From contig CAZJNH010000001.1 in NCBI GenBank assembly GCA_964547425.1, forward strand, positions 5,295-69,294: DNA of 64,000 nucleotides. Reading direction: 5' to 3'. Of the stretch, positions 1-64,000 are shown piece by piece (within the stretch, counting starts at the first letter, position 1; the number at the start of each line of letters is the position of its first letter). Origin of the DNA: an uncultured Candidatus Saccharibacteria bacterium (GTDB lineage: Bacteria; Patescibacteriota; Saccharimonadia; UBA4664; CAZJNH01). The translations under genes were made by a program, and so were the position numbers. The notes under the pieces were generated by a model. That model worked only from the letters and a program-made list of their open reading frames with translations. It was not told the origin of the DNA and did no database searches.

Positions 1-159
1 TGGTTCTTGGCTACCTAAGCCTTCTGCCAGTACGACCGTTTTTGGGTGTAAGTCATTCGCGGTGTGATAATACTTATAACCCAAAAAGGCGGCCAGAGCG
101 GCCAGCCCAAGAATCAGAACTTTTACTTTAAGCACTTTTTGTTTTGCGGTCAGTTTCAA
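1..159 (-). CDS. hypothetical secreted/membrane protein, N-terminal part only (continues beyond the window start)
   Basis: Minus-strand frame is open to the window edge. Candidate TTG start at 159 sits 6 nt after an AGGAA. The N-terminus is hydrophobic and signal-like (LKVKVLILGLAALAAFLGY). Not in the ORF track because it is truncated. Confidence 0.3.
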   Translation of the reverse strand, partial: MKLTAKQKVLKVKVLILGLAALAAFLGYKYYHTANDLHPKTVVLAEGLGSQEP

Positions 160-771
160 AATAATTCCTTAATTTACATTCAAATTATAGCATAACCACT
201 TTGCAGCACAGAGAAAGCGGAGCGCGTCGCTCTCCTCAACTAGAACCTTATATTTGATCCTAACAGCCGCCAGTAGAAAGCAAAGATAGTTACAGCCACC
301 AGTAACGCGATTAGCCAAATCACCCGGTTTGTTACTTCAAACCTTTTCTTCATACATAAGATTATCTGACCGGATCAGACAAGCGTCAATAACCATAACG
401 ACTTTGCTTACATTTTTTCTGTAATTTGAGTCAAATTTTTCAGAAAACATGTATTTCGCTAACCTGTTAAGGGTTACACCCTTATCGGTGTCTGCTCCGA
501 AACAAATAAAGACCCGAGTAAGGGTGGTGGTGGTCCCCGCGTACTCAGGTCTTTATCATGCCCTTCAATCGCTTCCGCCCGAAGCGGACTGGTCGATCTC
601 TATTTGGGAGGTCGGGTCGCCTTGGGCGACAGGATTGAAGGGACTGATCCGCCTGTACCGAGCCTAAAGGAGGGTGCGTTTAGGACAGTTCCAGGCGAAT
701 CAGTAAGAAAAATATTGTAAAAGCGTCTCTCGAAGTGCTACGATGACCAAAGTTAACACATTTTGTGAATT

Positions 772-1635
772 ATGTCAACGCGTATTATGCAATTTACCGA
801 ACTAAATCGTCAATCTGACAACTACCCAGCGTTGCTCAGGGAGATTCATCAAGCGCCAAAACAACTGTTTGTAGATGGCGAGATTCCTCTAGATCAGATG
901 GTCTCGATCGTTGGCACGCGCCGCCCTACCGCGTATGGAGAGGAAATCACCTACAAGATCGCTTATGATTTAGCCAAAGCTGGGCTTGTGGTCGTTAGTG
1001 GTCTGGCAATCGGTATTGACGCGATCGCTCACCGGGCTGCCTTGGATGCCGGCGGCAAAACCATCGCCGTTTTGGGCTGCGGACTCGACGTCAATAACCC
1101 GGCCGAGAACAAAAGTTTGCGGGACAAGATTCCATCCAGCGGCGCTGTTATTAGTGAATACAAGCTCGGAACACCGGGAATTTACTACAATTATCCAAGG
1201 CGCAACCGGATCGTAGCCGGACTGTCGCGCGCGACTCTAGTGACCGAAGCCAATGCCGTCAGCGGGGCTCTAATTACCGCTGATTTAGCGCTCAACAACG
1301 ACCGGATGGTTATGGCAATCCCGGGAAACACTACCAGCCACCGAAGCGCGGGTCCAAACAATTTGTTGAAAAAAGGAGCGATCCCGATTACCGACTCAAC
1401 CGATGTGCTACTGGCTCTTGGCATTGAAAAAGAAGGTGACCTAAAGACCATCCGCGCTGATAGCCAAGAGGAAGCAGCAATCATCGCTATGCTAAGCAGC
1501 GGCGTTACGACTACCGAAGAAATAATCTTGCGTCTGAAAATGTCGGCCAGCCAGTTCGCTCAAATCATTTCGCTGATGGAGATAGCGGGCAAGGTCAAAA
1601 ACCTGGGTGCCGGACATTGGAGCCTAAGCCGCTAG
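772..1635 (+). CDS. dprA: DNA processing protein DprA (Smf)
   Basis: 287 aa. Rossmann-like DprA core, consistent with the Smf/DprA family: GTRRPTAYG, LVVVSGLAIGIDAIAHRAAL, IAVLGCGLD. Confidence 0.85.
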   Translation: MSTRIMQFTELNRQSDNYPALLREIHQAPKQLFVDGEIPLDQMVSIVGTRRPTAYGEEITYKIAYDLAKAGLVVVSGLAIGIDAIAHRAALDAGGKTIAVLGCGLDVNNPAENKSLRDKIPSSGAVISEYKLGTPGIYYNYPRRNRIVAGLSRATLVTEANAVSGALITADLALNNDRMVMAIPGNTTSHRSAGPNNLLKKGAIPITDSTDVLLALGIEKEGDLKTIRADSQEEAAIIAMLSSGVTTTEEIILRLKMSASQFAQIISLMEIAGKVKNLGAGHWSLSR

Positions 1636-1650
1636 GCTATACTCTTATGT

Positions 1651-2409
1651 ATGGTTACCAAACCCAGCCAGCCTGAGGATAACGCCGAAGAGCAGGCCAA
1701 GGCTTTATTGGCCGAACTTGAGCACCCCACCCCGAACGAGGATGACGGCGCCGATCAGGAGGAGCCAACCCAAGCCGCGAAAACTATGGCGGTCATTGGC
1801 GGAACCGCGAAGCTGCTGTTTAGCTGGCTTATCACTCCGGCCGCGATAGTGCTGATTCTGCATTTTTTCGTGTTCCAGGCTTACCAGGTCGAGGGGACCA
1901 GCATGGTGCCGACCCTGCATAACTCGGATTATTTAGTAATATCCAAGGTCGGCGCATCGCTAGCCAAACTTAAAGGCGGCAACGCCAAGCATAAATACTT
2001 CATTCCTAAACGCGGCGAAATCGTAGTGTTTATTGCCCCGCCCGAACCCGATAAAACCTTCGTTAAACGGGTAGTAGGATTGCCGGGGGAGCGTGTTGTG
2101 GTTAAAGACGGCCGGATAACCGTCTTCAACCTAAAGCACCCGGAGGGCTTCAATCCGGATGCGACCCACGAGGTAAGCGCCCCAATCACGTTAGGGGTCA
2201 ACGACATCGTCGTGCCGCCAGGTGAAATTTTCGTCGTCGGTGATAACCGCCTACCCGACGCTTCCTACGACTCGCGCGCCTGGGGAACGCTACCGGCGGG
2301 CAATATTATCGGGGTCGCCGTTTTGCGGCTGCTGCCAATTCCTGACTTTAGGTTACTCGACATCCCTCTATTGTCGCTGCACCCGACTCTTACGAGGGCG
2401 TTGCAATAA
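1651..2409 (+). CDS. lepB: signal peptidase I
   Basis: TM segment then the S26 boxes (GTSMVPTL, RGEIVVF, KRVVGLPGE, VVGDNRLPDASYDSRAWG). About 45 aa acidic N-terminal extension. Confidence 0.85.
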   Translation: MVTKPSQPEDNAEEQAKALLAELEHPTPNEDDGADQEEPTQAAKTMAVIGGTAKLLFSWLITPAAIVLILHFFVFQAYQVEGTSMVPTLHNSDYLVISKVGASLAKLKGGNAKHKYFIPKRGEIVVFIAPPEPDKTFVKRVVGLPGERVVVKDGRITVFNLKHPEGFNPDATHEVSAPITLGVNDIVVPPGEIFVVGDNRLPDASYDSRAWGTLPAGNIIGVAVLRLLPIPDFRLLDIPLLSLHPTLTRALQ

Positions 2410-2437
2410 AAAGCAAATCGCTTAGCATAAACAAAGC

Positions 2438-4387
2438 ATGGCGAAGAACGTAGTTATCGTTGAGAGTCCGGCGAAGGCCAAGACTATTGAAAGGTATTTA
2501 GGTACCGGCTATAAGGTTTTGGCCAGCTATGGCCATGTCCGGGATCTGCCGAAGAGCCGGCTGGGCATCGACGTCGAGCACAACTACAAACCCGATTACA
2601 TTATTCCGCGCGGTTCCAGCAAACAGCTAAAAGCCCTGACCAACGAGATCGCCAAAGCCTCCGACATTTATCTAGCTACCGACTATGACCGCGAAGGGGA
2701 GGCCATCGCTTGGCATATATTAGAAGCCATCCCGCCCCAGAAAAACCAGAAGGTCCACCGCATCACCTTTACCGAAATTACCAAGGACGCCGTCACCGAC
2801 GCCATCAACCATCCCCGTGACATCAATGAAGACTTAGTCAACGCCCAGCAGGCCCGCCGGGTGCTTGACCGGCTAGTCGGCTACTCTTTAAGCCCGGTTC
2901 TTTGGAAAAAAGTCCGAAGCGGTCTCTCCGCCGGGCGGGTCCAATCGGTCGCGGTTAAGTTGATCGTCGACCGTGAGCGCGAGATCCAGGGTTTTAAGCC
3001 GGAGGAGTATTGGTCTCTCGAGGCCGAGTTAAGCACCTCTAAGAAAGAGCCGTTCGTCGCCAAGCTGGTTAAGATCGACGGTGAAAAAGCTGAACCGATT
3101 GCTAAGGAAACCGCCGAGATGGCCGAAAAGGATTTAAACCAAGCTTCCTTTAAAGTAGCCAATTACGAAACCAAACCGGTTAACCGCAATCCGTTCCCGC
3201 CATTTATCACCAGCTCCATGCAGCAGGACGCATCGCGCCGGCTCGGTTTTACCGCAAGGCGGACAATGCGGGCCGCGCAGTCGCTGTATGAAGACGGCCA
3301 CATTACCTATATGCGTACCGATAGCTACACTATTAGCAATCAGGCCCAGTCCCAAATCCTAGCCCAAATCACCAAACAGTTCGGCAAGCAGTACGCCGAG
3401 GGACGGCAATTCAAAAAAGCTGTCCGCGGCGCGCAGGAGGCCCACGAAGCTATCCGGATCACCAATCCCGCCGCCCAGGCCAAGGATCTAGGTGTCGATG
3501 GCGACCAAGCTAAACTTTACGATCTAATCTGGAAACGTACCTTAGCCAGCCAAATGGCACCGGCCAGATTCATCCGCAAGACCATTGTCGTCGAGGCCGG
3601 GAAGTACGAACTGCGCGCCTCAAATGAAGAGCTTGCGTTCGATGGCTTTACTAAACTCTATCAAGTCGCGACCGACGAAGAAGAAGGGGAGAAGGCTCAA
3701 AAAATTCCTGAAGTTAAACCCAGCGACAAGCTAAACCTCGAGAAACTGCTCAAGGAGCAACATTTTACGACCCCGCCGCCGCGTTACAACGAAGCCAGCT
3801 TAATTAAGAAGCTGGAAGAGGAGGGGATCGGCCGGCCTTCGACCTACGCGCCAACGATTTCGACCATCATCGACCGGGGTTACATCCAGCGTGAAGCTCG
3901 GCAGTTAGTGCCCCAAGACACCGGTTTTTGGGTAACGGATCTGCTCTCGAAGCATTTTCCGGCTGTGGTCAACGAGAAATTTACCGCCGAGATCGAAGAG
4001 GGCCTGGACGACATTGCCGAAGGCAAAACCGAGTGGCAGCCGGTGGTCAAAAACTTTTACGAGCCTCTTAATCAATTAATTAAGACCGAGCAGATCGACA
4101 AGGTCGAGATCCCCGTGATTGAGACCGACGAAATCTGTGACGTCTGCGGCAACAAGATGGTTATTAAAACCGGCCGGTTCGGGCAATTTATGGCCTGCAG
4201 CGGTTTTCCGGCTTGTAAGAATACCAAACCGATCCTAAAGACTATCGGGGTGACCTGTCCGAAGGACGGGGGAGAGTTAATCGAGCGGCGTACCAAGAAG
4301 GGCAGAACCTTTTACGGCTGCTCAAATTACCCGAAATGCGACTACGCCACCTGGACTAAACCCAAAACCCCAGCCGAAACCACATAA
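2438..4387 (+). CDS. topA: DNA topoisomerase I
   Basis: 649 aa. TOPRIM N-terminus (VVIVESPAKAKTI), active-site region (TYMRTDS), C-terminal Cys4 zinc ribbons (CDVCGNKM..C, CPKDGGEL..C). Confidence 0.9.
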   Translation: MAKNVVIVESPAKAKTIERYLGTGYKVLASYGHVRDLPKSRLGIDVEHNYKPDYIIPRGSSKQLKALTNEIAKASDIYLATDYDREGEAIAWHILEAIPPQKNQKVHRITFTEITKDAVTDAINHPRDINEDLVNAQQARRVLDRLVGYSLSPVLWKKVRSGLSAGRVQSVAVKLIVDREREIQGFKPEEYWSLEAELSTSKKEPFVAKLVKIDGEKAEPIAKETAEMAEKDLNQASFKVANYETKPVNRNPFPPFITSSMQQDASRRLGFTARRTMRAAQSLYEDGHITYMRTDSYTISNQAQSQILAQITKQFGKQYAEGRQFKKAVRGAQEAHEAIRITNPAAQAKDLGVDGDQAKLYDLIWKRTLASQMAPARFIRKTIVVEAGKYELRASNEELAFDGFTKLYQVATDEEEGEKAQKIPEVKPSDKLNLEKLLKEQHFTTPPPRYNEASLIKKLEEEGIGRPSTYAPTISTIIDRGYIQREARQLVPQDTGFWVTDLLSKHFPAVVNEKFTAEIEEGLDDIAEGKTEWQPVVKNFYEPLNQLIKTEQIDKVEIPVIETDEICDVCGNKMVIKTGRFGQFMACSGFPACKNTKPILKTIGVTCPKDGGELIERRTKKGRTFYGCSNYPKCDYATWTKPKTPAETT

Positions 4388-4488
4388 CACAAGTCTAAAT
4401 AATTGTGGTTATGCACAAGAACAGGTATAATAATTTGTGAAATTATACTAAAGTCGGTCGTTTAACCTGACCGAAAGGCGTTTTAGTA

Positions 4489-6753
4489 ATGGCAAAAAAA
4501 TCAAAACCGCAGCAAGAGTTCTATGAGCAGCTGATGGCCTGGACCGACCGTACGATTCCGGCTCTTGGTAATTTCGACTATCGCCGGTTCAAAAAAGAAC
4601 TCAGGATGCTTGGCAGCGATATCTGGGGTTTTATCGGCGCTGGACTCGAGGACGTTGGATTCGTAGCCGCCAAAGCCTGGCACAAAATTGCAGCTCTGAA
4701 CCACAAACGCGCCCGGCGGCTAATTATGCTGCTGGGGGTGGTCGGAATTGTCACTCTGTTTGTGGTTGCAACTCTTTTCATTAGCCGAACCTTAGGCGCT
4801 TACTCCGCCGATCTTAATAACCCTCAAGCACTAATGAACCGTAATCGCCAAGGCACCATTATTACCGACCGCCACGGCTCTGTACTGTACCGCACTGAGG
4901 GAGCGGATAATTCTATCCCGGTTAAATTCAAGGCCGTACCAAAGGAATTGATTGATGCTACCCTTGCTGCCGAGGATCCAGACTTTTACCACCACGACGG
5001 CATTAGTATAAAAGGTACCGCCAGGGCAGTTTGGGCCGACGTGACTCATGGCCAAAAGGCCGAGGGGGGTTCAACGCTAGCTCAACAATTGGTCAAAACC
5101 ACCTTGCTCTCACCGGAAAAAAGCTTCACCCGCAAATTTAAAGAAATGGTTCTAGCGGTGATGCTGGAACGGCACTACACCAAAGACCAGGTCCTGGAAC
5201 TTTACTTCAACGGGGTCTACTACGGCCAAGGCTCAAGAGGAGCCGAAAGAGCGGCTGAAACCTACTTCCATAAAACTCTAAGCAACTTGAGCTTAGGCGA
5301 AGAAGCTATGCTGGCCGGATTGCCGCTTGGCCCGAACCGCTTCGACCCGAACTTTGATCCCGCCGCCGCGAAAGCGCGCCGCGACTACATTCTAGGGCGT
5401 ATGGCCGATCTAAAGTTCATCACAGCCAACGAGGCTTCAGCCGCTAAAAAAGAAAAATTAACGGTTTATCCACAGCAAATCGAGATCAAAGCCCCTCACT
5501 TTGTGTTTTACGTCCTCCAGCAGCTGCGCGACCAATACGGCGAAGACTTTCTGGAGAGGGGCGGCATTACCGTCCGTACCACCCTAGACCTCAAAAAGCA
5601 GCAAATCGGCGAACAGGAGGTGAAAGACCAGATCAGCCGGCTCGGCTACCATCACGTCACCAACGCCGGATTAGTCGCGCTCGACCCTAAAACCGGCGAC
5701 ATCCTGGCGATGGTCGGCAGCGTTGATTTCAACAATCGTCAGTTTGGTAAAGTAAACGTGACTCTCGCTAAGCTCCAGCCAGGTTCTTCCTTTAAGCCTT
5801 TTGTCTACGCCACCGCTTTTAAGGAAGGTTACAACGGCGCCACACTGGTTCAGGACCGGCCAATGAGCGTACCCGACGGCAGCGGCCAAGTCTACCGTCC
5901 GGTAAACTACGACGGCAAATTCCGCGGTCCAGTCTTGCTCCGGCGGGCTCTGGGCAACTCCTTTAATATTCCGGCGCTCAAAGTCATCCAATTAGCCGGC
6001 ATCGAAAACACCATCAAAACCGCGACCGACCTGGGTATCACCACCCTGCAAGACCCCAGCCACTACGGAATCAGCCTGGCCCTCGGTTCGGCGGAGGTCC
6101 GTCCCCTCGACGAAGCCGCCGCGTATGCGACGTTTGCCGAGATGGGCGACAAGGTTACCCCCAAAACCATCCTGCGCATCCACGACCGCTACGGCAAAGA
6201 TATTACGCCCGTCAGTACCAAGGCTACGAACGGTAAATCCGTTCTCGATCCGCGGGTTGCCTATATGATCATCAACATCCTCAGCGATAACTCCGCCCGG
6301 CTAGAGGAATTCGGTCCCAATTCACCGTTAGTGCTATCGCGCCAGGCCTTTGCCAAAACCGGTACTACCAACGACTTCCGCGACAACTTTACCGCCGGCT
6401 CAACCCCGAACCTCACCGCCGTTGTCTGGGTCGGCAACAACGACCACACCCCGATGATCGGCATTAACGGTATCACCGGCGCGGCGCCGATCTGGCACAA
6501 CTTTATGGAGCGCTCACTGGTTGGTATGCCCGTTGAAACCTTCCACCAACCCGACGGCCTGGTTACCCGGACCATCTGCCGCTACGACGGCGGCCTAGCC
6601 CCAAGAGGCCTCGCCGAGCTTTTCCTGCCGGACCACCAGCCAACCAAAACCTGCGGCCAGATCCTGCCAAAGTCAAAATCCAAGCCATCGGACAAAAAAG
6701 CAGGCGCGGCCGACAACCCGGCCGACACCACCAAAAAACACCACGCCCACTAG
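4489..6753 (+). CDS. class A penicillin-binding protein (transglycosylase/transpeptidase, PBP1A-like)
   Basis: GT51 motifs (EDPDFYHHDGIS, GGSTLAQQLVK, RKFKEMVLAVMLER..YFNGVYYG) followed by a transpeptidase domain (SSFKPF, SxN, KTGT). N-terminal TM anchor. Confidence 0.88.
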   Translation: MAKKSKPQQEFYEQLMAWTDRTIPALGNFDYRRFKKELRMLGSDIWGFIGAGLEDVGFVAAKAWHKIAALNHKRARRLIMLLGVVGIVTLFVVATLFISRTLGAYSADLNNPQALMNRNRQGTIITDRHGSVLYRTEGADNSIPVKFKAVPKELIDATLAAEDPDFYHHDGISIKGTARAVWADVTHGQKAEGGSTLAQQLVKTTLLSPEKSFTRKFKEMVLAVMLERHYTKDQVLELYFNGVYYGQGSRGAERAAETYFHKTLSNLSLGEEAMLAGLPLGPNRFDPNFDPAAAKARRDYILGRMADLKFITANEASAAKKEKLTVYPQQIEIKAPHFVFYVLQQLRDQYGEDFLERGGITVRTTLDLKKQQIGEQEVKDQISRLGYHHVTNAGLVALDPKTGDILAMVGSVDFNNRQFGKVNVTLAKLQPGSSFKPFVYATAFKEGYNGATLVQDRPMSVPDGSGQVYRPVNYDGKFRGPVLLRRALGNSFNIPALKVIQLAGIENTIKTATDLGITTLQDPSHYGISLALGSAEVRPLDEAAAYATFAEMGDKVTPKTILRIHDRYGKDITPVSTKATNGKSVLDPRVAYMIINILSDNSARLEEFGPNSPLVLSRQAFAKTGTTNDFRDNFTAGSTPNLTAVVWVGNNDHTPMIGINGITGAAPIWHNFMERSLVGMPVETFHQPDGLVTRTICRYDGGLAPRGLAELFLPDHQPTKTCGQILPKSKSKPSDKKAGAADNPADTTKKHHAH

Positions 6754-6818
6754 CTTGAAGGCTCCTACAATTTATTGTATAATATTGGCTGATTCACTAT
6801 ACTTAAGTATAAGAAGTA

Positions 6819-7838
6819 ATGCCAAATTCCAGTTTCGATTATCAAAAAATCGTTGACTCACTACTAGCCAAGCTGCCAAAGGAGCGTGACCGGGACGTCC
6901 TGGCCCGTCGTTACGGGTTGGGATCTTCGGCTAGTGAAACGCTCGACAAAATCGGCCGCCGCTACGGAGTCACCCGCGAACGAGTCCGCCAAGTTGAACG
7001 GGCAGCCTTAAAACGTTTGGCTGGTGCAACCTCGGGCGAGATGAAGGCCGTCAACCAGCGTTTGGCAGCCGCACTGGCCCGAGAAGGAGGAGTAGCCGAG
7101 CTGTCTGCTTTTTCCGGAAAGCTCGGAGCCGAAACCCCCACCCAAAAATCCCAACTCTACTTTTTGGCGCGGTTGGCACCCGACATCGAGATCATCGACG
7201 AGAACAAAGAACTAGAAACGACTTTATTTGAACGCTCAGCCTTTTCGGCCGCCAAATTAACCGAATTAAGCCGCCAGCTCGCCGAGGCTTTTAAACGCCA
7301 TGGCAAGCCGGCTAGACTTACTGAGATCGCCGCCAAACTGCCCGCGCAACTCAGCCAATCTGCTCTGGGGAACTTAGCCTCCGTCAGCAAGAGCCTATCT
7401 AATTTCGGTCAGCTTTGGGGGCTAAAAACCTGGCCGGCCGTTAACCCTAAAAGCATTAAGGACCGGGCCTATTTGGCTCTGGCCCAACACTCCGAGCCGC
7501 TGCATTTTTCGGCTATCGCCATCCATATCGAAAAAATTACTCCTTCAGGCCGCAAAGTCACCACCCAAGCCGTCCACAACGAACTTATTAAGGACGAACG
7601 CTTTATCTTAATCGGCCGAGGCATTTACGCACTTTCCGATTGGGGCTACACCGCCGGCACTGTGGCTGATATGATTAAAGAAGTTCTGCGCGAGGAGCAG
7701 CCGCTCCATAAAGACGAAATTGTCAGGAGGGTACTTTTGCGGCGTCAGGTGAAGCAGGCAACCATTGCCCTGAACCTTCAGGAAAAAGACCATTTTGAGC
7801 GGGTCGCCAAAGCCACCTACCAGCTAAAGCACACATGA
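6819..7838 (+). CDS. sigma-70 region-4-like HTH protein with an uncharacterised C-terminal domain
   Basis: Residues about 20-70 match sigma-70 region 4.2 (RRYGLG...ETLDKIGRRYGVTRERVRQVERAALKRL). No regions 2 or 3 are recognisable, so the sigma similarity is limited to this segment. ATGA overlap with the downstream ATPase gene. Confidence 0.6.
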   Translation: MPNSSFDYQKIVDSLLAKLPKERDRDVLARRYGLGSSASETLDKIGRRYGVTRERVRQVERAALKRLAGATSGEMKAVNQRLAAALAREGGVAELSAFSGKLGAETPTQKSQLYFLARLAPDIEIIDENKELETTLFERSAFSAAKLTELSRQLAEAFKRHGKPARLTEIAAKLPAQLSQSALGNLASVSKSLSNFGQLWGLKTWPAVNPKSIKDRAYLALAQHSEPLHFSAIAIHIEKITPSGRKVTTQAVHNELIKDERFILIGRGIYALSDWGYTAGTVADMIKEVLREEQPLHKDEIVRRVLLRRQVKQATIALNLQEKDHFERVAKATYQLKHT

Positions 7839-10567
7839 ATATTCTAGGTTTTTTGGGCGAAATACTGCAGGTCGCTGGCCTGATACTGTTCCATTACTAC
7901 GGCTGGGTGCCTCTGGTCGGGGTGGTGGTTTATTTGACTTGGCAAAACCGGCGGCGCGTCGTGTGGCACCAAGGCATCGAGCAGTCTTTGCTATTAATTG
8001 AGGTACCGAAAGAAAATGAGAAGGACGCCCTAAGCGCCGAGCAAATGTTTGCCGCGTTGCATGGAATTTTGAGGCCCAAGTCCGATTTAACCAAGGAGGG
8101 CTCGCTCCAGGAGTACATCAGCTTTGAAATTGCCTCGATTGGCAACCGGATTCATTTCTACGTTTGGACGCCCAAGCACCTCAAAGACTTCGTCGAAGGC
8201 CAAATCTACGCCCAATACCCCAGCGTCCACATCAAAGAAGTCGAAGATGACTATGCCGGGCGGGAACACCTGAAAGGCAAGACCATCCTCGGAACCGAAC
8301 TGGCTCTAGATAAGGACCCGGTCCTGCCGATTAAAACCTACGAAAGTTTTGCCGTTGACCCGATTAGCTCGATCACCCAAGTGCTGTCAAAGCTCGATGA
8401 TGATGAAGAGATTTGGATTCAGGTTTTAGCCCGGCCGATCGAAGATGGCTGGAGCGAGGCCGGCAAAAAATTCCTCGTCGATTTGAAGGGCGGCAAAAAA
8501 GGCAAAACCCTTAAGGACGTTTTTCTTGAGTTGCCGCTTCACATAGTCTCAAACTCACTCCACGCCCTGGCCGCCCCGCCTGAAGAACCCAAAGAGGATA
8601 AGAAGGACGATAAAAAGGACGAGGATCCGACCAAAAAGTCCATCAGTGCCGCCGTTAGCGAAAAGGTGTCCAAACTGGGATACGAGGCCAAGATTAGATT
8701 GGTGTACCTTGGAACAAATAGCGAACAGGCTAGACTACGGATGCAGGCGTTAATCGGTTCATTTAAGCAATACAACACCTTAAATCTCAACGCCTTTGTG
8801 ACGACAGGGAACCGAAGCGACGAGGAACTGGTAGAGGAGTACCGCGCGCGCTTTTTCCCGCCGAAGGGTTCAATTATGAACACGGCGGAGCTGGCCAGTA
8901 TTTTCCATCTGCCGCACAAAAGCGTTGAAACCCCTAACATTGTCTGGAACACCGAACGAACTAGTGAACCGCCACCGACTTTGCCGATCGAAAACGAAGC
9001 CGACGCCGAAAACCTTAGTTTGTTTGGCCTTACCAACTTCCGCGGCCAGAGGCTTAAGTTCGGCATCAAGCGGCGCGACCGCGGGCGGCATCTTTATGTC
9101 ATCGGCCAAACTGGGACGGGTAAATCCATGCTGCTCCAGCTTTTGACTCTGTCCGATATCTACCAGGACCAAGGATTTGCCATCGTCGACCCTCACGGGG
9201 ACCTGGCCACCGACATTATGAAATATATTCCCGAGGAGAGGGTTAAAGACGTGATCTACTTCAACCCGGCCGACATCGAGTTTCCGATCGCCTTCAACCC
9301 AATGGAAGTAACCGACCCTAACTTCAAAAACAACATTTCCTCCGAAATCGTCGGCGTCTTAAAACGGATGTTCGAATCTTGGGGACCGCGGCTGGAGTAT
9401 ATTTTAAGGTTTACGATTCTGGCGCTCCTTGATTATCCGGATTCAACTTTGCTTGGCATTACCCGTATGCTAACCGACAAAGAGTTCCGCAAAAAAGTTG
9501 TCCGCGAGGTCCAAGACCCGGTGGTCAAAAACTTCTGGCTCAACGAGTTCGCTAGCTGGAACGACAAGTTCGCCAACGAGGCCGTCGCACCGGTCTTAAA
9601 CAAAGTCGGGGCCTTCACCGCCAACCCGCTGGTCAGGAACGTCATTGGCCAGCCAAAAAGCGCCATCAACCTGCGCAAGTTAATGGATGAAGGCAAGATC
9701 TTAATCGTCAACTTAAGCCAGGGACTAATAGGGGAGGACAACGCCTCCATCCTCGGCGCGCTAATGGTCACTAAGTTGCAGCTAGCCGCCATGAGCCGGG
9801 CCAATTTACCGCTCGACCAACGCCGGCCATTTTACTTGTACGTCGACGAATTCCAGAACTTCGCCACAGACTCATTTGCGGTCATTTTAAGCGAAGCCCG
9901 TAAGTATGGCTTGTATTTGACCGTTGCAAACCAATATATCGCTCAGATCGCCGAAACGGCCGTTAAAGACGCCGTGTTCGGCAACGTTGGCTCGATTGTA
10001 ACCTTCCGCGTCGGTGCCGACGACGCGACCTACCTTGCCAAGTACTTTAAACCGGTGTTTGAGGATACCGACATCGTCACCTTAAACAACCAACACATCC
10101 TGATTTCGATGAGTATCGACGGCGAGAAGTCTCCGCCATTTTCGGCTACCACCTTGATGATGCCTGAACCGGTCGAGGATATGAGCGCTAGCATTATCGC
10201 TCGCTCACGCCAGGACTACGCTAGCAGTAAGGCAGAGGTTACGGACGCGATCAGCAACTGGTCGTACGACATGCACCAAAAGACCAGAGGAGCAATGGAT
10301 GAGGAAGCGGCACCGGGCGAAGACGCGCCGGTTCGTATGGGTGAACAAAAAGCGAACACACCGAGTGAGCTCAAAAATCCGGAGCCTAGACCTGTCCAAC
10401 AGGAGAAAAAGCCTGAGCACAACAGAGATCATGATCGAGACAGGGATCGTCGTGATCGGCCAAAACACCACCAGCCGGAACCGAGAAAAGAGCAGCCAGC
10501 GGTAAATACACACAATCAGCCGGGCGAGTTGCACCAAGACGAAGTAGTGAAGCTGCACCAAGAATAG
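7835..10567 (+). CDS. membrane-anchored VirD4/TraG-family (type IV coupling-protein-like) ATPase
   Basis: 910 aa. N-terminal TM hairpin, Walker A (GQTGTGKS), DPHGD, Walker B (FYLYVDEFQNF), TraG/VirD4-like C-terminal region, and a charged low-complexity tail (DRDRDRRDRPKHH). No other T4SS genes are nearby. Confidence 0.7.
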   Translation: MNILGFLGEILQVAGLILFHYYGWVPLVGVVVYLTWQNRRRVVWHQGIEQSLLLIEVPKENEKDALSAEQMFAALHGILRPKSDLTKEGSLQEYISFEIASIGNRIHFYVWTPKHLKDFVEGQIYAQYPSVHIKEVEDDYAGREHLKGKTILGTELALDKDPVLPIKTYESFAVDPISSITQVLSKLDDDEEIWIQVLARPIEDGWSEAGKKFLVDLKGGKKGKTLKDVFLELPLHIVSNSLHALAAPPEEPKEDKKDDKKDEDPTKKSISAAVSEKVSKLGYEAKIRLVYLGTNSEQARLRMQALIGSFKQYNTLNLNAFVTTGNRSDEELVEEYRARFFPPKGSIMNTAELASIFHLPHKSVETPNIVWNTERTSEPPPTLPIENEADAENLSLFGLTNFRGQRLKFGIKRRDRGRHLYVIGQTGTGKSMLLQLLTLSDIYQDQGFAIVDPHGDLATDIMKYIPEERVKDVIYFNPADIEFPIAFNPMEVTDPNFKNNISSEIVGVLKRMFESWGPRLEYILRFTILALLDYPDSTLLGITRMLTDKEFRKKVVREVQDPVVKNFWLNEFASWNDKFANEAVAPVLNKVGAFTANPLVRNVIGQPKSAINLRKLMDEGKILIVNLSQGLIGEDNASILGALMVTKLQLAAMSRANLPLDQRRPFYLYVDEFQNFATDSFAVILSEARKYGLYLTVANQYIAQIAETAVKDAVFGNVGSIVTFRVGADDATYLAKYFKPVFEDTDIVTLNNQHILISMSIDGEKSPPFSATTLMMPEPVEDMSASIIARSRQDYASSKAEVTDAISNWSYDMHQKTRGAMDEEAAPGEDAPVRMGEQKANTPSELKNPEPRPVQQEKKPEHNRDHDRDRDRRDRPKHHQPEPRKEQPAVNTHNQPGELHQDEVVKLHQE

Positions 10568-10938
10568 AGCACAGAGTAATTATTTAATTACTAATTCTGG
10601 GATAGGCAGAACCGTTGAATTAGCCGATGAGGCTACGCCGTACAATGTATATTTTGCGACATACAACGTATGGTCATAAAGCAGTATCACTGGACCTGTT
10701 TAATTGGTCTGTGATCTGGGAATACGCCTTATTGAAGCCAAAATCCTAGCACGCGGCCAAAGAATTATAAGCGGGCGGCGGTAAAGAAGCCAAGAGCATG
10801 TAAAGAGCGCCAATTAGCCAACTTCCCTGCCCCGCGGAAAACATACATTGAAAAAAAATTTCCGTTAAGTTGTAGCTACAAAATAAATTAACCACTCACC
10901 CGAATGAAAACCGAACTAAAGGGCAGAGGAGGGTTGCA

Positions 10939-11787
10939 TCACTTATAGTAGGCTTTGCCTTCGACGCGTAGATCCACATACTCCTTTGGCCGCCGACCGC
11001 TCTTGGCCAGGCTGCTCAAAACCAATTGTAGCGCGTGGATCTGGCTCCCCGCCCCCCTAGTGGTATCGAACTTAACCAAAAACCCGCGCGCTAGGTTCAC
11101 ATTCAGCTCGCTTGTAGTGTCACGCACGCTCATATCCTTAACCTTCTCCCCTAACCCAGCTAGTCCGGCCGCGGTATCGAGCGTAAAGGCGACAAATCGG
11201 CTGGGCACCACTCTTTCCCCTGCCTTGACCGGCAGGTTTGTCGTATCTGTTACCACCGCCAGCTTCCCTTGCTTGTCGGTGATTTGGCGAATCACCGTTC
11301 CGTCCCTGTCCAACAGATACAATACTCCCCCGCTCCGCCAGGCCAGTGACGGTTCACGCTCGGAGACAGTAATGATCAGCCGGGTTGGCCACCCTCGTTT
11401 GAATGACAAGTGCTTGATTTCCGGAATCTCCCCTATCACCGACTGTTCCAGCCGGCCGGGGCTAAAGGTAATCAGGTTGTCCCCCAAAAGCTGCGACCGC
11501 AGTCCCTTGCGCACCGACAGTTCGATGAGTTTCGGGCTTATAGTCTGGGCGCCCTGGATCTGGACTTCGCCAATCAAAAAGTACCGCCACAGAAAAAATA
11601 GCGCTGCCGCTCCTAAAACATATTTAACCCACCACAAACGCGAACGGCCAGGCCGCCGGCGCGGGGTGGGAGTGGATGATGGCGCGGGACGCGGGCGGTT
11701 AAAACCTCTCCCGGAAGGAAGGTTCGGCCGGCCAACGTTTCTGACTTGGCGATCAGGCATCGCTTCCTGTTTCTTCTGGCTCATCAA
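10939..11787 (-). CDS. ftsQ: cell division protein FtsQ/DivIB
   Basis: Basic, Pro-rich N-terminus, one TM, then POTRA-like and FtsQ-type domains, as expected for FtsQ/DivIB. Last gene of the dcw cluster. The start may be the internal Met at 11760, which would shorten the overlap with murG. Confidence 0.75.
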   Translation of the reverse strand: MMSQKKQEAMPDRQVRNVGRPNLPSGRGFNRPRPAPSSTPTPRRRPGRSRLWWVKYVLGAAALFFLWRYFLIGEVQIQGAQTISPKLIELSVRKGLRSQLLGDNLITFSPGRLEQSVIGEIPEIKHLSFKRGWPTRLIITVSEREPSLAWRSGGVLYLLDRDGTVIRQITDKQGKLAVVTDTTNLPVKAGERVVPSRFVAFTLDTAAGLAGLGEKVKDMSVRDTTSELNVNLARGFLVKFDTTRGAGSQIHALQLVLSSLAKSGRRPKEYVDLRVEGKAYYK

Positions 11788-12925
11788 CCCGTGCCGCGGC
11801 CAAAATTACCTTGGCCAATCTTTCATCGGCATCCGGCACCGCGAACTCCCCAATCTGTTTTGACAGATAAGATCGCTCCGCTTCACTCTCAAGCAAATGA
11901 TCAACTTCCCTAATCAGCGTCTGGGTCGTTAGCCTGTCTTCGGTTATTACCCGAACCGCGCCTGCCCTGCCCATAATCTGGGCATTGACGGTTTGATGTC
12001 CCCCGGTCAGGTGCGGATTTGGAATCAGGATCGTCGGTTTTTTGAGCTGCGCCAGTTCAGCCAGAGTATTCGCCCCTGCACGAGAGATTACAATGTCGGC
12101 CGCTTCCAGCGCCGCGCCAATCTCGTCATGCAAAAACGCCACCGGGCGGTACTGTGTAACCAGCTGCGGTTCCAGTTTACGGGTTTCAAACTTTACCCTC
12201 TCGATATCCTTCTCACCGGTGACATGGATCAGCTGGACCTTTTGTAATAATTCAGGCAGAGCGGATAGCACCGCTTCGTTGACCCGCTGGGCCCCGCTAG
12301 AGCCTCCAAGTACCAGGACTACTGGCTTTTTCTCGTCGAAGTTAAAGTGTTTTAGCCCGGCCAGGCGATGGGATTTAGTGATTAGGCCGCGGACCGGGTT
12401 GCCGACGTAGACTAACTTGTCGGATGGCTCGCCCCGGTACTTATCAACCGGAAACCCGGTGGCGAGTTTCGCCGCCCAGCGCGACAGGATTCGGTTCGTC
12501 AGACCAGGCACTGCGTCAGAGTCATGGATCACCAGCGGGTATCTCATTAGTCCGGCGGCTATCCCTACCGGCAACCCGACATAACCCCCTTTTACGAACA
12601 CTACGTTCGGATCGTAGGCTTTAATAATTTTGCGGCTTTGCCAAACACCGGCAGCAACCCGGAATAGGTCGGTGAAGTTTCGGCCTATACTTGACAAATT
12701 AGCTATTCTATGTTGTAGCTTTAACTTATGAAAACGGCGGTACTTGCCCGCCGCGATCGGCTTAAACTCCAGGCCAGCTCCCCGCGCCAGCTTGGCCTCA
12801 ACTCCTCCGCCGGTCCCGACGTACAAAATCTCGGCGGACTTATCGAGCCGTTTTAGGGCGTCGGCCGTAGCCAGAATCGGCGAAATGTGACCACCGGTCC
12901 CCCCGCCGCTGACGAGAATTCGCAT
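11753..12925 (-). CDS. murG: undecaprenyldiphospho-muramoylpentapeptide beta-N-acetylglucosaminyltransferase MurG
   Basis: Canonical N-terminus MRILVSGGGTGGHISP, GT28 family, 390 aa. Confidence 0.9.
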   Translation of the reverse strand: MRILVSGGGTGGHISPILATADALKRLDKSAEILYVGTGGGVEAKLARGAGLEFKPIAAGKYRRFHKLKLQHRIANLSSIGRNFTDLFRVAAGVWQSRKIIKAYDPNVVFVKGGYVGLPVGIAAGLMRYPLVIHDSDAVPGLTNRILSRWAAKLATGFPVDKYRGEPSDKLVYVGNPVRGLITKSHRLAGLKHFNFDEKKPVVLVLGGSSGAQRVNEAVLSALPELLQKVQLIHVTGEKDIERVKFETRKLEPQLVTQYRPVAFLHDEIGAALEAADIVISRAGANTLAELAQLKKPTILIPNPHLTGGHQTVNAQIMGRAGAVRVITEDRLTTQTLIREVDHLLESEAERSYLSKQIGEFAVPDADERLAKVILAAARVDEPEETGSDA

Positions 12926-14039
12926 CAGCCTCCTCCGTTACGGTATGTTTGGAAATGTTGTGCAGGATCCCGACCGCCAGCAGTGTGATCACTAAGTTAG
13001 TTCCGCCGAAACTAATAAACGGGAGCGGGATGCCGGTTAAGGGCATCAAACTAAGCATCGCCATGATGTTAATAATCGCCTGGAACATAATCCATAAGGT
13101 AATACCACTAGCCGCTAGCCGCGAAAACATGTCCGGCGCCAGTTTGGCGATTTTAAAGCCGCGGTAGATTACGATTCCTAAAATAGCAATCACTATCATT
13201 GAGCCAATCAGCCCGAACTCTTCGGCGATGACGGCAAAAATCGAGTCATTGGCGGCTTCCGGCAGGTAACCATAAATTTGGACGCTCTTACCCAGGCCGA
13301 CGCCAAGTAATCCGCCGGAACCTATCGCGATCAATGCTTGGTTAATGTGATAACCAACACCAGTGACATCCTTAGATGGATTCAAGAACGCGGTGATTCT
13401 GGCCAAACGGTGTGAGAAGGCTACGACCGCAACGGTTCCTAGAGCCGCAGCGCCGGCCAGCATAGCGCCAAAGTGGCTCCAGCGCATACCGGCAATAAAG
13501 TACATAAACATACAGGCGAGAGCTATAACCGCCATCGTCCCCAAGTCGCGCTGGAAGAACACGACAACCGCCGACACCAGAAGCATGATCAAGCCGAACG
13601 GCGCTAACCCGTCCCACAAACTGCGGATGCTTCCTTTCTGTTTCTCAAACCATGCCGCCAGGTACAGAATAATCGCCGGTTTTAAAAGCTCCGCCGGTTG
13701 AAAGGTAATCGGTCCCAAACTGACCCACCGTGTTGCTCCGTTACGGGCAACACCGAGACCGGGAACTAAGAGCGCCACCAAACCGAGCAGCGCCAAGATA
13801 ATCAGATACTTTGACCACACCCGCCAGCGCTCGTAACTAACGCTCGAAGCCCAGACCCAGGCCACCAACCCGAGTCCGAGACTGACAACCTGGCGCAAGA
13901 AGAAGTAATTGCCCTCACTGCCGCCAACGTTGTTTGAGAGTACCGGGCTCAGGGAATAAATCATGATCAGGCCTATGCCAAGCAGCGCCGCCACGCCGAG
14001 TGTCAGAATATAATCCGGCCGGTGCGCTCGGGGCTTCAT
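12840..14039 (-). CDS. ftsW: SEDS-family peptidoglycan polymerase FtsW
   Basis: Polytopic SEDS protein located in the dcw cluster. The ORF is open up to 14105, but the Met at 14039 forms an ATGA overlap with the mraY stop. The 3' end overlaps murG by 86 nt in a different frame. Confidence 0.8.
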   Translation of the reverse strand: MKPRAHRPDYILTLGVAALLGIGLIMIYSLSPVLSNNVGGSEGNYFFLRQVVSLGLGLVAWVWASSVSYERWRVWSKYLIILALLGLVALLVPGLGVARNGATRWVSLGPITFQPAELLKPAIILYLAAWFEKQKGSIRSLWDGLAPFGLIMLLVSAVVVFFQRDLGTMAVIALACMFMYFIAGMRWSHFGAMLAGAAALGTVAVVAFSHRLARITAFLNPSKDVTGVGYHINQALIAIGSGGLLGVGLGKSVQIYGYLPEAANDSIFAVIAEEFGLIGSMIVIAILGIVIYRGFKIAKLAPDMFSRLAASGITLWIMFQAIINIMAMLSLMPLTGIPLPFISFGGTNLVITLLAVGILHNISKHTVTEEADANSRQRRGDRWSHFADSGYGRRPKTAR

Positions 14040-15076
14040 AAAAGCTTCGTCCCAAAAAGCGCTATCATCAGCCCGACGGCGCCGCAAATCTGCCCAATTA
14101 CCCACAGCCGCATAGTTACCTTCGTTTCCGGCCAGCCCTTAGCAATGAGGTGGTGATGTAGCGGCGCGGAGATAAAGACCTTACGTTTAAAGATTTTCTT
14201 CGACAGGATCTGGATGACGCTAGATCCGGCTTCAAGCACAAACACACCGCCAATAATCGGCAATACAAACGCCGAATTTAAAAGCATCGCTACGACTCCA
14301 AGGGCTGTACCGAAGGCAAAAGCCCCGGTATCACCCATTAGAAAGCGGCATGGGAAAATATTGAACCAGGTGTAGGCCAAAAGCACACCAACCATGGTGG
14401 CGCAAAATCCCGCGATGCCGATGTTGCCGGTCAAAAAGGCGTAAACACCGAAGGTTCCAAACGCCGTTGCCAGTAGTCCACCGGCCAACCCGTCAAGTCC
14501 GTCGGTAATATTAACGGCGTTGGCGGTCGAGACAACCACCGCAATAAAAAGCGGAATATAGAGCCAGCCAATCTCATAATCGCCGAATGCCGGAACATGA
14601 ATCTGGCTGTAACCTAGTTTGTAGAAGAAATAAAGTGCGCCCAAGACAGCGATTCCGAGGATCAACAAAAGCTTCATCTTCGCTTTTAGCCCTCCAGCTA
14701 AGTTGCGGGAGCCGCGGATGTTAATGTAATCGTCAATCAGCCCAACAGCGCCGGCCGCCACCAAGACGAACAGCGGCAAGTAGGTTTGCGAGCGTGACAA
14801 ATTAAGCACCACCGTAACCACAACGGCTGCCGCGATGCCAATAATACCTGCCATGGTCGGAATATCCCGTCGATGCTTTTCGACTTGTTGCTGGTGGGCG
14901 ATCGGCGCCGCCTCCCCCGTTGTGGCGTGGGTCCTAGCTTTTTTCCACCACTGGCGCTTGAAAGCGAAATGTGTATAAACAGGTGTCAGCAGCATCGCCA
15001 AGATAAACGCGTAAACCGCCTGGCCGAAAATTTTGATAATCAAGTGAGCACTGCCAGATCGAAATATGGTTTCCAT
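14036..15076 (-). CDS. mraY: phospho-N-acetylmuramoyl-pentapeptide transferase MraY
   Basis: 346 aa polytopic protein in the MraY position of the dcw cluster, between ftsI and ftsW. Confidence 0.9.
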   Translation of the reverse strand: METIFRSGSAHLIIKIFGQAVYAFILAMLLTPVYTHFAFKRQWWKKARTHATTGEAAPIAHQQQVEKHRRDIPTMAGIIGIAAAVVVTVVLNLSRSQTYLPLFVLVAAGAVGLIDDYINIRGSRNLAGGLKAKMKLLLILGIAVLGALYFFYKLGYSQIHVPAFGDYEIGWLYIPLFIAVVVSTANAVNITDGLDGLAGGLLATAFGTFGVYAFLTGNIGIAGFCATMVGVLLAYTWFNIFPCRFLMGDTGAFAFGTALGVVAMLLNSAFVLPIIGGVFVLEAGSSVIQILSKKIFKRKVFISAPLHHHLIAKGWPETKVTMRLWVIGQICGAVGLMIALFGTKLL

Positions 15077-15092
15077 TAGAAGTATTTTACCA

Positions 15093-16844
15093 TCATGCTG
15101 GTGCTATCCCCAGGTAGCGGATTAAGTATTTGGCGATATTGGCGAAAACCGGCACCGTCGTAGTCTCAGCAAAGGTACCGATCTGCGGCTGGTCAATCCT
15201 GACCATCATCACAAAACGCGGGTGGTTGGCAGGCAAAAAACCAACGAATGAGCCGATGGTTTTGTTGGTCAGGTACCCCGGCGCGTTAGGGTCCGGTATC
15301 TGGGCGGTACCGGTCTTGCCGGCTACCGTGTAGCCTTTAATTTGAGTCAGGTACCCGTTACCATGCTCAACCACCGTAATCATCATCTTGCGTAAATCCG
15401 ACGCAGCGCGCTCGGAAATTATGTGTCCATTGACCAGCCTTGGCGAAGTTTTTTTGACCTCTCCTTTAGGCGAGATAATTTGGTCGATCAACTGAGGCTG
15501 GTACAGCCTACCCCCATTGGCAATCGCCGTTGCCGCCATGACCATCTGCATAACCGTCACCGATAGACCCTGACCGAAACTCATGTTGGCGTAGTTAATG
15601 TTACGGCTGCCCGGCACGGGCACAAATCCAGCCGCCTCCGCCGGCTGCTCCACACCGGTCTTTGAACCAAACCCAAAGTGCTTCGTTATGTAATCAAACA
15701 GCGTCTGCTTCCCTACGGCGGTAATTTTGTCAGGGTCGCCGCCCAGCTGCTTCAGGATGAAGATCACGCCAGTGTTGAGCGAGAAAGTGATAACGTGGGT
15801 CATATCCTGCTTGCCCCATATCCGATTTTCAGCGTTGTGCACCGTGTAGCCGTCCGATTTGAACGAACCGGTGTCTTTGTACTTGGTGGTTGGCTTGACC
15901 TTGCCGGTGTCGAGCCCTGCTGCCATAGTAATAATCTTAAATCCGGAACCAGGCTCAAATAAGTTCGACACCACTCGGTTATCGAATACGTTATAGTCGG
16001 TCACAGCCCCGTAGTTGGCCGGGTCGTAGGTTGGATAGTTGGCCATCGCCCAGACTTTGCCGGTTTGAGGATCAACCACCACGACACTCCCTGATTTTGC
16101 CCGAACCGCTTTCACTCCCGCGGCTAAATATTTTTCGGCTTGAGCCTGGATATTACGGTCAATGGTTAAAACCAGATCGGAGCCATCTACGGGGGGTTTA
16201 ATCAGGTTTTTGGCGGTAGGAATAGGGTTTCCCTGGGTGTCGGTGATAGCTTTTAGCAGGCCGTTTTGGCCGGCTAGGTCTTTGTTGAAGTAACCCTCAA
16301 CCCCGTACTGCCCAGCGCCGTCACCATTAACAAAGCCGAGCAGCTGGGAGGCCAAATCGCCCTCCGGATAAGTGCGGTACTGATTTTCGGTTAAACCGAT
16401 TCCAAGCAGCTTTAACGAACCAATCTTGCTGGCCAGGGCCGACTCAACCCTGCTTTTTAAGACGACATATTGGCCGCCCCGGTTTAGTTTATCCAAATAT
16501 CCTTGAGGGCTATCGCCCGTAACGTGAGCCAGGCTCTTAGCGGTATCGGCCCGATCCTTGTTTTGAATTAAGCTGGGGTCGGCGTAAAGCAGGTACAGAT
16601 TTTGGTTCAGCGCCAGCGGTACGGTCTGGTCACCATCGTGGGCCATGATTTCGCCGCGCCGAGCCGGAACGTCGAATTTGCGCGAGTGCGATTTGGCGGC
16701 CTGAGCGGTATAAAAGCCGTGTTTAACTACCTGCAAACTAAATAGCCTCCAGGCAAGTAAAATTCCAGCCGCGAACATCACAAGCGTCAGCAAACTGATG
16801 CGCCGCGTCTGGACTTTGGTTTCCGTATAGTTAAACTCGGCCAT
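15093..16844 (-). CDS. ftsI: class B PBP, division transpeptidase FtsI
   Basis: N-terminal TM, PBP dimerisation domain, transpeptidase motifs (SGFK, SLN, KTGTA). Confidence 0.85.
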   Translation of the reverse strand: MAEFNYTETKVQTRRISLLTLVMFAAGILLAWRLFSLQVVKHGFYTAQAAKSHSRKFDVPARRGEIMAHDGDQTVPLALNQNLYLLYADPSLIQNKDRADTAKSLAHVTGDSPQGYLDKLNRGGQYVVLKSRVESALASKIGSLKLLGIGLTENQYRTYPEGDLASQLLGFVNGDGAGQYGVEGYFNKDLAGQNGLLKAITDTQGNPIPTAKNLIKPPVDGSDLVLTIDRNIQAQAEKYLAAGVKAVRAKSGSVVVVDPQTGKVWAMANYPTYDPANYGAVTDYNVFDNRVVSNLFEPGSGFKIITMAAGLDTGKVKPTTKYKDTGSFKSDGYTVHNAENRIWGKQDMTHVITFSLNTGVIFILKQLGGDPDKITAVGKQTLFDYITKHFGFGSKTGVEQPAEAAGFVPVPGSRNINYANMSFGQGLSVTVMQMVMAATAIANGGRLYQPQLIDQIISPKGEVKKTSPRLVNGHIISERAASDLRKMMITVVEHGNGYLTQIKGYTVAGKTGTAQIPDPNAPGYLTNKTIGSFVGFLPANHPRFVMMVRIDQPQIGTFAETTTVPVFANIAKYLIRYLGIAPA

Positions 16845-16867
16845 TATCCTAGCCTCTCGTGATGGCT

Positions 16868-17188
16868 CTATTTAATGAATGTGGTGGGCCCTTCGGAGAC
16901 CAATCCTTTAACGGCATTGGACGATGAAATGCTGTGGATCGATTGTAACCTGGCGGCCTCAATTTCAAGATCCTGTTTTTGCGACAGCAGCTGGTTTTTC
17001 TGGCTTTTAAGCTGGTTGAGCTTGGTACCGAAGACGCTGGTTTTGGTGATCTGTGTCAGGTACAAAAGCGCCAGCAAACAAACAACCGCGATGGTAACGA
17101 AGCGGCTTGAGACCGGCCCGACCATAACCTTGCTGCGGCTGCGGTATAAGTTCTGGTTGCGCCTGGCGGCGACTGTGAAGGTGGTCAT
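16868..17188 (-). CDS. ftsL: FtsL-like division protein
   Basis: 106 aa. Short cytoplasmic N-terminus, one TM, coiled-coil tail. Sits between rsmH and ftsI, the usual FtsL position. Confidence 0.5.
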   Translation of the reverse strand: MTTFTVAARRNQNLYRSRSKVMVGPVSSRFVTIAVVCLLALLYLTQITKTSVFGTKLNQLKSQKNQLLSQKQDLEIEAARLQSIHSISSSNAVKGLVSEGPTTFIK

Positions 17189-17329
17189 TTATTTTTCCTT
17201 TGTTTATTTTTGGTTTTGGTGGGGCGTCCGCTCAGGCAACGGATCGCCCCTTTCGTCGCGCCTACTTGCGGCGGCGCAGTACCCGAACTTTGATGGAGAC
17301 GGCGTTTGAGCGTCCCCGTACTGGGATAG

Positions 17330-18205
17330 TCATTTTTTCCCCTCCTTTAGCGTTTTTATTTTCTTGGCGGCTCGCAGCTTGGCGCTGCGGGCGCGCGGGT
17401 TATTGTCAAAATCTCTGCCGGAAAGCGGCTTTTTGGTCAGGATTTCCAGATCGTTTGCCTCTTTGAAGGCTTGCTTCACGATCCGATCCTCCAGCGAGTG
17501 GAAGCTAATCACCGCGATGCGGCCTCCTTCTGCCAGTAGATCGATCATTAATGGCAAACCGCTCCTTAACTGCTCGAGCTCGCCGTTAACTTCGATCCGT
17601 ATAGCCTGGAAGGTCCTCGTCGCCGAGTCGATCTTGCCGGAGTAGCCGACGGCCTTACGAACAGCGTCTGCCAGCTCCTGTGTGCCATTAAACGGACGTT
17701 GGCTGGCGATCGCCCTAGCTACCCTGCCGGCCTTATGCTCCTCGCCGTACTCGCCGATAATGCGTTTGAGGTCGTACTCCGAGTATTTGTTGACTATTTC
17801 GGCGGCGCTAAGCGTTTGGGTCGGGTCCATTCTCATATCGAGCGGACCGTTCCCGCTAAAGCTAAATCCTCTTTCCGGACTGTCAAATTGCGGTGACGAA
17901 ACCCCAACGTCGAGCAAGATCAGATCAAACTGCTCCCCCACATCCAGCAGCTGCTTAGCCGCCTGGACGAACGAAGCCTGGTAGATAGAGGCCCTGTCGC
18001 CGAATTGAGCCTCGAGGTGCTCAACCGCGGTAGGATCTCTATCTACCAGTACCGATTTGCCGCTAGTTTTTTCCAGTATCGCCGCCGCATGCCCTCCGAA
18101 CCCGGCCGTAGCGTCCAAATACGAATCGCCCGGCTGCGGTTCTAGCAGCTCGATTACCTGGTTAAGTAAAACTGGCTGGTGCTGGTGTTTCATTTTCAAG
18201 GTCAC
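17330..18205 (-). CDS. rsmH: 16S rRNA (cytosine1402-N4)-methyltransferase RsmH (MraW)
   Basis: SAM-MTase with the MraW hallmarks (LLDATAGFGGH, GVSSPQFD). Confidence 0.88.
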   Translation of the reverse strand: MTLKMKHQHQPVLLNQVIELLEPQPGDSYLDATAGFGGHAAAILEKTSGKSVLVDRDPTAVEHLEAQFGDRASIYQASFVQAAKQLLDVGEQFDLILLDVGVSSPQFDSPERGFSFSGNGPLDMRMDPTQTLSAAEIVNKYSEYDLKRIIGEYGEEHKAGRVARAIASQRPFNGTQELADAVRKAVGYSGKIDSATRTFQAIRIEVNGELEQLRSGLPLMIDLLAEGGRIAVISFHSLEDRIVKQAFKEANDLEILTKKPLSGRDFDNNPRARSAKLRAAKKIKTLKEGKK

Positions 18206-18469
18206 CTAGTCAGCAGCCAACTTTTTGTTTGAGGTTTGGGTTTTGAGTTGGTTTCCCGCCTGATTCTTTTCAGGGAAGAATCGGGTGGGAGAGTTTGTTG
18301 TGGCAAGGAATTTAGGTTAATAAATTCCTTATCTCGAGAGATGTGTGAGGTGGAGTTTGTGTCAGAAGGTACTGGGACTACGGGTCCCCTACCGGTTTGC
18401 TGACTGCCAACTAGTTAACGGTGAAAATTTTGTTTGGTAGTTTTTGTTTTGTTATCAAAGATCTTGTTG

Positions 18470-18889
18470 CTAGATTTTGGGCTTAACTTTCGCTCTCCGG
18501 ATCCGCCAGTAGTGTCCTGTGTCGGTCGGGATCCGTACCGCCTTCCAGTCTTTGTCTCGATCTAGTCCGCTAAGCTCCAGGAGCTCGGCGTCCAGGGTCG
18601 CCCGACCCCGTTTGGCGTCGATGGTTACCTCTTGCAGTTGGCTGTAGAAAAAGTCTGCTTGCTTCGCTAACTGCTGGTTCAAGACCGTTGGCGTGCGATC
18701 GTCAGTGTTGGGGTTAACCTTTAAAGCCTTTGCCATTTCCCCTGTCCAGATTTTTCTTGGGTACAGGTGAATGGTTTGGTCAAACCCAGGAGTGATCACT
18801 GCAACCTCGTCAGAAAACTCACTTCGCACCGACGGTGGAAGTGTTAAACGATTTTTTTCGTCTAGTCGCCCTCGGAAGTTGTAGATCAT
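18470..18889 (-). CDS. mraZ: transcriptional regulator MraZ
   Basis: Two MraZ-type repeats starting MIYNFRGRLDEKNRLTLP. The ORF is open to 18970 but the family alignment begins at the internal Met at 18889. Confidence 0.7.
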   Translation of the reverse strand: MIYNFRGRLDEKNRLTLPPSVRSEFSDEVAVITPGFDQTIHLYPRKIWTGEMAKALKVNPNTDDRTPTVLNQQLAKQADFFYSQLQEVTIDAKRGRATLDAELLELSGLDRDKDWKAVRIPTDTGHYWRIRRAKVKPKI

Positions 18890-19023
18890 CTTGTTCCTTT
18901 TCAACCCTCCTGGGTTTGCCCACTGCAACCCACTAAATTCAGTATATGCCGTCCCCCACCCACCTGTCAACTATTTTATATCAAAAAAACGCCTCTCCCT
19001 GTTGCCAGGAAGAGGCGCCCCGT

Positions 19024-19320
19024 TTAACCCCCCAAGGTGAACTCCCCATTCACCCTAAGGGCATCAATCGGCCCTATATTGCAGAACGGCACTGCATCCA
19101 TCATTTCAAGCCACCAGAAGACGAAATGATCACCGAGACAAAGTTCCTCCCTAAGGACGGAGACTCTGCTGTCAGCAATCGTAATGCCTCCTACTGGATC
19201 GAGATGGACTAGCTCTGCAGACACTACTTCGACTACTTGGAACACTGCCTCCGAGGGACCTGGATTTAACACCAGCATATCCCCGACCTGCAGGTCTTTC
19301 ATGTCGAAGCAATCGTTCAT
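19024..19320 (-). CDS. hypothetical protein
   Basis: 98 aa ORF in an otherwise empty 470 bp gap. No recognisable motifs. Confidence 0.3.
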   Translation of the reverse strand: MNDCFDMKDLQVGDMLVLNPGPSEAVFQVVEVVSAELVHLDPVGGITIADSRVSVLREELCLGDHFVFWWLEMMDAVPFCNIGPIDALRVNGEFTLGG

Positions 19321-19444
19321 AACCGCTCCTTCCGGTAAGTGTCGGCCACAATGGCGGACTCTTAAGGAAGTGCATCCGGAACGAGTAGTTGAACCGAGAG
19401 ATTATAGCAAGAATAGATCCATCTGTCAATAGTGGTTATGCTGA

Positions 19445-20113
19445 TTAGAGTTTGCGGTAGACGGCTTCGAAGTGGACTTTTTGGCCTGTTTTGGGCGCGT
19501 CGTGGGGTCTCTTAACTTCTTCGATATTCCCCGCTTGCTCGAACCCAAACCTCGCCACGTTCTTGAGTTCATCCCTTGAGAAGTAATGCGCTATTAACCC
19601 TTGTTTTGAGCCGGTGTGATAACGAATCGAAAAACTGCCGTCATCCAGCTGCTCCACCTTTTCATACTCTTCGTCGATTGGCATATCAACCGATCTTACG
19701 CGTACAAACAGCAATCCGTGCGGCTTTAGCAGCTTGGCACACACCTTGAAGTACTCCTCCGCCTGTTTGGCATCTCCATGCTGAAACACCTGAATCGCGA
19801 TGATGTAGCCGTATTTTTCCTGCTCATCAAACTCCAAGAAATTGCCGTGGAGTAATTCGGCATTCGGCTTTTTCTCCAAGACTTGGTCTAGGGCGATGTG
19901 TGATATATCAAGCCCTTCCAGCTTTAGCCCGGCGTCAAGCAGCGGCAGAAAGTTCCGACCGTTGCCACAGCCGACATATAACCCCTTGGCCTTCGTGTGC
20001 CCCGTCCGCTCCAGCGCTATGATTATCCGCTTAATAAACGGCAGCGGGTCCTCGCCGGCATATTTGCCGCCGGCTGAATAAACCTTATCCCAGGCGGCCG
20101 CCACGTCCTCCAT
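19445..20113 (-). CDS. class I SAM-dependent methyltransferase
   Basis: Motif I (LYVGCGNGRN) and following Rossmann elements. Start set at MEDVAAAW, which overlaps the glyS stop (TAATG). The longer ORF would read through glyS. Confidence 0.6.
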   Translation of the reverse strand: MEDVAAAWDKVYSAGGKYAGEDPLPFIKRIIIALERTGHTKAKGLYVGCGNGRNFLPLLDAGLKLEGLDISHIALDQVLEKKPNAELLHGNFLEFDEQEKYGYIIAIQVFQHGDAKQAEEYFKVCAKLLKPHGLLFVRVRSVDMPIDEEYEKVEQLDDGSFSIRYHTGSKQGLIAHYFSRDELKNVARFGFEQAGNIEEVKRPHDAPKTGQKVHFEAVYRKL

Positions 20114-21474
20114 TAGAAGGTGGAGAGTTGTTTTTTGATCTGCTCGTTGAGGTCGGAGATTTTGACGCGGTCTTGCTTCATAGTGTCGCGGTGCCGGATG
20201 GTGACGGACTTGTCGTCTAAGCTGTCGAAGTCGACTGTTACACACAGAGGGGTGCCGATTTCGTCTTGGCGGCGGTAACGGCGGCCGATCGATTGGGTTT
20301 CGTCGTACTCGGTCTTGAATTCGCCCGACAACTGCTGCCAGACATCTTTGGCTAGCGGTGAGAGCTTGGCGTCTTTGGATAAAGGCAGAACGGCGACTTT
20401 GACCGGGGCGATGTCGGGATGGAACTTTAATACCACCCGCTTCTCGTCCTTCACGGTTTCTTCGTTATAAGCGTCGAGCATTAATGCGAGGAACAATCGG
20501 CCGATACCGATTGAAGGTTCGATGACGTATGGGATGTACCGTTTGCCGGATGGTTCGTCGAAGTAACTCAAATCCTTGCCGCTGGTTTTGGCGTGGGCCG
20601 AGAGATCGTAATCGGTGCGATTGGCGATGCCCCACAATTCCTTAAAGCCCATCGGGAAGTTGTACTGGATGTCCACCGAAGCCGCGGCGTAGTGTGCCCG
20701 CTCGTCTTTGGCGTGGTCGTGGAATTTGAGGTTTTCTTTTTTCATACCGATCGAGATCAAGAAATCCCAACAAAACTGCTTCCATTTTTTATACTCCTCT
20801 TCCGCCTGATCCGGCTCAACGAAGTACTCCAGCTCCATCTGTTCAAACTCTCGCACGCGGAAAACAAAATCACCAGGCGTAATTTCGTTTCGAAAAGCCT
20901 TGCCGATCTGCGCAATGCCAAACGGGATTTTTTGCCGGCTAGTTTCGCGGACGTTTAGGAATTGGGCGAAGATGCCACCGGCGGTTTCAGGCCGCAGGTA
21001 AGAAATGCTCGAGTCATCCTGGACCGGGCCGACATGCGTTTTAAACATCATATTAAACTGCCGGGCTTCGGTTAGCTCTTTCTTGCCGCAGTTCGGGCAG
21101 GCCTTGTCTTTTAAGGCATCATTCAACTTCTTAAGATCGTTAGTATCGATTGCGGCGACGTGGTCGGCCCTGAAGCGGTGTTTACAGCTTTTGCAGTCAA
21201 CCATTGGGTCAACGAATGTCTCGACGTGCCCGCTGGCCTCCCACAGCTTGGGGTTTTGGATGATCGTTGAGTCGAGGCCGACGATGTTTTGGTGGCCGTA
21301 AACAAAGGCTTTCCACCAGGCCTTGCGGATGTTGTCGACCATCTCGGTACCGTATGGGCCCCAATCCCAAAAGCCGGAAATTCCGCCGTAAATCTCACTG
21401 GCCTGAAACACAAAACCCCGCCGCTTGGCGAGTGAGACGATTTCATCCATACTGATCGGTTTATTTTGGCTCAT
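20113..21474 (-). CDS. glyQS: glycine--tRNA ligase (dimeric class II GlyQS type)
   Basis: 453 aa. N-terminal GlyRS signature (RRGFVFQASEIYGG), class II catalytic motifs, C-terminal anticodon-binding domain. Confidence 0.88.
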   Translation of the reverse strand: MSQNKPISMDEIVSLAKRRGFVFQASEIYGGISGFWDWGPYGTEMVDNIRKAWWKAFVYGHQNIVGLDSTIIQNPKLWEASGHVETFVDPMVDCKSCKHRFRADHVAAIDTNDLKKLNDALKDKACPNCGKKELTEARQFNMMFKTHVGPVQDDSSISYLRPETAGGIFAQFLNVRETSRQKIPFGIAQIGKAFRNEITPGDFVFRVREFEQMELEYFVEPDQAEEEYKKWKQFCWDFLISIGMKKENLKFHDHAKDERAHYAAASVDIQYNFPMGFKELWGIANRTDYDLSAHAKTSGKDLSYFDEPSGKRYIPYVIEPSIGIGRLFLALMLDAYNEETVKDEKRVVLKFHPDIAPVKVAVLPLSKDAKLSPLAKDVWQQLSGEFKTEYDETQSIGRRYRRQDEIGTPLCVTVDFDSLDDKSVTIRHRDTMKQDRVKISDLNEQIKKQLSTF

Positions 21475-21692
21475 TAAAAGGAAAAATTACTTTCGTTGGT
21501 CACTTCATTGTACTCATCGGGAGTAATTCTGCCTAGTTCGAGCAACCGGTCCATATCGGCAATGAAACTAGCCCTTACTCGGCTGAAGCTCTCAGAACCT
21601 TGATCATTGAGAACTTTGAGCACTGCAATACACTCCGCGATATAACCCTCAACTTCCTCTTCTCTTAATGCGTCAACGGCGTCAGGATCCAA
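21474..21692 (-). CDS. small acidic hypothetical protein
   Basis: 72 aa ORF between recO and glyS, overlapping both ends by a few nt. Co-directional with its neighbours. Confidence 0.3.
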   Translation of the reverse strand: MDPDAVDALREEEVEGYIAECIAVLKVLNDQGSESFSRVRASFIADMDRLLELGRITPDEYNEVTNESNFSF

Positions 21693-22404
21693 CCCTCTCC
21701 TCCATCATATCCCGGCTATTAAAACGCAGACCAAAGGTTTGTTCCAGAAACGCGTTGGACATCGGTAACGACAGCTTAGCTAATTCATCAACCTCGTCCG
21801 GCAGCTGGTTCTTTAGCAGTGCTTGCCAGACCGCCAAAGTCTCCCGGCTCATTTTGTATGGACGGCTGGTGGTACAACCTCCGTCGACCACTCCCCCTTT
21901 TTTCGGATCAAAATAGTACCCCTCGGAAACCTCGCCGCACACCACACAGTTCTCCAGATGCGGCCGATAACCTAAAAGATCCATCAGTCTCAGCTTAAAA
22001 CTTAGTTCCAGTGTTGAGCTGTAACCTCGCCGGTCGAGCTCCCCCAGTAAATCTGCCGCCAGACGAAACACCCGCGGCTCCGCCCTCCCTTCACCAGTCA
22101 GCTTCTCAAGCATCTCCGCCATTAAGTAAGCGAAGGTCAGACTCTGCCAGTTCTCAGCCAAATTCAAATAATGTTTTTTAAGCCTGGCCCCAGCGATCAC
22201 GTCCAAGTTTCGTCCCTTAGCAAACATCAACTCGGTTTCGCTAAACAACTCCAAGTGCCCGGCCATCCGGCTTTTTATCTTCCTCACTCCCCTGGCCACG
22301 CCTTTGATCTTGCCATGGTCGGGCGTCAGAAACGTAATAATCCGGTCCGCCTCGCCAAAATTAATCCGCCTTAAAACTAACCCGGTCGTTTTATAGGTTG
22401 GCAT
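21682..22404 (-). CDS. recO: DNA repair protein RecO
   Basis: N-terminal OB fold (GLVLRRINFGEADRIITFLT) and a central Cys4 zinc motif (CVVCGE..C), as in RecO. Confidence 0.8.
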   Translation of the reverse strand: MPTYKTTGLVLRRINFGEADRIITFLTPDHGKIKGVARGVRKIKSRMAGHLELFSETELMFAKGRNLDVIAGARLKKHYLNLAENWQSLTFAYLMAEMLEKLTGEGRAEPRVFRLAADLLGELDRRGYSSTLELSFKLRLMDLLGYRPHLENCVVCGEVSEGYYFDPKKGGVVDGGCTTSRPYKMSRETLAVWQALLKNQLPDEVDELAKLSLPMSNAFLEQTFGLRFNSRDMMEERVGS

Positions 22405-22424
22405 GCTTCTATTATAGCTTTAAC

Positions 22425-22501
22425 GCTCCGGAGGGGTATTGCCCGAGGCGACGCTTGTCGCAAGGTCGACGGGGAGCCGAGGGCGGTACCCCGGAAGGAG
22501 C
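22425..22501. ncRNA. conserved structured element, copy 1 (unknown family, candidate ncRNA or cis-regulatory RNA)
   Basis: 77-nt imperfect hairpin: GCTCC...GGAGC outer stem, a 12-bp GGGGTATTGCCC/GGGCGGTACCCC stem, conserved core CGACGCTTGTCGCAAGGTCGACGGGGAG. About 80% identical to 37845-37923 with compensatory changes in the 12-bp stem. Strand undetermined. Confidence 0.4.
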
Positions 22502-22885
22502 CTAGCTTTTGACTTCGAGGGCCTTGACGGCTTTTTCTACGACTTCGTCAGGTGTGTGGTGAGACTTTATAAGATAGTCGGCAACACCGAGAGCGCGGGC
22601 CAAGTCCCGGTTCATATCGACCTCGGATTCACCAAGATTCGTCAGCAAAATCACTGGGATCTGCCGCAGCTCAGGATGCTTTTTGACCTCTTTCAAAACA
22701 TGGAAGCCATTAACGCGAGGCATTAAGATGTCGAGTAAAATCAACTCCGGCTTAAAGGTTTCGAGCATCTTCAAACACTCTTCCCCGTTGGTCGCAACCG
22801 TAATGTCGTGGCCTTCCAGCTCAAACTTTGCCTGGTACATCTCTACCAGAATATTGTCGTCCTCTACCAGCATAATTTTGGCCAC
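22502..22885 (-). CDS. response regulator, receiver domain only (CheY-like)
   Basis: 127 aa. Acidic pocket (LVEDD), phospho-acceptor (LLDILMP), conserved lysine. No output domain. Confidence 0.85.
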   Translation of the reverse strand: MAKIMLVEDDNILVEMYQAKFELEGHDITVATNGEECLKMLETFKPELILLDILMPRVNGFHVLKEVKKHPELRQIPVILLTNLGESEVDMNRDLARALGVADYLIKSHHTPDEVVEKAVKALEVKS

Positions 22886-23003
22886 TGATTTCCCTCCTAA
22901 TACTTAAGTGATTCTAACAGCCGACCCGCTAATTCAGAAGCGTAAGAATTTTCCCCAAAACAAACAGTCGCTTCGCTCCTTCGGATTGTTTTGGGGTCCC
23001 CCT

Positions 23004-25340
23004 TCAGTTCAGCAAGGTTAATTGCTTGGCGATCGGCAGTGAAAAGCTAAACTTTGACCCCGCCGACTCTCGGCTGGTCACCCAAATCCGCCCGCCGTGC
23101 GCCTCCACCAAATTCTTCACAATATAGAGTCCCAGCCCTGTCCCCCCAGCCTGCACCGTCATTGGGTTAAACACCCGGCCAAACTTCTGGAACAATTTGC
23201 CAATCTGGCTAGGGGTAATCCCCACTCCTTTGTCGGTGATGCTGGTGATCAGTTCGTCCCCGTGGATTTTGAAATCAATCGTCACCTCGCTTTTTGGCAT
23301 CGAGTATTTAATACCGTTATCAACTAAATTAGTCAGGATCTGCCGCAGCCGGCTTTCGTCGGCCAAGACTAACGGCAAGCGGTAGCGCCGGTTAACTTTG
23401 AGGGTAATGTCGCGTTCGAAGCCTTTGCCGGCCAGTTCGGTAACAACATCGCGGATAATGTTCTCCATCGCCAGCGGCCGTAGATCCAGATTAATTTTGC
23501 CGCCTTCGATGTGGCTGATGTCTAAAAGGTCTTCAACAAGATCGATCATCCGTTGGTTGCTTTGGTAAACCCGCGACAGGTAGTGGAACTGTTTGTCGGT
23601 TAAATCCCCAAAGTCTTTTTTCAGCAACATACTCATAAAACCTTTGATCGCCGAGAGCGGCGTGCGCAGCTCGTGCGAGACGATCGAGATGAAATCGCTT
23701 TTGATCTCTTCAATCTCCCGGTCGCGCTGGATGTTACGAATAACGGCGATGCCGGAGGTAACGTTGCCGTCGTGGTCGAGCATCGGCGAGTAGCTTATCT
23801 GGGCCCAGAACCGGTTGCCGGCTTTGCCTTCGATCAGCTGCTCGGTTTTAGGGATGGTTTTGCCGCCTGAGAGCACCTGTTTAATCGGTGATCGACCCGA
23901 CAGATCTATCCCCTCCGGTGAGACGGTCCGGATAATTTTAGTAAACGGCTGGCCGATAGCTTCGGTCACGGAGTATTGAGTCAATCCGGCGCAGGTGGCG
24001 TTAAAGCCGACGATCCGGCCTTCGTGGTCGTAGATGACAATTCCGTCCTCGGTAAATTTAAACACCGCCTCCCAGCGTTCCCGCCTGGCGTTAACCTCCT
24101 GGTAAAGGTTGGCGTTTTCGATCAAGATGCCTTTGCGCATCGCCGCGATCTTGAGGAAGTTAAGGTCGCTTTTGGTGTAAGGTTTATCCTGACGCGTAGC
24201 CAAGATACAACCCATAACTTTAGAGTGGATGGTAATCGGAACGCTAATCGAGTAATGAGCAAAAACCGACTTCGGTTCGCCCTCCCCTAGATTGTTGATC
24301 TCGGCCTTGCGCGTCAAAAATACCCGCCCCACTAAATCTTTTTTTGTCGGTGATACCTCGTCCGGATGTTCATTAAAGTTAGTGCTGGTCGCCATTCGGG
24401 CGAGTTTCTTCTGCCTCGGTGAATAAAGGTAAATGCTGGTATAGGGTGATTCGAGTAATGTAGATAAGTGAGTGGTGAATTTTTTGTAAAGCTGTTCCGG
24501 CCGCAAGCTGAAAATAGCCGACAGGTCGGTCAGCTCATTTAATTTACGCGCATTTTTTTGCTCCTCCATCGCCAGCGCGTTGGCCTCAACGGTCTTTTCA
24601 ACTAAGGCAGTGATGTCTCGGCCGGTGGCGATCATACCGGTCACTTTACCCTCAACCTTGAGCGGTCCGCAGGAAAACTGAATGTGCCGGTTGGTTTTAG
24701 TGGCAAAGCAGTAGACCAGAATTTTCTTGCCTTGCATCACCTGCTTAAAAACATCGGCCGGATCCCGGTCGAACTCCAGAGGCGGCTGGGCTTTTAAGAC
24801 CTCCGCCATCTTTAGTCCGACGATCGGCTGGTCGATACCAAAAAGTTCCAGCCACTCCCGGTTGTGGTCTAGCACCGTATCGGTCCGGTCGATCACTACA
24901 AATCCATCATTAAAGTTTGAGATCACCGCAGCCAGCCGCTCCTTTACCCATGACAGTGCGGTGACATCGCGTACCAGCATCAAATACCCGGCCATTTCAC
25001 CGTCCTCGATGCATGCCTGGCGAATTATCTCAACCGCCCGGTTTTGGAGATGGGCAATGTAGCTTGAGTCGCCCTGCCGCACCAAACCTTTTCGGATAAT
25101 TTCGGGTTTTTCTTTGGCCGATTCCGCCAGCAGCGTAATTAAATCCTGGCCGCTCAACTCCTCTCCGAGTAACGACCGGGCAGTTGTGTTGGCATAAGCC
25201 ACCTTGTAGTCCAGTGAGGTCACCATCATCCCGTGGTGCATCAGTTCTGCAGCTGGACGAATTTTGGCGCAAACCGATTCCAGCAGGGTAGCTGATTTGC
25301 CCGCGGTCGGCTGTTTGGTCTTAAGATCTTTAGTCGGCAC
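23004..25340 (-). CDS. cytoplasmic multi-domain sensor histidine kinase (PAS/GAF-HisKA-HATPase)
   Basis: 778 aa with no TM segment. H-box (SHELRTPLSAIKGF), N-box (DNGIKYS), G2 box (GGTGLGLYIV), preceded by about 500 aa of PAS/GAF-like repeats. Confidence 0.85.
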   Translation of the reverse strand: MPTKDLKTKQPTAGKSATLLESVCAKIRPAAELMHHGMMVTSLDYKVAYANTTARSLLGEELSGQDLITLLAESAKEKPEIIRKGLVRQGDSSYIAHLQNRAVEIIRQACIEDGEMAGYLMLVRDVTALSWVKERLAAVISNFNDGFVVIDRTDTVLDHNREWLELFGIDQPIVGLKMAEVLKAQPPLEFDRDPADVFKQVMQGKKILVYCFATKTNRHIQFSCGPLKVEGKVTGMIATGRDITALVEKTVEANALAMEEQKNARKLNELTDLSAIFSLRPEQLYKKFTTHLSTLLESPYTSIYLYSPRQKKLARMATSTNFNEHPDEVSPTKKDLVGRVFLTRKAEINNLGEGEPKSVFAHYSISVPITIHSKVMGCILATRQDKPYTKSDLNFLKIAAMRKGILIENANLYQEVNARRERWEAVFKFTEDGIVIYDHEGRIVGFNATCAGLTQYSVTEAIGQPFTKIIRTVSPEGIDLSGRSPIKQVLSGGKTIPKTEQLIEGKAGNRFWAQISYSPMLDHDGNVTSGIAVIRNIQRDREIEEIKSDFISIVSHELRTPLSAIKGFMSMLLKKDFGDLTDKQFHYLSRVYQSNQRMIDLVEDLLDISHIEGGKINLDLRPLAMENIIRDVVTELAGKGFERDITLKVNRRYRLPLVLADESRLRQILTNLVDNGIKYSMPKSEVTIDFKIHGDELITSITDKGVGITPSQIGKLFQKFGRVFNPMTVQAGGTGLGLYIVKNLVEAHGGRIWVTSRESAGSKFSFSLPIAKQLTLLN

Positions 25341-25394
25341 TTACACCCTTCCTTCAACTGTCTAACTTACCACCCGCCAGAAGCCCCCTCAAGC

Positions 25395-25898
25395 TTAAGC
25401 TTTTACAGACTTGGTGCCATATTCGTATATGTAGAAATTAGTACCTCGGACCGCCGGCTTCTTGTCTGGAATTGCAAACGCGAAACTGACCAATCTGGTC
25501 GGTGAGGTAATGCGGCGCTTTAGCTCCCGATCGAGTTTGGGCATATAACGGTCGATTAAAAAAACAAATATACCGTCCGCCTTAGGCCACTGGGCGTGCC
25601 AATAATTACCAAGCTTAATCGATACCAGACGGCGGTAGCGCCAGCAATTAATCCTCGCCGCTGCGTAAAGCCAGGGATTGATTTCATAGCCTACGCCTCG
25701 GATACCTCTCTTAGCGGCAGCTTTAAGCAGGCGTCCTTCACCGCAGCCCAAATCCAGAAGTACCTGGCCCGGTTTTAGCTCTAAAGCGTCAACCAGCGGC
25801 TGCACTTGACTGCCAAGCGTCGGCACATACGGAGCTCCTAACAGAGCACCTAGACTAAAGCCGATAACTATCAGCGAGCCCAGTAGAACAAGGATCAA
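25395..25898 (-). CDS. small membrane-anchored class I SAM methyltransferase
   Basis: N-terminal TM, motif I (LDLGCGEGR). 167 aa. The stop overlaps the xseB start. Confidence 0.55.
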   Translation of the reverse strand: MILVLLGSLIVIGFSLGALLGAPYVPTLGSQVQPLVDALELKPGQVLLDLGCGEGRLLKAAAKRGIRGVGYEINPWLYAAARINCWRYRRLVSIKLGNYWHAQWPKADGIFVFLIDRYMPKLDRELKRRITSPTRLVSFAFAIPDKKPAVRGTNFYIYEYGTKSVKA

Positions 25899-26128
25899 AC
25901 CGCGGCCGGGTCGTCCGGTCCGGCAGGTGCCGGGGTGTCGTATTTTTGCTTAATTTCTTCGATCTTGTTTTCGACTTTGTCCAACCGGCCCTTCAGGTCT
26001 TGCCACAGTTTCATCCCCTGCTCGAATTGCTCCAGGCCTTTATCTAAATCCACCTCACCACTCTCTAATTGGGCGGCGATTTTTTCCAGTTCGGCTAGCT
26101 TGTCACCAAAGTTATCTTTGTCTGTCAT
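25895..26128 (-). CDS. xseB: exodeoxyribonuclease VII small subunit
   Basis: 77 aa coiled-coil protein with the XseB signature (LEELEKIAAQLESGEVDLD). Confidence 0.8.
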   Translation of the reverse strand: MTDKDNFGDKLAELEKIAAQLESGEVDLDKGLEQFEQGMKLWQDLKGRLDKVENKIEEIKQKYDTPAPAGPDDPAAV

Positions 26129-27290
26129 CGACTTTTGCTCCCAATTTACCTGCGTGCAATTGTATCACCAGATCATCACCGGCCTTAACCTGCGACGCAT
26201 CTTTTACAATTGTGTTTCCGGCGAAGGTGATCGAATAACCTCGCGACAACAGCCCTTGCGGATTAGCTGCTGCCAATAAACGCGACAATCCAGCCAGGTT
26301 TTGCTGGTAAGTCGCCACCTGCCCACTGAAGCGGGTCAAAAATTGCCGCAACCTGGTTTCGGCGTTTCTAATTTGTTCCAGCGGTTGCTTCAGGACCGCT
26401 TCGAGGCTTCCGGCGAGCAGCTGGAGCCGGCGTCCGGACTCGTCAACTAGCTGCCTGATCGATCGGGTCAGGTCCGCTTTTTGTTGATCCAAATGCCTGC
26501 TAACCTCTTCCCGGCTCGGCGCCACCAAGTGGGCTGCCTGAGTCGGCGTCGGCGCCCGCAGGTCCGCTACCAAATCGGCGAGGCTAATGTCGGGTTCGTG
26601 CCCGACCCCAACTACGATCGGTGTCCGGCTGCCAGCTACCGCCCGGGCCACCGGCTCAGAGTTAAAGGCCTGTAAATCATCCAGGCTGCCGCCGCCGCGG
26701 ATCAGTACTAAGGTGTCGAGCGGCTCCGCTAATTGGTTAAGGTATCCCAGCGCCCCAACGATCTGGTCGACAGCACCAATCCCTTGTACCATCACCGGCG
26801 TAAAAACAATCTCTAGGCCACCCCAACGAGAATTTAGCACCCGCATGAAGTCATGCAATACGGCACCCTCTTTCGAAGTCACCAACCCGATCCGGCGCGG
26901 AAACTCAGGGATAGGACGCTTGCGGGCCGGGTCAAACAATCCTTCCTGTTCCAGCTTGGCTTTAAGTAGTTCATAGGCTCGGCGCAGCTCGCCTTCCCCA
27001 GCCAGTTCAAGAGTTTCGATCTGAAAACTAAAACCGTACTGCGGGTGCAGCTTCGGCGTACCGGTCGCCCGGATCTTCATCCCATCCTCCAGCGGATGCT
27101 GCAGCCGGTTCTTAAAGATCACACTGCGCAGCATCGCCTCCTCTTCCTTCAAGTTGAATTGGTACGTCGCCGGCGTTGCTCGGTAACCGGAAATCTCCCC
27201 CTCCACCACAACGCTTTGATAGCCGAACTGCAGATGCAGATCAACAGCGTGAATAAACTCTTTGACGCTAAGAGGTTTTTGCGGATTCAT
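26112..27290 (-). CDS. xseA: exodeoxyribonuclease VII large subunit
   Basis: N-terminal OB fold, central catalytic domain (RGGGSLDDLQAFNSE). Overlaps the xseB start by 17 nt. Confidence 0.85.
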   Translation of the reverse strand: MNPQKPLSVKEFIHAVDLHLQFGYQSVVVEGEISGYRATPATYQFNLKEEEAMLRSVIFKNRLQHPLEDGMKIRATGTPKLHPQYGFSFQIETLELAGEGELRRAYELLKAKLEQEGLFDPARKRPIPEFPRRIGLVTSKEGAVLHDFMRVLNSRWGGLEIVFTPVMVQGIGAVDQIVGALGYLNQLAEPLDTLVLIRGGGSLDDLQAFNSEPVARAVAGSRTPIVVGVGHEPDISLADLVADLRAPTPTQAAHLVAPSREEVSRHLDQQKADLTRSIRQLVDESGRRLQLLAGSLEAVLKQPLEQIRNAETRLRQFLTRFSGQVATYQQNLAGLSRLLAAANPQGLLSRGYSITFAGNTIVKDASQVKAGDDLVIQLHAGKLGAKVDDRQR

Positions 27291-28303
27291 GCCAAAACCT
27301 CCTTTTTGGTCACCCTTTGGCGGTAGTAGTAAAATCCAACCGGCAAAAAGACCGCCATATTCACGAGCCGGTAAACCAAGACTATCGAAAAACTTAGGCT
27401 AAAGGGCTGGCCTAAAGCCACTAGAGTCGCGATCATCGCCGCCTCATAAGCTCCGGCGCCGTTGGTAGCCACCCCGGTCAGGCTAAAGATATTAGCCAAA
27501 GTATAGGCGGCAACCACCACGCCCGGGTTAATCCAAACCCCAAAAGCCGCGAACACCACATAAACCGTTGCTACCTCGGTTACATTGCCGACTATCGAGT
27601 AAATCGCCGGTTGATGCCATAATCCGTGCCGCTGAAACAGCAGCTGCTTACCCTGGTAAAATTCATCCAGAAAACCCCCAATCTGCTCGCTGGTAACCAG
27701 TTGACGGTGCCGCAGCCGCTGCCACAGGCGGTTAGCAAACCTCACCATAGGCATCAGTAGCCGCTCCACTAACCCGCGCTGGTTAATCACCGCCGCCAGA
27801 AAAATGCCAATGCCGAGCAGCAGCATAATAAACAGCAAGATCACCCTCACCGTCACACGGTTGACGTTGCCGCCATAAAAAAGCAGTAAGAACCCGATTC
27901 CCAGTACTACCAAAAAGGACAAGTACCCGAAAACCTGCCAGCCAAGCTGCGCCAGCGTGGTTTTGCCGGACGGCACTTCGTCGCTTAAATCTTTGGCGAA
28001 GTAGGAAATCCCGGATATGCCGGCTGAAGGAAACGCCTGGTTAACGAAGTTAATCGCGATAGCGGCTTTGTATAGTCTCTTGAGATCGATTTTGTAGCCC
28101 AAGATCGAAAGAAAACTCTCGTAAAACTTGGCGTTAAAGTAGTAGCCGACCAATTGGATCGGAATTAATAAAATCAGAATCAACGGGTTTACGTGCCGGA
28201 AAATTTCCGGCAGCTGGCTTAGTCGGCCGAGGTTAGCCGCGACGATACCAATTAGAGCGACTAGGCCGACGCTAACCAATAATCTGCGAGCAGTCATAAC
28301 CAA
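27287..28303 (-). CDS. polytopic membrane protein, UPF0104/flippase-like (lysylphosphatidylglycerol-synthase TM-region-like)
   Basis: 338 aa with about 8 predicted TM helices. Similarity to the family is by overall architecture only. Confidence 0.5.
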   Translation of the reverse strand: MVMTARRLLVSVGLVALIGIVAANLGRLSQLPEIFRHVNPLILILLIPIQLVGYYFNAKFYESFLSILGYKIDLKRLYKAAIAINFVNQAFPSAGISGISYFAKDLSDEVPSGKTTLAQLGWQVFGYLSFLVVLGIGFLLLFYGGNVNRVTVRVILLFIMLLLGIGIFLAAVINQRGLVERLLMPMVRFANRLWQRLRHRQLVTSEQIGGFLDEFYQGKQLLFQRHGLWHQPAIYSIVGNVTEVATVYVVFAAFGVWINPGVVVAAYTLANIFSLTGVATNGAGAYEAAMIATLVALGQPFSLSFSIVLVYRLVNMAVFLPVGFYYYRQRVTKKEVLA

Positions 28304-28343
28304 TATTATATCGAGGATTCAGGATACACGATACACTTAGACT

Positions 28344-29459
28344 ATGAAGTATCTTGCGGTATTGGGCCGGGAAGCTGAACTGTCGCTAGCGGAACTGGAG
28401 AGTGTGCTTGGCGGGGTGGAGCCGTTCGGCGGCTGTGCCTTAATCCCAGCCTTGCCGGATCAAAACCAACTGGGAGGTTCGGTTAAGCTGGCCAAAGTTG
28501 TTCGGCGATCGCCTTGGGCAGGCTGGGACAAGCTGAAGCTTAACCTCGACCAATTACCGCTCACTGAAGGCAAAACCACCTTCGGAGTCAGTTTTTACGG
28601 ACCTCCAACCCTAGCCGGAGGCGCGAAGAAATTCGCTCTTGAACTCAAAAAGCAGCTTCCTGGTTCCGCCCGAGCTGTCGTCTCCGACTCTCCTCTAACC
28701 GCGGCTCAACTCAAGTTCAATAAAGTGCTCGATAAGGGGTTTGAGCTAATCGTGGCGGTCAACGCCAACGAGGCGATTTTAGCTCTAACTGAATCGTTCC
28801 AGGACATCGATTGGTACTCAAAGCGTGACTATGACCGGCCAGGCCGCGACGCCAAAGTCGGAATGCTGCCTCCTAAGCTCGCCCAAATAATGATCAACCT
28901 GTCTAAGGGCGATAAAATTTATGACCCGTTCTGCGGCACCGGCGTAGTTCTCCAGGAAGCCCTGCTAATGGGCAAGCCGGCCAGCGGGTCTGATCTTGAG
29001 CCTCGGATGGTTGAGCTAACCGAAAAAAACCTCGCCTGGCTGCGCCAGCAAGTTGAAAGTGAATTGGCCGACGCTGAAGTAAGCCAGGCCGACGCTCGTA
29101 CGGTGCAAATTCCGGCAGGCTTCTCGGTTGTGTCCGAAGGTTACCTGGGCCCGCCCTTAACCAAAGCCCCTTCTCCGGACGAATTAGGTAAACTGAAGGC
29201 TGAGCTAGGTACTCTATTTACTGGGTGCTTAAGCAGCTGGAGCAAACAAAACGTTAGCCGGGTTTGCTTGGCGATCCCTTCCTGGCGAGTTAATTGGTCA
29301 TCGAGCTTCGGCCCCCTCCAAGCCCCAGCGCTCATTGACCATCTCGATACAGTTGGGTATAATTTGGTGCGATTTAAACACGCCGACAGCCGTAAGTTAA
29401 TTTATGCCCGGAAAGACCAATTGGTCGGGCGCCAGCTGTTGGTCCTGGAGAAAAAATAA
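28344..29459 (+). CDS. putative RNA (guanine-N2) methyltransferase, Trm11/RlmL-like
   Basis: Motif I (YDPFCGTGVVLQEA) and a degenerate motif IV (GYLGPP). N-terminal THUMP-like region. Confidence 0.5.
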   Translation: MKYLAVLGREAELSLAELESVLGGVEPFGGCALIPALPDQNQLGGSVKLAKVVRRSPWAGWDKLKLNLDQLPLTEGKTTFGVSFYGPPTLAGGAKKFALELKKQLPGSARAVVSDSPLTAAQLKFNKVLDKGFELIVAVNANEAILALTESFQDIDWYSKRDYDRPGRDAKVGMLPPKLAQIMINLSKGDKIYDPFCGTGVVLQEALLMGKPASGSDLEPRMVELTEKNLAWLRQQVESELADAEVSQADARTVQIPAGFSVVSEGYLGPPLTKAPSPDELGKLKAELGTLFTGCLSSWSKQNVSRVCLAIPSWRVNWSSSFGPLQAPALIDHLDTVGYNLVRFKHADSRKLIYARKDQLVGRQLLVLEKK

Positions 29460-29462
29460 GTC

Positions 29463-29741
29463 ATGGCACACGTAAAAGCAGGGGGAACATCACGGTTAGG
29501 GAGAGACTCGGAGTCAAAACGGCTCGGGGTTAAATTGTTTGGCGGCGAAACCGTAACCGCCGGCCAAATCATCGTGCGCCAGCGCGGCACTAAAATGATC
29601 GCCGGCCCCGGCACTTCCCTGGGCAAAGACCACACCATTCATGCCACCCAAGCCGGTAAAGTTAATTACTCCGTCAAACGCAAAACCGACTTCTCAAGCG
29701 CCCACACTCGCCGTACGCACGTCTCCGTAATTTCTAATTAG
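29463..29741 (+). CDS. rpmA: 50S ribosomal protein L27
   Basis: [16 protein letters not shown]...[11 protein letters not shown], the L27 signature. Confidence 0.85.
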
Positions 29742-29761
29742 TAATTATTAGTAATTTCGAA

Positions 29762-31417
29762 TTAGGCTCGCGAGAGCCTCATTTTTAGTTTCTCGACCAT
29801 TCGCCGGTCGTCCCAGTAATGGGCAACGGCGGCTTGAATGAAGCCGTTAAACAACGGATGAGGCTGGTCGGGACGTGATTTGAACTCCGGATGGAATTGG
29901 CTGGCTACAAAAAACGGATGGTCCTTCAGCTCAACTAACTCAACCAACTTGTTATCGGGACTAACGCCGGCAAACACCAAGCCGGCTTTATTTAATTTCG
30001 CCCGGTAAGCATTGTTTAGCTCATAGCGATGTCGGTGACGTTCCAAGACTTGAGTTTTACCGTAAAGTTTCCGGCTTAATGTGCCAGCGGCTAATTTGCA
30101 GGGATAATTGCCCAGCCGCATGGTGCCCCCTTTTTCGGTAACGGTCTTTTGGTCGGCCATAATGTCGATCACCGGATGTTTGGTGTTGGGGTCAACTTCG
30201 GTGGTATTTACCTTGTCGGTATCTAGTATTCTGCGCGCTATCGCTATAGTAGCGGTTTGCATACCGAGGCACAGGCCCAAATAAGGCAGTTTGTTGTCTA
30301 TCGAGTAATTAGCGGCGATGATTTTGCCTTCAACCCCCCGCGAACCAAACCCGCCCGGTACAATCAGCCCGTCGAAACCGCTTAAAAGCGACGCTCCGTC
30401 CTCACTTTCGACCTTTTCGGCATCAACCCACTTGATGTCGACGCTGACACCATTGGCCCACCCGGCAGCCTTGGTCGCTTCGAAAACACTCATATAGGTG
30501 TCAACATTACTCATATACTTTGCGACAACGCCGACGCGAATCACCGGATGCGGGCCTTTGATGGTTTTCACCAGCTTCTCCCAGCCATTGTGCTGGGGTT
30601 TTTTGCGCGGCAAGCCTAAGTGTTTGCAAACGTAGTCACCAAATCCTTCAGCCTCCAAAAGCAATGGGACCTCATAGACCGTTTCGACGTTCGGCAGAGC
30701 AATGATTCCGCCCTGATCGACATCACAAAATAAGCTCAACTTTTTGATCGTGGCTTCATCGACCGGTTTCTCGGACCGGGCAAAAATAATTTCCGGCTGG
30801 ATACCCGCTTCCCGCAAATCCCTGACGGTGTTTTGGGCCGGCTTTGTTTTGAGCTCCTTACTGGTTTCGATGTAGGGCAAATAAACTAAGTGGGCGTAAA
30901 GCGCGTTCTCGGCCCCTACGCGGCGTTTAAACTGCCGAATAGCTTCGAGAAATCCCAGACTTTCGTAGTCCCCGACCGTCCCGCCAATCTCAACAATATG
31001 GACATCGTAGCCTTTACCGGCCGCCTCGATAGCCTTTTGCATCTCGGTGGTGACGTGAGGAATAATCTGGACCGTTTTGCCCAAGTACTTCCCCGCCCTT
31101 TCCGCCGCAATGATGTTGGCGTAGATTTGGCCGCTCATTAACGAGCTTTTGCGTTCCAGCTCCTGGTTCAAAAACCGTTCATAGTGTCCGAGGTCCAAAT
31201 CGGTTTCGGCGCCGTCTTTAGTCACAAAAACTTCGCCGTGCTCCCCAGGATTCAGGGTGCCGGCGTCGGTGTTTAGGTAGGGGTCGCATTTTTGGATGTT
31301 GACGGAAAATCCGCGGGCTTTGAGCAGATGTCCTATGGCGGCGGAGGTGATGCCTTTGCCGAGTCCGGAAAGGACTCCGCCGGTCACAAATATGTACTTA
31401 GTCTGCCCCTTGGCCAC
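29762..31417 (-). CDS. pyrG: CTP synthase
   Basis: 551 aa. N-terminal synthase domain (YIFVTGGVLSGLGKG), C-terminal glutamine amidotransferase (GLCLGMQ). Confidence 0.9.
   Translation of the reverse strand: MAKGQTKYIFVTGGVLSGLGKGITSAAIGHLLKARGFSVNIQKCDPYLNTDAGTLNPGEHGEVFVTKDGAETDLDLGHYERFLNQELERKSSLMSGQIYANIIAAERAGKYLGKTVQIIPHVTTEMQKAIEAAGKGYDVHIVEIGGTVGDYESLGFLEAIRQFKRRVGAENALYAHLVYLPYIETSKELKTKPAQNTVRDLREAGIQPEIIFARSEKPVDEATIKKLSLFCDVDQGGIIALPNVETVYEVPLLLEAEGFGDYVCKHLGLPRKKPQHNGWEKLVKTIKGPHPVIRVGVVAKYMSNVDTYMSVFEATKAAGWANGVSVDIKWVDAEKVESEDGASLLSGFDGLIVPGGFGSRGVEGKIIAANYSIDNKLPYLGLCLGMQTATIAIARRILDTDKVNTTEVDPNTKHPVIDIMADQKTVTEKGGTMRLGNYPCKLAAGTLSRKLYGKTQVLERHRHRYELNNAYRAKLNKAGLVFAGVSPDNKLVELVELKDHPFFVASQFHPEFKSRPDQPHPLFNGFIQAAVAHYWDDRRMVEKLKMRLSRA
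29764..29786 (+). terminator. intrinsic terminator for rpmA (hairpin lies inside the 3' codons of convergent pyrG)
   Basis: AGGCTC-GCGA-GAGCCT stem-loop followed by CATTTTT. Confidence 0.4.
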
Positions 31418-31521
31418 AAACCCCCATTTAGCTTATGCTCTAAAACTTCTTACCAATGATACTAAAAGCTAGTAAGAGAATCTAGTATGCGCGCCTTGAT
31501 TCTAGCTTCTCATTCTAACTT

Positions 31522-32691
31522 CTATTTGAAGAGTTGGAGGGTGCGTTCGAGTTGAGGATCAACCAAGCTGTTCTTGTTGTCAGGCTGCTTAATTTCAACA
31601 TCCGGCTTAATCCCCAGATGGTCAATCCCCCGCCCTTTCGGGGTAAACCAATGTGCGATCGTGACCTTTAGTTCACTGCCGCCATCTAGGTTAATTATGT
31701 CCTGGACGCTCCCTTTGCCGAAGCTCTTCTCCCCAACTAGTTTCGCTGCACCTTGGTCCTGCAAAGCTCCAGCAACAATTTCGCTGGCCGAGGCGCTGCC
31801 GCCGTTGATCATTACTAGGAGCTGGGCACCTATTAGTTTACCGCCGGCTTGGGCCTTCAAGACCTTTTCGGTCTTGCCGGCGTGCCTCTCGGAGACCACT
31901 ACTTTACCGGCCGGCAGAAATTGGCTCGCTACTTGAACCGCTGCATCGAGATAACCACCGGGATCGTTTCGTAAGTCGAGCAAAAACTTGGTGGCGCCTT
32001 TTGCCCTCAGCTCCGTTGCTGCTTGGTCGAGCTTGGTACCGGTATCATCAGCGAACCGGGTAACTTGAATATAGCCGACTCCGCCTTTCATACTCCACTT
32101 CACGCTTGGCACCATGATGATCTGGCGCTTGATAGTGACGTCAAAAACCTTCAGCCCGCGGGCTAACTTGAGCTTAACTGAACTGCCGGCTGTGCCGCGG
32201 ATTTTGGTGACGGCTTGGTCGACCGTCAAACCTTGGGTGTCTTTGCCGTCGATGGCGATAACTTCGTCTCCGGGCCGCAAACCTGCCGACTGAGCCGGTG
32301 AGCCCTCGAGCGGCGCAACTATTATCAGCTGGCCGTCTTTTTGGCCGAGCTCAGCCCCAATTCCGCTCAAGGTGCCGTTTAGATCGTCATCGAGCTCCTT
32401 GGCCTCCCCGGCCGTCAAATAGACCGTATAGGGATCTCCGGCCGCTGCTACTAAACCAGCTTTTGCCCCGTCGAGCAGCTTGCCTTGTTCGAGCTTGCCG
32501 TCGAATTTGTCTTTTAGCAGCTGCTCGATCTTGGTTAAAGAATAATAACTGTTCGTCGATTTGGCTTGGTATTGGGAGTAAACCACGCCCATCCCGAAAC
32601 CATAGCCAATCAGTCCAACGGCAATAAAAAAACCGAGCGCCGCTCGCTTGGCTCTAGCGGACTTTTTGGGATGCCTTAATGAATGAACCAC
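31522..32691 (-). CDS. ctpA: carboxy-terminal processing peptidase (S41, PDZ-containing)
   Basis: TM/signal, PDZ (GLRPGDEVIAIDG), S41 catalytic region (GGSASASEI). Confidence 0.8.
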   Translation of the reverse strand: MVHSLRHPKKSARAKRAALGFFIAVGLIGYGFGMGVVYSQYQAKSTNSYYSLTKIEQLLKDKFDGKLEQGKLLDGAKAGLVAAAGDPYTVYLTAGEAKELDDDLNGTLSGIGAELGQKDGQLIIVAPLEGSPAQSAGLRPGDEVIAIDGKDTQGLTVDQAVTKIRGTAGSSVKLKLARGLKVFDVTIKRQIIMVPSVKWSMKGGVGYIQVTRFADDTGTKLDQAATELRAKGATKFLLDLRNDPGGYLDAAVQVASQFLPAGKVVVSERHAGKTEKVLKAQAGGKLIGAQLLVMINGGSASASEIVAGALQDQGAAKLVGEKSFGKGSVQDIINLDGGSELKVTIAHWFTPKGRGIDHLGIKPDVEIKQPDNKNSLVDPQLERTLQLFK

Positions 32692-33875
32692 AGAGACGAG
32701 GAATTCCAGTAACTTTCACTATAACGGCCGCTAAAGTCGGCGTTGTATTGGCTAACAAAAACCTGAGCGCCGGTTACCGCCTCAACGATCATAACGTGGC
32801 CGAACTCGCCGCCGGTGTAAACGCCGATGGCACCGTACTCGGGATTGTGGTCGACCCTCATCCCGGACGCGTGGGCCCAGTTGACCCAGTCTTTGGCATT
32901 AGCCTGGCCCATGTAACCCCAAGCCGGAATCGGACGGCCGATCGCTGAACGTTTCCAGGCTGCGTAGGACGTGCACTCTCTCCAGTAGAAGCCCCAAGGG
33001 TCGACTCCGCCATCCTGAGGCTCACCGGCCCAGGGATATCCGCCGGTGCCGCCGTAGACTGAACCGCCGGAGTTGGCAGCGATCAAAGCCGCCTGCTGAG
33101 CTTCGAGTTGCGATAGTTTAGCTTTGTCGCCCTTTAGTTTGGATTGATAAACCGACTCTTGCCCTTGGGTCTCAGCCAACAACGCGTTGACTTCATTCTG
33201 CTGCTGGCTCAAACCGTATAGTAAAGACTGCTGCTGGGCGATGGTAGATTCCAGTTGTTTGGATTCATCTTCCAGCTGCCGTTTTAAATCAGCGATTTGG
33301 GCTACCGCCCGCTGGATATTGTCTTTAATCCGCTCCAAGTATTGCTGACCGTCTAAAAAGTCGCTTAAGTTGCCGCTGGAAAACAACATTTCCAGAGGTG
33401 TAACTTGGTTGGTCTGATAAATCAGCCGAACATTCTCGCCTAAAATAGCCTGTTTCTTTTTCAAATCGGCGTTGGCTTTGGCGATTTCATCGCTAAGCTG
33501 GGCCTGGCGGGCTCGAGCCAAATCCAGGGCCGCCTGGTTAGCGGCGATTTTGGCATTAAGTAACGCTAAGTGATTGTTCAAGGTGTCGGCCTTGGCCTGC
33601 CACTCATTCACCTGAGCTTGGCTCTGGGCGACCTGGCGGTTGGCGGCGTCGATCTGGTCCTGCAAACTGTCGGCCTTAACGGTCCGGCTATGCGCGATTA
33701 ACAAAAAAGCAGCCAAAGCTATCGCTAGCCTGGCTATATGATCGAACCGAACCGTCGAGAGAACCTTGGTCTGACTCTTTTGGTATTGCATTTTTCGCCT
33801 GCGAAAGGCTACCCCCATTGTACCGCTTATGCTCTGTCGGTCAAGATTATAACTTGAGGTACCGTGACATCGCAA
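32676..33875 (-). CDS. secreted coiled-coil protein with C-terminal CHAP peptidoglycan hydrolase domain (PcsB-like)
   Basis: Signal/TM, about 200 aa coiled-coil, then a CHAP-like C-terminal domain of about 110 aa (the catalytic Cys/His pair was not mapped). Immediately downstream of ftsX. An alternative start is the Met at 33791. Confidence 0.7.
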   Translation of the reverse strand: MRCHGTSSYNLDRQSISGTMGVAFRRRKMQYQKSQTKVLSTVRFDHIARLAIALAAFLLIAHSRTVKADSLQDQIDAANRQVAQSQAQVNEWQAKADTLNNHLALLNAKIAANQAALDLARARQAQLSDEIAKANADLKKKQAILGENVRLIYQTNQVTPLEMLFSSGNLSDFLDGQQYLERIKDNIQRAVAQIADLKRQLEDESKQLESTIAQQQSLLYGLSQQQNEVNALLAETQGQESVYQSKLKGDKAKLSQLEAQQAALIAANSGGSVYGGTGGYPWAGEPQDGGVDPWGFYWRECTSYAAWKRSAIGRPIPAWGYMGQANAKDWVNWAHASGMRVDHNPEYGAIGVYTGGEFGHVMIVEAVTGAQVFVSQYNADFSGRYSESYWNSSSLWFIH

Positions 33876-34770
33876 GCAAGGAGGAACCCATGCCGATTAC
33901 AGCGCCTAATCCGAGCTCGCCGAGCAGTATCAAATGCGGCGAGGAGTGGAACAAATGATTGACCCGGACCATGTCAAAGTTTTTGGCGAGCAACTGGCTC
34001 GGAGCGGTCACCAGCGAGTACACCACAACGGTCGCGATCACCGCGGCGATAATGCCGTAAAGCGCCGCCTCAAATAGGAATGGGCCGCGGATAAACCAGT
34101 TGGTCGCCCCTACCAGCCTCATAATTTCGATCTCCTCCCGCCGGGTAAAGATGGCCATCCGAATCGTGTTGAAAATAATCAGTGTAGAGATGGTCACAAA
34201 CAGCAAACTGGCGATCAGTCCGAAGGTACGAATGAAGTTACTGGAACGGATAATTTTGTCGATCGTCGCTTTGCGCTCGCCGCTATAACTGGTTGGCGTA
34301 ATCGGATCGAGCAGTTTCTTTACTTCCGGCCGAGCCACAAACGCGCTAATCGGGTCGAGCTTGTTTTGATCCCTAACCTTAATTTCAAACGAGGCGTTGA
34401 GTGGGTTATTCTGTTCGTTAACGGCCTCAAGCAACAAAGGATTGTCTTTGTTCTGCTCCCGATAGCGGGCCAGAGCGTCGGTCTTGGAAACGAAATTGAC
34501 CTCTTCGACATTATCGAGCCCGCGCAGATCCTGGCCCATCTTAATGATCTGGGGTTTGGTGGTGGTATCCGCGAGGTACACAGAGATGTCGATTTTGTTG
34601 ACGATCCCTTTAATGGTGTCGGTTAAAGCAATGTTCGCCACAAACGACAGCAGGATCACCGACAGTGTTACGGTCATCACGACCGCGGCGGCGGTAGAAA
34701 GCCAGGCGTTACGGAATAAATTGCGCGAACCGGCGCGCATAATCCGGCTAAACGAGACGTGCCAGGTCAT
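33847..34770 (-). CDS. ftsX: cell division ABC transporter permease FtsX
   Basis: Four-TM FtsX topology with a large extracellular loop. ATGA-coupled to ftsE. Confidence 0.85.
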   Translation of the reverse strand: MTWHVSFSRIMRAGSRNLFRNAWLSTAAAVVMTVTLSVILLSFVANIALTDTIKGIVNKIDISVYLADTTTKPQIIKMGQDLRGLDNVEEVNFVSKTDALARYREQNKDNPLLLEAVNEQNNPLNASFEIKVRDQNKLDPISAFVARPEVKKLLDPITPTSYSGERKATIDKIIRSSNFIRTFGLIASLLFVTISTLIIFNTIRMAIFTRREEIEIMRLVGATNWFIRGPFLFEAALYGIIAAVIATVVVYSLVTAPSQLLAKNFDMVRVNHLFHSSPHLILLGELGLGAVIGMGSSLLAMSRYLKL

Positions 34771-35447
34771 AGCGTATACCTCCCCTGCTGTTCGTCTTTG
34801 ACCAGCCGCCCACGGTTAATCGTGATCACCCGGCGCTTCAAGGCGTTAACGATTTCTTTGTTGTGTGTGGTTAAAAGTACGGTCGTACCGAAGCGGTTAA
34901 TTTTTAGCAGTAGTTCAATAATCTCCCAGGCTGTTTTGGGATCCAAGTTTCCAGTCGGTTCATCGGCTACCAGTATTTTTGGTTGGCGTACCAGGGCTCT
35001 GGCAATTGCCGCCCGCTGGCGTTCTCCACCGGATAATTCATCGGGAAAGTTATTGTGCTTAGCCGAAAGCCCGACCAGCTGCAACACCTTAGGAACCGCC
35101 CGTTTGATTTCCTTGTTTTTGGCCCCAGATACCTCCATCGCAAAGGCTACGTTTTCGTAGACGTTGCGCTGGGGCAGTAACTTAAAATCCTGGAACACAA
35201 CACCGATTTTACGCCGCACCTGCGGTATGTCTTTTTCTTTGAGCGTATCGTAATCCAAACCGGCAACAACGATTTTGCCGGAGGTCTGCTTTTCTTCGCG
35301 GGTCAGCAGTTTAATCAAAGTCGATTTACCGGCGCCGGATGAACCGACGATCGTCACAAACTCCTTTGGCTGGATGTGCAGGTTCACGCCTGACAGCGCG
35401 ACACTTTTGTTGGGGTAAATTTTGGTAACGCGGTCAAACAGTATCAC
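34767..35447 (-). CDS. ftsE: cell division ATP-binding protein FtsE
   Basis: Walker A (GSSGAGKST), ABC signature (LSGGERQR), Walker B (ILVADE). Confidence 0.9.
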   Translation of the reverse strand: MILFDRVTKIYPNKSVALSGVNLHIQPKEFVTIVGSSGAGKSTLIKLLTREEKQTSGKIVVAGLDYDTLKEKDIPQVRRKIGVVFQDFKLLPQRNVYENVAFAMEVSGAKNKEIKRAVPKVLQLVGLSAKHNNFPDELSGGERQRAAIARALVRQPKILVADEPTGNLDPKTAWEIIELLLKINRFGTTVLLTTHNKEIVNALKRRVITINRGRLVKDEQQGRYTL

Positions 35448-35497
35448 TCGGACATTCTATCAAACATTAGCAGTAAGTAGTAATTGAGTAGGGCTAG

Positions 35498-36580
35498 TTA
35501 TTGCATGTGGCCGTAGAGAGTCCATAGACCGTTGCCGTGGTCAATAACGATGTAGTGGCCGAAACCGTAAGCTTGGAAGCCGTTCATAATGATGTTGCCG
35601 CTGGCGGCGGCGTGGACCGGCTCGCCGTACGGGCCGCCAAGGTCGATACCGTCGTGGAAATGATACGACGGACAGCTGGCGTCATAAGCTTCAAAAGTGT
35701 AGGTGGTGCAGCCGAAGCCCTGATTGACCGTAAACTCATCCAGCGGCCAGCGCATTGAACTACCGGCGTAGTTGTTGGGGTTTTGAGGGTTACGGTTAAG
35801 GTAAACGCTCCAGTGAAGGTGGGCTCCGGTTGAGTTACCGGTCGAACCCTCATGCCCGATCACCTGGCCCTTAAACACAAAGCCGTACGATTTAGTGCTG
35901 CCGGTACCGATCATCGCCGAGATACTGGCAACAATCCGGTCCTCTTCGGCGCTCGCCTGTTTCAGCAACTGCTCGTAGCGCGACTGCTCGCCGCGCGTCT
36001 TGGTCAATAGATCCTGGATAGAGCGTTCCTGGGCCGCCAAGGCCTGTTTAGCCTGGCCAAGTTTGGTCATCTCCGCGTCCAGCTGCTTTTTGTCGGCCGC
36101 GATTTCGTCCACCAGCGCCTGAATCTTCATTTGCGAGGTCGTAAGATACTGCTGGCCGTCGAGGTACTGGCTGATGCTACCGGAACTGTAAAGCATCTCC
36201 AGTGGTGTCACCTGCGAATTAACGTATTGAGTTCTAACGTATTGGTCTAAAACTTTCTGCTTCGCGGCAATCCTCTCGTTGATGGCGTCTATCTGAGACT
36301 GCACGTCGTCGATCTCAGCCTGAAGTTTGGCGGCCTTATCCCGCATAATTCCCAGCTGTTGCTCCAGACTCGCGGCCTCGTCGGCCTTGGCGTTAGCCTG
36401 GCTCTTGAGATGCTGAACTTTGTTATCCAGGTTTTGAGCCTGCTGGGTCAGCGAGTCAACCGATTGGGCCCTGGCTACGGCCGGCGCCAAAATTAAAGCC
36501 GCCCCCAGCAAACTGCTGAATAAGCGGCGATAAAATCGTTCCTTGCCCAACTCCACGAAGTCTATTTTTACGGGACTCAT
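35498..36580 (-). CDS. secreted coiled-coil M23 (LytM-type) peptidase, EnvC-like
   Basis: Signal, about 200 aa coiled-coil, M23 motifs (GHEGSTGNSTGAHLHWSVY). Directly upstream of ftsEX. Confidence 0.75.
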   Translation of the reverse strand: MSPVKIDFVELGKERFYRRLFSSLLGAALILAPAVARAQSVDSLTQQAQNLDNKVQHLKSQANAKADEAASLEQQLGIMRDKAAKLQAEIDDVQSQIDAINERIAAKQKVLDQYVRTQYVNSQVTPLEMLYSSGSISQYLDGQQYLTTSQMKIQALVDEIAADKKQLDAEMTKLGQAKQALAAQERSIQDLLTKTRGEQSRYEQLLKQASAEEDRIVASISAMIGTGSTKSYGFVFKGQVIGHEGSTGNSTGAHLHWSVYLNRNPQNPNNYAGSSMRWPLDEFTVNQGFGCTTYTFEAYDASCPSYHFHDGIDLGGPYGEPVHAAASGNIIMNGFQAYGFGHYIVIDHGNGLWTLYGHMQ

Positions 36581-36717
36581 CGTTCCAAGTCAAATCGGAA
36601 TTTGCCTTGCCTAAGCCGAAAATACTCGGCTGGTCAAAAAAATTATCGCCCGGAATGGGCTTAAGCTAGGCAAAAATCCAAAATCGGACAGCGTTTGGAA
36701 ACACTTTTTTGGAATAT

Positions 36718-37797
36718 CTATTGAATCTGGCTTTTTAGATAAGCTTCGATGAACAAATCGATGTTGCCGCCCAAAACTCCGGCGGTGTCACTGGTCTCGG
36801 CGCCGGTGCGATGGTCTTTGACTAAGTTATACGGATGCAAAACGTAAGAGCGGATTTGGCTCCCCCACTGCTCGGTACCGCTCGATACTTTGATCTCCGA
36901 CAGCTTTTCACGGTGCTGCTCCTCCATCAACGCCGCCAGCCGGGCTCGCAGTACTTCCATCGCCTTCTCCTTGTTTTGCATCTGCGATCGCTCGTTTTGG
37001 ATGCTGACCGTCACCCTTGTCGGAATATGAGTAATCCTGACCGCCGAATCTGTGGTGTTAACCGACTGGCCACCATGCCCTCCGCTGCGAAATACGTCAG
37101 TCTTCAGATCCTTGGGATCAATTTCTAGTTGTGGCCCGCTGATCTGCGGCATCACCTCAACCAGGGCGAAGGAAGTCTGGCGCAAATGGTCGGCGTTAAA
37201 CGGACTTTGGCGCACCAGGCGGTGAACCCCTTTTTCGCTTTTGAGATTCCCGTAAGCATAGGGCCCATTAACCTCGAAGGTTACGCTTTTGATCCCGGCT
37301 TCCTCCCCTTTTGATAAATCCAAAACCTGAGCCGTGAACTGTTTTTTCTCCGCCCATCGCAAATACATCCGCTGAAGCATCTCCGCCCAATCCTGCGCGT
37401 CGGTGCCGCCGGTACCGGCATAAATCGAGATGATCGCTGAATCCTTGTCGTAGTTGCCTGCCATCTTTAGCTCAAACTCCATCGCCACAAACTCGGCCTC
37501 TAGCTGCTGGGAAGTTTTGCCAATCTCGGCCGCCATCGCAACATCGGCGTCTTCAAGTAGAGATAAGTTACCCATGATCTCGCTTTCGAGATTGCGCCAA
37601 CTTTCAATGTGCTTATTGAGCCGGGCGTGTTCGCTGGAAATCTTGGCGGCTTGGGCTTGATTGGACCAAAAATCAGGCTCCTGCATCTGCTTCTCCAGCT
37701 CAGCAACCTTCCTCTCTTCGTCCTCAATTTTAATTTGGACGATCGCCTGGCGAACCTCGGCCAGCAAATTCTCCAAATTCTTCCGCACTTCTTGCAT
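36718..37797 (-). CDS. prfB: peptide chain release factor 2 (single intact frame, no programmed frameshift)
   Basis: SPF tripeptide (VRQSPFNADHLRQTSF) and GGQ (RSGGHGGQSVNT). 359 aa uninterrupted. Confidence 0.85.
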   Translation of the reverse strand: MQEVRKNLENLLAEVRQAIVQIKIEDEERKVAELEKQMQEPDFWSNQAQAAKISSEHARLNKHIESWRNLESEIMGNLSLLEDADVAMAAEIGKTSQQLEAEFVAMEFELKMAGNYDKDSAIISIYAGTGGTDAQDWAEMLQRMYLRWAEKKQFTAQVLDLSKGEEAGIKSVTFEVNGPYAYGNLKSEKGVHRLVRQSPFNADHLRQTSFALVEVMPQISGPQLEIDPKDLKTDVFRSGGHGGQSVNTTDSAVRITHIPTRVTVSIQNERSQMQNKEKAMEVLRARLAALMEEQHREKLSEIKVSSGTEQWGSQIRSYVLHPYNLVKDHRTGAETSDTAGVLGGNIDLFIEAYLKSQIQ

Positions 37798-37844
37798 CCC
37801 TCTATTCTACCTTCCCTACCCTACTCTGAGGAGCCTTCGCAACC

Positions 37845-37923
37845 GCTCCGTAGGGGTATTATCCGAAAACGACCCTTGTCGCAACGTCGACCGGGGAGTT
37901 GAGGATGGTACCCCGAAAGGAGC
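37845..37923. ncRNA. conserved structured element, copy 2 (same family as 22425-22501)
   Basis: GCTCC...GGAGC outer stem and GGGGTATTATCC/GGATGGTACCCC inner stem; the GCCC/GGGC of copy 1 is replaced by ATCC/GGAT here, which keeps the pairing. Core CGACCCTTGTCGCAACGTCGACCGGGGAG. Confidence 0.4.
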
Positions 37924-38024
37924 AAATTCCCAAACAAAAAAGGACTCCGAAGAGTCCTTTTTTGCCTTGCCATCTCGCGACAAGCGCCATAGTTACGGGG
38001 CCGAAGCCCCGCGACTATATTGCG

Positions 38025-39176
38025 TTATCGCTTTAAAGCCTTAAGTAAGTCGCGCTTAGAGCGGATCCAGGCCCGGGCAGAATATCCCAGAGCGCTGAAA
38101 CCGACTAGGCCGCCAGCCGCGCCTTCGGCACCGGTCTGCGGCAATGGGCCGCTAGGCAGGTGGCCGCCGCCAACGTTACAGTTGACTTTGCAAACCGGGG
38201 GCTTGTGGTTACAGTTGAACGTACAAACCGGAGGTTTACAGTTGTTCTGCTCTTGGCAGGTAGGCGGTTTACAGGTGTTAGTCTGCTCACAGGGCGGGGT
38301 TTGAGTGACGATCTTTACGATCGCAACGTCACACCCGTGCTGGTTCCCGTTAGCAGTGAAACACGCTTGGTTAGTAATGAACCCGGCAGTACTTTGGGTA
38401 ACTTTGACGGTGATGTCAAAGAACTTCAGTTTACCGGCCGCAATGTCTCCAAAGTTGGATTGAATGTGGCGGGTGGACGGGTTGCTAACTAACTCAACTC
38501 CAGCGGGCAGATCGTCGGTCATAACCACGTTCTGCATTACTGAAGTACCATTGTTGGTAATGGTGACATCGTATTTTAGGGTGTCACCGGTGTTGACCTC
38601 AACGGCGTGGGCCTGATCGTCGGCGGCGTGGTTGGTGTTAGGGTCGGTAGTCTCATCAATCACACGCTTAAAGATCTGGCCGAACGGGGCGGAAATCTGT
38701 TTTACGGGGTTGCCGCAAGATTTGATGATCGCCCAGTGGAAGGTACCACCAGAAACGTTAACGAACGCCGGCAACGAGTTGCTGACGAACGACACTGAAG
38801 TCGGGCGCATCCACAGGCTGCCGTCATGGACGGAACCTTGCAGGAATTCGCGGCCTGAGCTCCAGACGTTGGTGGCTACAACGTGACCATTTACGATCAC
38901 TTGACCGCTTTTGGTAACCGAGCCATCAACCGTTGAGCTGGACAAAATGCCAGCCTCGGTGATGCCGCGGCCTTCGTTGTAATAGATTTGTTTTAGGTTG
39001 GCGGAGCTGTTTACTCCGTCACCTTGGTTAATACGTTTAACTAAAGTCGCTTTGTCGCCCGCACCACCGTTCATCACGGCGTTGGAGCTAAAGTCAGCGG
39101 CCAAAACATGTTTGGCGCCAACAGCAATTCCGGTCACTAGCGCTAAGGCTAGTAAAATTTTCTTGATCTTGAACAT
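38025..39176 (-). CDS. LPXTG-anchored surface protein with Cys-rich CxPPxC repeats
   Basis: Signal peptide. C-terminal LPQTG followed by a hydrophobic stretch and a basic tail (sortase sorting signal). Four CKPP(T/V)C-type repeats. Strong SD (AAAGGAGG). Confidence 0.7.
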   Translation of the reverse strand: MFKIKKILLALALVTGIAVGAKHVLAADFSSNAVMNGGAGDKATLVKRINQGDGVNSSANLKQIYYNEGRGITEAGILSSSTVDGSVTKSGQVIVNGHVVATNVWSSGREFLQGSVHDGSLWMRPTSVSFVSNSLPAFVNVSGGTFHWAIIKSCGNPVKQISAPFGQIFKRVIDETTDPNTNHAADDQAHAVEVNTGDTLKYDVTITNNGTSVMQNVVMTDDLPAGVELVSNPSTRHIQSNFGDIAAGKLKFFDITVKVTQSTAGFITNQACFTANGNQHGCDVAIVKIVTQTPPCEQTNTCKPPTCQEQNNCKPPVCTFNCNHKPPVCKVNCNVGGGHLPSGPLPQTGAEGAAGGLVGFSALGYSARAWIRSKRDLLKALKR

Positions 39177-39314
39177 TAATGTTCCTCCTTTGAGGAAAAG
39201 TTTGTTAATTAATAGAAAGCTAGAAGCTAATCGCTAAAAGCTTTGTAAGGCTTTAAATGATGACAATGTCAAAGGGCCTCTGCCCTGCAGCCGAATAGTC
39301 AAAGATCTTCAAGA

Positions 39315-39366
39315 AGTTCAAAAAAGTGAAACTCCCGGGAGGAGGAGTAAGTATCCTCCTCCCGGG
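39315..39366 (-). terminator. intrinsic terminator of the GC-rich island operon
   Basis: Perfect 13-bp GC stem (CCCGGGAGGAGGA/TCCTCCTCCCGGG), followed on the minus strand by AGUUUCACUUUUUU. Confidence 0.45.
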
Positions 39367-39389
39367 TTACAGCTGATGCTGCGTTCGCT

Positions 39390-40322
39390 CTACGCGCTTC
39401 CGGCACTTGTGCCGTTGCCCGTAGAGCATGTGCCGTCCCCATTTGCGTGGGCATTGGGGTCGGAACAGTTACCGCCGCCCTGGTTCTGGTCCGGCTGTTT
39501 GCCGTTGCTGACCTTCCCAGGACCGTTGGTGTCACCCGTTGACGTCGGGTTGTTCGTCGGCTTGGTGTTGGTTGGCGTTGTTGTGCCACCGCCACCGGAC
39601 GGAGTCACCACGGTTGTTCCGGGGCTAACCGGAGTTACCGGTGCTGACGGGACCGTCGTCGACGTCTGCGGAGCCGTATTCCCCTGCGGCGACGAGGCTC
39701 TGTGGGGAGCCACGTTGCTGTCAGGCGTCGGTGCTTTGTTGGTCGACGGCGCGGCCTTGCCTTGCGGCTTGGCCGGTGCCGACACCTTCGGCGCCGGTTT
39801 GGCAACCGGCTCCGTACTGGTGCTGCGACCCGTGACCGTGGCAGCCGCGAGGGCCAGTACGATCAGCACCCACCAAGGCTTTCGGCGCTTGCGGGACCTG
39901 GCGGTCTCGAGCGTCGTGGTCTTGGTGCCCTGCGGCAGAGTCAGAACCTGAGTCTGCATTGCGGTCGTGTCGCCACGAGCCGTCCTGCGAATCAGGTCTG
40001 TGGCCACCGCCGTGACGATCGCCTTCTCTTCGACCGTCAGCCGTGGCTGGGGAGCCAGGTTGACCGTGCGAACCGCGAGGTTCGCGTCGGCCGTCGGCTC
40101 GACGATCGTGATCTTCGGCACCGGCCGGGTCGCGGTCTGCGCCTGCTGCGGAGCGACTCCCAACATCTGGGACAGCTCCTCGTTCAAACGCGAATCGCCC
40201 GGGCGGTCACCGAAGTGGTGAAGCCGCCTGATCTCCTCGCGCTCGAGCTCCTTCTCCGCCGCCTCCCGCTCGATGCGGACTCGGAGAGGATCCTTGTGCA
40301 GCGTTGAGCTTGCCATTGTCAC
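39390..40322 (-). CDS. island protein: N-in single-pass membrane protein with a Pro/Thr-rich disordered ectodomain and a C-terminal Cys motif
   Basis: 310 aa. Cytoplasmic charged N-terminus, TM (WWVLIVLALAAATV), low-complexity P/T/S-rich tail ending GNCSDPNAHANGDGTCSTGNGTSAGS. Strong SD (GGGGAGGTG). Higher GC than the flanks. Confidence 0.5.
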   Translation of the reverse strand: MTMASSTLHKDPLRVRIEREAAEKELEREEIRRLHHFGDRPGDSRLNEELSQMLGVAPQQAQTATRPVPKITIVEPTADANLAVRTVNLAPQPRLTVEEKAIVTAVATDLIRRTARGDTTAMQTQVLTLPQGTKTTTLETARSRKRRKPWWVLIVLALAAATVTGRSTSTEPVAKPAPKVSAPAKPQGKAAPSTNKAPTPDSNVAPHRASSPQGNTAPQTSTTVPSAPVTPVSPGTTVVTPSGGGGTTTPTNTKPTNNPTSTGDTNGPGKVSNGKQPDQNQGGGNCSDPNAHANGDGTCSTGNGTSAGSA

Positions 40323-40327
40323 CTCCC

Positions 40328-40927
40328 CTACTTTGATCCGGCGCTTTCGCCGCCGGTAACGCAGTTGCCGTCACCATCCGGATGGGTGGTATCGGCCGGA
40401 CAGGTCTCGCCGTGCTGGGCATCGGTTACCCGCTGCCCTTGGCTCTGGCTCGACGATGACGATGCTGAACTTGAATCGCCGCTCAGTGCCGGGAGGTTGG
40501 CTAATGCGCCGCCCGACCCGGAACTGCTGTTGCTACTCGAACTCGAACCGTTGGTTGCGGCCGAATTCGAGTTTGAAGCGTCAGACGAGGTACTGGAACT
40601 GCTTCCCGGAGCCGCCGTCGCCGATGGTTTCGGCGTGTAAATCGGCATCTGGGATGAATCGGTGGCCTTGGACGCGGGATCGAACACCGTGTGCGTCTTC
40701 GATCCCAGGAGGAAAAACACCCCGGCGATCGCGACGAACAAGAAAGCCACCCACGCCCAACCCTTGCGGTTTGCGGGCAGGAAGCGCTTCTCGTGCTGCT
40801 CACGCATGTCGATGTTCTGCGTCTGGTCCGGCGGCGTCTGGGGCACGGCGGGGATGTGTTGCGTCTCCGCGTGTGCCTGGTCATACGCTGCAGCCCACTC
40901 GTTCCGCTCTTCGGTACCGAGTGCCAC
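40328..40927 (-). CDS. island protein: paralogous single-pass membrane protein with a Ser-rich ectodomain and the same C-terminal Cys motif
   Basis: 199 aa. GTG start with a GAGGAGG SD. TM (WAWVAFLFVAIAGVFFLL). Ser-rich tail ending GETCPADTTHPDGDGNCVTGGESAGS. Confidence 0.5.
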   Translation of the reverse strand: MALGTEERNEWAAAYDQAHAETQHIPAVPQTPPDQTQNIDMREQHEKRFLPANRKGWAWVAFLFVAIAGVFFLLGSKTHTVFDPASKATDSSQMPIYTPKPSATAAPGSSSSTSSDASNSNSAATNGSSSSSNSSSGSGGALANLPALSGDSSSASSSSSQSQGQRVTDAQHGETCPADTTHPDGDGNCVTGGESAGSK

Positions 40928-41958
40928 TATGCCTTCACCTCCTCGTACGTGTGTGCGACGGCCTCAAGGATCTGATCTCTGTCGTAGCTGTCGTGGGCTT
41001 TGGTGAGTTCTTTCATCAGCTCACCTCTGTCTCCACCACCTCTTACGGCAGCGACCATCACGTTGACGGCCTTGAGGAAATCCTTATCCAGCCGCCAGGC
41101 GTCCTTGTCCTTTTTCTTGCGCCGTTTCGGCTTGTCGGGTTTGGAACCGTTGCTCGACGGCTTGGACTTGGAGTTGTCCTCCGGCAGCTTAGGTCGCTGC
41201 TGGAGCACGTCATCGCGGAGCTGTTCGATGTGATGAACGAACTCGCTGCGCGCGTTGTCGATCAACTCCTTGACCCGGTCGCCATGGCGGCGATCCCGGC
41301 GGTCAAGTTCGTCTTGGAGGCTCTTACCGAAATCGGTAAGCAGTTCCTCCACAACGGTTCGGATCGCGGCGATCGAGACAGACTCGTCGCCGGCCCGATT
41401 TGCGTCCGGCTTACTGCCCTGCTCGACCACTACGTTCCCCTTTCGGTTGGATTCTGGCCTGATCCGCAGCCCCTCGGACTCTCTCAGAGAGTCTGCCAGC
41501 GTGCTCGGGAGGAGCTCTCCCGACATCAATTGTTTCGCTACAGCGGTCTCCGGCTTGTTGGCCGGATCCTCTTGACGGCGAAACTCGGCATACTCTCTGA
41601 GGTACGGGACAAACTGCAATGCTTCGCGGAGGGCGTTGACGGTCTGGTTGCGCGAAGCACGTTTCGCGTTCTCATCGAGATCGCGATAGTACTCCAGCAA
41701 CCGTTCGAGCGTCTTCACTGCCGCCTTTGAGGGCTTTCCTGAAAACTTCACGTTCTCCGGCAACATCTCCCCGAGCAGGAGCTTGACCGCTAGTGAAGCG
41801 GCCTTCTCCTCTTCGAGATTAAAACCCGGCAGTTGCTCGACTAGCTCCAGCATATTGCCGAGGCAGTCGAGCTTTGCTTCTTCATCCAAGTTACCGGCGG
41901 CATCCTCTTTCTGGTAGGCCGCGGCGCCTTCTCGGATGACTTTTTTCACATCCTCCAT
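40927..41958 (-). CDS. island protein: charged cytoplasmic hypothetical protein
   Basis: 343 aa, no TM, highly charged. Strong SD (GAGGAGGTG). First gene of the three-gene island operon. Confidence 0.5.
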   Translation of the reverse strand: MEDVKKVIREGAAAYQKEDAAGNLDEEAKLDCLGNMLELVEQLPGFNLEEEKAASLAVKLLLGEMLPENVKFSGKPSKAAVKTLERLLEYYRDLDENAKRASRNQTVNALREALQFVPYLREYAEFRRQEDPANKPETAVAKQLMSGELLPSTLADSLRESEGLRIRPESNRKGNVVVEQGSKPDANRAGDESVSIAAIRTVVEELLTDFGKSLQDELDRRDRRHGDRVKELIDNARSEFVHHIEQLRDDVLQQRPKLPEDNSKSKPSSNGSKPDKPKRRKKKDKDAWRLDKDFLKAVNVMVAAVRGGGDRGELMKELTKAHDSYDRDQILEAVAHTYEEVKA

Positions 41959-42070
41959 CCCACCTCCTCATCCGGTAACCCAATCCGCCAATCAGGCGAA
42001 ACTTATTTTTCAAAGTTTTGCGCCCAGTCGGGCGAACAAGGCCTCGGTTTAAGAGGCGATTCGGTGATGC

Positions 42071-42156
42071 GTCTGTAGACAGTAGCCTGCCAGCGCCTTA
42101 CCTGGGCGGCAAGTAAGGGTGCTGGCAGATTGCTGCCTACAGACTGTTTTGGTTTT
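42071..42156 (+). other. orphan long imperfect hairpin with a 3' T-tract (terminator-like; possible small-RNA 3' end)
   Basis: GTCTGTAGACAGTAGCCTGCCAGCGCC ... GGTGCTGGCAGATTGCTGCCTACAGAC followed by TGTTTTGGTTTT. No upstream plus-strand gene. Confidence 0.3.
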
Positions 42157-42377
42157 AGGTCTTGATTGACCTTTGACTATTCGGCTGTCAAGGACCCGCG
42201 TTTTGGCAAAAATAAAACCCCGGGTCAAGCCCAGAGGATTGTTTGGTCCGCCCACATTATGTTGGCGATCCGCCTCACAGCTTGCCAGAACGTGAATGCG
42301 ATAAGCCTAGCATAATTCGTCAATCTTGTCAATGCTTATTATGCTTTATGCCAAAACTCTTATGGCTTTTTGCCAAA

Positions 42378-45041
42378 TTACTTCGAGTGAGCCTGATGTT
42401 CAGGAGAGTTGATTAATCCGCATTTTTTGTACTTTAAACCGCTTCCGCAAGGACAAGGATCGTTGCGGCCTATCTTCTTTTTAGAATCTAGTGGAGAGGC
42501 GCTAGCAACGAGAGGTTTGGTAGTAGTAACGCCTGATTGTTTGCGCGTTGCCGGTTTCTTTTTGAATTCCTCTCCCCCTCCGCCAGTCAAAGCTTTCTCT
42601 GCGGCCTTGGTTAAGGCCGTTTCTACCGGCGCTTGCTGCTGCTGCATCGTAATCTCAACCTTAAAGATCGTAGCGGCGATTTCAGCCTCCATCGCCCCAA
42701 TTAACTGCTGAAACAACTTGTAACCCTCAGCTTTATACTCCACTAACGGGTCTTTTTGCCCGACAGCTCGCAGTCCAATACCCTCCCGTAATCCGGTCAT
42801 AGCATCTAGGTGCTCGATCCATAAATTATCCATCACACGAAGATACGTTAGACGCTCCGCCAGCTTCATTAGCTCCTGGCCAACTTGCTCCGTTCGCCAG
42901 TCATACAAAGCCTCCGCATGCTTCATTAATATATGGACGACCTCCTCCGGCAGTGATTTCTTGATCTGGGCAATCAGTTTGTCATCGAGTGGCACGATGT
43001 TCGCAACCGCCGTCACCACTTTGTCGTGGTCCATGACAGTAGTCCTAACGTCGGTGTGGGCGGTTACGATAGCCTTAAATTCGCCGTCAATCATCTCTAT
43101 AATTTCGGGTCGTAGGTTCTGGTTCTCGAGAGCTTTGCGACGTTTGGCGTAAATCACCTCACGGTGGCGGTTCATCACATCATCGTACTCAACCAGGTTT
43201 TTGCGGATATCGAAGTTGTGGCCTTCCACCTTTTTCTGGGCGCTCTCGATAGATTTTGACACCATCGAGTTCTCGATCGGCGTGTCATCATCGATCCCTA
43301 AACTGCCCATTAGTCCGGCAATGCGCTCACCGCCAAAAATCCGCATCAAATCATCTTCCAGCGACACGTAAAACCGGCTAAAACCAGGGTCGCCTTGCCG
43401 ACCAGAACGACCTCGCAGCTGATTGTCGATCCGGCGAGCTTCGTGGCGTTCCGACCCAACCACAGCCAACCCGCCGAGCTTATCGACGCCCTTTTCCAGC
43501 ACAATGTCGGTACCACGACCTGCAATGTTGGTCGCCAGTGTAACCGCGCCCTTTTGCCCGGCGCCTGCCACGATCGTAGCTTCTTTCTCGTTGTTCTTGG
43601 CGTTTAGGATTTCGTGAGGCACCTTCAGTTGTTTCAAGAAACTGCCTAATAATTCATTCTTCTCGATCGAAACCGTACCAATTAGCACCGGCTGGCCCTT
43701 GTCGTGCATCTCCTTCACGTCCATAGCGATCGCCCGAAACTTGCCCTCTTCGGTCTTATAAATCTTATCGGGGAAGTCCTGGCGAACCATATCGCGGTTG
43801 GTCGGGATTACCACCACGTCTAGCCCATAAATTTTGTGGAACTCCTCGCTCTCGGTCTCGGCGGTACCGGTCATTCCCGATAGTTTCTCGTACAACCGGA
43901 AGTAGTTCTGGAAGGTTATAGTCGCCAGCGTCAGTGACTCCTGCTGGATGTGTACTCCTTCCTTTGCCTCAACCGCCTGGTGCAAACCCTCGCTCCAGCG
44001 CCGGCCGGGCATTAACCGACCGGTAAACTCGTCGACAATAATAACTTCGTCGTCTCGCACCACGTAATCCCGGTCGCGGCGAAACAACGCCTTGGCCTTC
44101 AGCGCCTGCTCGATGTGGTGAACCTCGTCGATCCGCCCCGCCTCATAGATATTATCGACTCCCAGAGCCTTTTCGATCTTGGCGATCCCCTCATCGGTTA
44201 AGCTCGCGGCTTTGAGCTTTTCATCCAGCGTGTAATCTTTTTCCTCATTTAAAGTCTCCGAGAGTTTCGCGAACTGATAATACTTGTCGGTCGACTCTTC
44301 TGCTGGAGAAGAAATAATCAAAGGCGTTCGGGCTTCATCAATTAAAATCGAGTCGACTTCGTCCACGATCGCGAAATGCAGCGGCCTCTGGACCATTTTA
44401 GCCACATCATCCACCATGTTGTCACGCAAATAGTCAAAGCCAAATTCGTTGTTGGTTCCGTAGGTAATGTCGGCCTGATACGCCTCTTGCCGGCTAACTG
44501 GCTTCAAGCGCTTGAGCCGCTCATCGTCGTGGTCCGGATTATTAAATTTTGGGTCAAACAATAATGCCTGCTCATGAATAATCACTCCGGTGGTTAAGCC
44601 GAGTAAATTATAAATTTCGCCCATCCAGCCAGCGTCACGTTGCACCAGGTAATCGTTCACACTGACTACGTGGACACCTTTGCCCGTCAGCGCGTTTAAA
44701 TACACCGGCAGCGTGGCCACCAGCGTTTTACCCTCACCCGTCTTCATTTCGGCGATTTTACCCTCGTGGAGCACCATACCGCCTATTAACTGGACATCGT
44801 AATGCCGCTGCTTCAGCTTGCGTTTACCGGCCTCACGCACCAGCGCAAACGCCTCCGGCAATACGTCATCAAGAGTTTTACCGCCGACGATCTCTTTCTT
44901 AAGCCGCGCGGTCTCTTTAGATAAATCCTTAACTTTCTCAAACTTGGCTTCAAGATCGTTGATTTGGGCAACAATCGGCTCCAGACGCTTCACCGCCTTG
45001 GCGTTCTGATCCCCGAGTAGTTTGGTGATTAAATTCCGCAT
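42378..45041 (-). CDS. secA: preprotein translocase ATPase SecA
   Basis: 887 aa. DEAD-like motor motifs and a C-terminal zinc-binding tail (CPCGSGLKYKKC). Confidence 0.92.
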   Translation of the reverse strand: MRNLITKLLGDQNAKAVKRLEPIVAQINDLEAKFEKVKDLSKETARLKKEIVGGKTLDDVLPEAFALVREAGKRKLKQRHYDVQLIGGMVLHEGKIAEMKTGEGKTLVATLPVYLNALTGKGVHVVSVNDYLVQRDAGWMGEIYNLLGLTTGVIIHEQALLFDPKFNNPDHDDERLKRLKPVSRQEAYQADITYGTNNEFGFDYLRDNMVDDVAKMVQRPLHFAIVDEVDSILIDEARTPLIISSPAEESTDKYYQFAKLSETLNEEKDYTLDEKLKAASLTDEGIAKIEKALGVDNIYEAGRIDEVHHIEQALKAKALFRRDRDYVVRDDEVIIVDEFTGRLMPGRRWSEGLHQAVEAKEGVHIQQESLTLATITFQNYFRLYEKLSGMTGTAETESEEFHKIYGLDVVVIPTNRDMVRQDFPDKIYKTEEGKFRAIAMDVKEMHDKGQPVLIGTVSIEKNELLGSFLKQLKVPHEILNAKNNEKEATIVAGAGQKGAVTLATNIAGRGTDIVLEKGVDKLGGLAVVGSERHEARRIDNQLRGRSGRQGDPGFSRFYVSLEDDLMRIFGGERIAGLMGSLGIDDDTPIENSMVSKSIESAQKKVEGHNFDIRKNLVEYDDVMNRHREVIYAKRRKALENQNLRPEIIEMIDGEFKAIVTAHTDVRTTVMDHDKVVTAVANIVPLDDKLIAQIKKSLPEEVVHILMKHAEALYDWRTEQVGQELMKLAERLTYLRVMDNLWIEHLDAMTGLREGIGLRAVGQKDPLVEYKAEGYKLFQQLIGAMEAEIAATIFKVEITMQQQQAPVETALTKAAEKALTGGGGEEFKKKPATRKQSGVTTTKPLVASASPLDSKKKIGRNDPCPCGSGLKYKKCGLINSPEHQAHSK

Positions 45042-45069
45042 AATAACCGTAAAATCCTACCATTTTCAG

Positions 45070-45112
45070 GAGTAAAACAAAAGAGTCCCACACCGTATTG
45101 GTGTGAGACTCT
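45070..45112 (-). terminator. intrinsic terminator downstream of the cupin gene
   Basis: AGAGTCTCACACC-loop-GGTGTGGGACTCT on the minus strand, followed by UUUUGUUUUAC. Confidence 0.5.
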
Positions 45113-45125
45113 GTCCTCTTTGTTG

Positions 45126-45476
45126 CTAGCCGAGGAGCTCGCCTGGCGATCCCTGAATGGATGGCTCGCGAACTTCGACGTTGAACTCGAACATCTCCAT
45201 CTTCCCCTCGTATGAGTAGGAAGAGCCGGGGGGAATGATGAATAGGTCATTTGCCTCGGCCCTGAAAGACTTCTCTTCGAAGTGGAACCAGCCCTCACCG
45301 GAGATGATGAAGTAGACGCGAGCGGCGTCAACTTCCTTCAACGGGTGTTGGCCCTCGACGTGGGCACGTAGGGCTGTGAAGCCCAGGTCGCCAAACTCGG
45401 CAACGTACTTCCATCCACCATAGTCTCCGCGGTCGAAGTGCTCGATGTCTTCCAGTCTGACTCTGTGAGCGTTCAT
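45126..45476 (-). CDS. cupin-domain protein
   Basis: Cupin beta-barrel motifs (HVEGQHPLKEVDAARVYFIISGEGWF). Start chosen at MNAH, which has a GGAGAGGA SD. Confidence 0.55.
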   Translation of the reverse strand: MNAHRVRLEDIEHFDRGDYGGWKYVAEFGDLGFTALRAHVEGQHPLKEVDAARVYFIISGEGWFHFEEKSFRAEANDLFIIPPGSSYSYEGKMEMFEFNVEVREPSIQGSPGELLG

Positions 45477-45513
45477 TCCTCTCCTTTGGTCGGAAATGAA
45501 AATGGCTGCGGAA

Positions 45514-45729
45514 TTAGTACCTCTTGATCCCACCGATCGCTCCGGCAATCACCACTATCAGTGGTAGGCCGAAGAGAAACCCCTCCGCCGCAGCAGCGAA
45601 CCCGCCGTGGCTGATTGCGGCTACATTGGCCGACCAGTCAGCAACAAACAGGAGCTCCCAGACCGCCACGGTGATCAACAGGATCCACCATACCGGGTCG
45701 GGACTGAAGAACAACCTAAACCGTCGCAA
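45514..45729 (-). CDS. small two-TM membrane protein (TTG start)
   Basis: 71 aa with two hydrophobic helices. AAGGAG lies 5 nt upstream of TTG. Shares a near-identical 32-nt leader with the cupin gene. Confidence 0.4.
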   Translation of the reverse strand: MRRFRLFFSPDPVWWILLITVAVWELLFVADWSANVAAISHGGFAAAAEGFLFGLPLIVVIAGAIGGIKRY

Positions 45730-45958
45730 CTTTGCTCCTTTGCTCGGAAATGAAAATGGCTGCGGAGCTGGTTACTGCAACAGTTACGGGAAAGTTAGGA
45801 AAAGCGTTTCAAGTTTGTAAGTTTGGGCTTTTCTAACTGAAAACCATAAAGAGAAAATAACCAGGTCTGCAGCCACTTGGGCTAGCAACTCAAAGAACGA
45901 ATGGGCACAAGTATACCAAAGCATTACCCTTTTGTCAACCCTTCTACACCGCTCAGGG

Positions 45959-46330
45959 CTAGGAGGACTCTTCTTCGTGGCCGAAAAGGTTGCGAACGGC
46001 GGTACGAACCCGGCGTTTTTCGCCTTGGTGCTTGTCTTTGTATTTCAGAAACTGGATTTTAGCCTTAGCCTCAACAATGTCGACGGCGGCGTAAAAACTG
46101 ACCGTTGCCTCCTTGGCCATAACCTCATGACCTGGCAATTTCACAATAAATTCACAGACAAACCGATTGTCCTCGCGCCCGCTAACGTCTTCTTCGAGGA
46201 CTACCTTTCCTGCCGGATTTTTGGTATTGCGCGGCAAATACTTATCCAATCGACCCAATTTGTGCTCAATATAGCGTTTAATCTTTTCGTCCAGCTCGTA
46301 ATTCAGACCCGTAATGTGCAGTTTGATCAT
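45959..46330 (-). CDS. hpf: ribosome hibernation promoting factor (HPF/RaiA)
   Basis: 123 aa. Typical N-terminus MIKLHITGLNYELDEKIKRYIE. Confidence 0.8.
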   Translation of the reverse strand: MIKLHITGLNYELDEKIKRYIEHKLGRLDKYLPRNTKNPAGKVVLEEDVSGREDNRFVCEFIVKLPGHEVMAKEATVSFYAAVDIVEAKAKIQFLKYKDKHQGEKRRVRTAVRNLFGHEEESS

Positions 46331-47544
46331 AAGTGCTTCCCTCCGTAATATTTCGCCAGCTTAGCCGACAATTCCACCTTGCCGTCCTTGTGGTGGTTTT
46401 CGATCACCGCTATCAGCGCCCGGCTGGTGGCAATCGCCGTGGCGTTTAGCGTATGCACCGGCTCATTGCCTTTCTCGCCCTTGGTCCGAATATTAAGCCG
46501 CCGAGCCTGGAAATCGGTACAGTTACTAGCGCTGGTTAACTCTCGGTACTCGCCATCCGCCGGGCTCCAATACTCCAGGTCGTATTTCTGGTAGGCCGGC
46601 GCGCTCATATCGCCCGCCGCGGTTCGAGTTACCCGGTACGGTACACCCAAAGCCTGGACTATGTCTTCTTCTAATTTCACTAATTTTTCGAGAGTTTTAT
46701 GGCTTTCGTCTGGAGCGCAAAAAACGTACATTTCGAGTTTGTTGAATTGATGGACCCGGAAAAGACCCTTCGAATGCTTGCCGTAAGCGCCCGCTTCCCT
46801 CCTGTAGGCTGGTGACAATGCGGCGTACAGCTTGGGCAATTGTTCGGCCGGAATAATTTCGTCGGCATGAAATCCAGTCAGCGGGATCTCGGCAGTTGCG
46901 ATCAGATGCAGATCTTCGTTATCGACGCTGTAAACCTGTTTCTCCTCCCCTCGAGGCAAAAAACCGGTGCCGGCAGAGACCCGGCTGTTAGCCAGATGAG
47001 GCACGCTCATCAGCGTAAACCCAGCCTCGGCCACCATATCCATCGCCAGATGAACGATCGCCCGCTCAAGCTTAACCGCTTCGCCTATGAGGTAGTAAAA
47101 CCTGCTTCCTGCGACCTTCGCGCCTCGTTCAAAATCGATTAATCCTCTCTGTTCCAAAAAGGTTAGGTGGTCTACCCCGCCGGCTTTTTTAGGTTTGCCC
47201 CACTTCCGCTCGACTTTGTTGGCATCCTCCCCTCCCTTTGGGGTATCCTTGGCCATCAGATTAGGCACCGACAGCAGCATCTCTTCCAGTTCGGTGTCGG
47301 CGCTGATCTGCTCCGCCTCCTTGACCGTTAGAACCGCTTTAACCTTTTGCAGTTTCTCGAGCGCCGCTTTGTCCGGTTTGCCTTTGAGGTTAAGCTGGGA
47401 ACGCAGTTCATCAACATCCTGAATCAGCTTTAGCCGCTCCTCATCAAGCTTCTTGATACGAGCAAAATCGACCTTAAGCCCACGCAGTTTGGCCGATTCT
47501 TCGTAATCACGGGGGTGCTCCCGGAAGTGTTTAATATCGATCAT
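46327..47544 (-). CDS. serS: serine--tRNA ligase
   Basis: N-terminal coiled-coil arm, class II core (FRREAGAYGKHSKGLFRVHQF). 405 aa. Confidence 0.9.
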   Translation of the reverse strand: MIDIKHFREHPRDYEESAKLRGLKVDFARIKKLDEERLKLIQDVDELRSQLNLKGKPDKAALEKLQKVKAVLTVKEAEQISADTELEEMLLSVPNLMAKDTPKGGEDANKVERKWGKPKKAGGVDHLTFLEQRGLIDFERGAKVAGSRFYYLIGEAVKLERAIVHLAMDMVAEAGFTLMSVPHLANSRVSAGTGFLPRGEEKQVYSVDNEDLHLIATAEIPLTGFHADEIIPAEQLPKLYAALSPAYRREAGAYGKHSKGLFRVHQFNKLEMYVFCAPDESHKTLEKLVKLEEDIVQALGVPYRVTRTAAGDMSAPAYQKYDLEYWSPADGEYRELTSASNCTDFQARRLNIRTKGEKGNEPVHTLNATAIATSRALIAVIENHHKDGKVELSAKLAKYYGGKHL

Positions 47545-47575
47545 TTGATCTCAAGTATACCAGCTTTTGGCTGTC

Positions 47576-49042
47576 TTAAGCCTTCAGGCGGAGGCGGTTT
47601 AGGACGAATTTACGGTCTAGGGTCTCGAGGAACCAGCCTGCTCTGGGACCGCTATCTTTGCCCAGTAACACCTTATAAACGGCCTGGAAGGCCTCTATTG
47701 GCCTCAAATCGGCCTTCTCGCGGCAAGCATAAACAAGATCGTGAATTCCCTGCCCCGTCAGGTCTTCTTCCTTCTCGAGACCATCCGCCAGATCTGCCAA
47801 AAACGCCTTCTGGTCGCCTGATAGATCGATCTTCGGCAGTTTCTCCTGAACCTCGAATTTCACCTCTTCCGGGGCGTATTTGGCCAGCCAATGCTTAACG
47901 TAGTCCAATTCCCTCGTAAGTACCGCTTTTTGGTCCTTTACCGCCGCCTCGTAGCCTGTTCTCTCTAAGATTTCAGACACCTGATCAGGCTTGCCTAGCG
48001 CCGCTTGGTACGACGCTACCAAATGGCTAAAAGGTACGGAGGAGATGGTTTGCTCCTTGGTTCCGCCGCTGGCGATCTCATACGCCCTGCGGAACTCGTG
48101 GAATTCGTTGGACCTGACCGCCTGTTCGATCTGGGAGTACTCTTCGATCAGGTTATATATGCCCAACCCGGAATCGAACTGCAACGTCCGCTCCGGCCGG
48201 CTTTTGAGTATGAAGTAACGCAAGATCTCGGCCGGCATAACTTTAAGTACGTCCGCCGGAGTTAGGCCGGTGCCGGCTGAAGCGCTCATTTTTTTGCTCT
48301 GGCCCTTAGGGTTAATAAATTCGTAGGGAACAGGATAAGGCGCTTCGCCGCTAAATACCTGTTTGACCAATTCCTTACCCGAGTCATAAGATCCGCCTTT
48401 TGAAGCATGGTCGCGGCCGAAAGGTTCAACCTGCACACCATAAAGCGCCCAGCGGGCCGGCCAGTCCAGCCGCCAGCTTAGTTTCGTCGTTCCATCTGGA
48501 TATTCGTCAATAGGTGTCCAGTCCTCCGGCAACTTGCGGCCGGTGACCTCGGTGATTATCTTTTTAACTGCGTCGAGCTTTTCGGTGACTTTGGCGATGG
48601 AGTCATTGAATTTGCCAGCTTCGTAGAGTTCGTGGCTGCGTAAAACCTCCATATCGATTTTGAGAGGTTCGATAACATCCAAAAATTCCGCTAAATAGTG
48701 CTCGGCATAACTTTTGTGGCAGTTATTGGGATCGGGCACAGCATTTAAGGTTTGTCCGATAAATTCATTGTATTTTTCGGGCACCCCGGCCGGAACTTTC
48801 CGGAAAGGATCTAAATCGTCGCAAAAATGCAGATGCCTGGCTTCTCTTCCTGCTTCTTTGAGAGCATAAGTAACCGCGTCAGCGGTCAGAACTTCTCGCA
48901 AATGCCCAACGTGATAAATTCCTGATGGCGCCACGCCACTCGAGACAATAATTTCACCCTTCGGGTGCTTATCGATAATGTCCGCCACCACGATATCCAG
49001 CCAGTATTTAGAGCCGCTCGCCTGCTTTTCCATCTGCCTCAT
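47576..49042 (-). CDS. lysS: class I aminoacyl-tRNA synthetase, most consistent with class I lysyl-tRNA synthetase (LysK type)
   Basis: HIGH region (APSGIYHVGHLREVL) and KMSAS (KKMSASAGTG). Size 488 aa. The PSGxxHxGHxRE pattern favours LysRS-I over GluRS or ArgRS, but this was not verified by alignment. Confidence 0.65.
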   Translation of the reverse strand: MRQMEKQASGSKYWLDIVVADIIDKHPKGEIIVSSGVAPSGIYHVGHLREVLTADAVTYALKEAGREARHLHFCDDLDPFRKVPAGVPEKYNEFIGQTLNAVPDPNNCHKSYAEHYLAEFLDVIEPLKIDMEVLRSHELYEAGKFNDSIAKVTEKLDAVKKIITEVTGRKLPEDWTPIDEYPDGTTKLSWRLDWPARWALYGVQVEPFGRDHASKGGSYDSGKELVKQVFSGEAPYPVPYEFINPKGQSKKMSASAGTGLTPADVLKVMPAEILRYFILKSRPERTLQFDSGLGIYNLIEEYSQIEQAVRSNEFHEFRRAYEIASGGTKEQTISSVPFSHLVASYQAALGKPDQVSEILERTGYEAAVKDQKAVLTRELDYVKHWLAKYAPEEVKFEVQEKLPKIDLSGDQKAFLADLADGLEKEEDLTGQGIHDLVYACREKADLRPIEAFQAVYKVLLGKDSGPRAGWFLETLDRKFVLNRLRLKA

Positions 49043-49044
49043 TG

Positions 49045-49073
49045 TAAAACAAAAGAACCCGTTTCAGGGTTCT
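49045..49073 (-). terminator. intrinsic terminator downstream of greA
   Basis: AGAACCC-loop-GGGTTCT followed on the minus strand by UUUUGUUUUAC. Confidence 0.45.
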
Positions 49074-49137
49074 TTAGAAGTTTGTAATTCTCTAATCTGT
49101 TAAGGGTGTAACCCTTTTCAGGTTGGCGATTTACAAG

Positions 49138-49611
49138 TTACTCGATTTTGAGGATTTTGTAGGTCATGGTGCCGGACGGGACTTTGACTTCAACTTCGTC
49201 GCCGGCCTTGCAGCCCATTAAGGCCATGCCGATCGGGGATTCATTCGAGATTTTGCCCTCTTCGGGGTTGGCTTCGGTTGAGCCAACGATAGTGTATTTC
49301 TGCTTGCCTTCCTCGAGTTCGACGTGCACGGTAGTGCCCAAGTCGACGGTGTCTTTTTTGCGCGGCGACTCAATGATCGAAGCGTGCTTTAAGATGTGGT
49401 CGATTTCGGCGATACGGCCTTCAATGAAAGCCTGCTGGTCCTTGGCGTCATCCCACTGGATGTTTTCCGAGAGGTCGCCGTACTCTTTGGCCTCACGCAG
49501 TTTGACGGCGATCTTTTGCCTCTGGTTGCCGGTTAAATCCTCCAGCTCTTCCTTCAGCTTGTCGATACCATCCTTGGTCAGGTAATACTCTTTTTTGATG
49601 CTGTTGTTCAT
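49138..49611 (-). CDS. greA: transcription elongation factor GreA
   Basis: 157 aa. N-terminal coiled-coil with the acidic tip (DLSENIQWDDAKD), C-terminal FKBP-like domain. Confidence 0.88.
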   Translation of the reverse strand: MNNSIKKEYYLTKDGIDKLKEELEDLTGNQRQKIAVKLREAKEYGDLSENIQWDDAKDQQAFIEGRIAEIDHILKHASIIESPRKKDTVDLGTTVHVELEEGKQKYTIVGSTEANPEEGKISNESPIGMALMGCKAGDEVEVKVPSGTMTYKILKIE

Positions 49612-49781
49612 ATCTTTTCCTTCCCCTCTCTTCTGATAAAAAAGCCCGGTTCGACCCGAGACCTGCGGTAATTTCTGTTATTTGCTAATTGATTTTGGCC
49701 CCGCTTTCAAAAAGTGTCAATAGTTACTATTGTCAAAAATCTTTAGAAACAGTTATGTCTCCTGAAGACCGATTTAACAGA

Positions 49782-51800
49782 TTATTTGCGGTGTTTCGTG
49801 AAGTACCATTGGAGCGTTTCTTTAACCGCCGGCCCGGCCCAAACCGACCCTTCACCGGCGTTTTCAATTAGCGCCACAATTTCGATTCTGGGGTGGTCGT
49901 ACGGCGCGAAGGCAGTAAACCAGGCGTGCGGTTTTCGGTGGCCGTTGGGGTCGGTTTCGGCGGTGCCGGTCTTGGCCGCGACCGCTACCGGGAACTTATC
50001 GCCGAAAACGAAGTGGGCGGTACCGGCCGTTACTACCAGCCGCATGGCGTTGCGGACGATTTGTAAGTTGGCCTGATCGATGAAGTTTTGCCGGACAAGA
50101 GTTGGCTTAAAGTTTTGGCTTACCTTATCACCGTCAAATACCTGATCAAGCAGCTTTGGCTGATACACCTTACCGCCGTTTGCTACCGCCGCCTCGGCCA
50201 CCGCCATTTGGAGCGGCGAGGCTAGAAAATCTCCTTGGCCGACGCCCATATTGTAAGTGTCGCCCAAATACCAGGTTTCACCGGTCGCCTGTTTTTTCCA
50301 CTCAGGGGTCGGAACTCGGCCACTGGTCTCCCCTGGCACGTCGATACCGGTCGTCTCCCCCAGCCCAAACTTGTGCATGTACTCGGCTAGTTTCGTGGCG
50401 CCAATGCCTTTAATCGGGCCGAAGCCGCCGGCCACCGTATAGAAAAAAATGTTTGATGATAGTTGGATGGCGCGGGTAATATTAACAATCCCTAATCCTC
50501 CAGGCTCGTAGCTGTGAAATACGTATTTGATTTTCGGATTGTACCGGTTAGGAATTTCCAGGCCGGCACCGGTGTCATCAACGGTGGTTTCGGGCGTTAC
50601 CACATGTTCTTGGAGAACCGACGAGGCCACAATCGGCTTGATGATCGACCCGGTGGGATAGGCCCCGCCGATGGCTTTGTTAAACAGCGGCTCGGCGGGG
50701 TTATTGAGAAGTTGGTTGTAGTCCGACTGCTTAATGCCGTTGGTAAACAAATTGCCGTTGTAACTCGGCAGACTCACAGCCGCCAAGACTTCGCCGGTTC
50801 GCGGGTCGATCGCGACTCCGGCTGCCTGGGTCGAACCCGCCCGCCGCATTTGTTTTTGGAGCGCGGCGGCGAAGACTTTTTCCAAACCAAAATCGATGGT
50901 TAAGCGAATGTCGTGGCCGATCTGGGCCGGGACCGAGGCCAGGACTTTGACGGGGTTGCCCTGGGCGTCAACCTCGATTTGCTGGCTGCCGCTGCGGCCA
51001 CGCAAAATCTGTTCGTACTGGCGCTCGATGCCAAGCTTGCCGATGTAGTCGGTCTGCAAATAACTGGGGTCCTGGGCCAAATCGTCCTGGCTCACCCGGC
51101 CGATGTAGCCGAGAAAGTGGCTGAGCAACCCACCATCCAGGTACTGGCGCGTCGGGTTAACGTCGAGATGAAAGCCCGGCAGTTTGGGCAGGTCCTGCTC
51201 CACTAGCAATGCCTGGTCGCGGGTTAAGCCCGAGGCGATTAGTTCGGGCTGGAGCGGATTGAGTTTTTTGTTTTCGGAAATTGCGGCGATCTTGGCGGGC
51301 CTCATCTTCAGCAGCTGCCCTAAACGGCTGTACGCCGCCTGCCGGTCGCTGTCTGATTTGGCCAGCAAACTGGGGGTGACGCTAACATCAAAGGCCGGGA
51401 TGTTTTTTACCAGCGCCACGCCGTTTCGGTCGTAGATTGCTCCCCGCGGCGCCCGGTCGATCTTCTCCCGAATCCGGTTGCCTTCGGCCAGGCCGAGGTT
51501 TCGCGCGCCTTGAATAATTTGCAGGCTAAACAGCCGGCTGGTTAAAAGCCCGACTAAAACGACCGCAAACACCGACAACAGTACTACCGGGCGGCGATTA
51601 AACCGCTCTTCGATTTTGCCGGCGTCCCGGTCGCCTTTCATCATGGCCTCCGGCCCAATCTCCTGGCCCTCGCTGCCTTTCTTGACCTTAAGTTTCCCGC
51701 CGCGCGGCATTTTGTGGTCGTCGAGGCTAAATTTGGGACCGAATTTGGCGCTCACGAAGCCAACACCCCTTCCGGCGGCAGCCGCAGCAGTCTCATCCAC
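49782..51800 (-). CDS. mrdA: class B PBP, elongation transpeptidase PBP2 (MrdA)
   Basis: TM, dimerisation domain, transpeptidase motifs (STIKP, SSN, KTGTA). Immediately downstream of mreBCD. The true start is probably an internal Met (51710 or 51641), which would reduce the overlap with mreD. Confidence 0.85.
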   Translation of the reverse strand: MDETAAAAAGRGVGFVSAKFGPKFSLDDHKMPRGGKLKVKKGSEGQEIGPEAMMKGDRDAGKIEERFNRRPVVLLSVFAVVLVGLLTSRLFSLQIIQGARNLGLAEGNRIREKIDRAPRGAIYDRNGVALVKNIPAFDVSVTPSLLAKSDSDRQAAYSRLGQLLKMRPAKIAAISENKKLNPLQPELIASGLTRDQALLVEQDLPKLPGFHLDVNPTRQYLDGGLLSHFLGYIGRVSQDDLAQDPSYLQTDYIGKLGIERQYEQILRGRSGSQQIEVDAQGNPVKVLASVPAQIGHDIRLTIDFGLEKVFAAALQKQMRRAGSTQAAGVAIDPRTGEVLAAVSLPSYNGNLFTNGIKQSDYNQLLNNPAEPLFNKAIGGAYPTGSIIKPIVASSVLQEHVVTPETTVDDTGAGLEIPNRYNPKIKYVFHSYEPGGLGIVNITRAIQLSSNIFFYTVAGGFGPIKGIGATKLAEYMHKFGLGETTGIDVPGETSGRVPTPEWKKQATGETWYLGDTYNMGVGQGDFLASPLQMAVAEAAVANGGKVYQPKLLDQVFDGDKVSQNFKPTLVRQNFIDQANLQIVRNAMRLVVTAGTAHFVFGDKFPVAVAAKTGTAETDPNGHRKPHAWFTAFAPYDHPRIEIVALIENAGEGSVWAGPAVKETLQWYFTKHRK

Positions 51801-52255
51801 AGCCGGTGAAAAACGACGGTCAATAGCAAGTTAAGCAGCAGCTCCAGGCCGATCAGCCGGCCAACTGTTAGCCAGGGAATCTGGGTTCTCCCGAGAATTA
51901 AACTGCCCAGAACGGCGAAGTTGTAGCCGACCGTGCCGAGCGCTACTATCGCGGCCGCACTGCCGAGATTCTCACTGGCCGCGCCGGCCTGCCGCAAAAA
52001 AACCACCGCTAAGGCGTAGAAACTATAAAAGGCCATCCGTAAACCAAAGTCCGCCCCGCTGGCAAAATCAAGCAGCAGCCCGCCAACTAACGCCGCCGCC
52101 AGGGTTTGGCTGGCCGGACGCATCAAAGCAAAATAAGTAATAGTAATAAGCAACAAGTTTGGCAGTACCCCCAGCGGCCGGGCGGCGCCCAGGAAGTTAA
52201 TCTGCAGCCAGACCGTAACAATTAGGACCGCGGCAGCAGCTATCGTGTATCTCAC
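51752..52255 (-). CDS. mreD: rod shape-determining protein MreD
   Basis: 167 aa polytopic protein immediately after mreC. Confidence 0.6.
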   Translation of the reverse strand: MRYTIAAAAVLIVTVWLQINFLGAARPLGVLPNLLLITITYFALMRPASQTLAAALVGGLLLDFASGADFGLRMAFYSFYALAVVFLRQAGAASENLGSAAAIVALGTVGYNFAVLGSLILGRTQIPWLTVGRLIGLELLLNLLLTVVFHRLWMRLLRLPPEGVLAS

Positions 52256-53067
52256 TGCTTAACGACCGAAACCAGCTCGAGTTTGGGCAGGCTTAAACCG
52301 CTAGACAACCTGGCCGACTGGAAAACCGCACCCTTGGAGCTCGACACGCTGTCGACCCGGCCGATAATCAGGCCCCGCGGGAACTCTCCGCCCAAGCCGC
52401 TGGTGATAACGGTGTTGCCGGGTTGGATGGTGTCGCTTTGGGCGATTTTGTCCATCAATAAACCTCCTCCAATCTGGCCGCTAATAATGCCAGTCGCGCG
52501 GGTTTCCTGGCACAACCCAGCCACCCGAAAGTCCGGATCGCTGACCAAAAAGACCTTGGCGCCGCTACGGCTGACTTCGCTGATTTTGCCGACCAATACG
52601 CCCTCCGAAATCACGGCCATGCCAACTTTGAGACCGTCTCCGGTACCGCGGTTGATAGTTAAAAACTGCCGAAAATTGTCGGGCTGGTATGCCACGACGC
52701 GGGCCAATACTAACTTGAGCGAGCTGTTTTCGTTGAAATTGAGCTGACGGCGCAGGTTGGCGTTCTCGACCTTAAGCTCCGCATCCTGGCTCAGCTGAGT
52801 CCTTAAGTCCGCCACTTCAGCTTCGAGCCGGGAGTTGTCGGATGCTAGATGGGACAAGTCACCCGCAGTACTCAAAAAGCCACCGGTGCCGCGGCCAAGG
52901 CCGGCGAACCACGAGCCGATTGGCGCTACGGTGTAGTCGGTCACGACGTGTAAAGGCCCCAACCAGCCCTCCCTTTGGGCACCAACCAGCAGGGCGCCAG
53001 CCAGGACCAAGCCCAGAATTCGGCGGCCAGCGGGCCGGTTAAAGTTTGAGTGTTTAAGCTTGGCCAT
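52252..53067 (-). CDS. mreC: rod shape-determining protein MreC
   Basis: N-terminal TM, coiled-coil, beta-rich C-terminal domains. Sits between mreB and mreD. Confidence 0.8.
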   Translation of the reverse strand: MAKLKHSNFNRPAGRRILGLVLAGALLVGAQREGWLGPLHVVTDYTVAPIGSWFAGLGRGTGGFLSTAGDLSHLASDNSRLEAEVADLRTQLSQDAELKVENANLRRQLNFNENSSLKLVLARVVAYQPDNFRQFLTINRGTGDGLKVGMAVISEGVLVGKISEVSRSGAKVFLVSDPDFRVAGLCQETRATGIISGQIGGGLLMDKIAQSDTIQPGNTVITSGLGGEFPRGLIIGRVDSVSSSKGAVFQSARLSSGLSLPKLELVSVVKQ

Positions 53068-53073
53068 TCGTTA

Positions 53074-54132
53074 TCATCGGGGGATTTTGCCAAATTGGGT
53101 TGGCACGATAATGTCCTTTAATTTATCGAGGTCTTCCAGGACCAGCCCAGTTCCGCGGACAACAGTGGTTAATGGATCTTCGGTAATTTTGACCGGCATC
53201 CGGGTTTCGCGGTGGACGAGCAGGTTCAGACCCGACAGCAGCGCGCCGCCGCCGGCCAGATAAATCCCCCTGTCCATAATGTCGGCCACCAGCTCAGGCG
53301 GAGTTTCTTCGATGGTAATTTTAATGGCCTCGACAATTTCGCGGACACTGCGAGCCAGCGCCATTCGAATCTGTTCAGGATTTACCATAATCTCCCGTGG
53401 CAGCCCGCTAACCAAATCGCGGCCGCGCATCGGCATTTGATGCTTTTCGTCTTTGCCGGTTGGGTATGCGGACCCGATGCCGATTTTAATACTCTCGGCT
53501 GTACGCTCCCCGATTTGCAGGTTAAATTCGTCACGGGCGTATTGGATAATGTCGTCGTTTAGCTCGTCGCCGGCGATCCTTAAAGATCGAGAGGCCACAA
53601 TTCCGCCAAGAGAAATAATCGCCACCTCCGTCGTCCCCCCACCTATGTCGACGATCATCGAACCGGCAGCGTCATGAATCGGCAGCCGGCTGCCGATCGC
53701 CGCTGCCATTGGCTCCTCAACCAGGAAAGTTTGGCGAGCACCGGCGTTGGTAGCGGCGTCTTCAACCGCCCGTTTCTCTACCTCTGTAACTCCAGACGGA
53801 ATACCGATCACCACCCGCGGACGCGGTACCACCGTAAAGCTCTCTTTGTGGACCTTGTCGATGAAGTAGCGCAGCATTTGCTCGGTCACTTCGAAGTCAC
53901 TGACCACGCCATCAACCAGCGGCCGTGTGGCTACAATGTTAGCCGGCGTCTTGCCGACCATTTGCTTGGCCTCCTCACCTATCGCCAGGATCTGGTTATT
54001 GTGCTTGTTGATAGCAACGACACTCGGTTCGTTGATGACGATGCCTTTTCCGCGGACGTATACCAGCGTATTGGCGGTACCCAAATCGATCCCCACATCG
54101 TGCGAGAATTTGCCCAAAAACCGCTTAATCAA
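53074..54132 (-). CDS. mreB: rod shape-determining actin homologue MreB
   Basis: Actin-fold phosphate motifs (GIDLGTANT, DIGGGTTE). TTG start with a GGGGAG SD. Confidence 0.92.
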   Translation of the reverse strand: MIKRFLGKFSHDVGIDLGTANTLVYVRGKGIVINEPSVVAINKHNNQILAIGEEAKQMVGKTPANIVATRPLVDGVVSDFEVTEQMLRYFIDKVHKESFTVVPRPRVVIGIPSGVTEVEKRAVEDAATNAGARQTFLVEEPMAAAIGSRLPIHDAAGSMIVDIGGGTTEVAIISLGGIVASRSLRIAGDELNDDIIQYARDEFNLQIGERTAESIKIGIGSAYPTGKDEKHQMPMRGRDLVSGLPREIMVNPEQIRMALARSVREIVEAIKITIEETPPELVADIMDRGIYLAGGGALLSGLNLLVHRETRMPVKITEDPLTTVVRGTGLVLEDLDKLKDIIVPTQFGKIPR

Positions 54133-54320
54133 AACTCCCCACTTCCACTCTCATTCAATTTAGTTTAACAGGGTTTTACAGATTAGCTCAACCGTTATAG
54201 ACGACATTTATTGAACACCTAAAAAGACCAGGCCTAAACCTGATAGAAAGCATAACAATTGTGTTCAACTTTCCAATGATAAGAGCCCCAAATAGCTGAC
54301 TCTTATCAACTACTTAGGGC

Positions 54321-54695
54321 TCAGTAAAGCCCGGAGAGGCGGCGCTCAACTCTCCAATCCTCCAATTCATCCTGAAGCTGCCGATCTCGACGGAGAGTCC
54401 GGGCCGATAGAGACAGTGGTGGATACGGCCCAACTATCCGTTTTCCGCGAAGACGATGGCCGGCTCTCCACCAATCCCGCTCAATTAGATCGGGGATGGA
54501 GTCACCGCGGACCCGAACGATGACATCGTTGAAGTCGAAGACGACCAATGGGCCAGCTCTGTACTCCGTCGAAACGCTCCCAGGGCTTGCGTGCTGCCGC
54601 GAGATCCCGATCGCTGTCTCGATGGCTGCACGAATGCCCGTTCCAGTTACCACGCGCAGTTCGAGCTTTTCAACATACACCAGCGTGCGGTCCAT
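54321..54695 (-). CDS. hypothetical protein in a small, locally GC-rich insert
   Basis: 124 aa ORF between mreB and murB. GC is visibly higher than the neighbours. No motif recognised. Confidence 0.3.
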   Translation of the reverse strand: MDRTLVYVEKLELRVVTGTGIRAAIETAIGISRQHASPGSVSTEYRAGPLVVFDFNDVIVRVRGDSIPDLIERDWWRAGHRLRGKRIVGPYPPLSLSARTLRRDRQLQDELEDWRVERRLSGLY

Positions 54696-54777
54696 ATCCG
54701 CTCCATTCTGATAGGTACGACGTGCTGTCAGCAGCAGATTATGGACTTAGCCAAGAAGCAAGTCAATCGAGAGCGGC

Positions 54778-55671
54778 TTAAAATTCGCCGATGAAGCCGA
54801 TCTCGGTTTCCAGCTGATGGCCAGTTTCTTCCTTAACGGTTTTCTTGGCTAAGTCGATTAATGCCATTACATCAGACGCTTTGGCGTGGCCTAAATTAAT
54901 AATGGTGTTGGCATGCCGGCCAGAGATCATCGCGTCGCCGATTCGAGCCCTTTTGAGTCCTGCCTCATCAATTAATCTGCCAGCTCCCACTCCTTCGATT
55001 TTCTTAAAGACAGATCCGCAAGACGCGAACTCGTATAGTTGAGGTTGCCGGCGCTCACGCCAAGCCAAGTTCTTTTTTATTTGTGAGCGCATCGCTTCTT
55101 CGTCACCCGGTTGCAGTGAAAACGTAACTTCAAGAACAGTCACTGGCTTGTGGTGCAAGATGCTGTCGTCGTAGCCAAATTTAAAGTACTCCGGATCGAC
55201 GGTCTTAACCTCGTTATCTTCGAGTACCTCTGCCGATTTAATAATCGATTCGATGTAGAGAGTCGACTTGCGGTCCGGCGATAAAAAATGCAGATTCTGC
55301 CAAATCGCTCCTCCAACACTCGAGGGAATACCGGCAAAATGCTCAAGACCGGATAATCGCTTCTCCATGGAAGCTTCGATTAAGTCTGCGGCAATCGCAC
55401 CGCTCTCGGCGATCAAGTCCTGGCCCTCAAATCTGAAGTTATCGGCTTGGTTATGAATTACCAACCCCCGAAAACCTTTGTCGCCAACCAGGATATTGGC
55501 GCCGCTTCCGAGTAGAAAGTAATTGGTATCCTCTTCTTTGGCAGCCTTAATCGCCGCCGCTAACTCGGTTTTAGATTTAACCTCAACAAAGTAATCCGCC
55601 GGACCGCCGATCTGATATGTAGTCAGCGGCGCCAGCGGCACGTCTTTCTGGAGATTTTTGAGTTTAATCAA
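54778..55671 (-). CDS. murB: UDP-N-acetylenolpyruvoylglucosamine reductase MurB
   Basis: FAD-binding motifs (TTYQIGGPADYF, LLGSGANIL). The proposed TTG start overlaps the proS stop (TTGATTAA). The longer ATG-initiated ORF would overlap proS by 128 nt. Confidence 0.8.
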   Translation of the reverse strand: MIKLKNLQKDVPLAPLTTYQIGGPADYFVEVKSKTELAAAIKAAKEEDTNYFLLGSGANILVGDKGFRGLVIHNQADNFRFEGQDLIAESGAIAADLIEASMEKRLSGLEHFAGIPSSVGGAIWQNLHFLSPDRKSTLYIESIIKSAEVLEDNEVKTVDPEYFKFGYDDSILHHKPVTVLEVTFSLQPGDEEAMRSQIKKNLAWRERRQPQLYEFASCGSVFKKIEGVGAGRLIDEAGLKRARIGDAMISGRHANTIINLGHAKASDVMALIDLAKKTVKEETGHQLETEIGFIGEF

Positions 55672-56902
55672 GGGCGGTTTGGATTTTGGAGAGTTCGACC
55701 AGTTTGGAGTCTTTTTCGTCGCGGGCTTTGAGCTCGACGGACTTCTTTTCGATGGTTTTGGGGCTAACAGTGACTCGCAGCGGGACGCCAATCAGGTCGG
55801 CGTCTGCGAACTTGGTGCCAGCCGATTCTTCGCGGTCGTCGTAGATGACGGTTTTGCCGGAGTCTTCTAAAAGCGAATGCAGTTTGTCGGCGGTTTCGAT
55901 GACGGCTTTGTCGTCGCCAAGGGCAATCAAGTGAATGTCGGCCGGAGCCACGCTCTTGGGCCAGATCAACCCATGCTCGTCGTTAAACTTTTCGGCAATG
56001 ACCCCCATTACCCGACTAACTCCTAAGCCGAAGCAGCCCATAATCGGATAAATCGGCTTATTGGCGGGGTCGCTGACCGAAAGATCAAAGGCCTTGGAGT
56101 ACTTCTGGCCGAGATCAAAGACGTTACCGACCTCCGAAGCTTTTGCCTTTTTTAACTTGCCTTTGCCGCAAGTCGGACACTTGTCGCCAACCTTGGCCTT
56201 GGCGATCTCGACATTGATGCAGTAATCGCACTCGTCGCAGTAGAGAATGTCGTCCTCACCGGCATCGGTCAGCACCTCAAACTCGTACGATATCTTCTCG
56301 CTAAACAACCCGCCGGACGCCTCGGTAACTTTGGCCTGCAACCCCAAACGGTCATAAATCCGCAGATACGCCTGCTTCACCGTTTCGTAGTAAGTATCAA
56401 AATCGGCCTGGTCAGTGTGGAAGCTATACATATCCTTCATATAAAACTCGCGGCCGCGCAAAATGCCCGATTTGGCTCGCAGCTCGTCGCGGTACTTCCA
56501 GTGGATCTGGTAAACACTCTTCGGCAGGTCCTTGTAGGACTTCAGCCGGTTCATCACCAGCGGCGTCACGATTTCCTCCTCGCTTTGGCCTAGCGCGTAT
56601 TCCGCGTCCGTCCGGCTTTTGAGTTTAAAGAGAATGTCGATGGCGTCCCAGCCGCCGGTCTTTACCCAGTTGGCTTTGGGATGCAGGATCGGCATTAACA
56701 CTTCCTCGCCGCCAATGCCATTCATCTCTTCGCGAACGATGTTTTCAATCTTGCGCAGTACCCGCAGTCCCAACGGCAAATAGCTGTAAATCCCAGCCGC
56801 TAGTTGGTCTATAAACCCGGCGCGGACCAGCAGCTTGTAGTGAGTTGCCTCGTTCTCGGCGACCGATTTTTGGGTTTTAGCGAAGGTTTCAGATAATCGC
56901 AT
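55664..56902 (-). CDS. proS: proline--tRNA ligase (bacterial type, lacking the INS editing domain)
   Basis: Class II motifs and a ProRS anticodon-binding C-terminus. 412 aa. A Cys4 zinc-ribbon-like insert (CDECDYC...CPTCGKGK) sits where INS is found in longer ProRS. Confidence 0.85.
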   Translation of the reverse strand: MRLSETFAKTQKSVAENEATHYKLLVRAGFIDQLAAGIYSYLPLGLRVLRKIENIVREEMNGIGGEEVLMPILHPKANWVKTGGWDAIDILFKLKSRTDAEYALGQSEEEIVTPLVMNRLKSYKDLPKSVYQIHWKYRDELRAKSGILRGREFYMKDMYSFHTDQADFDTYYETVKQAYLRIYDRLGLQAKVTEASGGLFSEKISYEFEVLTDAGEDDILYCDECDYCINVEIAKAKVGDKCPTCGKGKLKKAKASEVGNVFDLGQKYSKAFDLSVSDPANKPIYPIMGCFGLGVSRVMGVIAEKFNDEHGLIWPKSVAPADIHLIALGDDKAVIETADKLHSLLEDSGKTVIYDDREESAGTKFADADLIGVPLRVTVSPKTIEKKSVELKARDEKDSKLVELSKIQTALD

Positions 56903-57624
56903 TACTTTCCTACTATCGCGGTAAAGGCCAGGTAATTATTTAATAGGTGGAGGAAGATGCCCGGCCAGATCGACTTGGTCTTGCGGTACATTATACAGAG
57001 TAGGCAACCGAGCACAAAAGTGTAGACCGAGACGTTGAGCTGCAGGTGTGCAAAGGCAAACAGCAAACTTGAACCGACAATGCCCGCGATAAGTCCAAAC
57101 CGATCAGCTAAAGCCGGGAAAATAAAACCGCGAAACACCACCTCTTCGATCGCCGGCGGGATAAACACTAAGGCGATCAAACTTAAACTTGGAGACGAGG
57201 ACGCTCCCTTGGTGAATTCATTTACTTGAGGCTGGGTTGGGTTGAAACTGGGAAACAAATGACCAACGAGACTGAATAGAACCGCCGAGGTAATTAGGAA
57301 CACAGCGCCGGCCAGCAGGATATAAAGCGAGGCTTTAAACAGATTAAAGTGCTTGAGCCCCAGCCTTTCCCAGCCAACCTTATACTTGACCAGAAAATGA
57401 CGCATTAGGGCAAAAGCCGCAATGCCATCTAGAACTAACAGTACAAACGAGGCTCTGACTTCGCCTTTAAGCAGTCCGTGCAGTAGAGACGAGGCAGGCG
57501 GCAAAACCGGCGCCAAGACGCGTAGGACCAGGACGATCAACGCAGGCAGCCCAATCCAAGCCGCGAAGAACACCACCAAAGCTTGCTTCCAGTTCCATGG
57601 AACGTTGAACGGTTTGGCGCTCAA
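56902..57624 (-). CDS. CPBP-family (CAAX/Abi) intramembrane metalloprotease
   Basis: EEVVFRG motif and FAFAHL, polytopic. Confidence 0.7.
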   Translation of the reverse strand: MSAKPFNVPWNWKQALVVFFAAWIGLPALIVLVLRVLAPVLPPASSLLHGLLKGEVRASFVLLVLDGIAAFALMRHFLVKYKVGWERLGLKHFNLFKASLYILLAGAVFLITSAVLFSLVGHLFPSFNPTQPQVNEFTKGASSSPSLSLIALVFIPPAIEEVVFRGFIFPALADRFGLIAGIVGSSLLFAFAHLQLNVSVYTFVLGCLLCIMYRKTKSIWPGIFLHLLNNYLAFTAIVGK

Positions 57625-58721
57625 ATAATCCGCCTGATGTCGAAGTAGGTAATTAAAATTATCAGCAAAATCAGCGCCACAAACCCAACACTGTTGATCA
57701 CCGACTCCACCTTGTGCGAAAGTTCCTTGCCGGCCAGCTTAGTGATCGCCAGCATCGCCAACCGGCCGCCGTCCAGCGCCGGGATCGGGAAGGAGTTGAT
57801 AACAGCTAATGAAACCGTAATCGAGACCACAATAAGCGCGATATAGCGCCAGCCAAGAAACAAAATGTTGCTAATGATTGAGGTAATACCAACTGGCCCG
57901 ACAGCCGTAGCTTCAGTCGGAACAGCTTTACTAAACAGTGAGCCGATCAAGTGCGGGATACTAACGATCAGGCGGCCGAATCCGGCAACTGTGCCGGCCG
58001 CGATCTGCCCAAACAGCTTGGCCGATACCACAACTGCCTTAACCGGGGAGTATCTGAGCAAATAAGTCTCAAACGGCAAAACCCCAAGTTGGCCGCCCTC
58101 TTTTGTACCTTTATGCAGTTTGATGTCTTGGGTTAAATTTTGGCCCTTTCGCACTATTTCAAACTTCACGCTTTGGCCGGCGTGAGCCAGAGTAAAGACC
58201 TTGAGCTCTTCGGTTTTACTGAAACTTTGACCGTTACCGCTTGCGACGATATCCCCTTTTTGCAGTCCAGCTTGCTTTGCGGCCGAGTCAGGTGTGATGT
58301 CTAAAACCAGTACTTGGGATGGCTTTGCAAAGCTGGCCTCGGTTTGGTCAACGGCAAAGTTAGGGATCGGGGGCAAGCCGGTTGAAGCTAAGTAAAACAG
58401 CAGGATAAAGCCCAAAAGTGCGTTCATCGCGACGCCAGCTAAGAGAATTTTGGCTTGTTTACCAAATTTCGCGGCTCCGAAACTGCCAGGAGTTTTGGTA
58501 GCAGAATTCTCACCCTTCAGCCGAACAAAACCTCCAATCGGCAACCAGTTAACTGACAGGATCGTGCCGCCTCGTTTGACGCCGTATAAGCGCGGCGGCA
58601 AGCCGAACCCAAACTCCTCAACATCAACGCCCGAACGTTTTGCGGCAATAAAATGCCCCAGCTCATGGATAAAAACGAGCAGGGACAGCGTTAACACCAT
58701 AATCAAAATGCTTATGATCAT
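57621..58721 (-). CDS. rseP: site-2 protease RseP (M50 zinc metalloprotease with PDZ)
   Basis: HELGHF zinc motif, PDZ region, LDGG motif. Confidence 0.8.
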   Translation of the reverse strand: MIISILIMVLTLSLLVFIHELGHFIAAKRSGVDVEEFGFGLPPRLYGVKRGGTILSVNWLPIGGFVRLKGENSATKTPGSFGAAKFGKQAKILLAGVAMNALLGFILLFYLASTGLPPIPNFAVDQTEASFAKPSQVLVLDITPDSAAKQAGLQKGDIVASGNGQSFSKTEELKVFTLAHAGQSVKFEIVRKGQNLTQDIKLHKGTKEGGQLGVLPFETYLLRYSPVKAVVVSAKLFGQIAAGTVAGFGRLIVSIPHLIGSLFSKAVPTEATAVGPVGITSIISNILFLGWRYIALIVVSITVSLAVINSFPIPALDGGRLAMLAITKLAGKELSHKVESVINSVGFVALILLIILITYFDIRRII

Positions 58722-58745
58722 ACCCTACTAGGATATCACGGCGAG

Positions 58746-59474
58746 CTATTTGCCGAAGCGGCGGTGGCGAGTTGCGTAGTCTTTGATTGCGGCGTCGAGA
58801 TCGGCCTCATTAAAATCAGGCCAGTGTTTATCGACAAATCGTAATTCCGACCAGGCAGATCGCCAGAGCATGAAGTCACTGATTCTTTGTTCTCCCGAAG
58901 TGCGAATCACCAGATCGATCGGCGGAATATCGGGCGCATACAAGTACTCGGCGAACTTGTCGATAGTAATATCCTCGGCATTAACCCCCTCTTTTACCAT
59001 CTTTGCCGCAGCGTCGGCTAGCTCCTGATGGCCAGTATAATTTAGGCAGAGCGCCAAGGTACCGGCGGTATTTTTAGCCGTAGTTTCCTCTGCCGCATCG
59101 ATTGCTTTCAAGATCTTTGGCGATAAATTATCCCTAGAACCTAACACCCTTACCCGAATGTTCTCTTTATTTAGCTCCTCGACTTCTTTCGTCGCCACCC
59201 AGTAAAGCAGCTTCATTAAGTAATCGACTTCTTCTTGGCTACGATTCAAATTTTGGGTTGATAATACAAAAGCTGAGATGAACTTAATCCCTCTTTTGAT
59301 ACCGATCTTGCCAATCTCTTTAAGGTTCAGATAACCCTGCTTGTGACCATCATAGGTCGGCAGGCCTTGTGATCTGGCCCAGCGGCGATTCCCATCCATA
59401 ATTAGTCCAATATGTCGGGGAACTATCGTGTCTTCGGCAATCTTGGTGGACTCTAATTTTGATTGGGGTGTCAT
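58746..59474 (-). CDS. uppS: undecaprenyl diphosphate synthase
   Basis: HIGLIMDGNRRWA and the cis-prenyltransferase core. Confidence 0.9.
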   Translation of the reverse strand: MTPQSKLESTKIAEDTIVPRHIGLIMDGNRRWARSQGLPTYDGHKQGYLNLKEIGKIGIKRGIKFISAFVLSTQNLNRSQEEVDYLMKLLYWVATKEVEELNKENIRVRVLGSRDNLSPKILKAIDAAEETTAKNTAGTLALCLNYTGHQELADAAAKMVKEGVNAEDITIDKFAEYLYAPDIPPIDLVIRTSGEQRISDFMLWRSAWSELRFVDKHWPDFNEADLDAAIKDYATRHRRFGK

Positions 59475-59502
59475 TGCGTTGATTATACCTAAAAGCTTGC
59501 GC

Positions 59503-60066
59503 TTAGACTTCCATAATTTCTTTAGTTTTGGCTTCTTCTATGTTTTTAATTTTGTCGCGGTACTCGTCGATTTTCTTGTTCAGATCGGTCTCGGCGCGCT
59601 TGACGTCGTCTTGGGTCGCCGACTTAGACGCTTCCAACTTTTTGACTTCATCCATCAGTTCTCGGCGAATGTTGCGGATGGCGATCTGGCACTGCTCGAG
59701 CTTATCGCCAAGGGCCTTAACCAAATTGCGGCGGGTTTCTTCGTTCAAGGGTGGTAGGTTAATGCGAATAACCGAGCCATCGTTGTTCGGGTTTAATCCC
59801 AACGATTGAGACTCGCGAATCGCTTTTTCGATCACCGGCAGCATCGTTGGATCCCAGGGGGTGATTTGGATCGTGCGAGCGTCCGGCGTCGATAGCGTGG
59901 CAACTTGCTTTAATGCCATGTTTTGGCCGTACTGCTCAACAACAATTCCTTCAACAAGGGCGGTTGAGGCGCGGCCGGTGCGCAGACCCCGCAGTTCGTC
60001 CTGGAGATGGTCCAGGGCTTTATCCATTTTCGGATTTGCCTGGGCTACAACTTCGCTAGTTGTCAC
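59503..60066 (-). CDS. frr: ribosome recycling factor
   Basis: 187 aa with family-wide similarity. The start could be the internal MDKALDHL Met at 60027. Confidence 0.9.
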
Positions 60067-60649
60067 TGACTTCGCCCAGTTCCCAGCGTTCGAAACGCCG
60101 GATTACTACGTTCTCCCCGATTTTAGCGATCAGTTCCGTCATTAGTTCCTCAACGTTTTTGTCGGGATCTTTAATAAACGGCTGTTTGGTTAAACAAACA
60201 TCGGAGTAATACTTTTCCAGCTTACCGGCAACAATCTTCTCCGCCACTTCGGCCGGCTTGCCTTTGATTTCGGCCCGGTAAATCTCCTTTTCCTTTTCGA
60301 TGTCCTCTTCCGGAATACTCTCTGGCGACAAATACTCGGGATTGCTGGCCGCGACGTGCATAGCAATGTCATGGACAAAAGTTTTGAAGTCGTCGGTTCG
60401 GGCCACAAAGTCGGTTTCGCAGTTCACTTCTACCAACGCGCCAAGGCGGCCGCCATGGGTGTAAGCCTCAATCAGCCCCTGCTTAGCCTCGCGCGAAGCC
60501 TTTTTGGCGGCGCTGGCCAACCCTTTTTTGCGCAGCAACTCCACCGCCTTATCCATATCCCCGTTAGCTTCATCCAAAGCTTCTTTGGCGCTAGAAAAAC
60601 CGGCCCCGGTCATTTCTCTTAGCTTTTTGACGTCGTCGATATTAGACAT
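60056..60649 (-). CDS. tsf: elongation factor Ts (short form)
   Basis: N-terminal UBA-like region ([19 protein letters not shown]), 197 aa. Confidence 0.88.
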
Positions 60650-61385
60650 TAGCCGCCTCTTTCGGTTCCTCCTCGACCTTAGCCGCCGCTGATTTGAGGT
60701 ACTTCTCGTGCCCGTCGAGTGCCGCTTCGGCGATCTGTTTAGTAATCAATGAGATTGCCTTAATCGCGTCGTCGTTAGCCGGGATCGGATAATCGATGTC
60801 GTCTGGGTCGGAGTTGGTGTCGGCGATACCGATCACCGGAATACCAAGTTTTTTGGCTTCGGCGATAGGGATCTGCTCCCGAACCGAATCCACTACGTAG
60901 ACAGCTCCCGGCACCTCACCCATTTCTTTAATCCCTCCGAGCACAAGTTCGAGCTTCTTGGCTTCGGCTTTGAGCAAGGAGGCTTCTTTCTTGTTGTACT
61001 TCGAAGCGACGTCGCCGCTTTCGAGGTCGGCTTCTAGCTTCTTTAACCGGTCGATCTGGCGTTTAATGGTCTGCCAGTTGGTTAGAGTACCGCCAAGCCA
61101 GCGCTCCGTCACGTACGGCATACCGGCCTGTTTGGCAGCGTCTTCAATTAATTGCCGGGCCTGGCGCTTGGTCGCCACAAATAAGACCTGTTTGCCGGAA
61201 GTGGTCAGGCTCTTCGTAAAATCTACGGCTTGAGCAATATAGTCGGCCGTTTTGGTTAAATCGATAATATGGACACCGCCGCGGGCGCCATAAATAAAGC
61301 GCTCCATTTTGGGGTTCCACCGCTTGGTTTGGTGGCCAAAATGCGCGCCGGCTTCGAGCAATTCTTTAAGGTCTACTGAGGGCAT
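60642..61385 (-). CDS. rpsB: 30S ribosomal protein S2
   Basis: S2 signatures ([19 protein letters not shown]). SD AAGGAAAGG. Confidence 0.9.
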
Positions 61386-61502
61386 AAAATCCTTTCCTTC
61401 ACCCGCTGCGCCCCAAAGGGAGGATTTAGTCGCGGGTTGTTTCGTTAATTAGAACTAGACTAGATTACCACCAGATCGGATTTGTTTCAACCTATACATA
61501 AA

Positions 61503-61532
61503 GGAGGCCCGGGACTACAAGTCCGGGCCTCC
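61503..61532 (-). terminator. GC-rich hairpin at the 3' end of the islet operon (contains the stop codon of the last gene)
   Basis: GGAGGCCCGGGACT-ACA-AGTCCGGGCCTCC, a perfect 13-14 bp stem. On the minus strand it is followed by UUUAUGUAUAGG, a weak U-tract. Confidence 0.4.
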
Positions 61533-61838
61533 AATTATCCTGATCAGGTTGAGATAGCGATGTCCGGCATCGGCGAACGCGTCATCTAGGCGCGAGCCAT
61601 ACTGGGCAAAGATCTCGAAGTCGGTGATCAGATTCTGAAGCTGCTGGATCGGCTTCCGCCCGGTTTTGAAGGCGAAGCTTACGATCCAGTACAAGCACAG
61701 GTTCGACAACTGCAGATCGCTGCGCGGCTTCTTCGGATCGATCGGATCGACCGAGAACTTGAGAGCCGCCGTGGCGATCTCGTTCAGCTCGCCGAGGACG
61801 TCCGCGCTCAGCAGCCTGTCGTCAGGCGGTGCCAGCAT
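61515..61838 (-). CDS. islet hypothetical protein (108 aa)
   Basis: Start at MLAPPDD with an AAGGAGGA SD. GC-rich. Overlaps the upstream gene by 17 nt. Confidence 0.4.
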   Translation of the reverse strand: MLAPPDDRLLSADVLGELNEIATAALKFSVDPIDPKKPRSDLQLSNLCLYWIVSFAFKTGRKPIQQLQNLITDFEIFAQYGSRLDDAFADAGHRYLNLIRIIGGPDL

Positions 61839-62118
61839 CGCGCATCCTCCTTGCGAGCTCGTCGTCGTAGCGCCGGGCCTCCTTGATCGCCTCACGGAGT
61901 GCTCCGTAGATCCCTTCCGCGTCATCAGCGTCGAATAGAGCGAAGCCGTCGATGGAGATTACAACCATTCCGTGGCCAGCTACGCCGCACATCGGCTTCG
62001 CCCGTACCGCTGAAACAACCATCCTGCCGACGGAGGGGCACTTCGCTTCCGAGAAGACCCCTCCCCGCAACACAACCTTGCCGTCGGGCGACCTGCGTTT
62101 CAAATGCCTTAATCGCAT
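61822..62118 (-). CDS. islet hypothetical protein (98 aa)
   Basis: Start at MRLRHLKRR with a CAGGGGGA SD. No motif recognised. Confidence 0.4.
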   Translation of the reverse strand: MRLRHLKRRSPDGKVVLRGGVFSEAKCPSVGRMVVSAVRAKPMCGVAGHGMVVISIDGFALFDADDAEGIYGALREAIKEARRYDDELARRMRDAGTA

Positions 62119-62340
62119 TGTGTCCCCCTGGACCAAGCAACGAACCCGATGTTCCTTGCTTCTCTTAAATCCTGAAGTCTTCAGAGCTTAAGAGATTACC
62201 TCTCACCATTTTAACCCCGCTGGTTCATCCAGCGAGAAATGGTGAGAGGCTCAGGGTTTTTTGTATGGCGCGACCCTGTTTAAACGCGCCTAGGGTAATT
62301 CGGAATTCACCGTATCTCCCTTGATCGAGGCGGACAGCGG

Positions 62341-62472
62341 CTACAGCTTGTCGCGCTGGAGCCGTTCGTGGCGGTAATTCTTGGCCGCGAGGCCCGCCAT
62401 CGCAACTGCAGTGCAGAAGGCGATGACCAGTCCCCGATGCCTCCGGGCGAATTGCTTGATCGCGTCGATCAT
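62341..62472 (-). CDS. islet small membrane peptide (43 aa)
   Basis: MIDAIKQFARRHRGLVIAFCTAVAMAGLAAKNY.... A GGAGGGGG SD precedes the ATG, which follows the upstream stop after 1 nt. Below the 60 aa cutoff of the ORF track. Confidence 0.3.
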   Translation of the reverse strand: MIDAIKQFARRHRGLVIAFCTAVAMAGLAAKNYRHERLQRDKL

Positions 62473-62473
62473 G

Positions 62474-62674
62474 TCACCCCCTCCGCCGTCTGCCGGGGAT
62501 CCGGCCGGTCAGCATGAAGATGATGATAGCGACCATAGCCGCTATCACGATCAGGTACGCGAGGACTGCGACGACAAAGCCGCGGAACGCGTAGAGCACA
62601 AGTGCGCCTACGACGAACACGACCAGGATCTGGACGAACTCCGAACGCCACCACGGCCGGCGCTGCTGCTGCAT
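62474..62674 (-). CDS. islet small two-TM membrane protein (66 aa)
   Basis: MQQQRRPWW...VVFVVGALVLYAF...LAYLIVIAAMVAIIIFML with a basic tail. AAAGGGGGAAAG SD. Confidence 0.4.
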   Translation of the reverse strand: MQQQRRPWWRSEFVQILVVFVVGALVLYAFRGFVVAVLAYLIVIAAMVAIIIFMLTGRIPGRRRRG

Positions 62675-62767
62675 CTTTCCCCCTTTGTAAGCAACCAAGA
62701 AGTGTCCCCGAACGGGCCGCGGGCTGCGGGCATGCTGCATACGACCCGCCCGGGGACTTCCGTCGAC

Positions 62768-62929
62768 GTGGCTCGGCTAAACCGATTTACAGCGGCGCTG
62801 GCGGTACGGCTGGCTCAAGAGCCATTGCCGATGCCTGCGATCGCGTTTGGCATCCGGGCTGTAACGCCGGTGGACGTAGCTAGCCGTTCCCACCGTAGCG
62901 AGAAGGCAAAGCACTATCCCCACACCCGT
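62768..62929 (-). CDS. islet small membrane peptide (53 aa, GTG start)
   Basis: AAAGGAG lies 7 nt before the GTG. One TM (LLTGVGIVLCLLATVGTASYV) followed by a strongly basic tail. Confidence 0.3.
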
Positions 62930-63191
62930 CAAAAGCACGCTGTATCTCCTTTGGTTGAATGGCTACGTAACTGGCTGCAGGAGGGTGCTTGCAACCAGAT
63001 ACGCAGCCACAAAACCAGAGGAGTTGTGGCTGCTAAAAACCTGCCTTGCGGCAGATTTATGTAAGGAGCGATCACCCGGATCCGCCGATTGGCGGACCGA
63101 ATGAACCGGCCAATATTAGCATAAACACTATGATTTGTCAATGGTCCCTACTCTTGATTCTTGATTCATAATTCTGTATTCTTGTTTAGTT

Positions 63192-63524
63192 ATGAAAGCA
63201 GATATTCACCCCGAATATATGGTGACGAAGGTCCACTGCAACGGCTGTGGCACCGAGTTCGAAACCCACTCGACTATTCCTTCTATCGAAGTGGAGATCT
63301 GTTCGAATTGCCATCCTTTTTACACCGGTAAACAGAAGCTGGTCGACACCGCCGGCCGCGTTGACAAGTTTAACGCCCGCCGCGCTGCCGCGCAGAAATC
63401 CAAAGCTCAAAATCCGAAATCCGAAAAGGCCGAGGAAGCCGTAGTGGAAAAGATCGAGGAAGAGCTCGAAGCCAAGACGGTTGATCTGCCCGAAACCGAA
63501 GAAGCCAAAGACGACCAGCAATAA
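63192..63524 (+). CDS. rpmE: 50S ribosomal protein L31 (with C-terminal extension)
   Basis: MKADIHPEY...CxxC...[10 protein letters not shown], the L31 zinc-ribbon signature, plus a charged C-terminal tail of about 40 aa. Confidence 0.85.
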
Positions 63525-63537
63525 CTGATCAAGGAGG

Positions 63538-63568
63538 ACGCCTGCTAAACTTTTGGTAGGCGTTTTTT
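63538..63568 (+). terminator. intrinsic terminator after rpmE
   Basis: ACGCCT-loop-AGGCGT followed by TTTTTT. Confidence 0.4.
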
Positions 63569-63574
63569 GATTAT

Positions 63575-64000
63575 ATGAACCCTCAAGAGCAAAAAATCAG
63601 GTCAGATTACGAATCACTCGGCCACCGGCTAGCCGAGATTGGTTATAGTTCTCCAGATTACGGCAAGTTGAGTAAGCAGCTGAACGATCTTCAAAAAGTT
63701 ATATCCCTGTTTGATCGACAGCATCAATTAGAAAAAGACTTGGCCGACAGCCAGGAAGCACTCAAAGATACGGATTTAGCAGAACTTGCCCAAGAAGAAA
63801 TCCCCAGAATCGAAAGTGAGCTGCGCCAAACCAATAACCTACTGGCAGAGGAGCTCGAGCCAAAGGACCCCAACGACCAAAAGGACGCTATAGTTGAAAT
63901 CCGCGCGGGGGCAGGCGGAGACGAAGCCTCCCTATTTGCCGGCGAACTATACCGGATGTACGTGCGTTATGGCGAATCGCGCGATTGGAAAGCAGAGCTC
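63575..64000 (+). CDS. prfA: peptide chain release factor 1, N-terminal part only (continues past the window end)
   Basis: [15 protein letters not shown]...[21 protein letters not shown], the RF1 N-terminal domains. No stop before the window ends. Confidence 0.8.

Follow-up and report, generated by a model that had tools for sequence, protein, structure and literature searches.

The window analysed here is a 64 kb stretch of Saccharibacteria DNA that contains an operon of three minus-strand genes in the order p343, p199, p308. The first gene, p343 (40927–41958, minus strand), encodes 343 residues from an ATG start; the second, p199 (40328–40927, minus strand), encodes 199 residues from a GTG start; and the third, p308 (39390–40316, minus strand), encodes 308 residues from an ATG preceded by an SD site. 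The longer open reading frame of p308 (39390–40322) would give 310 residues from a GTG, and public gene callers take the ATG at 40316. Strong, correctly spaced SD sites of the GAGGAGGTG type lie ahead of all three starts, with GAGGAGGTG upstream of the p343 ATG. The GTG of p199 overlaps the p343 stop codon (TAGTG) and has its own SD site upstream. The operon terminator (39334–39366, minus strand) consists of a 13 bp stem with ten G–C pairs, followed by a T-rich tail. The same three gene calls were obtained on an independent Logan contig; this allele is known from one genome and one SRA contig.

The operon is enclosed by an inverted repeat with a conserved core, AGCYGRATAGTCAAAG. The left arm is at 42168–42187 (core AGCCGAATAGTCAAAG on the minus strand) and the right arm is at 39288–39307, beyond the operon terminator. 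The arms are complementary at 19 of 20 positions and are the only two copies of the arm sequence within the 64 kb, where 0.03 would be expected. Homologous repeat pairs bound the corresponding block in the related genomes L002, L006, L037 and L040; the bounded block holds the whole operon and its leader and measures 2.9–3.3 kb (2.9 kb in the window). Across the five genomes the arms are 20–32 nt long with an almost invariant 16 nt core, and changes in the arms are genome-specific and matched in both arms. At the position beside the core, the left and right arms consistently carry different bases in every genome, which argues against frequent homogenization of the arms. The predicted arm duplex has an energy of −43 to −57 kcal mol−1 in every genome, with no consistent bias between the sense and antisense strands. 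As with the RNase III stems around rRNA genes, complementary sequences several kilobases apart bracket a transcription unit; unlike these stems, the right arm lies past the operon terminator and the duplex energies show no consistent strand bias.

Upstream of the left arm, a promoter-like site (P1; 42304–42332, minus strand) was read from the sequence and from alignments as TTGACA, 14 nt, TGn and TAGGCT (an extended −10 element). This putative promoter scores under the threshold of the consensus scanner and is kept upstream of the cassette in alignments with L002, L006 and L037. Between P1 and the left arm is a terminator-like hairpin with a T-run (42218–42236, minus strand), which is either a terminator of secA or a leader attenuator; L002 has a hairpin at the equivalent position, with another sequence in its stem. 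The layout of the operon (the TAGTG overlap, the SD sites, the upstream terminator-like hairpin and the strong downstream one) fits the co-transcription with the 343-residue protein that was proposed in an earlier note on this DNA. No conserved structure was found in the leader from P1 to the left arm across four genomes.

Just upstream of the variable genes lies a leader hairpin of ∼27 bp with the apex UG-CCGCC-CA (42065–42147, minus strand). Compensatory changes were found at 18 of its 27 pairs, 93.5% of cells are paired and none of 500 shuffles was as good; the model score is 69.5 bits (E = 3e-15). The covarying hairpin precedes the cassette in three of four cassette lineages, the exception being L037/L040, and also stands before the adhesin gene in genomes that have no cassette. 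It coincides with the end of homology to L002 and has many G–U pairs on the sense strand. No Rfam family corresponds to it. Six matches of its 17 nt apex in viral contigs all lie inside coding sequence and were dismissed as chance. An integron gene cassette was also rejected, as the boundary hairpin has many sense-strand G–U pairs and occurs without the cassette and no integrase is present. The inverted-repeat-bounded hypervariable cassette and its conserved leader hairpin had been overlooked in the earlier note.

Judged from flanking DNA, position, gene order and architecture, the cassette can be equated through its flanks with those of other genomes. DNA similarity to L002, the nearest relative (SecA 85% identical), reaches position 42074, is lost across the three genes and is regained at 39315. 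A SecA-based scan of metagenomes returned no relative above 69% identity. Even in lineages whose SecA is as little as 62% identical, the block keeps its place beside the adhesin gene; it is absent from L004, L005, L035 and L038, which retain that gene. Gene order is alike: a charged cytoplasmic protein, one or more membrane proteins with a Cys-bearing and/or Pro-rich ectodomain, and the LPXTG gene. L002 is an exception in content, as it encodes two cytoplasmic proteins and a single multi-TM one. In every cassette the first ectodomain Cys pairs form short loops (C-x9–12-C). The GC content of the block in the window is 0.58–0.66 compared with ∼0.52 for its surroundings, and GC3 is 0.71–0.78 compared with 0.60–0.65. 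In the window, L002 and L037, GC3 of the three cassette genes clearly exceeds that of the genes around them; in L006 it does so marginally, and a single related gene in L007 also has raised GC3.

The content of the cassette is hypervariable. Two weak links join L006 and L037; otherwise, cassette proteins from different genomes cannot be aligned with each other, and comparison of p343, p199 and p308 with the L002, L006, L037 and L007 proteins gave nothing significant by BLASTP, shuffle tests or hhalign. L037 and L040 have flanks that are 98–99% identical and a wholly different Cys-rich ectodomain in gene 2 in which all six Cys residues are retained; this replacement is internal to gene 2 and is not delimited by the repeats. 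No tandem repeats of note were found at the DNA level.

The gene directly downstream of the operon, p383 (38025–39176, minus strand), encodes a wall-anchored surface protein. Its layout comprises a signal-peptide-like N-terminus, a conserved N-domain, a CLIPPER/DUF11 domain (PF01345, E = 3e-13; also TIGR01451), a Cys/Pro-rich linker, LPQTG, a TM segment and a basic tail. Homologues of p383 adjoin the cassettes in other genomes. CLIPPER domains form the stalks of fibrillar adhesins (PMC12617251).

Both p199 and p308 are predicted to be single-pass membrane proteins with the N-terminus inside and the C-terminus outside, on the basis of hydropathy and the positive-inside rule. In p199 the transmembrane helix spans residues 55–77 (40697–40765, minus strand), as assigned from hydropathy and the AF2 model, with a hydrophobic segment at residues 58–76 (KD 2.34). 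The AF2 model was built from a two-row alignment and is of low confidence (pLDDT 49.3); helix 55–77 has the highest pLDDT of the model and is the only helix besides a short N-terminal one, and the remainder has pLDDT < 50. The disulfide knob that the earlier note had envisaged for the two Cys residues thus received no confident fold. In p308 the transmembrane segment, WWVLIVLALAAATVTG, comprises residues 148–163 (39828–39875, minus strand) and is directly preceded by SRKRRK. This hydrophobic segment is short (16 residues), and because its best 19-residue window reaches only KD 1.39 it is borderline by hydropathy alone. The hydrophobic segments of both proteins have K/R-rich N-flanks and lie 55 (p199) or 147 (p308) residues from the N-terminus, with a cytoplasmic N-domain of 144 residues in p308. 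The ectodomains consist of 72–76% S/T/P/G/A/N, that of p199 being Ser-rich and that of p308 Pro/Thr-rich. The description of both as N-in bitopic proteins with low-complexity ectodomains is supported by the predicted TM segments, their flanks and this composition. The further suggestion of surface adhesins held in part: the genes lie directly upstream of the LPXTG/CLIPPER gene, but p199 and p308 themselves have no adhesin, signal-peptide or sortase features. An LPXTG motif with a hydrophobic segment and basic tail is absent from the C-termini of p199 (…CVTGGESAGSK) and p308 (…CSTGNGTSAGSA), and TM position and Pfam gave no indication of a cleavable N-terminal signal peptide or of folded stalk or adhesin domains in either protein.

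The last ∼30 residues of p199 and p308 share the motif C-x5-H-x2-GDG-x-C-x-TG-x1–2-SAGS, which runs from Cys176 to Ser198 in p199 (CPADTTHPDGDGNCVTGGESAGS; 40334–40402, minus strand) and is CSDPNAHANGDGTCSTGNGTSAGS in p308 (39396–39467, minus strand). The similarity of these tails, from which the earlier note claimed homology by inspection, far exceeds composition-matched chance. A BLASTP alignment of the two proteins is confined to their last 29 residues (52% identity, E = 7e-5), and the Smith–Waterman score of the last 40 residues is 75, compared with 29.3 ± 5.7 in composition-matched shuffles (0 of 5000 as high); for the whole ectodomains, the observed score was reached by five of 5000 shuffles. 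An hhalign comparison (78% probability, E = 1.9e-5) starts at the TM segment and extends to the C-terminus, and p199 and p308 are paralogous at least from the TM segment onward. The tail-coding DNA segments share 57% identity, the substitutions between them are mixed, and the conserved tail residues use different codons at six of 16 positions (pS 0.52–0.60, pN 0.33–0.38). Synonymous change is near saturation and DNA identity is low; the similarity of the tails is therefore old and maintained rather than a recent copy, and the motif is under purifying selection. A diversity-generating retroelement target was rejected, as the substitutions between these segments are mixed rather than adenine-specific and Pfam identified no RT in the scanned ORFs of the window.

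The strict motif has no further copy either in the window or across 850 kb of related loci, a tail HMM found no related tail in other cassettes, and a motif-alignment search returned zero candidates. The tail-like fragments GGKCSDPKA (L002), HGDGT (L006) and GGGN..DP (L007) were not supported by the tail HMM. The isolated tails have no Pfam match even at E values up to 10, and no Pfam, NCBIfam or PDB match places the motif in a described family, as the earlier note had presumed. The pattern CP...DGDG..C is reminiscent of thrombospondin type-3-like or other Cys/Asp calcium-binding repeats; no profile of this kind was matched by the tails (Pfam, E ≤ 10) or by the full proteins.

All three proteins are orphans. 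The product of p343 is charged (61 K+R, 66 D+E) and cytoplasmic, and its AF2 model (from a single sequence) is helical and of low confidence (pLDDT 45.7). It has no Pfam, NCBIfam or PDB match and no homologue, in agreement with the first description of a partner without a recognizable motif, and no DNA-binding signature was found in it. A word-index search returned only p343 itself, no relatives were found in GTDB genomes, JGI metagenomes or viral contigs, and tblastn against phage and plasmid records gave nothing. For p308, a word-index search of 5.8e9 proteins returned only itself, viral contigs held no relatives, and an exhaustive HMMER search of 1.84e9 representatives returned itself and one spurious match (P0006, a 3128-residue eukaryote-like repeat protein matched via repeated weak stretches). 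PDB sequence searches gave no match for the proteins tested, and Pfam and NCBIfam scans of p199 and p308 (E up to 1) gave sub-threshold chance matches only. Weak PHROGs and PADLOC matches were dismissed as confined to TM and low-complexity regions; they include PD-T4-6, for which only positions 310–493 of 510 match (E = 1.9e-4 and 4e-3), in the non-kinase C-terminal part, leaving the N-terminal catalytic part unmatched.

On balance, we favour the reading that p343, p199 and p308 make up the local allele of a fast-evolving surface-display cassette that stands beside a CLIPPER adhesin gene in several Saccharimonadia. A signal-anchor helix would keep p199 and p308 in the membrane, and a stalk of roughly 100–120 unstructured residues would be long enough to span the cell wall. 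At its tip, the only two Cys residues of each protein would close a loop of ∼25 residues (C-x12-C, with His and Asp-Gly-Asp-Gly) ahead of the SAGS C-terminus; this loop is most likely to be disulfide-closed or metal-bound. The charged p343 may dock on the cytoplasmic N-termini of p199 and p308. The topology, the wall-spanning stalk and the docking of p343 are all proposed from the sequences. The most likely role would be strain-specific display or recognition toward a host cell, partner or phage, alongside the adhesin. Like CLIPPER fibrillar adhesins (PMC12617251), of which p383 is a member, p199 and p308 would carry a presumed stalk-borne distal module on a Gram-positive-type envelope; unlike these adhesins, the anchor is an N-terminal TM helix and not LPXTG, the stalks are disordered and of low complexity rather than built from Ig-like domains, and the distal module has only ∼25 residues. 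A comparable case is a Gracilibacterium (CPR) gene with local hypervariability, whose Pro/Thr-rich and predicted extracellular product was read by the authors as attachment-related and under diversifying pressure (PMC6851277). There the variation lies in a nucleotide repeat array within one large gene, whereas the present unit comprises three genes, is bounded by repeats and contains no DNA tandem repeats.

Other readings were weighed against surface display. A by-product of GC-rich, low-complexity DNA could explain the open frames, since the opposite strand also carries long ORFs (424, 201 and 191 aa) and low-complexity sequence makes up most of two of the proteins; this is extremely improbable given the well spaced strong SD sites at all three starts, the translational coupling, the terminators on either side of the operon, the coding-type GC1/2/3 of p343 (0.66/0.36/0.71), which the antisense ORFs do not have, and the retention of the Cys, His, GDG and SAGS residues across synonymous divergence. 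Horizontally acquired passenger DNA, a remnant of a mobile element bounded by terminal inverted repeats with no role in the envelope, would fit those repeats, the raised GC and GC3 values and the four genomes that have the adhesin gene and no cassette. We regard it as highly improbable: there is no transposase or integrase, neither phage or plasmid records nor viral contigs resemble the block, the place by the adhesin gene is constant down to 62% SecA identity, the block uses the locus's own conserved leader hairpin and the tail motif is under purifying selection. A more specific possibility, compatible with surface display, is that C-x5-H-x6-C and Asp-Gly-Asp-Gly form a site on the cell surface that binds Zn, Cu or Ca and serves in metal capture, in sensing or in the dimerization of p199 with p308. 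The Cys, His and Asp residues are invariant, the Cys residues are the sole ones of each protein, the tails are acidic (pI 4.2–4.4) and conservation extends to the free C-terminus. Metal binding is nevertheless improbable in our view, as neither the tails nor the full proteins match a Pfam family, the AF2 model has no confident structure, and the other cassettes have even numbers of conserved Cys residues in larger ectodomains, which is more disulfide-like.

A signalling module, in which p308 and/or p199 would sense an outside cue while their N-termini hold or release p343 as a regulator, is suggested by the cytoplasmic N-domain, single TM segment and extracytoplasmic tail, by the translational coupling to a cytoplasmic partner and by two proteases encoded in the window, one an RseP-type site-2 protease and the other of the Ctp kind, although both are housekeeping. 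The analogy with membrane anti-sigma factors drawn in the earlier note extends, for the zf-HC2/RskA-type factors of ECF sigma systems, to the predicted single N-in pass, the cytoplasmic N-domain and the co-transcribed cytoplasmic partner, and the extracytoplasmic tail of such factors is often Pro/Thr-rich, comparable to the ectodomains here. It goes no further: anti-sigma, sigma, HTH and kinase domains are missing from all three proteins, zf-HC2, RskA, RsdA or similar N-terminal domains are absent from p308 and p199 (Pfam/NCBIfam, E up to 1), and p343 is not a sigma factor and has neither a DNA-binding signature nor a homologue. The operon has no ECF sigma gene next to it; the sole sigma-like ORF of the window (6819–7838) is ∼32 kb from the operon. 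Unlike anti-sigma pairs, two paralogues share a C-terminal Cys loop in a hypervariable cassette, and the gene-1 proteins of equivalent cassettes are very different, which is unusual for a regulator–sensor pair; the PD-T4-6 matches are weak and cover only TM and low-complexity sequence. We consider such a module quite unlikely. In a further reading, phase variation, the repeats would serve as recombination sites at which the 2.9 kb block is inverted or swapped, so that surface proteins are switched on or off or exchanged for another allele; this is a matter of regulation and does not conflict with the favoured reading. As in invertons and shufflons, a surface-protein block lies between inverted repeats whose arms match per genome, and variation between strains is extreme. 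The interior is non-homologous where the flanks are conserved, an allele has been replaced between near-identical strains, and the raised GC3 is consistent with a recombination hot spot. In contrast to invertons, no site-specific recombinase was found among the scanned window ORFs of at least 150 residues, the block has the same orientation in all five assemblies and the Logan contig is collinear and unbroken through the right arm; the block is a whole operon with its leader, the variation seen is by sequence replacement rather than inversion, and the L037/L040 swap lies inside gene 2, away from the repeats. We judge it unlikely. A locus for programmed variation, with an exchangeable or invertible cassette that sets surface identity, Cys-loop tails as the exposed specificity determinants and the hairpin as a new cis-regulatory RNA, is a tentative and rather unlikely extension; if true, it would be a previously undescribed type of Saccharibacteria locus, for host recognition or phage evasion.

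Under the favoured reading of a surface-display cassette, the operon is probably strain-specific surface equipment, because it is fast-evolving, bounded by repeats and located beside a wall-anchored adhesin gene. Alone, p199 and p308 are ordinary-looking lineage-specific envelope proteins, and their interest lies in the context of the cassette. The locus illustrates that 'ORFan' genes can be linked to a conserved genetic element through noncoding flanks once protein similarity has been lost. Saccharibacteria live attached to other bacteria, and to our knowledge the determinants of which host a strain binds are largely unknown. With a wall-anchored adhesin, fast-evolving membrane-anchored proteins that would be exposed, conserved bounding repeats and a conserved leader RNA, the locus offers a tangible candidate for strain-specific surface identity that can be put to the test.

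The window comes from the core chromosome of a Saccharibacterium (TM7; class Saccharimonadia). Its SecA (gene at 42378–45041, minus strand) is 85% identical to that of L002, an uncultured Saccharibacteria MAG, and 53–70% identical to those of other compared loci with Saccharibacteria or Saccharimonadia in their titles. Locally, the genes run in the order hpf, secA, the three-gene operon, an LPXTG protein, prfB, an M23 peptidase, ftsE, ftsX, a CHAP protein, a Ctp protease and pyrG; the remainder of the window holds genes for cell wall, division and translation. A search across the window for tRNAs and Rfam families returned none. Genes for a Sigma70 region 4 and HARE-HTH protein and then for a 910-aa TrwB/VirD4-like coupling-protein and HerA-like ATPase protein lie at 6819–10567 (plus strand), surrounded by cell-wall genes.

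All three ORFs described in the earlier note were found on the minus strand: p343 (40927–41958), p199 (40328–40927) and p308 (39390–40316). Their sequence reads as a compact operon with SD sites, a stop/start overlap and a terminator, which fits the claimed co-transcription with the 343-aa gene. The p343 ATG at 41958 is preceded by GAGGAGGTG, which recurs upstream of the p199 GTG, where start and p343 stop overlap (TAGTG at 40927). GGGAGGTG lies 5 nt upstream of the p308 ATG at 40316, the 308-aa start in public gene calls, and a strong terminator-like hairpin with a 13-bp stem (39366–39334) follows p308. The GC1/2/3 values of p343 (0.66/0.36/0.71) follow a normal coding pattern, which long antisense ORFs lack.

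The last residues of p199 and p308, which contain the only two Cys of each protein, had been called homologous. The similarity does exceed low-complexity background: BLASTP gave an E value of 7e-5 over 29 residues, hhalign gave 1.9e-5 from the TM to the C-terminal end, and the last 40 residues scored 75, with composition-preserving shuffles at 29 ± 6 and none of 5000 reaching 75. The coding DNA of the tails is 57% identical, with different codons at 6 of the 16 conserved residues, and pS (0.52–0.60) is greater than pN (0.33–0.38); the motif is thus an old feature retained by selection. A single TM with the N-terminus inside was likewise predicted for both proteins, each having one hydrophobic segment with a K/R-rich N-terminal flank; the TM of p308 is less certain because its segment is short. 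The ectodomains consist of 72–76% S/T/P/G/A/N. An AF2 model of p199, itself of low confidence, has two helices, a short N-terminal one and that of the TM; the low confidence of all other regions would fit disorder and gives no proof on a knob. The window also encodes two proteases with PDZ domains, a Ctp-type S41 C-terminal processing protease (31522–32691, minus strand) and an RseP-type M50 site-2 protease (57621–58721, minus strand); neither was linked specifically to the conserved SAGS C-termini. Proteases of these types act on membrane or secreted proteins.

Matches in Pfam, NCBIfam, PHROGs and the PDB were all within noise, in agreement with the claim that no described family is involved. 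PADLOC matches to PD-T4-6 were confined to the TM and low-complexity part of that profile. No relative of p308 was found in 5.8e9 proteins (word index) or 1.84e9 representatives (exhaustive HMMER), the sole HMMER match besides p308 itself being a spurious repeat protein, and none of p343 in the protein index, GTDB genomes, JGI metagenomes, viral contigs, phages or plasmids. Neither the window nor 850 kb of related loci contains a further copy of the strict tail motif. The suggested likeness to anti-sigma factors was not upheld, both defining features, an anti-sigma domain and an adjacent sigma gene, being absent.

Alignment of flanking DNA indicates that the three-gene block is replaced between genomes, and the comparison with L002 is decisive. 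DNA similarity to L002 runs through secA and about 300 nt past it, up to 42074, is absent across the three genes and restarts at 39315, directly past the operon terminator. The L002 slot holds three other genes, for products of 294, 278 and 461 aa, the last a multi-TM protein whose Pro-rich ectodomain bears Cys. The related loci L006, L037 and L040 (SecA 62–64% identical) have their own three-gene blocks directly upstream of an LPXTG gene of the p383 type, p383 being the downstream neighbour of p308. In the recurring order a charged cytoplasmic protein comes first, then a membrane protein whose ectodomain contains Cys, then a bitopic protein whose ectodomain is Pro-rich; L002, with two cytoplasmic proteins and a multi-TM protein, is the exception. 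In L007 and L008 the form is reduced to one Pro-rich gene ahead of the LPXTG gene; L004, L005, L035 and L038 have the adhesin gene and lack both cassette and repeat. Apart from weak links between L006 and L037, the cassette proteins could not be aligned between genomes, so it is flanking DNA, position, order and topology, rather than homology of the proteins, that equate the window operon with the other cassettes.

The window cassette is bounded by an inverted repeat (39288–39307/42168–42187) whose arms are complementary at 19 of 20 positions; the 64 kb contain no copy besides these two (0.03 expected). The 16-mer of this repeat recurs in L002, identically arranged (3498–3513/6860–6875), and homologous repeats of 27–32 nt surround the blocks of L006 (8668–8699/12046–12077), L037 (11407–11433/14486–14512) and L040 (15409–15435/18496–18522). 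The core AGCYGRATAGTCAAAG is nearly invariant across eight arms, its two variable positions change jointly in both arms within a genome, and the following base is G in every left arm and A in every right arm. The repeat may be read in three ways. Its arms could be sites of inversion or exchange, but no recombinase was found among the scanned window ORFs of at least 150 aa and all five genomes show one orientation. They could form a long-range RNA stem, with a predicted duplex of −43 to −57 kcal/mol, but strand bias is absent and the right arm lies past the operon terminator. The arms could also be paired operators for a single regulator.

A long leader hairpin lies between the left arm and p343 (42065–42147, minus strand). 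Copies precede the cassettes of L002 (3552–3634) and L006 (8727–8803); in cassette-less L004 (14982–15060), L005 (13972–14050), L035 (6399–6477) and L038 (8997–9075) the hairpin stands between a promoter-like site and the LPXTG adhesin gene, and in L061 (4395–4473) the contig stops before any downstream gene. Over these eight sequences the 27 pairs are 93.5% paired, against 76% in shuffles and about 38% in slid controls, with compensatory changes at 18 of 27 pairs (equalled in 0 of 500 shuffles). The sense strand is rich in G–U pairs and the apex UG-CCGCC-CA is invariant. With a covariance model each locus gave a single hit and the remainder of 451 kb gave none, and no Rfam family matched. The hairpin is a candidate for a new cis-regulatory leader RNA. 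It precedes the cassette or, in cassette-less genomes, the adhesin gene, which marks operon and adhesin gene as under a common regulatory logic. Upstream, an extended −10 promoter-like site (42332–42304, minus strand; TTGACA-14-TGn-TAGGCT) about 45 nt past the secA stop appears to be kept in all four cassette genomes. It is followed after about 70–85 nt by a terminator-like hairpin (42236–42218), all before the left arm; L006 and L037 retain the promoter-like site and a CTGTGGGGTGACA motif and lack the terminator. This region (42218–42332, minus strand) may encode a small RNA or act as an attenuating leader. Across four genomes no fold was conserved between the promoter-like site and the left arm.

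GC3 is 0.1–0.3 higher than in adjacent core genes across window 39390–41958 (0.71–0.78 versus 0.60–0.65), L002 3651–6773 (0.72–0.80 versus 0.49–0.59) and L037 11489–14252 (0.76–0.93 versus 0.60–0.66), and the rise extends to the cytoplasmic first gene. It is marginal in L006 (0.59–0.65 versus 0.52–0.60); in L007 the single related gene has 0.48 versus 0.36–0.39. Biased gene conversion at a recombination hot spot could account for the excess, as could a separate origin. L037 and L040 are 98–99% identical in both flanks, but the part of cassette gene 2 that encodes the Cys-rich ectodomain (12749–13112 and about 16743–17122, respectively) cannot be aligned as DNA. The swap, of about 120 residues, begins directly behind the last TM and extends as far as the stop codon; the two ectodomains are about 40% identical as protein and keep all six Cys.

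The adhesin p383 (38025–39176, minus strand) is a wall-anchored surface protein with a CLIPPER/DUF11 domain (E value 3e-13), a Cys/Pro-rich linker (C-x5-C-KPP-x-C ... CKPPVC ...), LPQTG, a TM and a basic tail. In fibrillar adhesins, CLIPPER domains form stalks and are isopeptide-bonded (PMC12617251). The identity of p383 is 47–51% to the adhesins of L006, L007 and L008 and 28% (C-terminal half) to that of L002, the nearest genome, which suggests that this gene too has undergone allele replacement. The GC3 excess, the L037/L040 swap, these affinities and the cassette absences are signs of fast, recombination-driven change. By eye, a globular ectodomain in L002 (5388–6773), L010 (10646–11932), L011 (6853–7959) and the N-terminal domains of p383-type proteins ends in a short '...(S/D/N)CGN(P/I)...' motif that leads into a Pro-rich linker. 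This motif is common to LPXTG and TM-anchored proteins of the locus, which may possibly share a domain.

In the mechanism we propose, p199 and p308 would be anchored in the membrane with their N-termini inside, bound there by p343, and their disordered stalks of about 100–120 residues could cross a Gram-positive-type wall. Each stalk would be tipped by a C-x12-C loop with His and DGDG, then a conserved free C-terminus. The ectodomains of other cassettes have conserved Cys in even numbers, and by analogy the loop is most likely closed by a disulfide; metal binding is the alternative. Because of its position, its hypervariability and the leader shared with the adhesin gene, we infer that the cassette would serve strain-specific surface recognition of a host cell, partner or phage. 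Alone, p199 and p308 are modestly interesting, lineage-specific ORFans of the envelope; the more notable result is the repeat-bounded hypervariable cassette with its leader hairpin.
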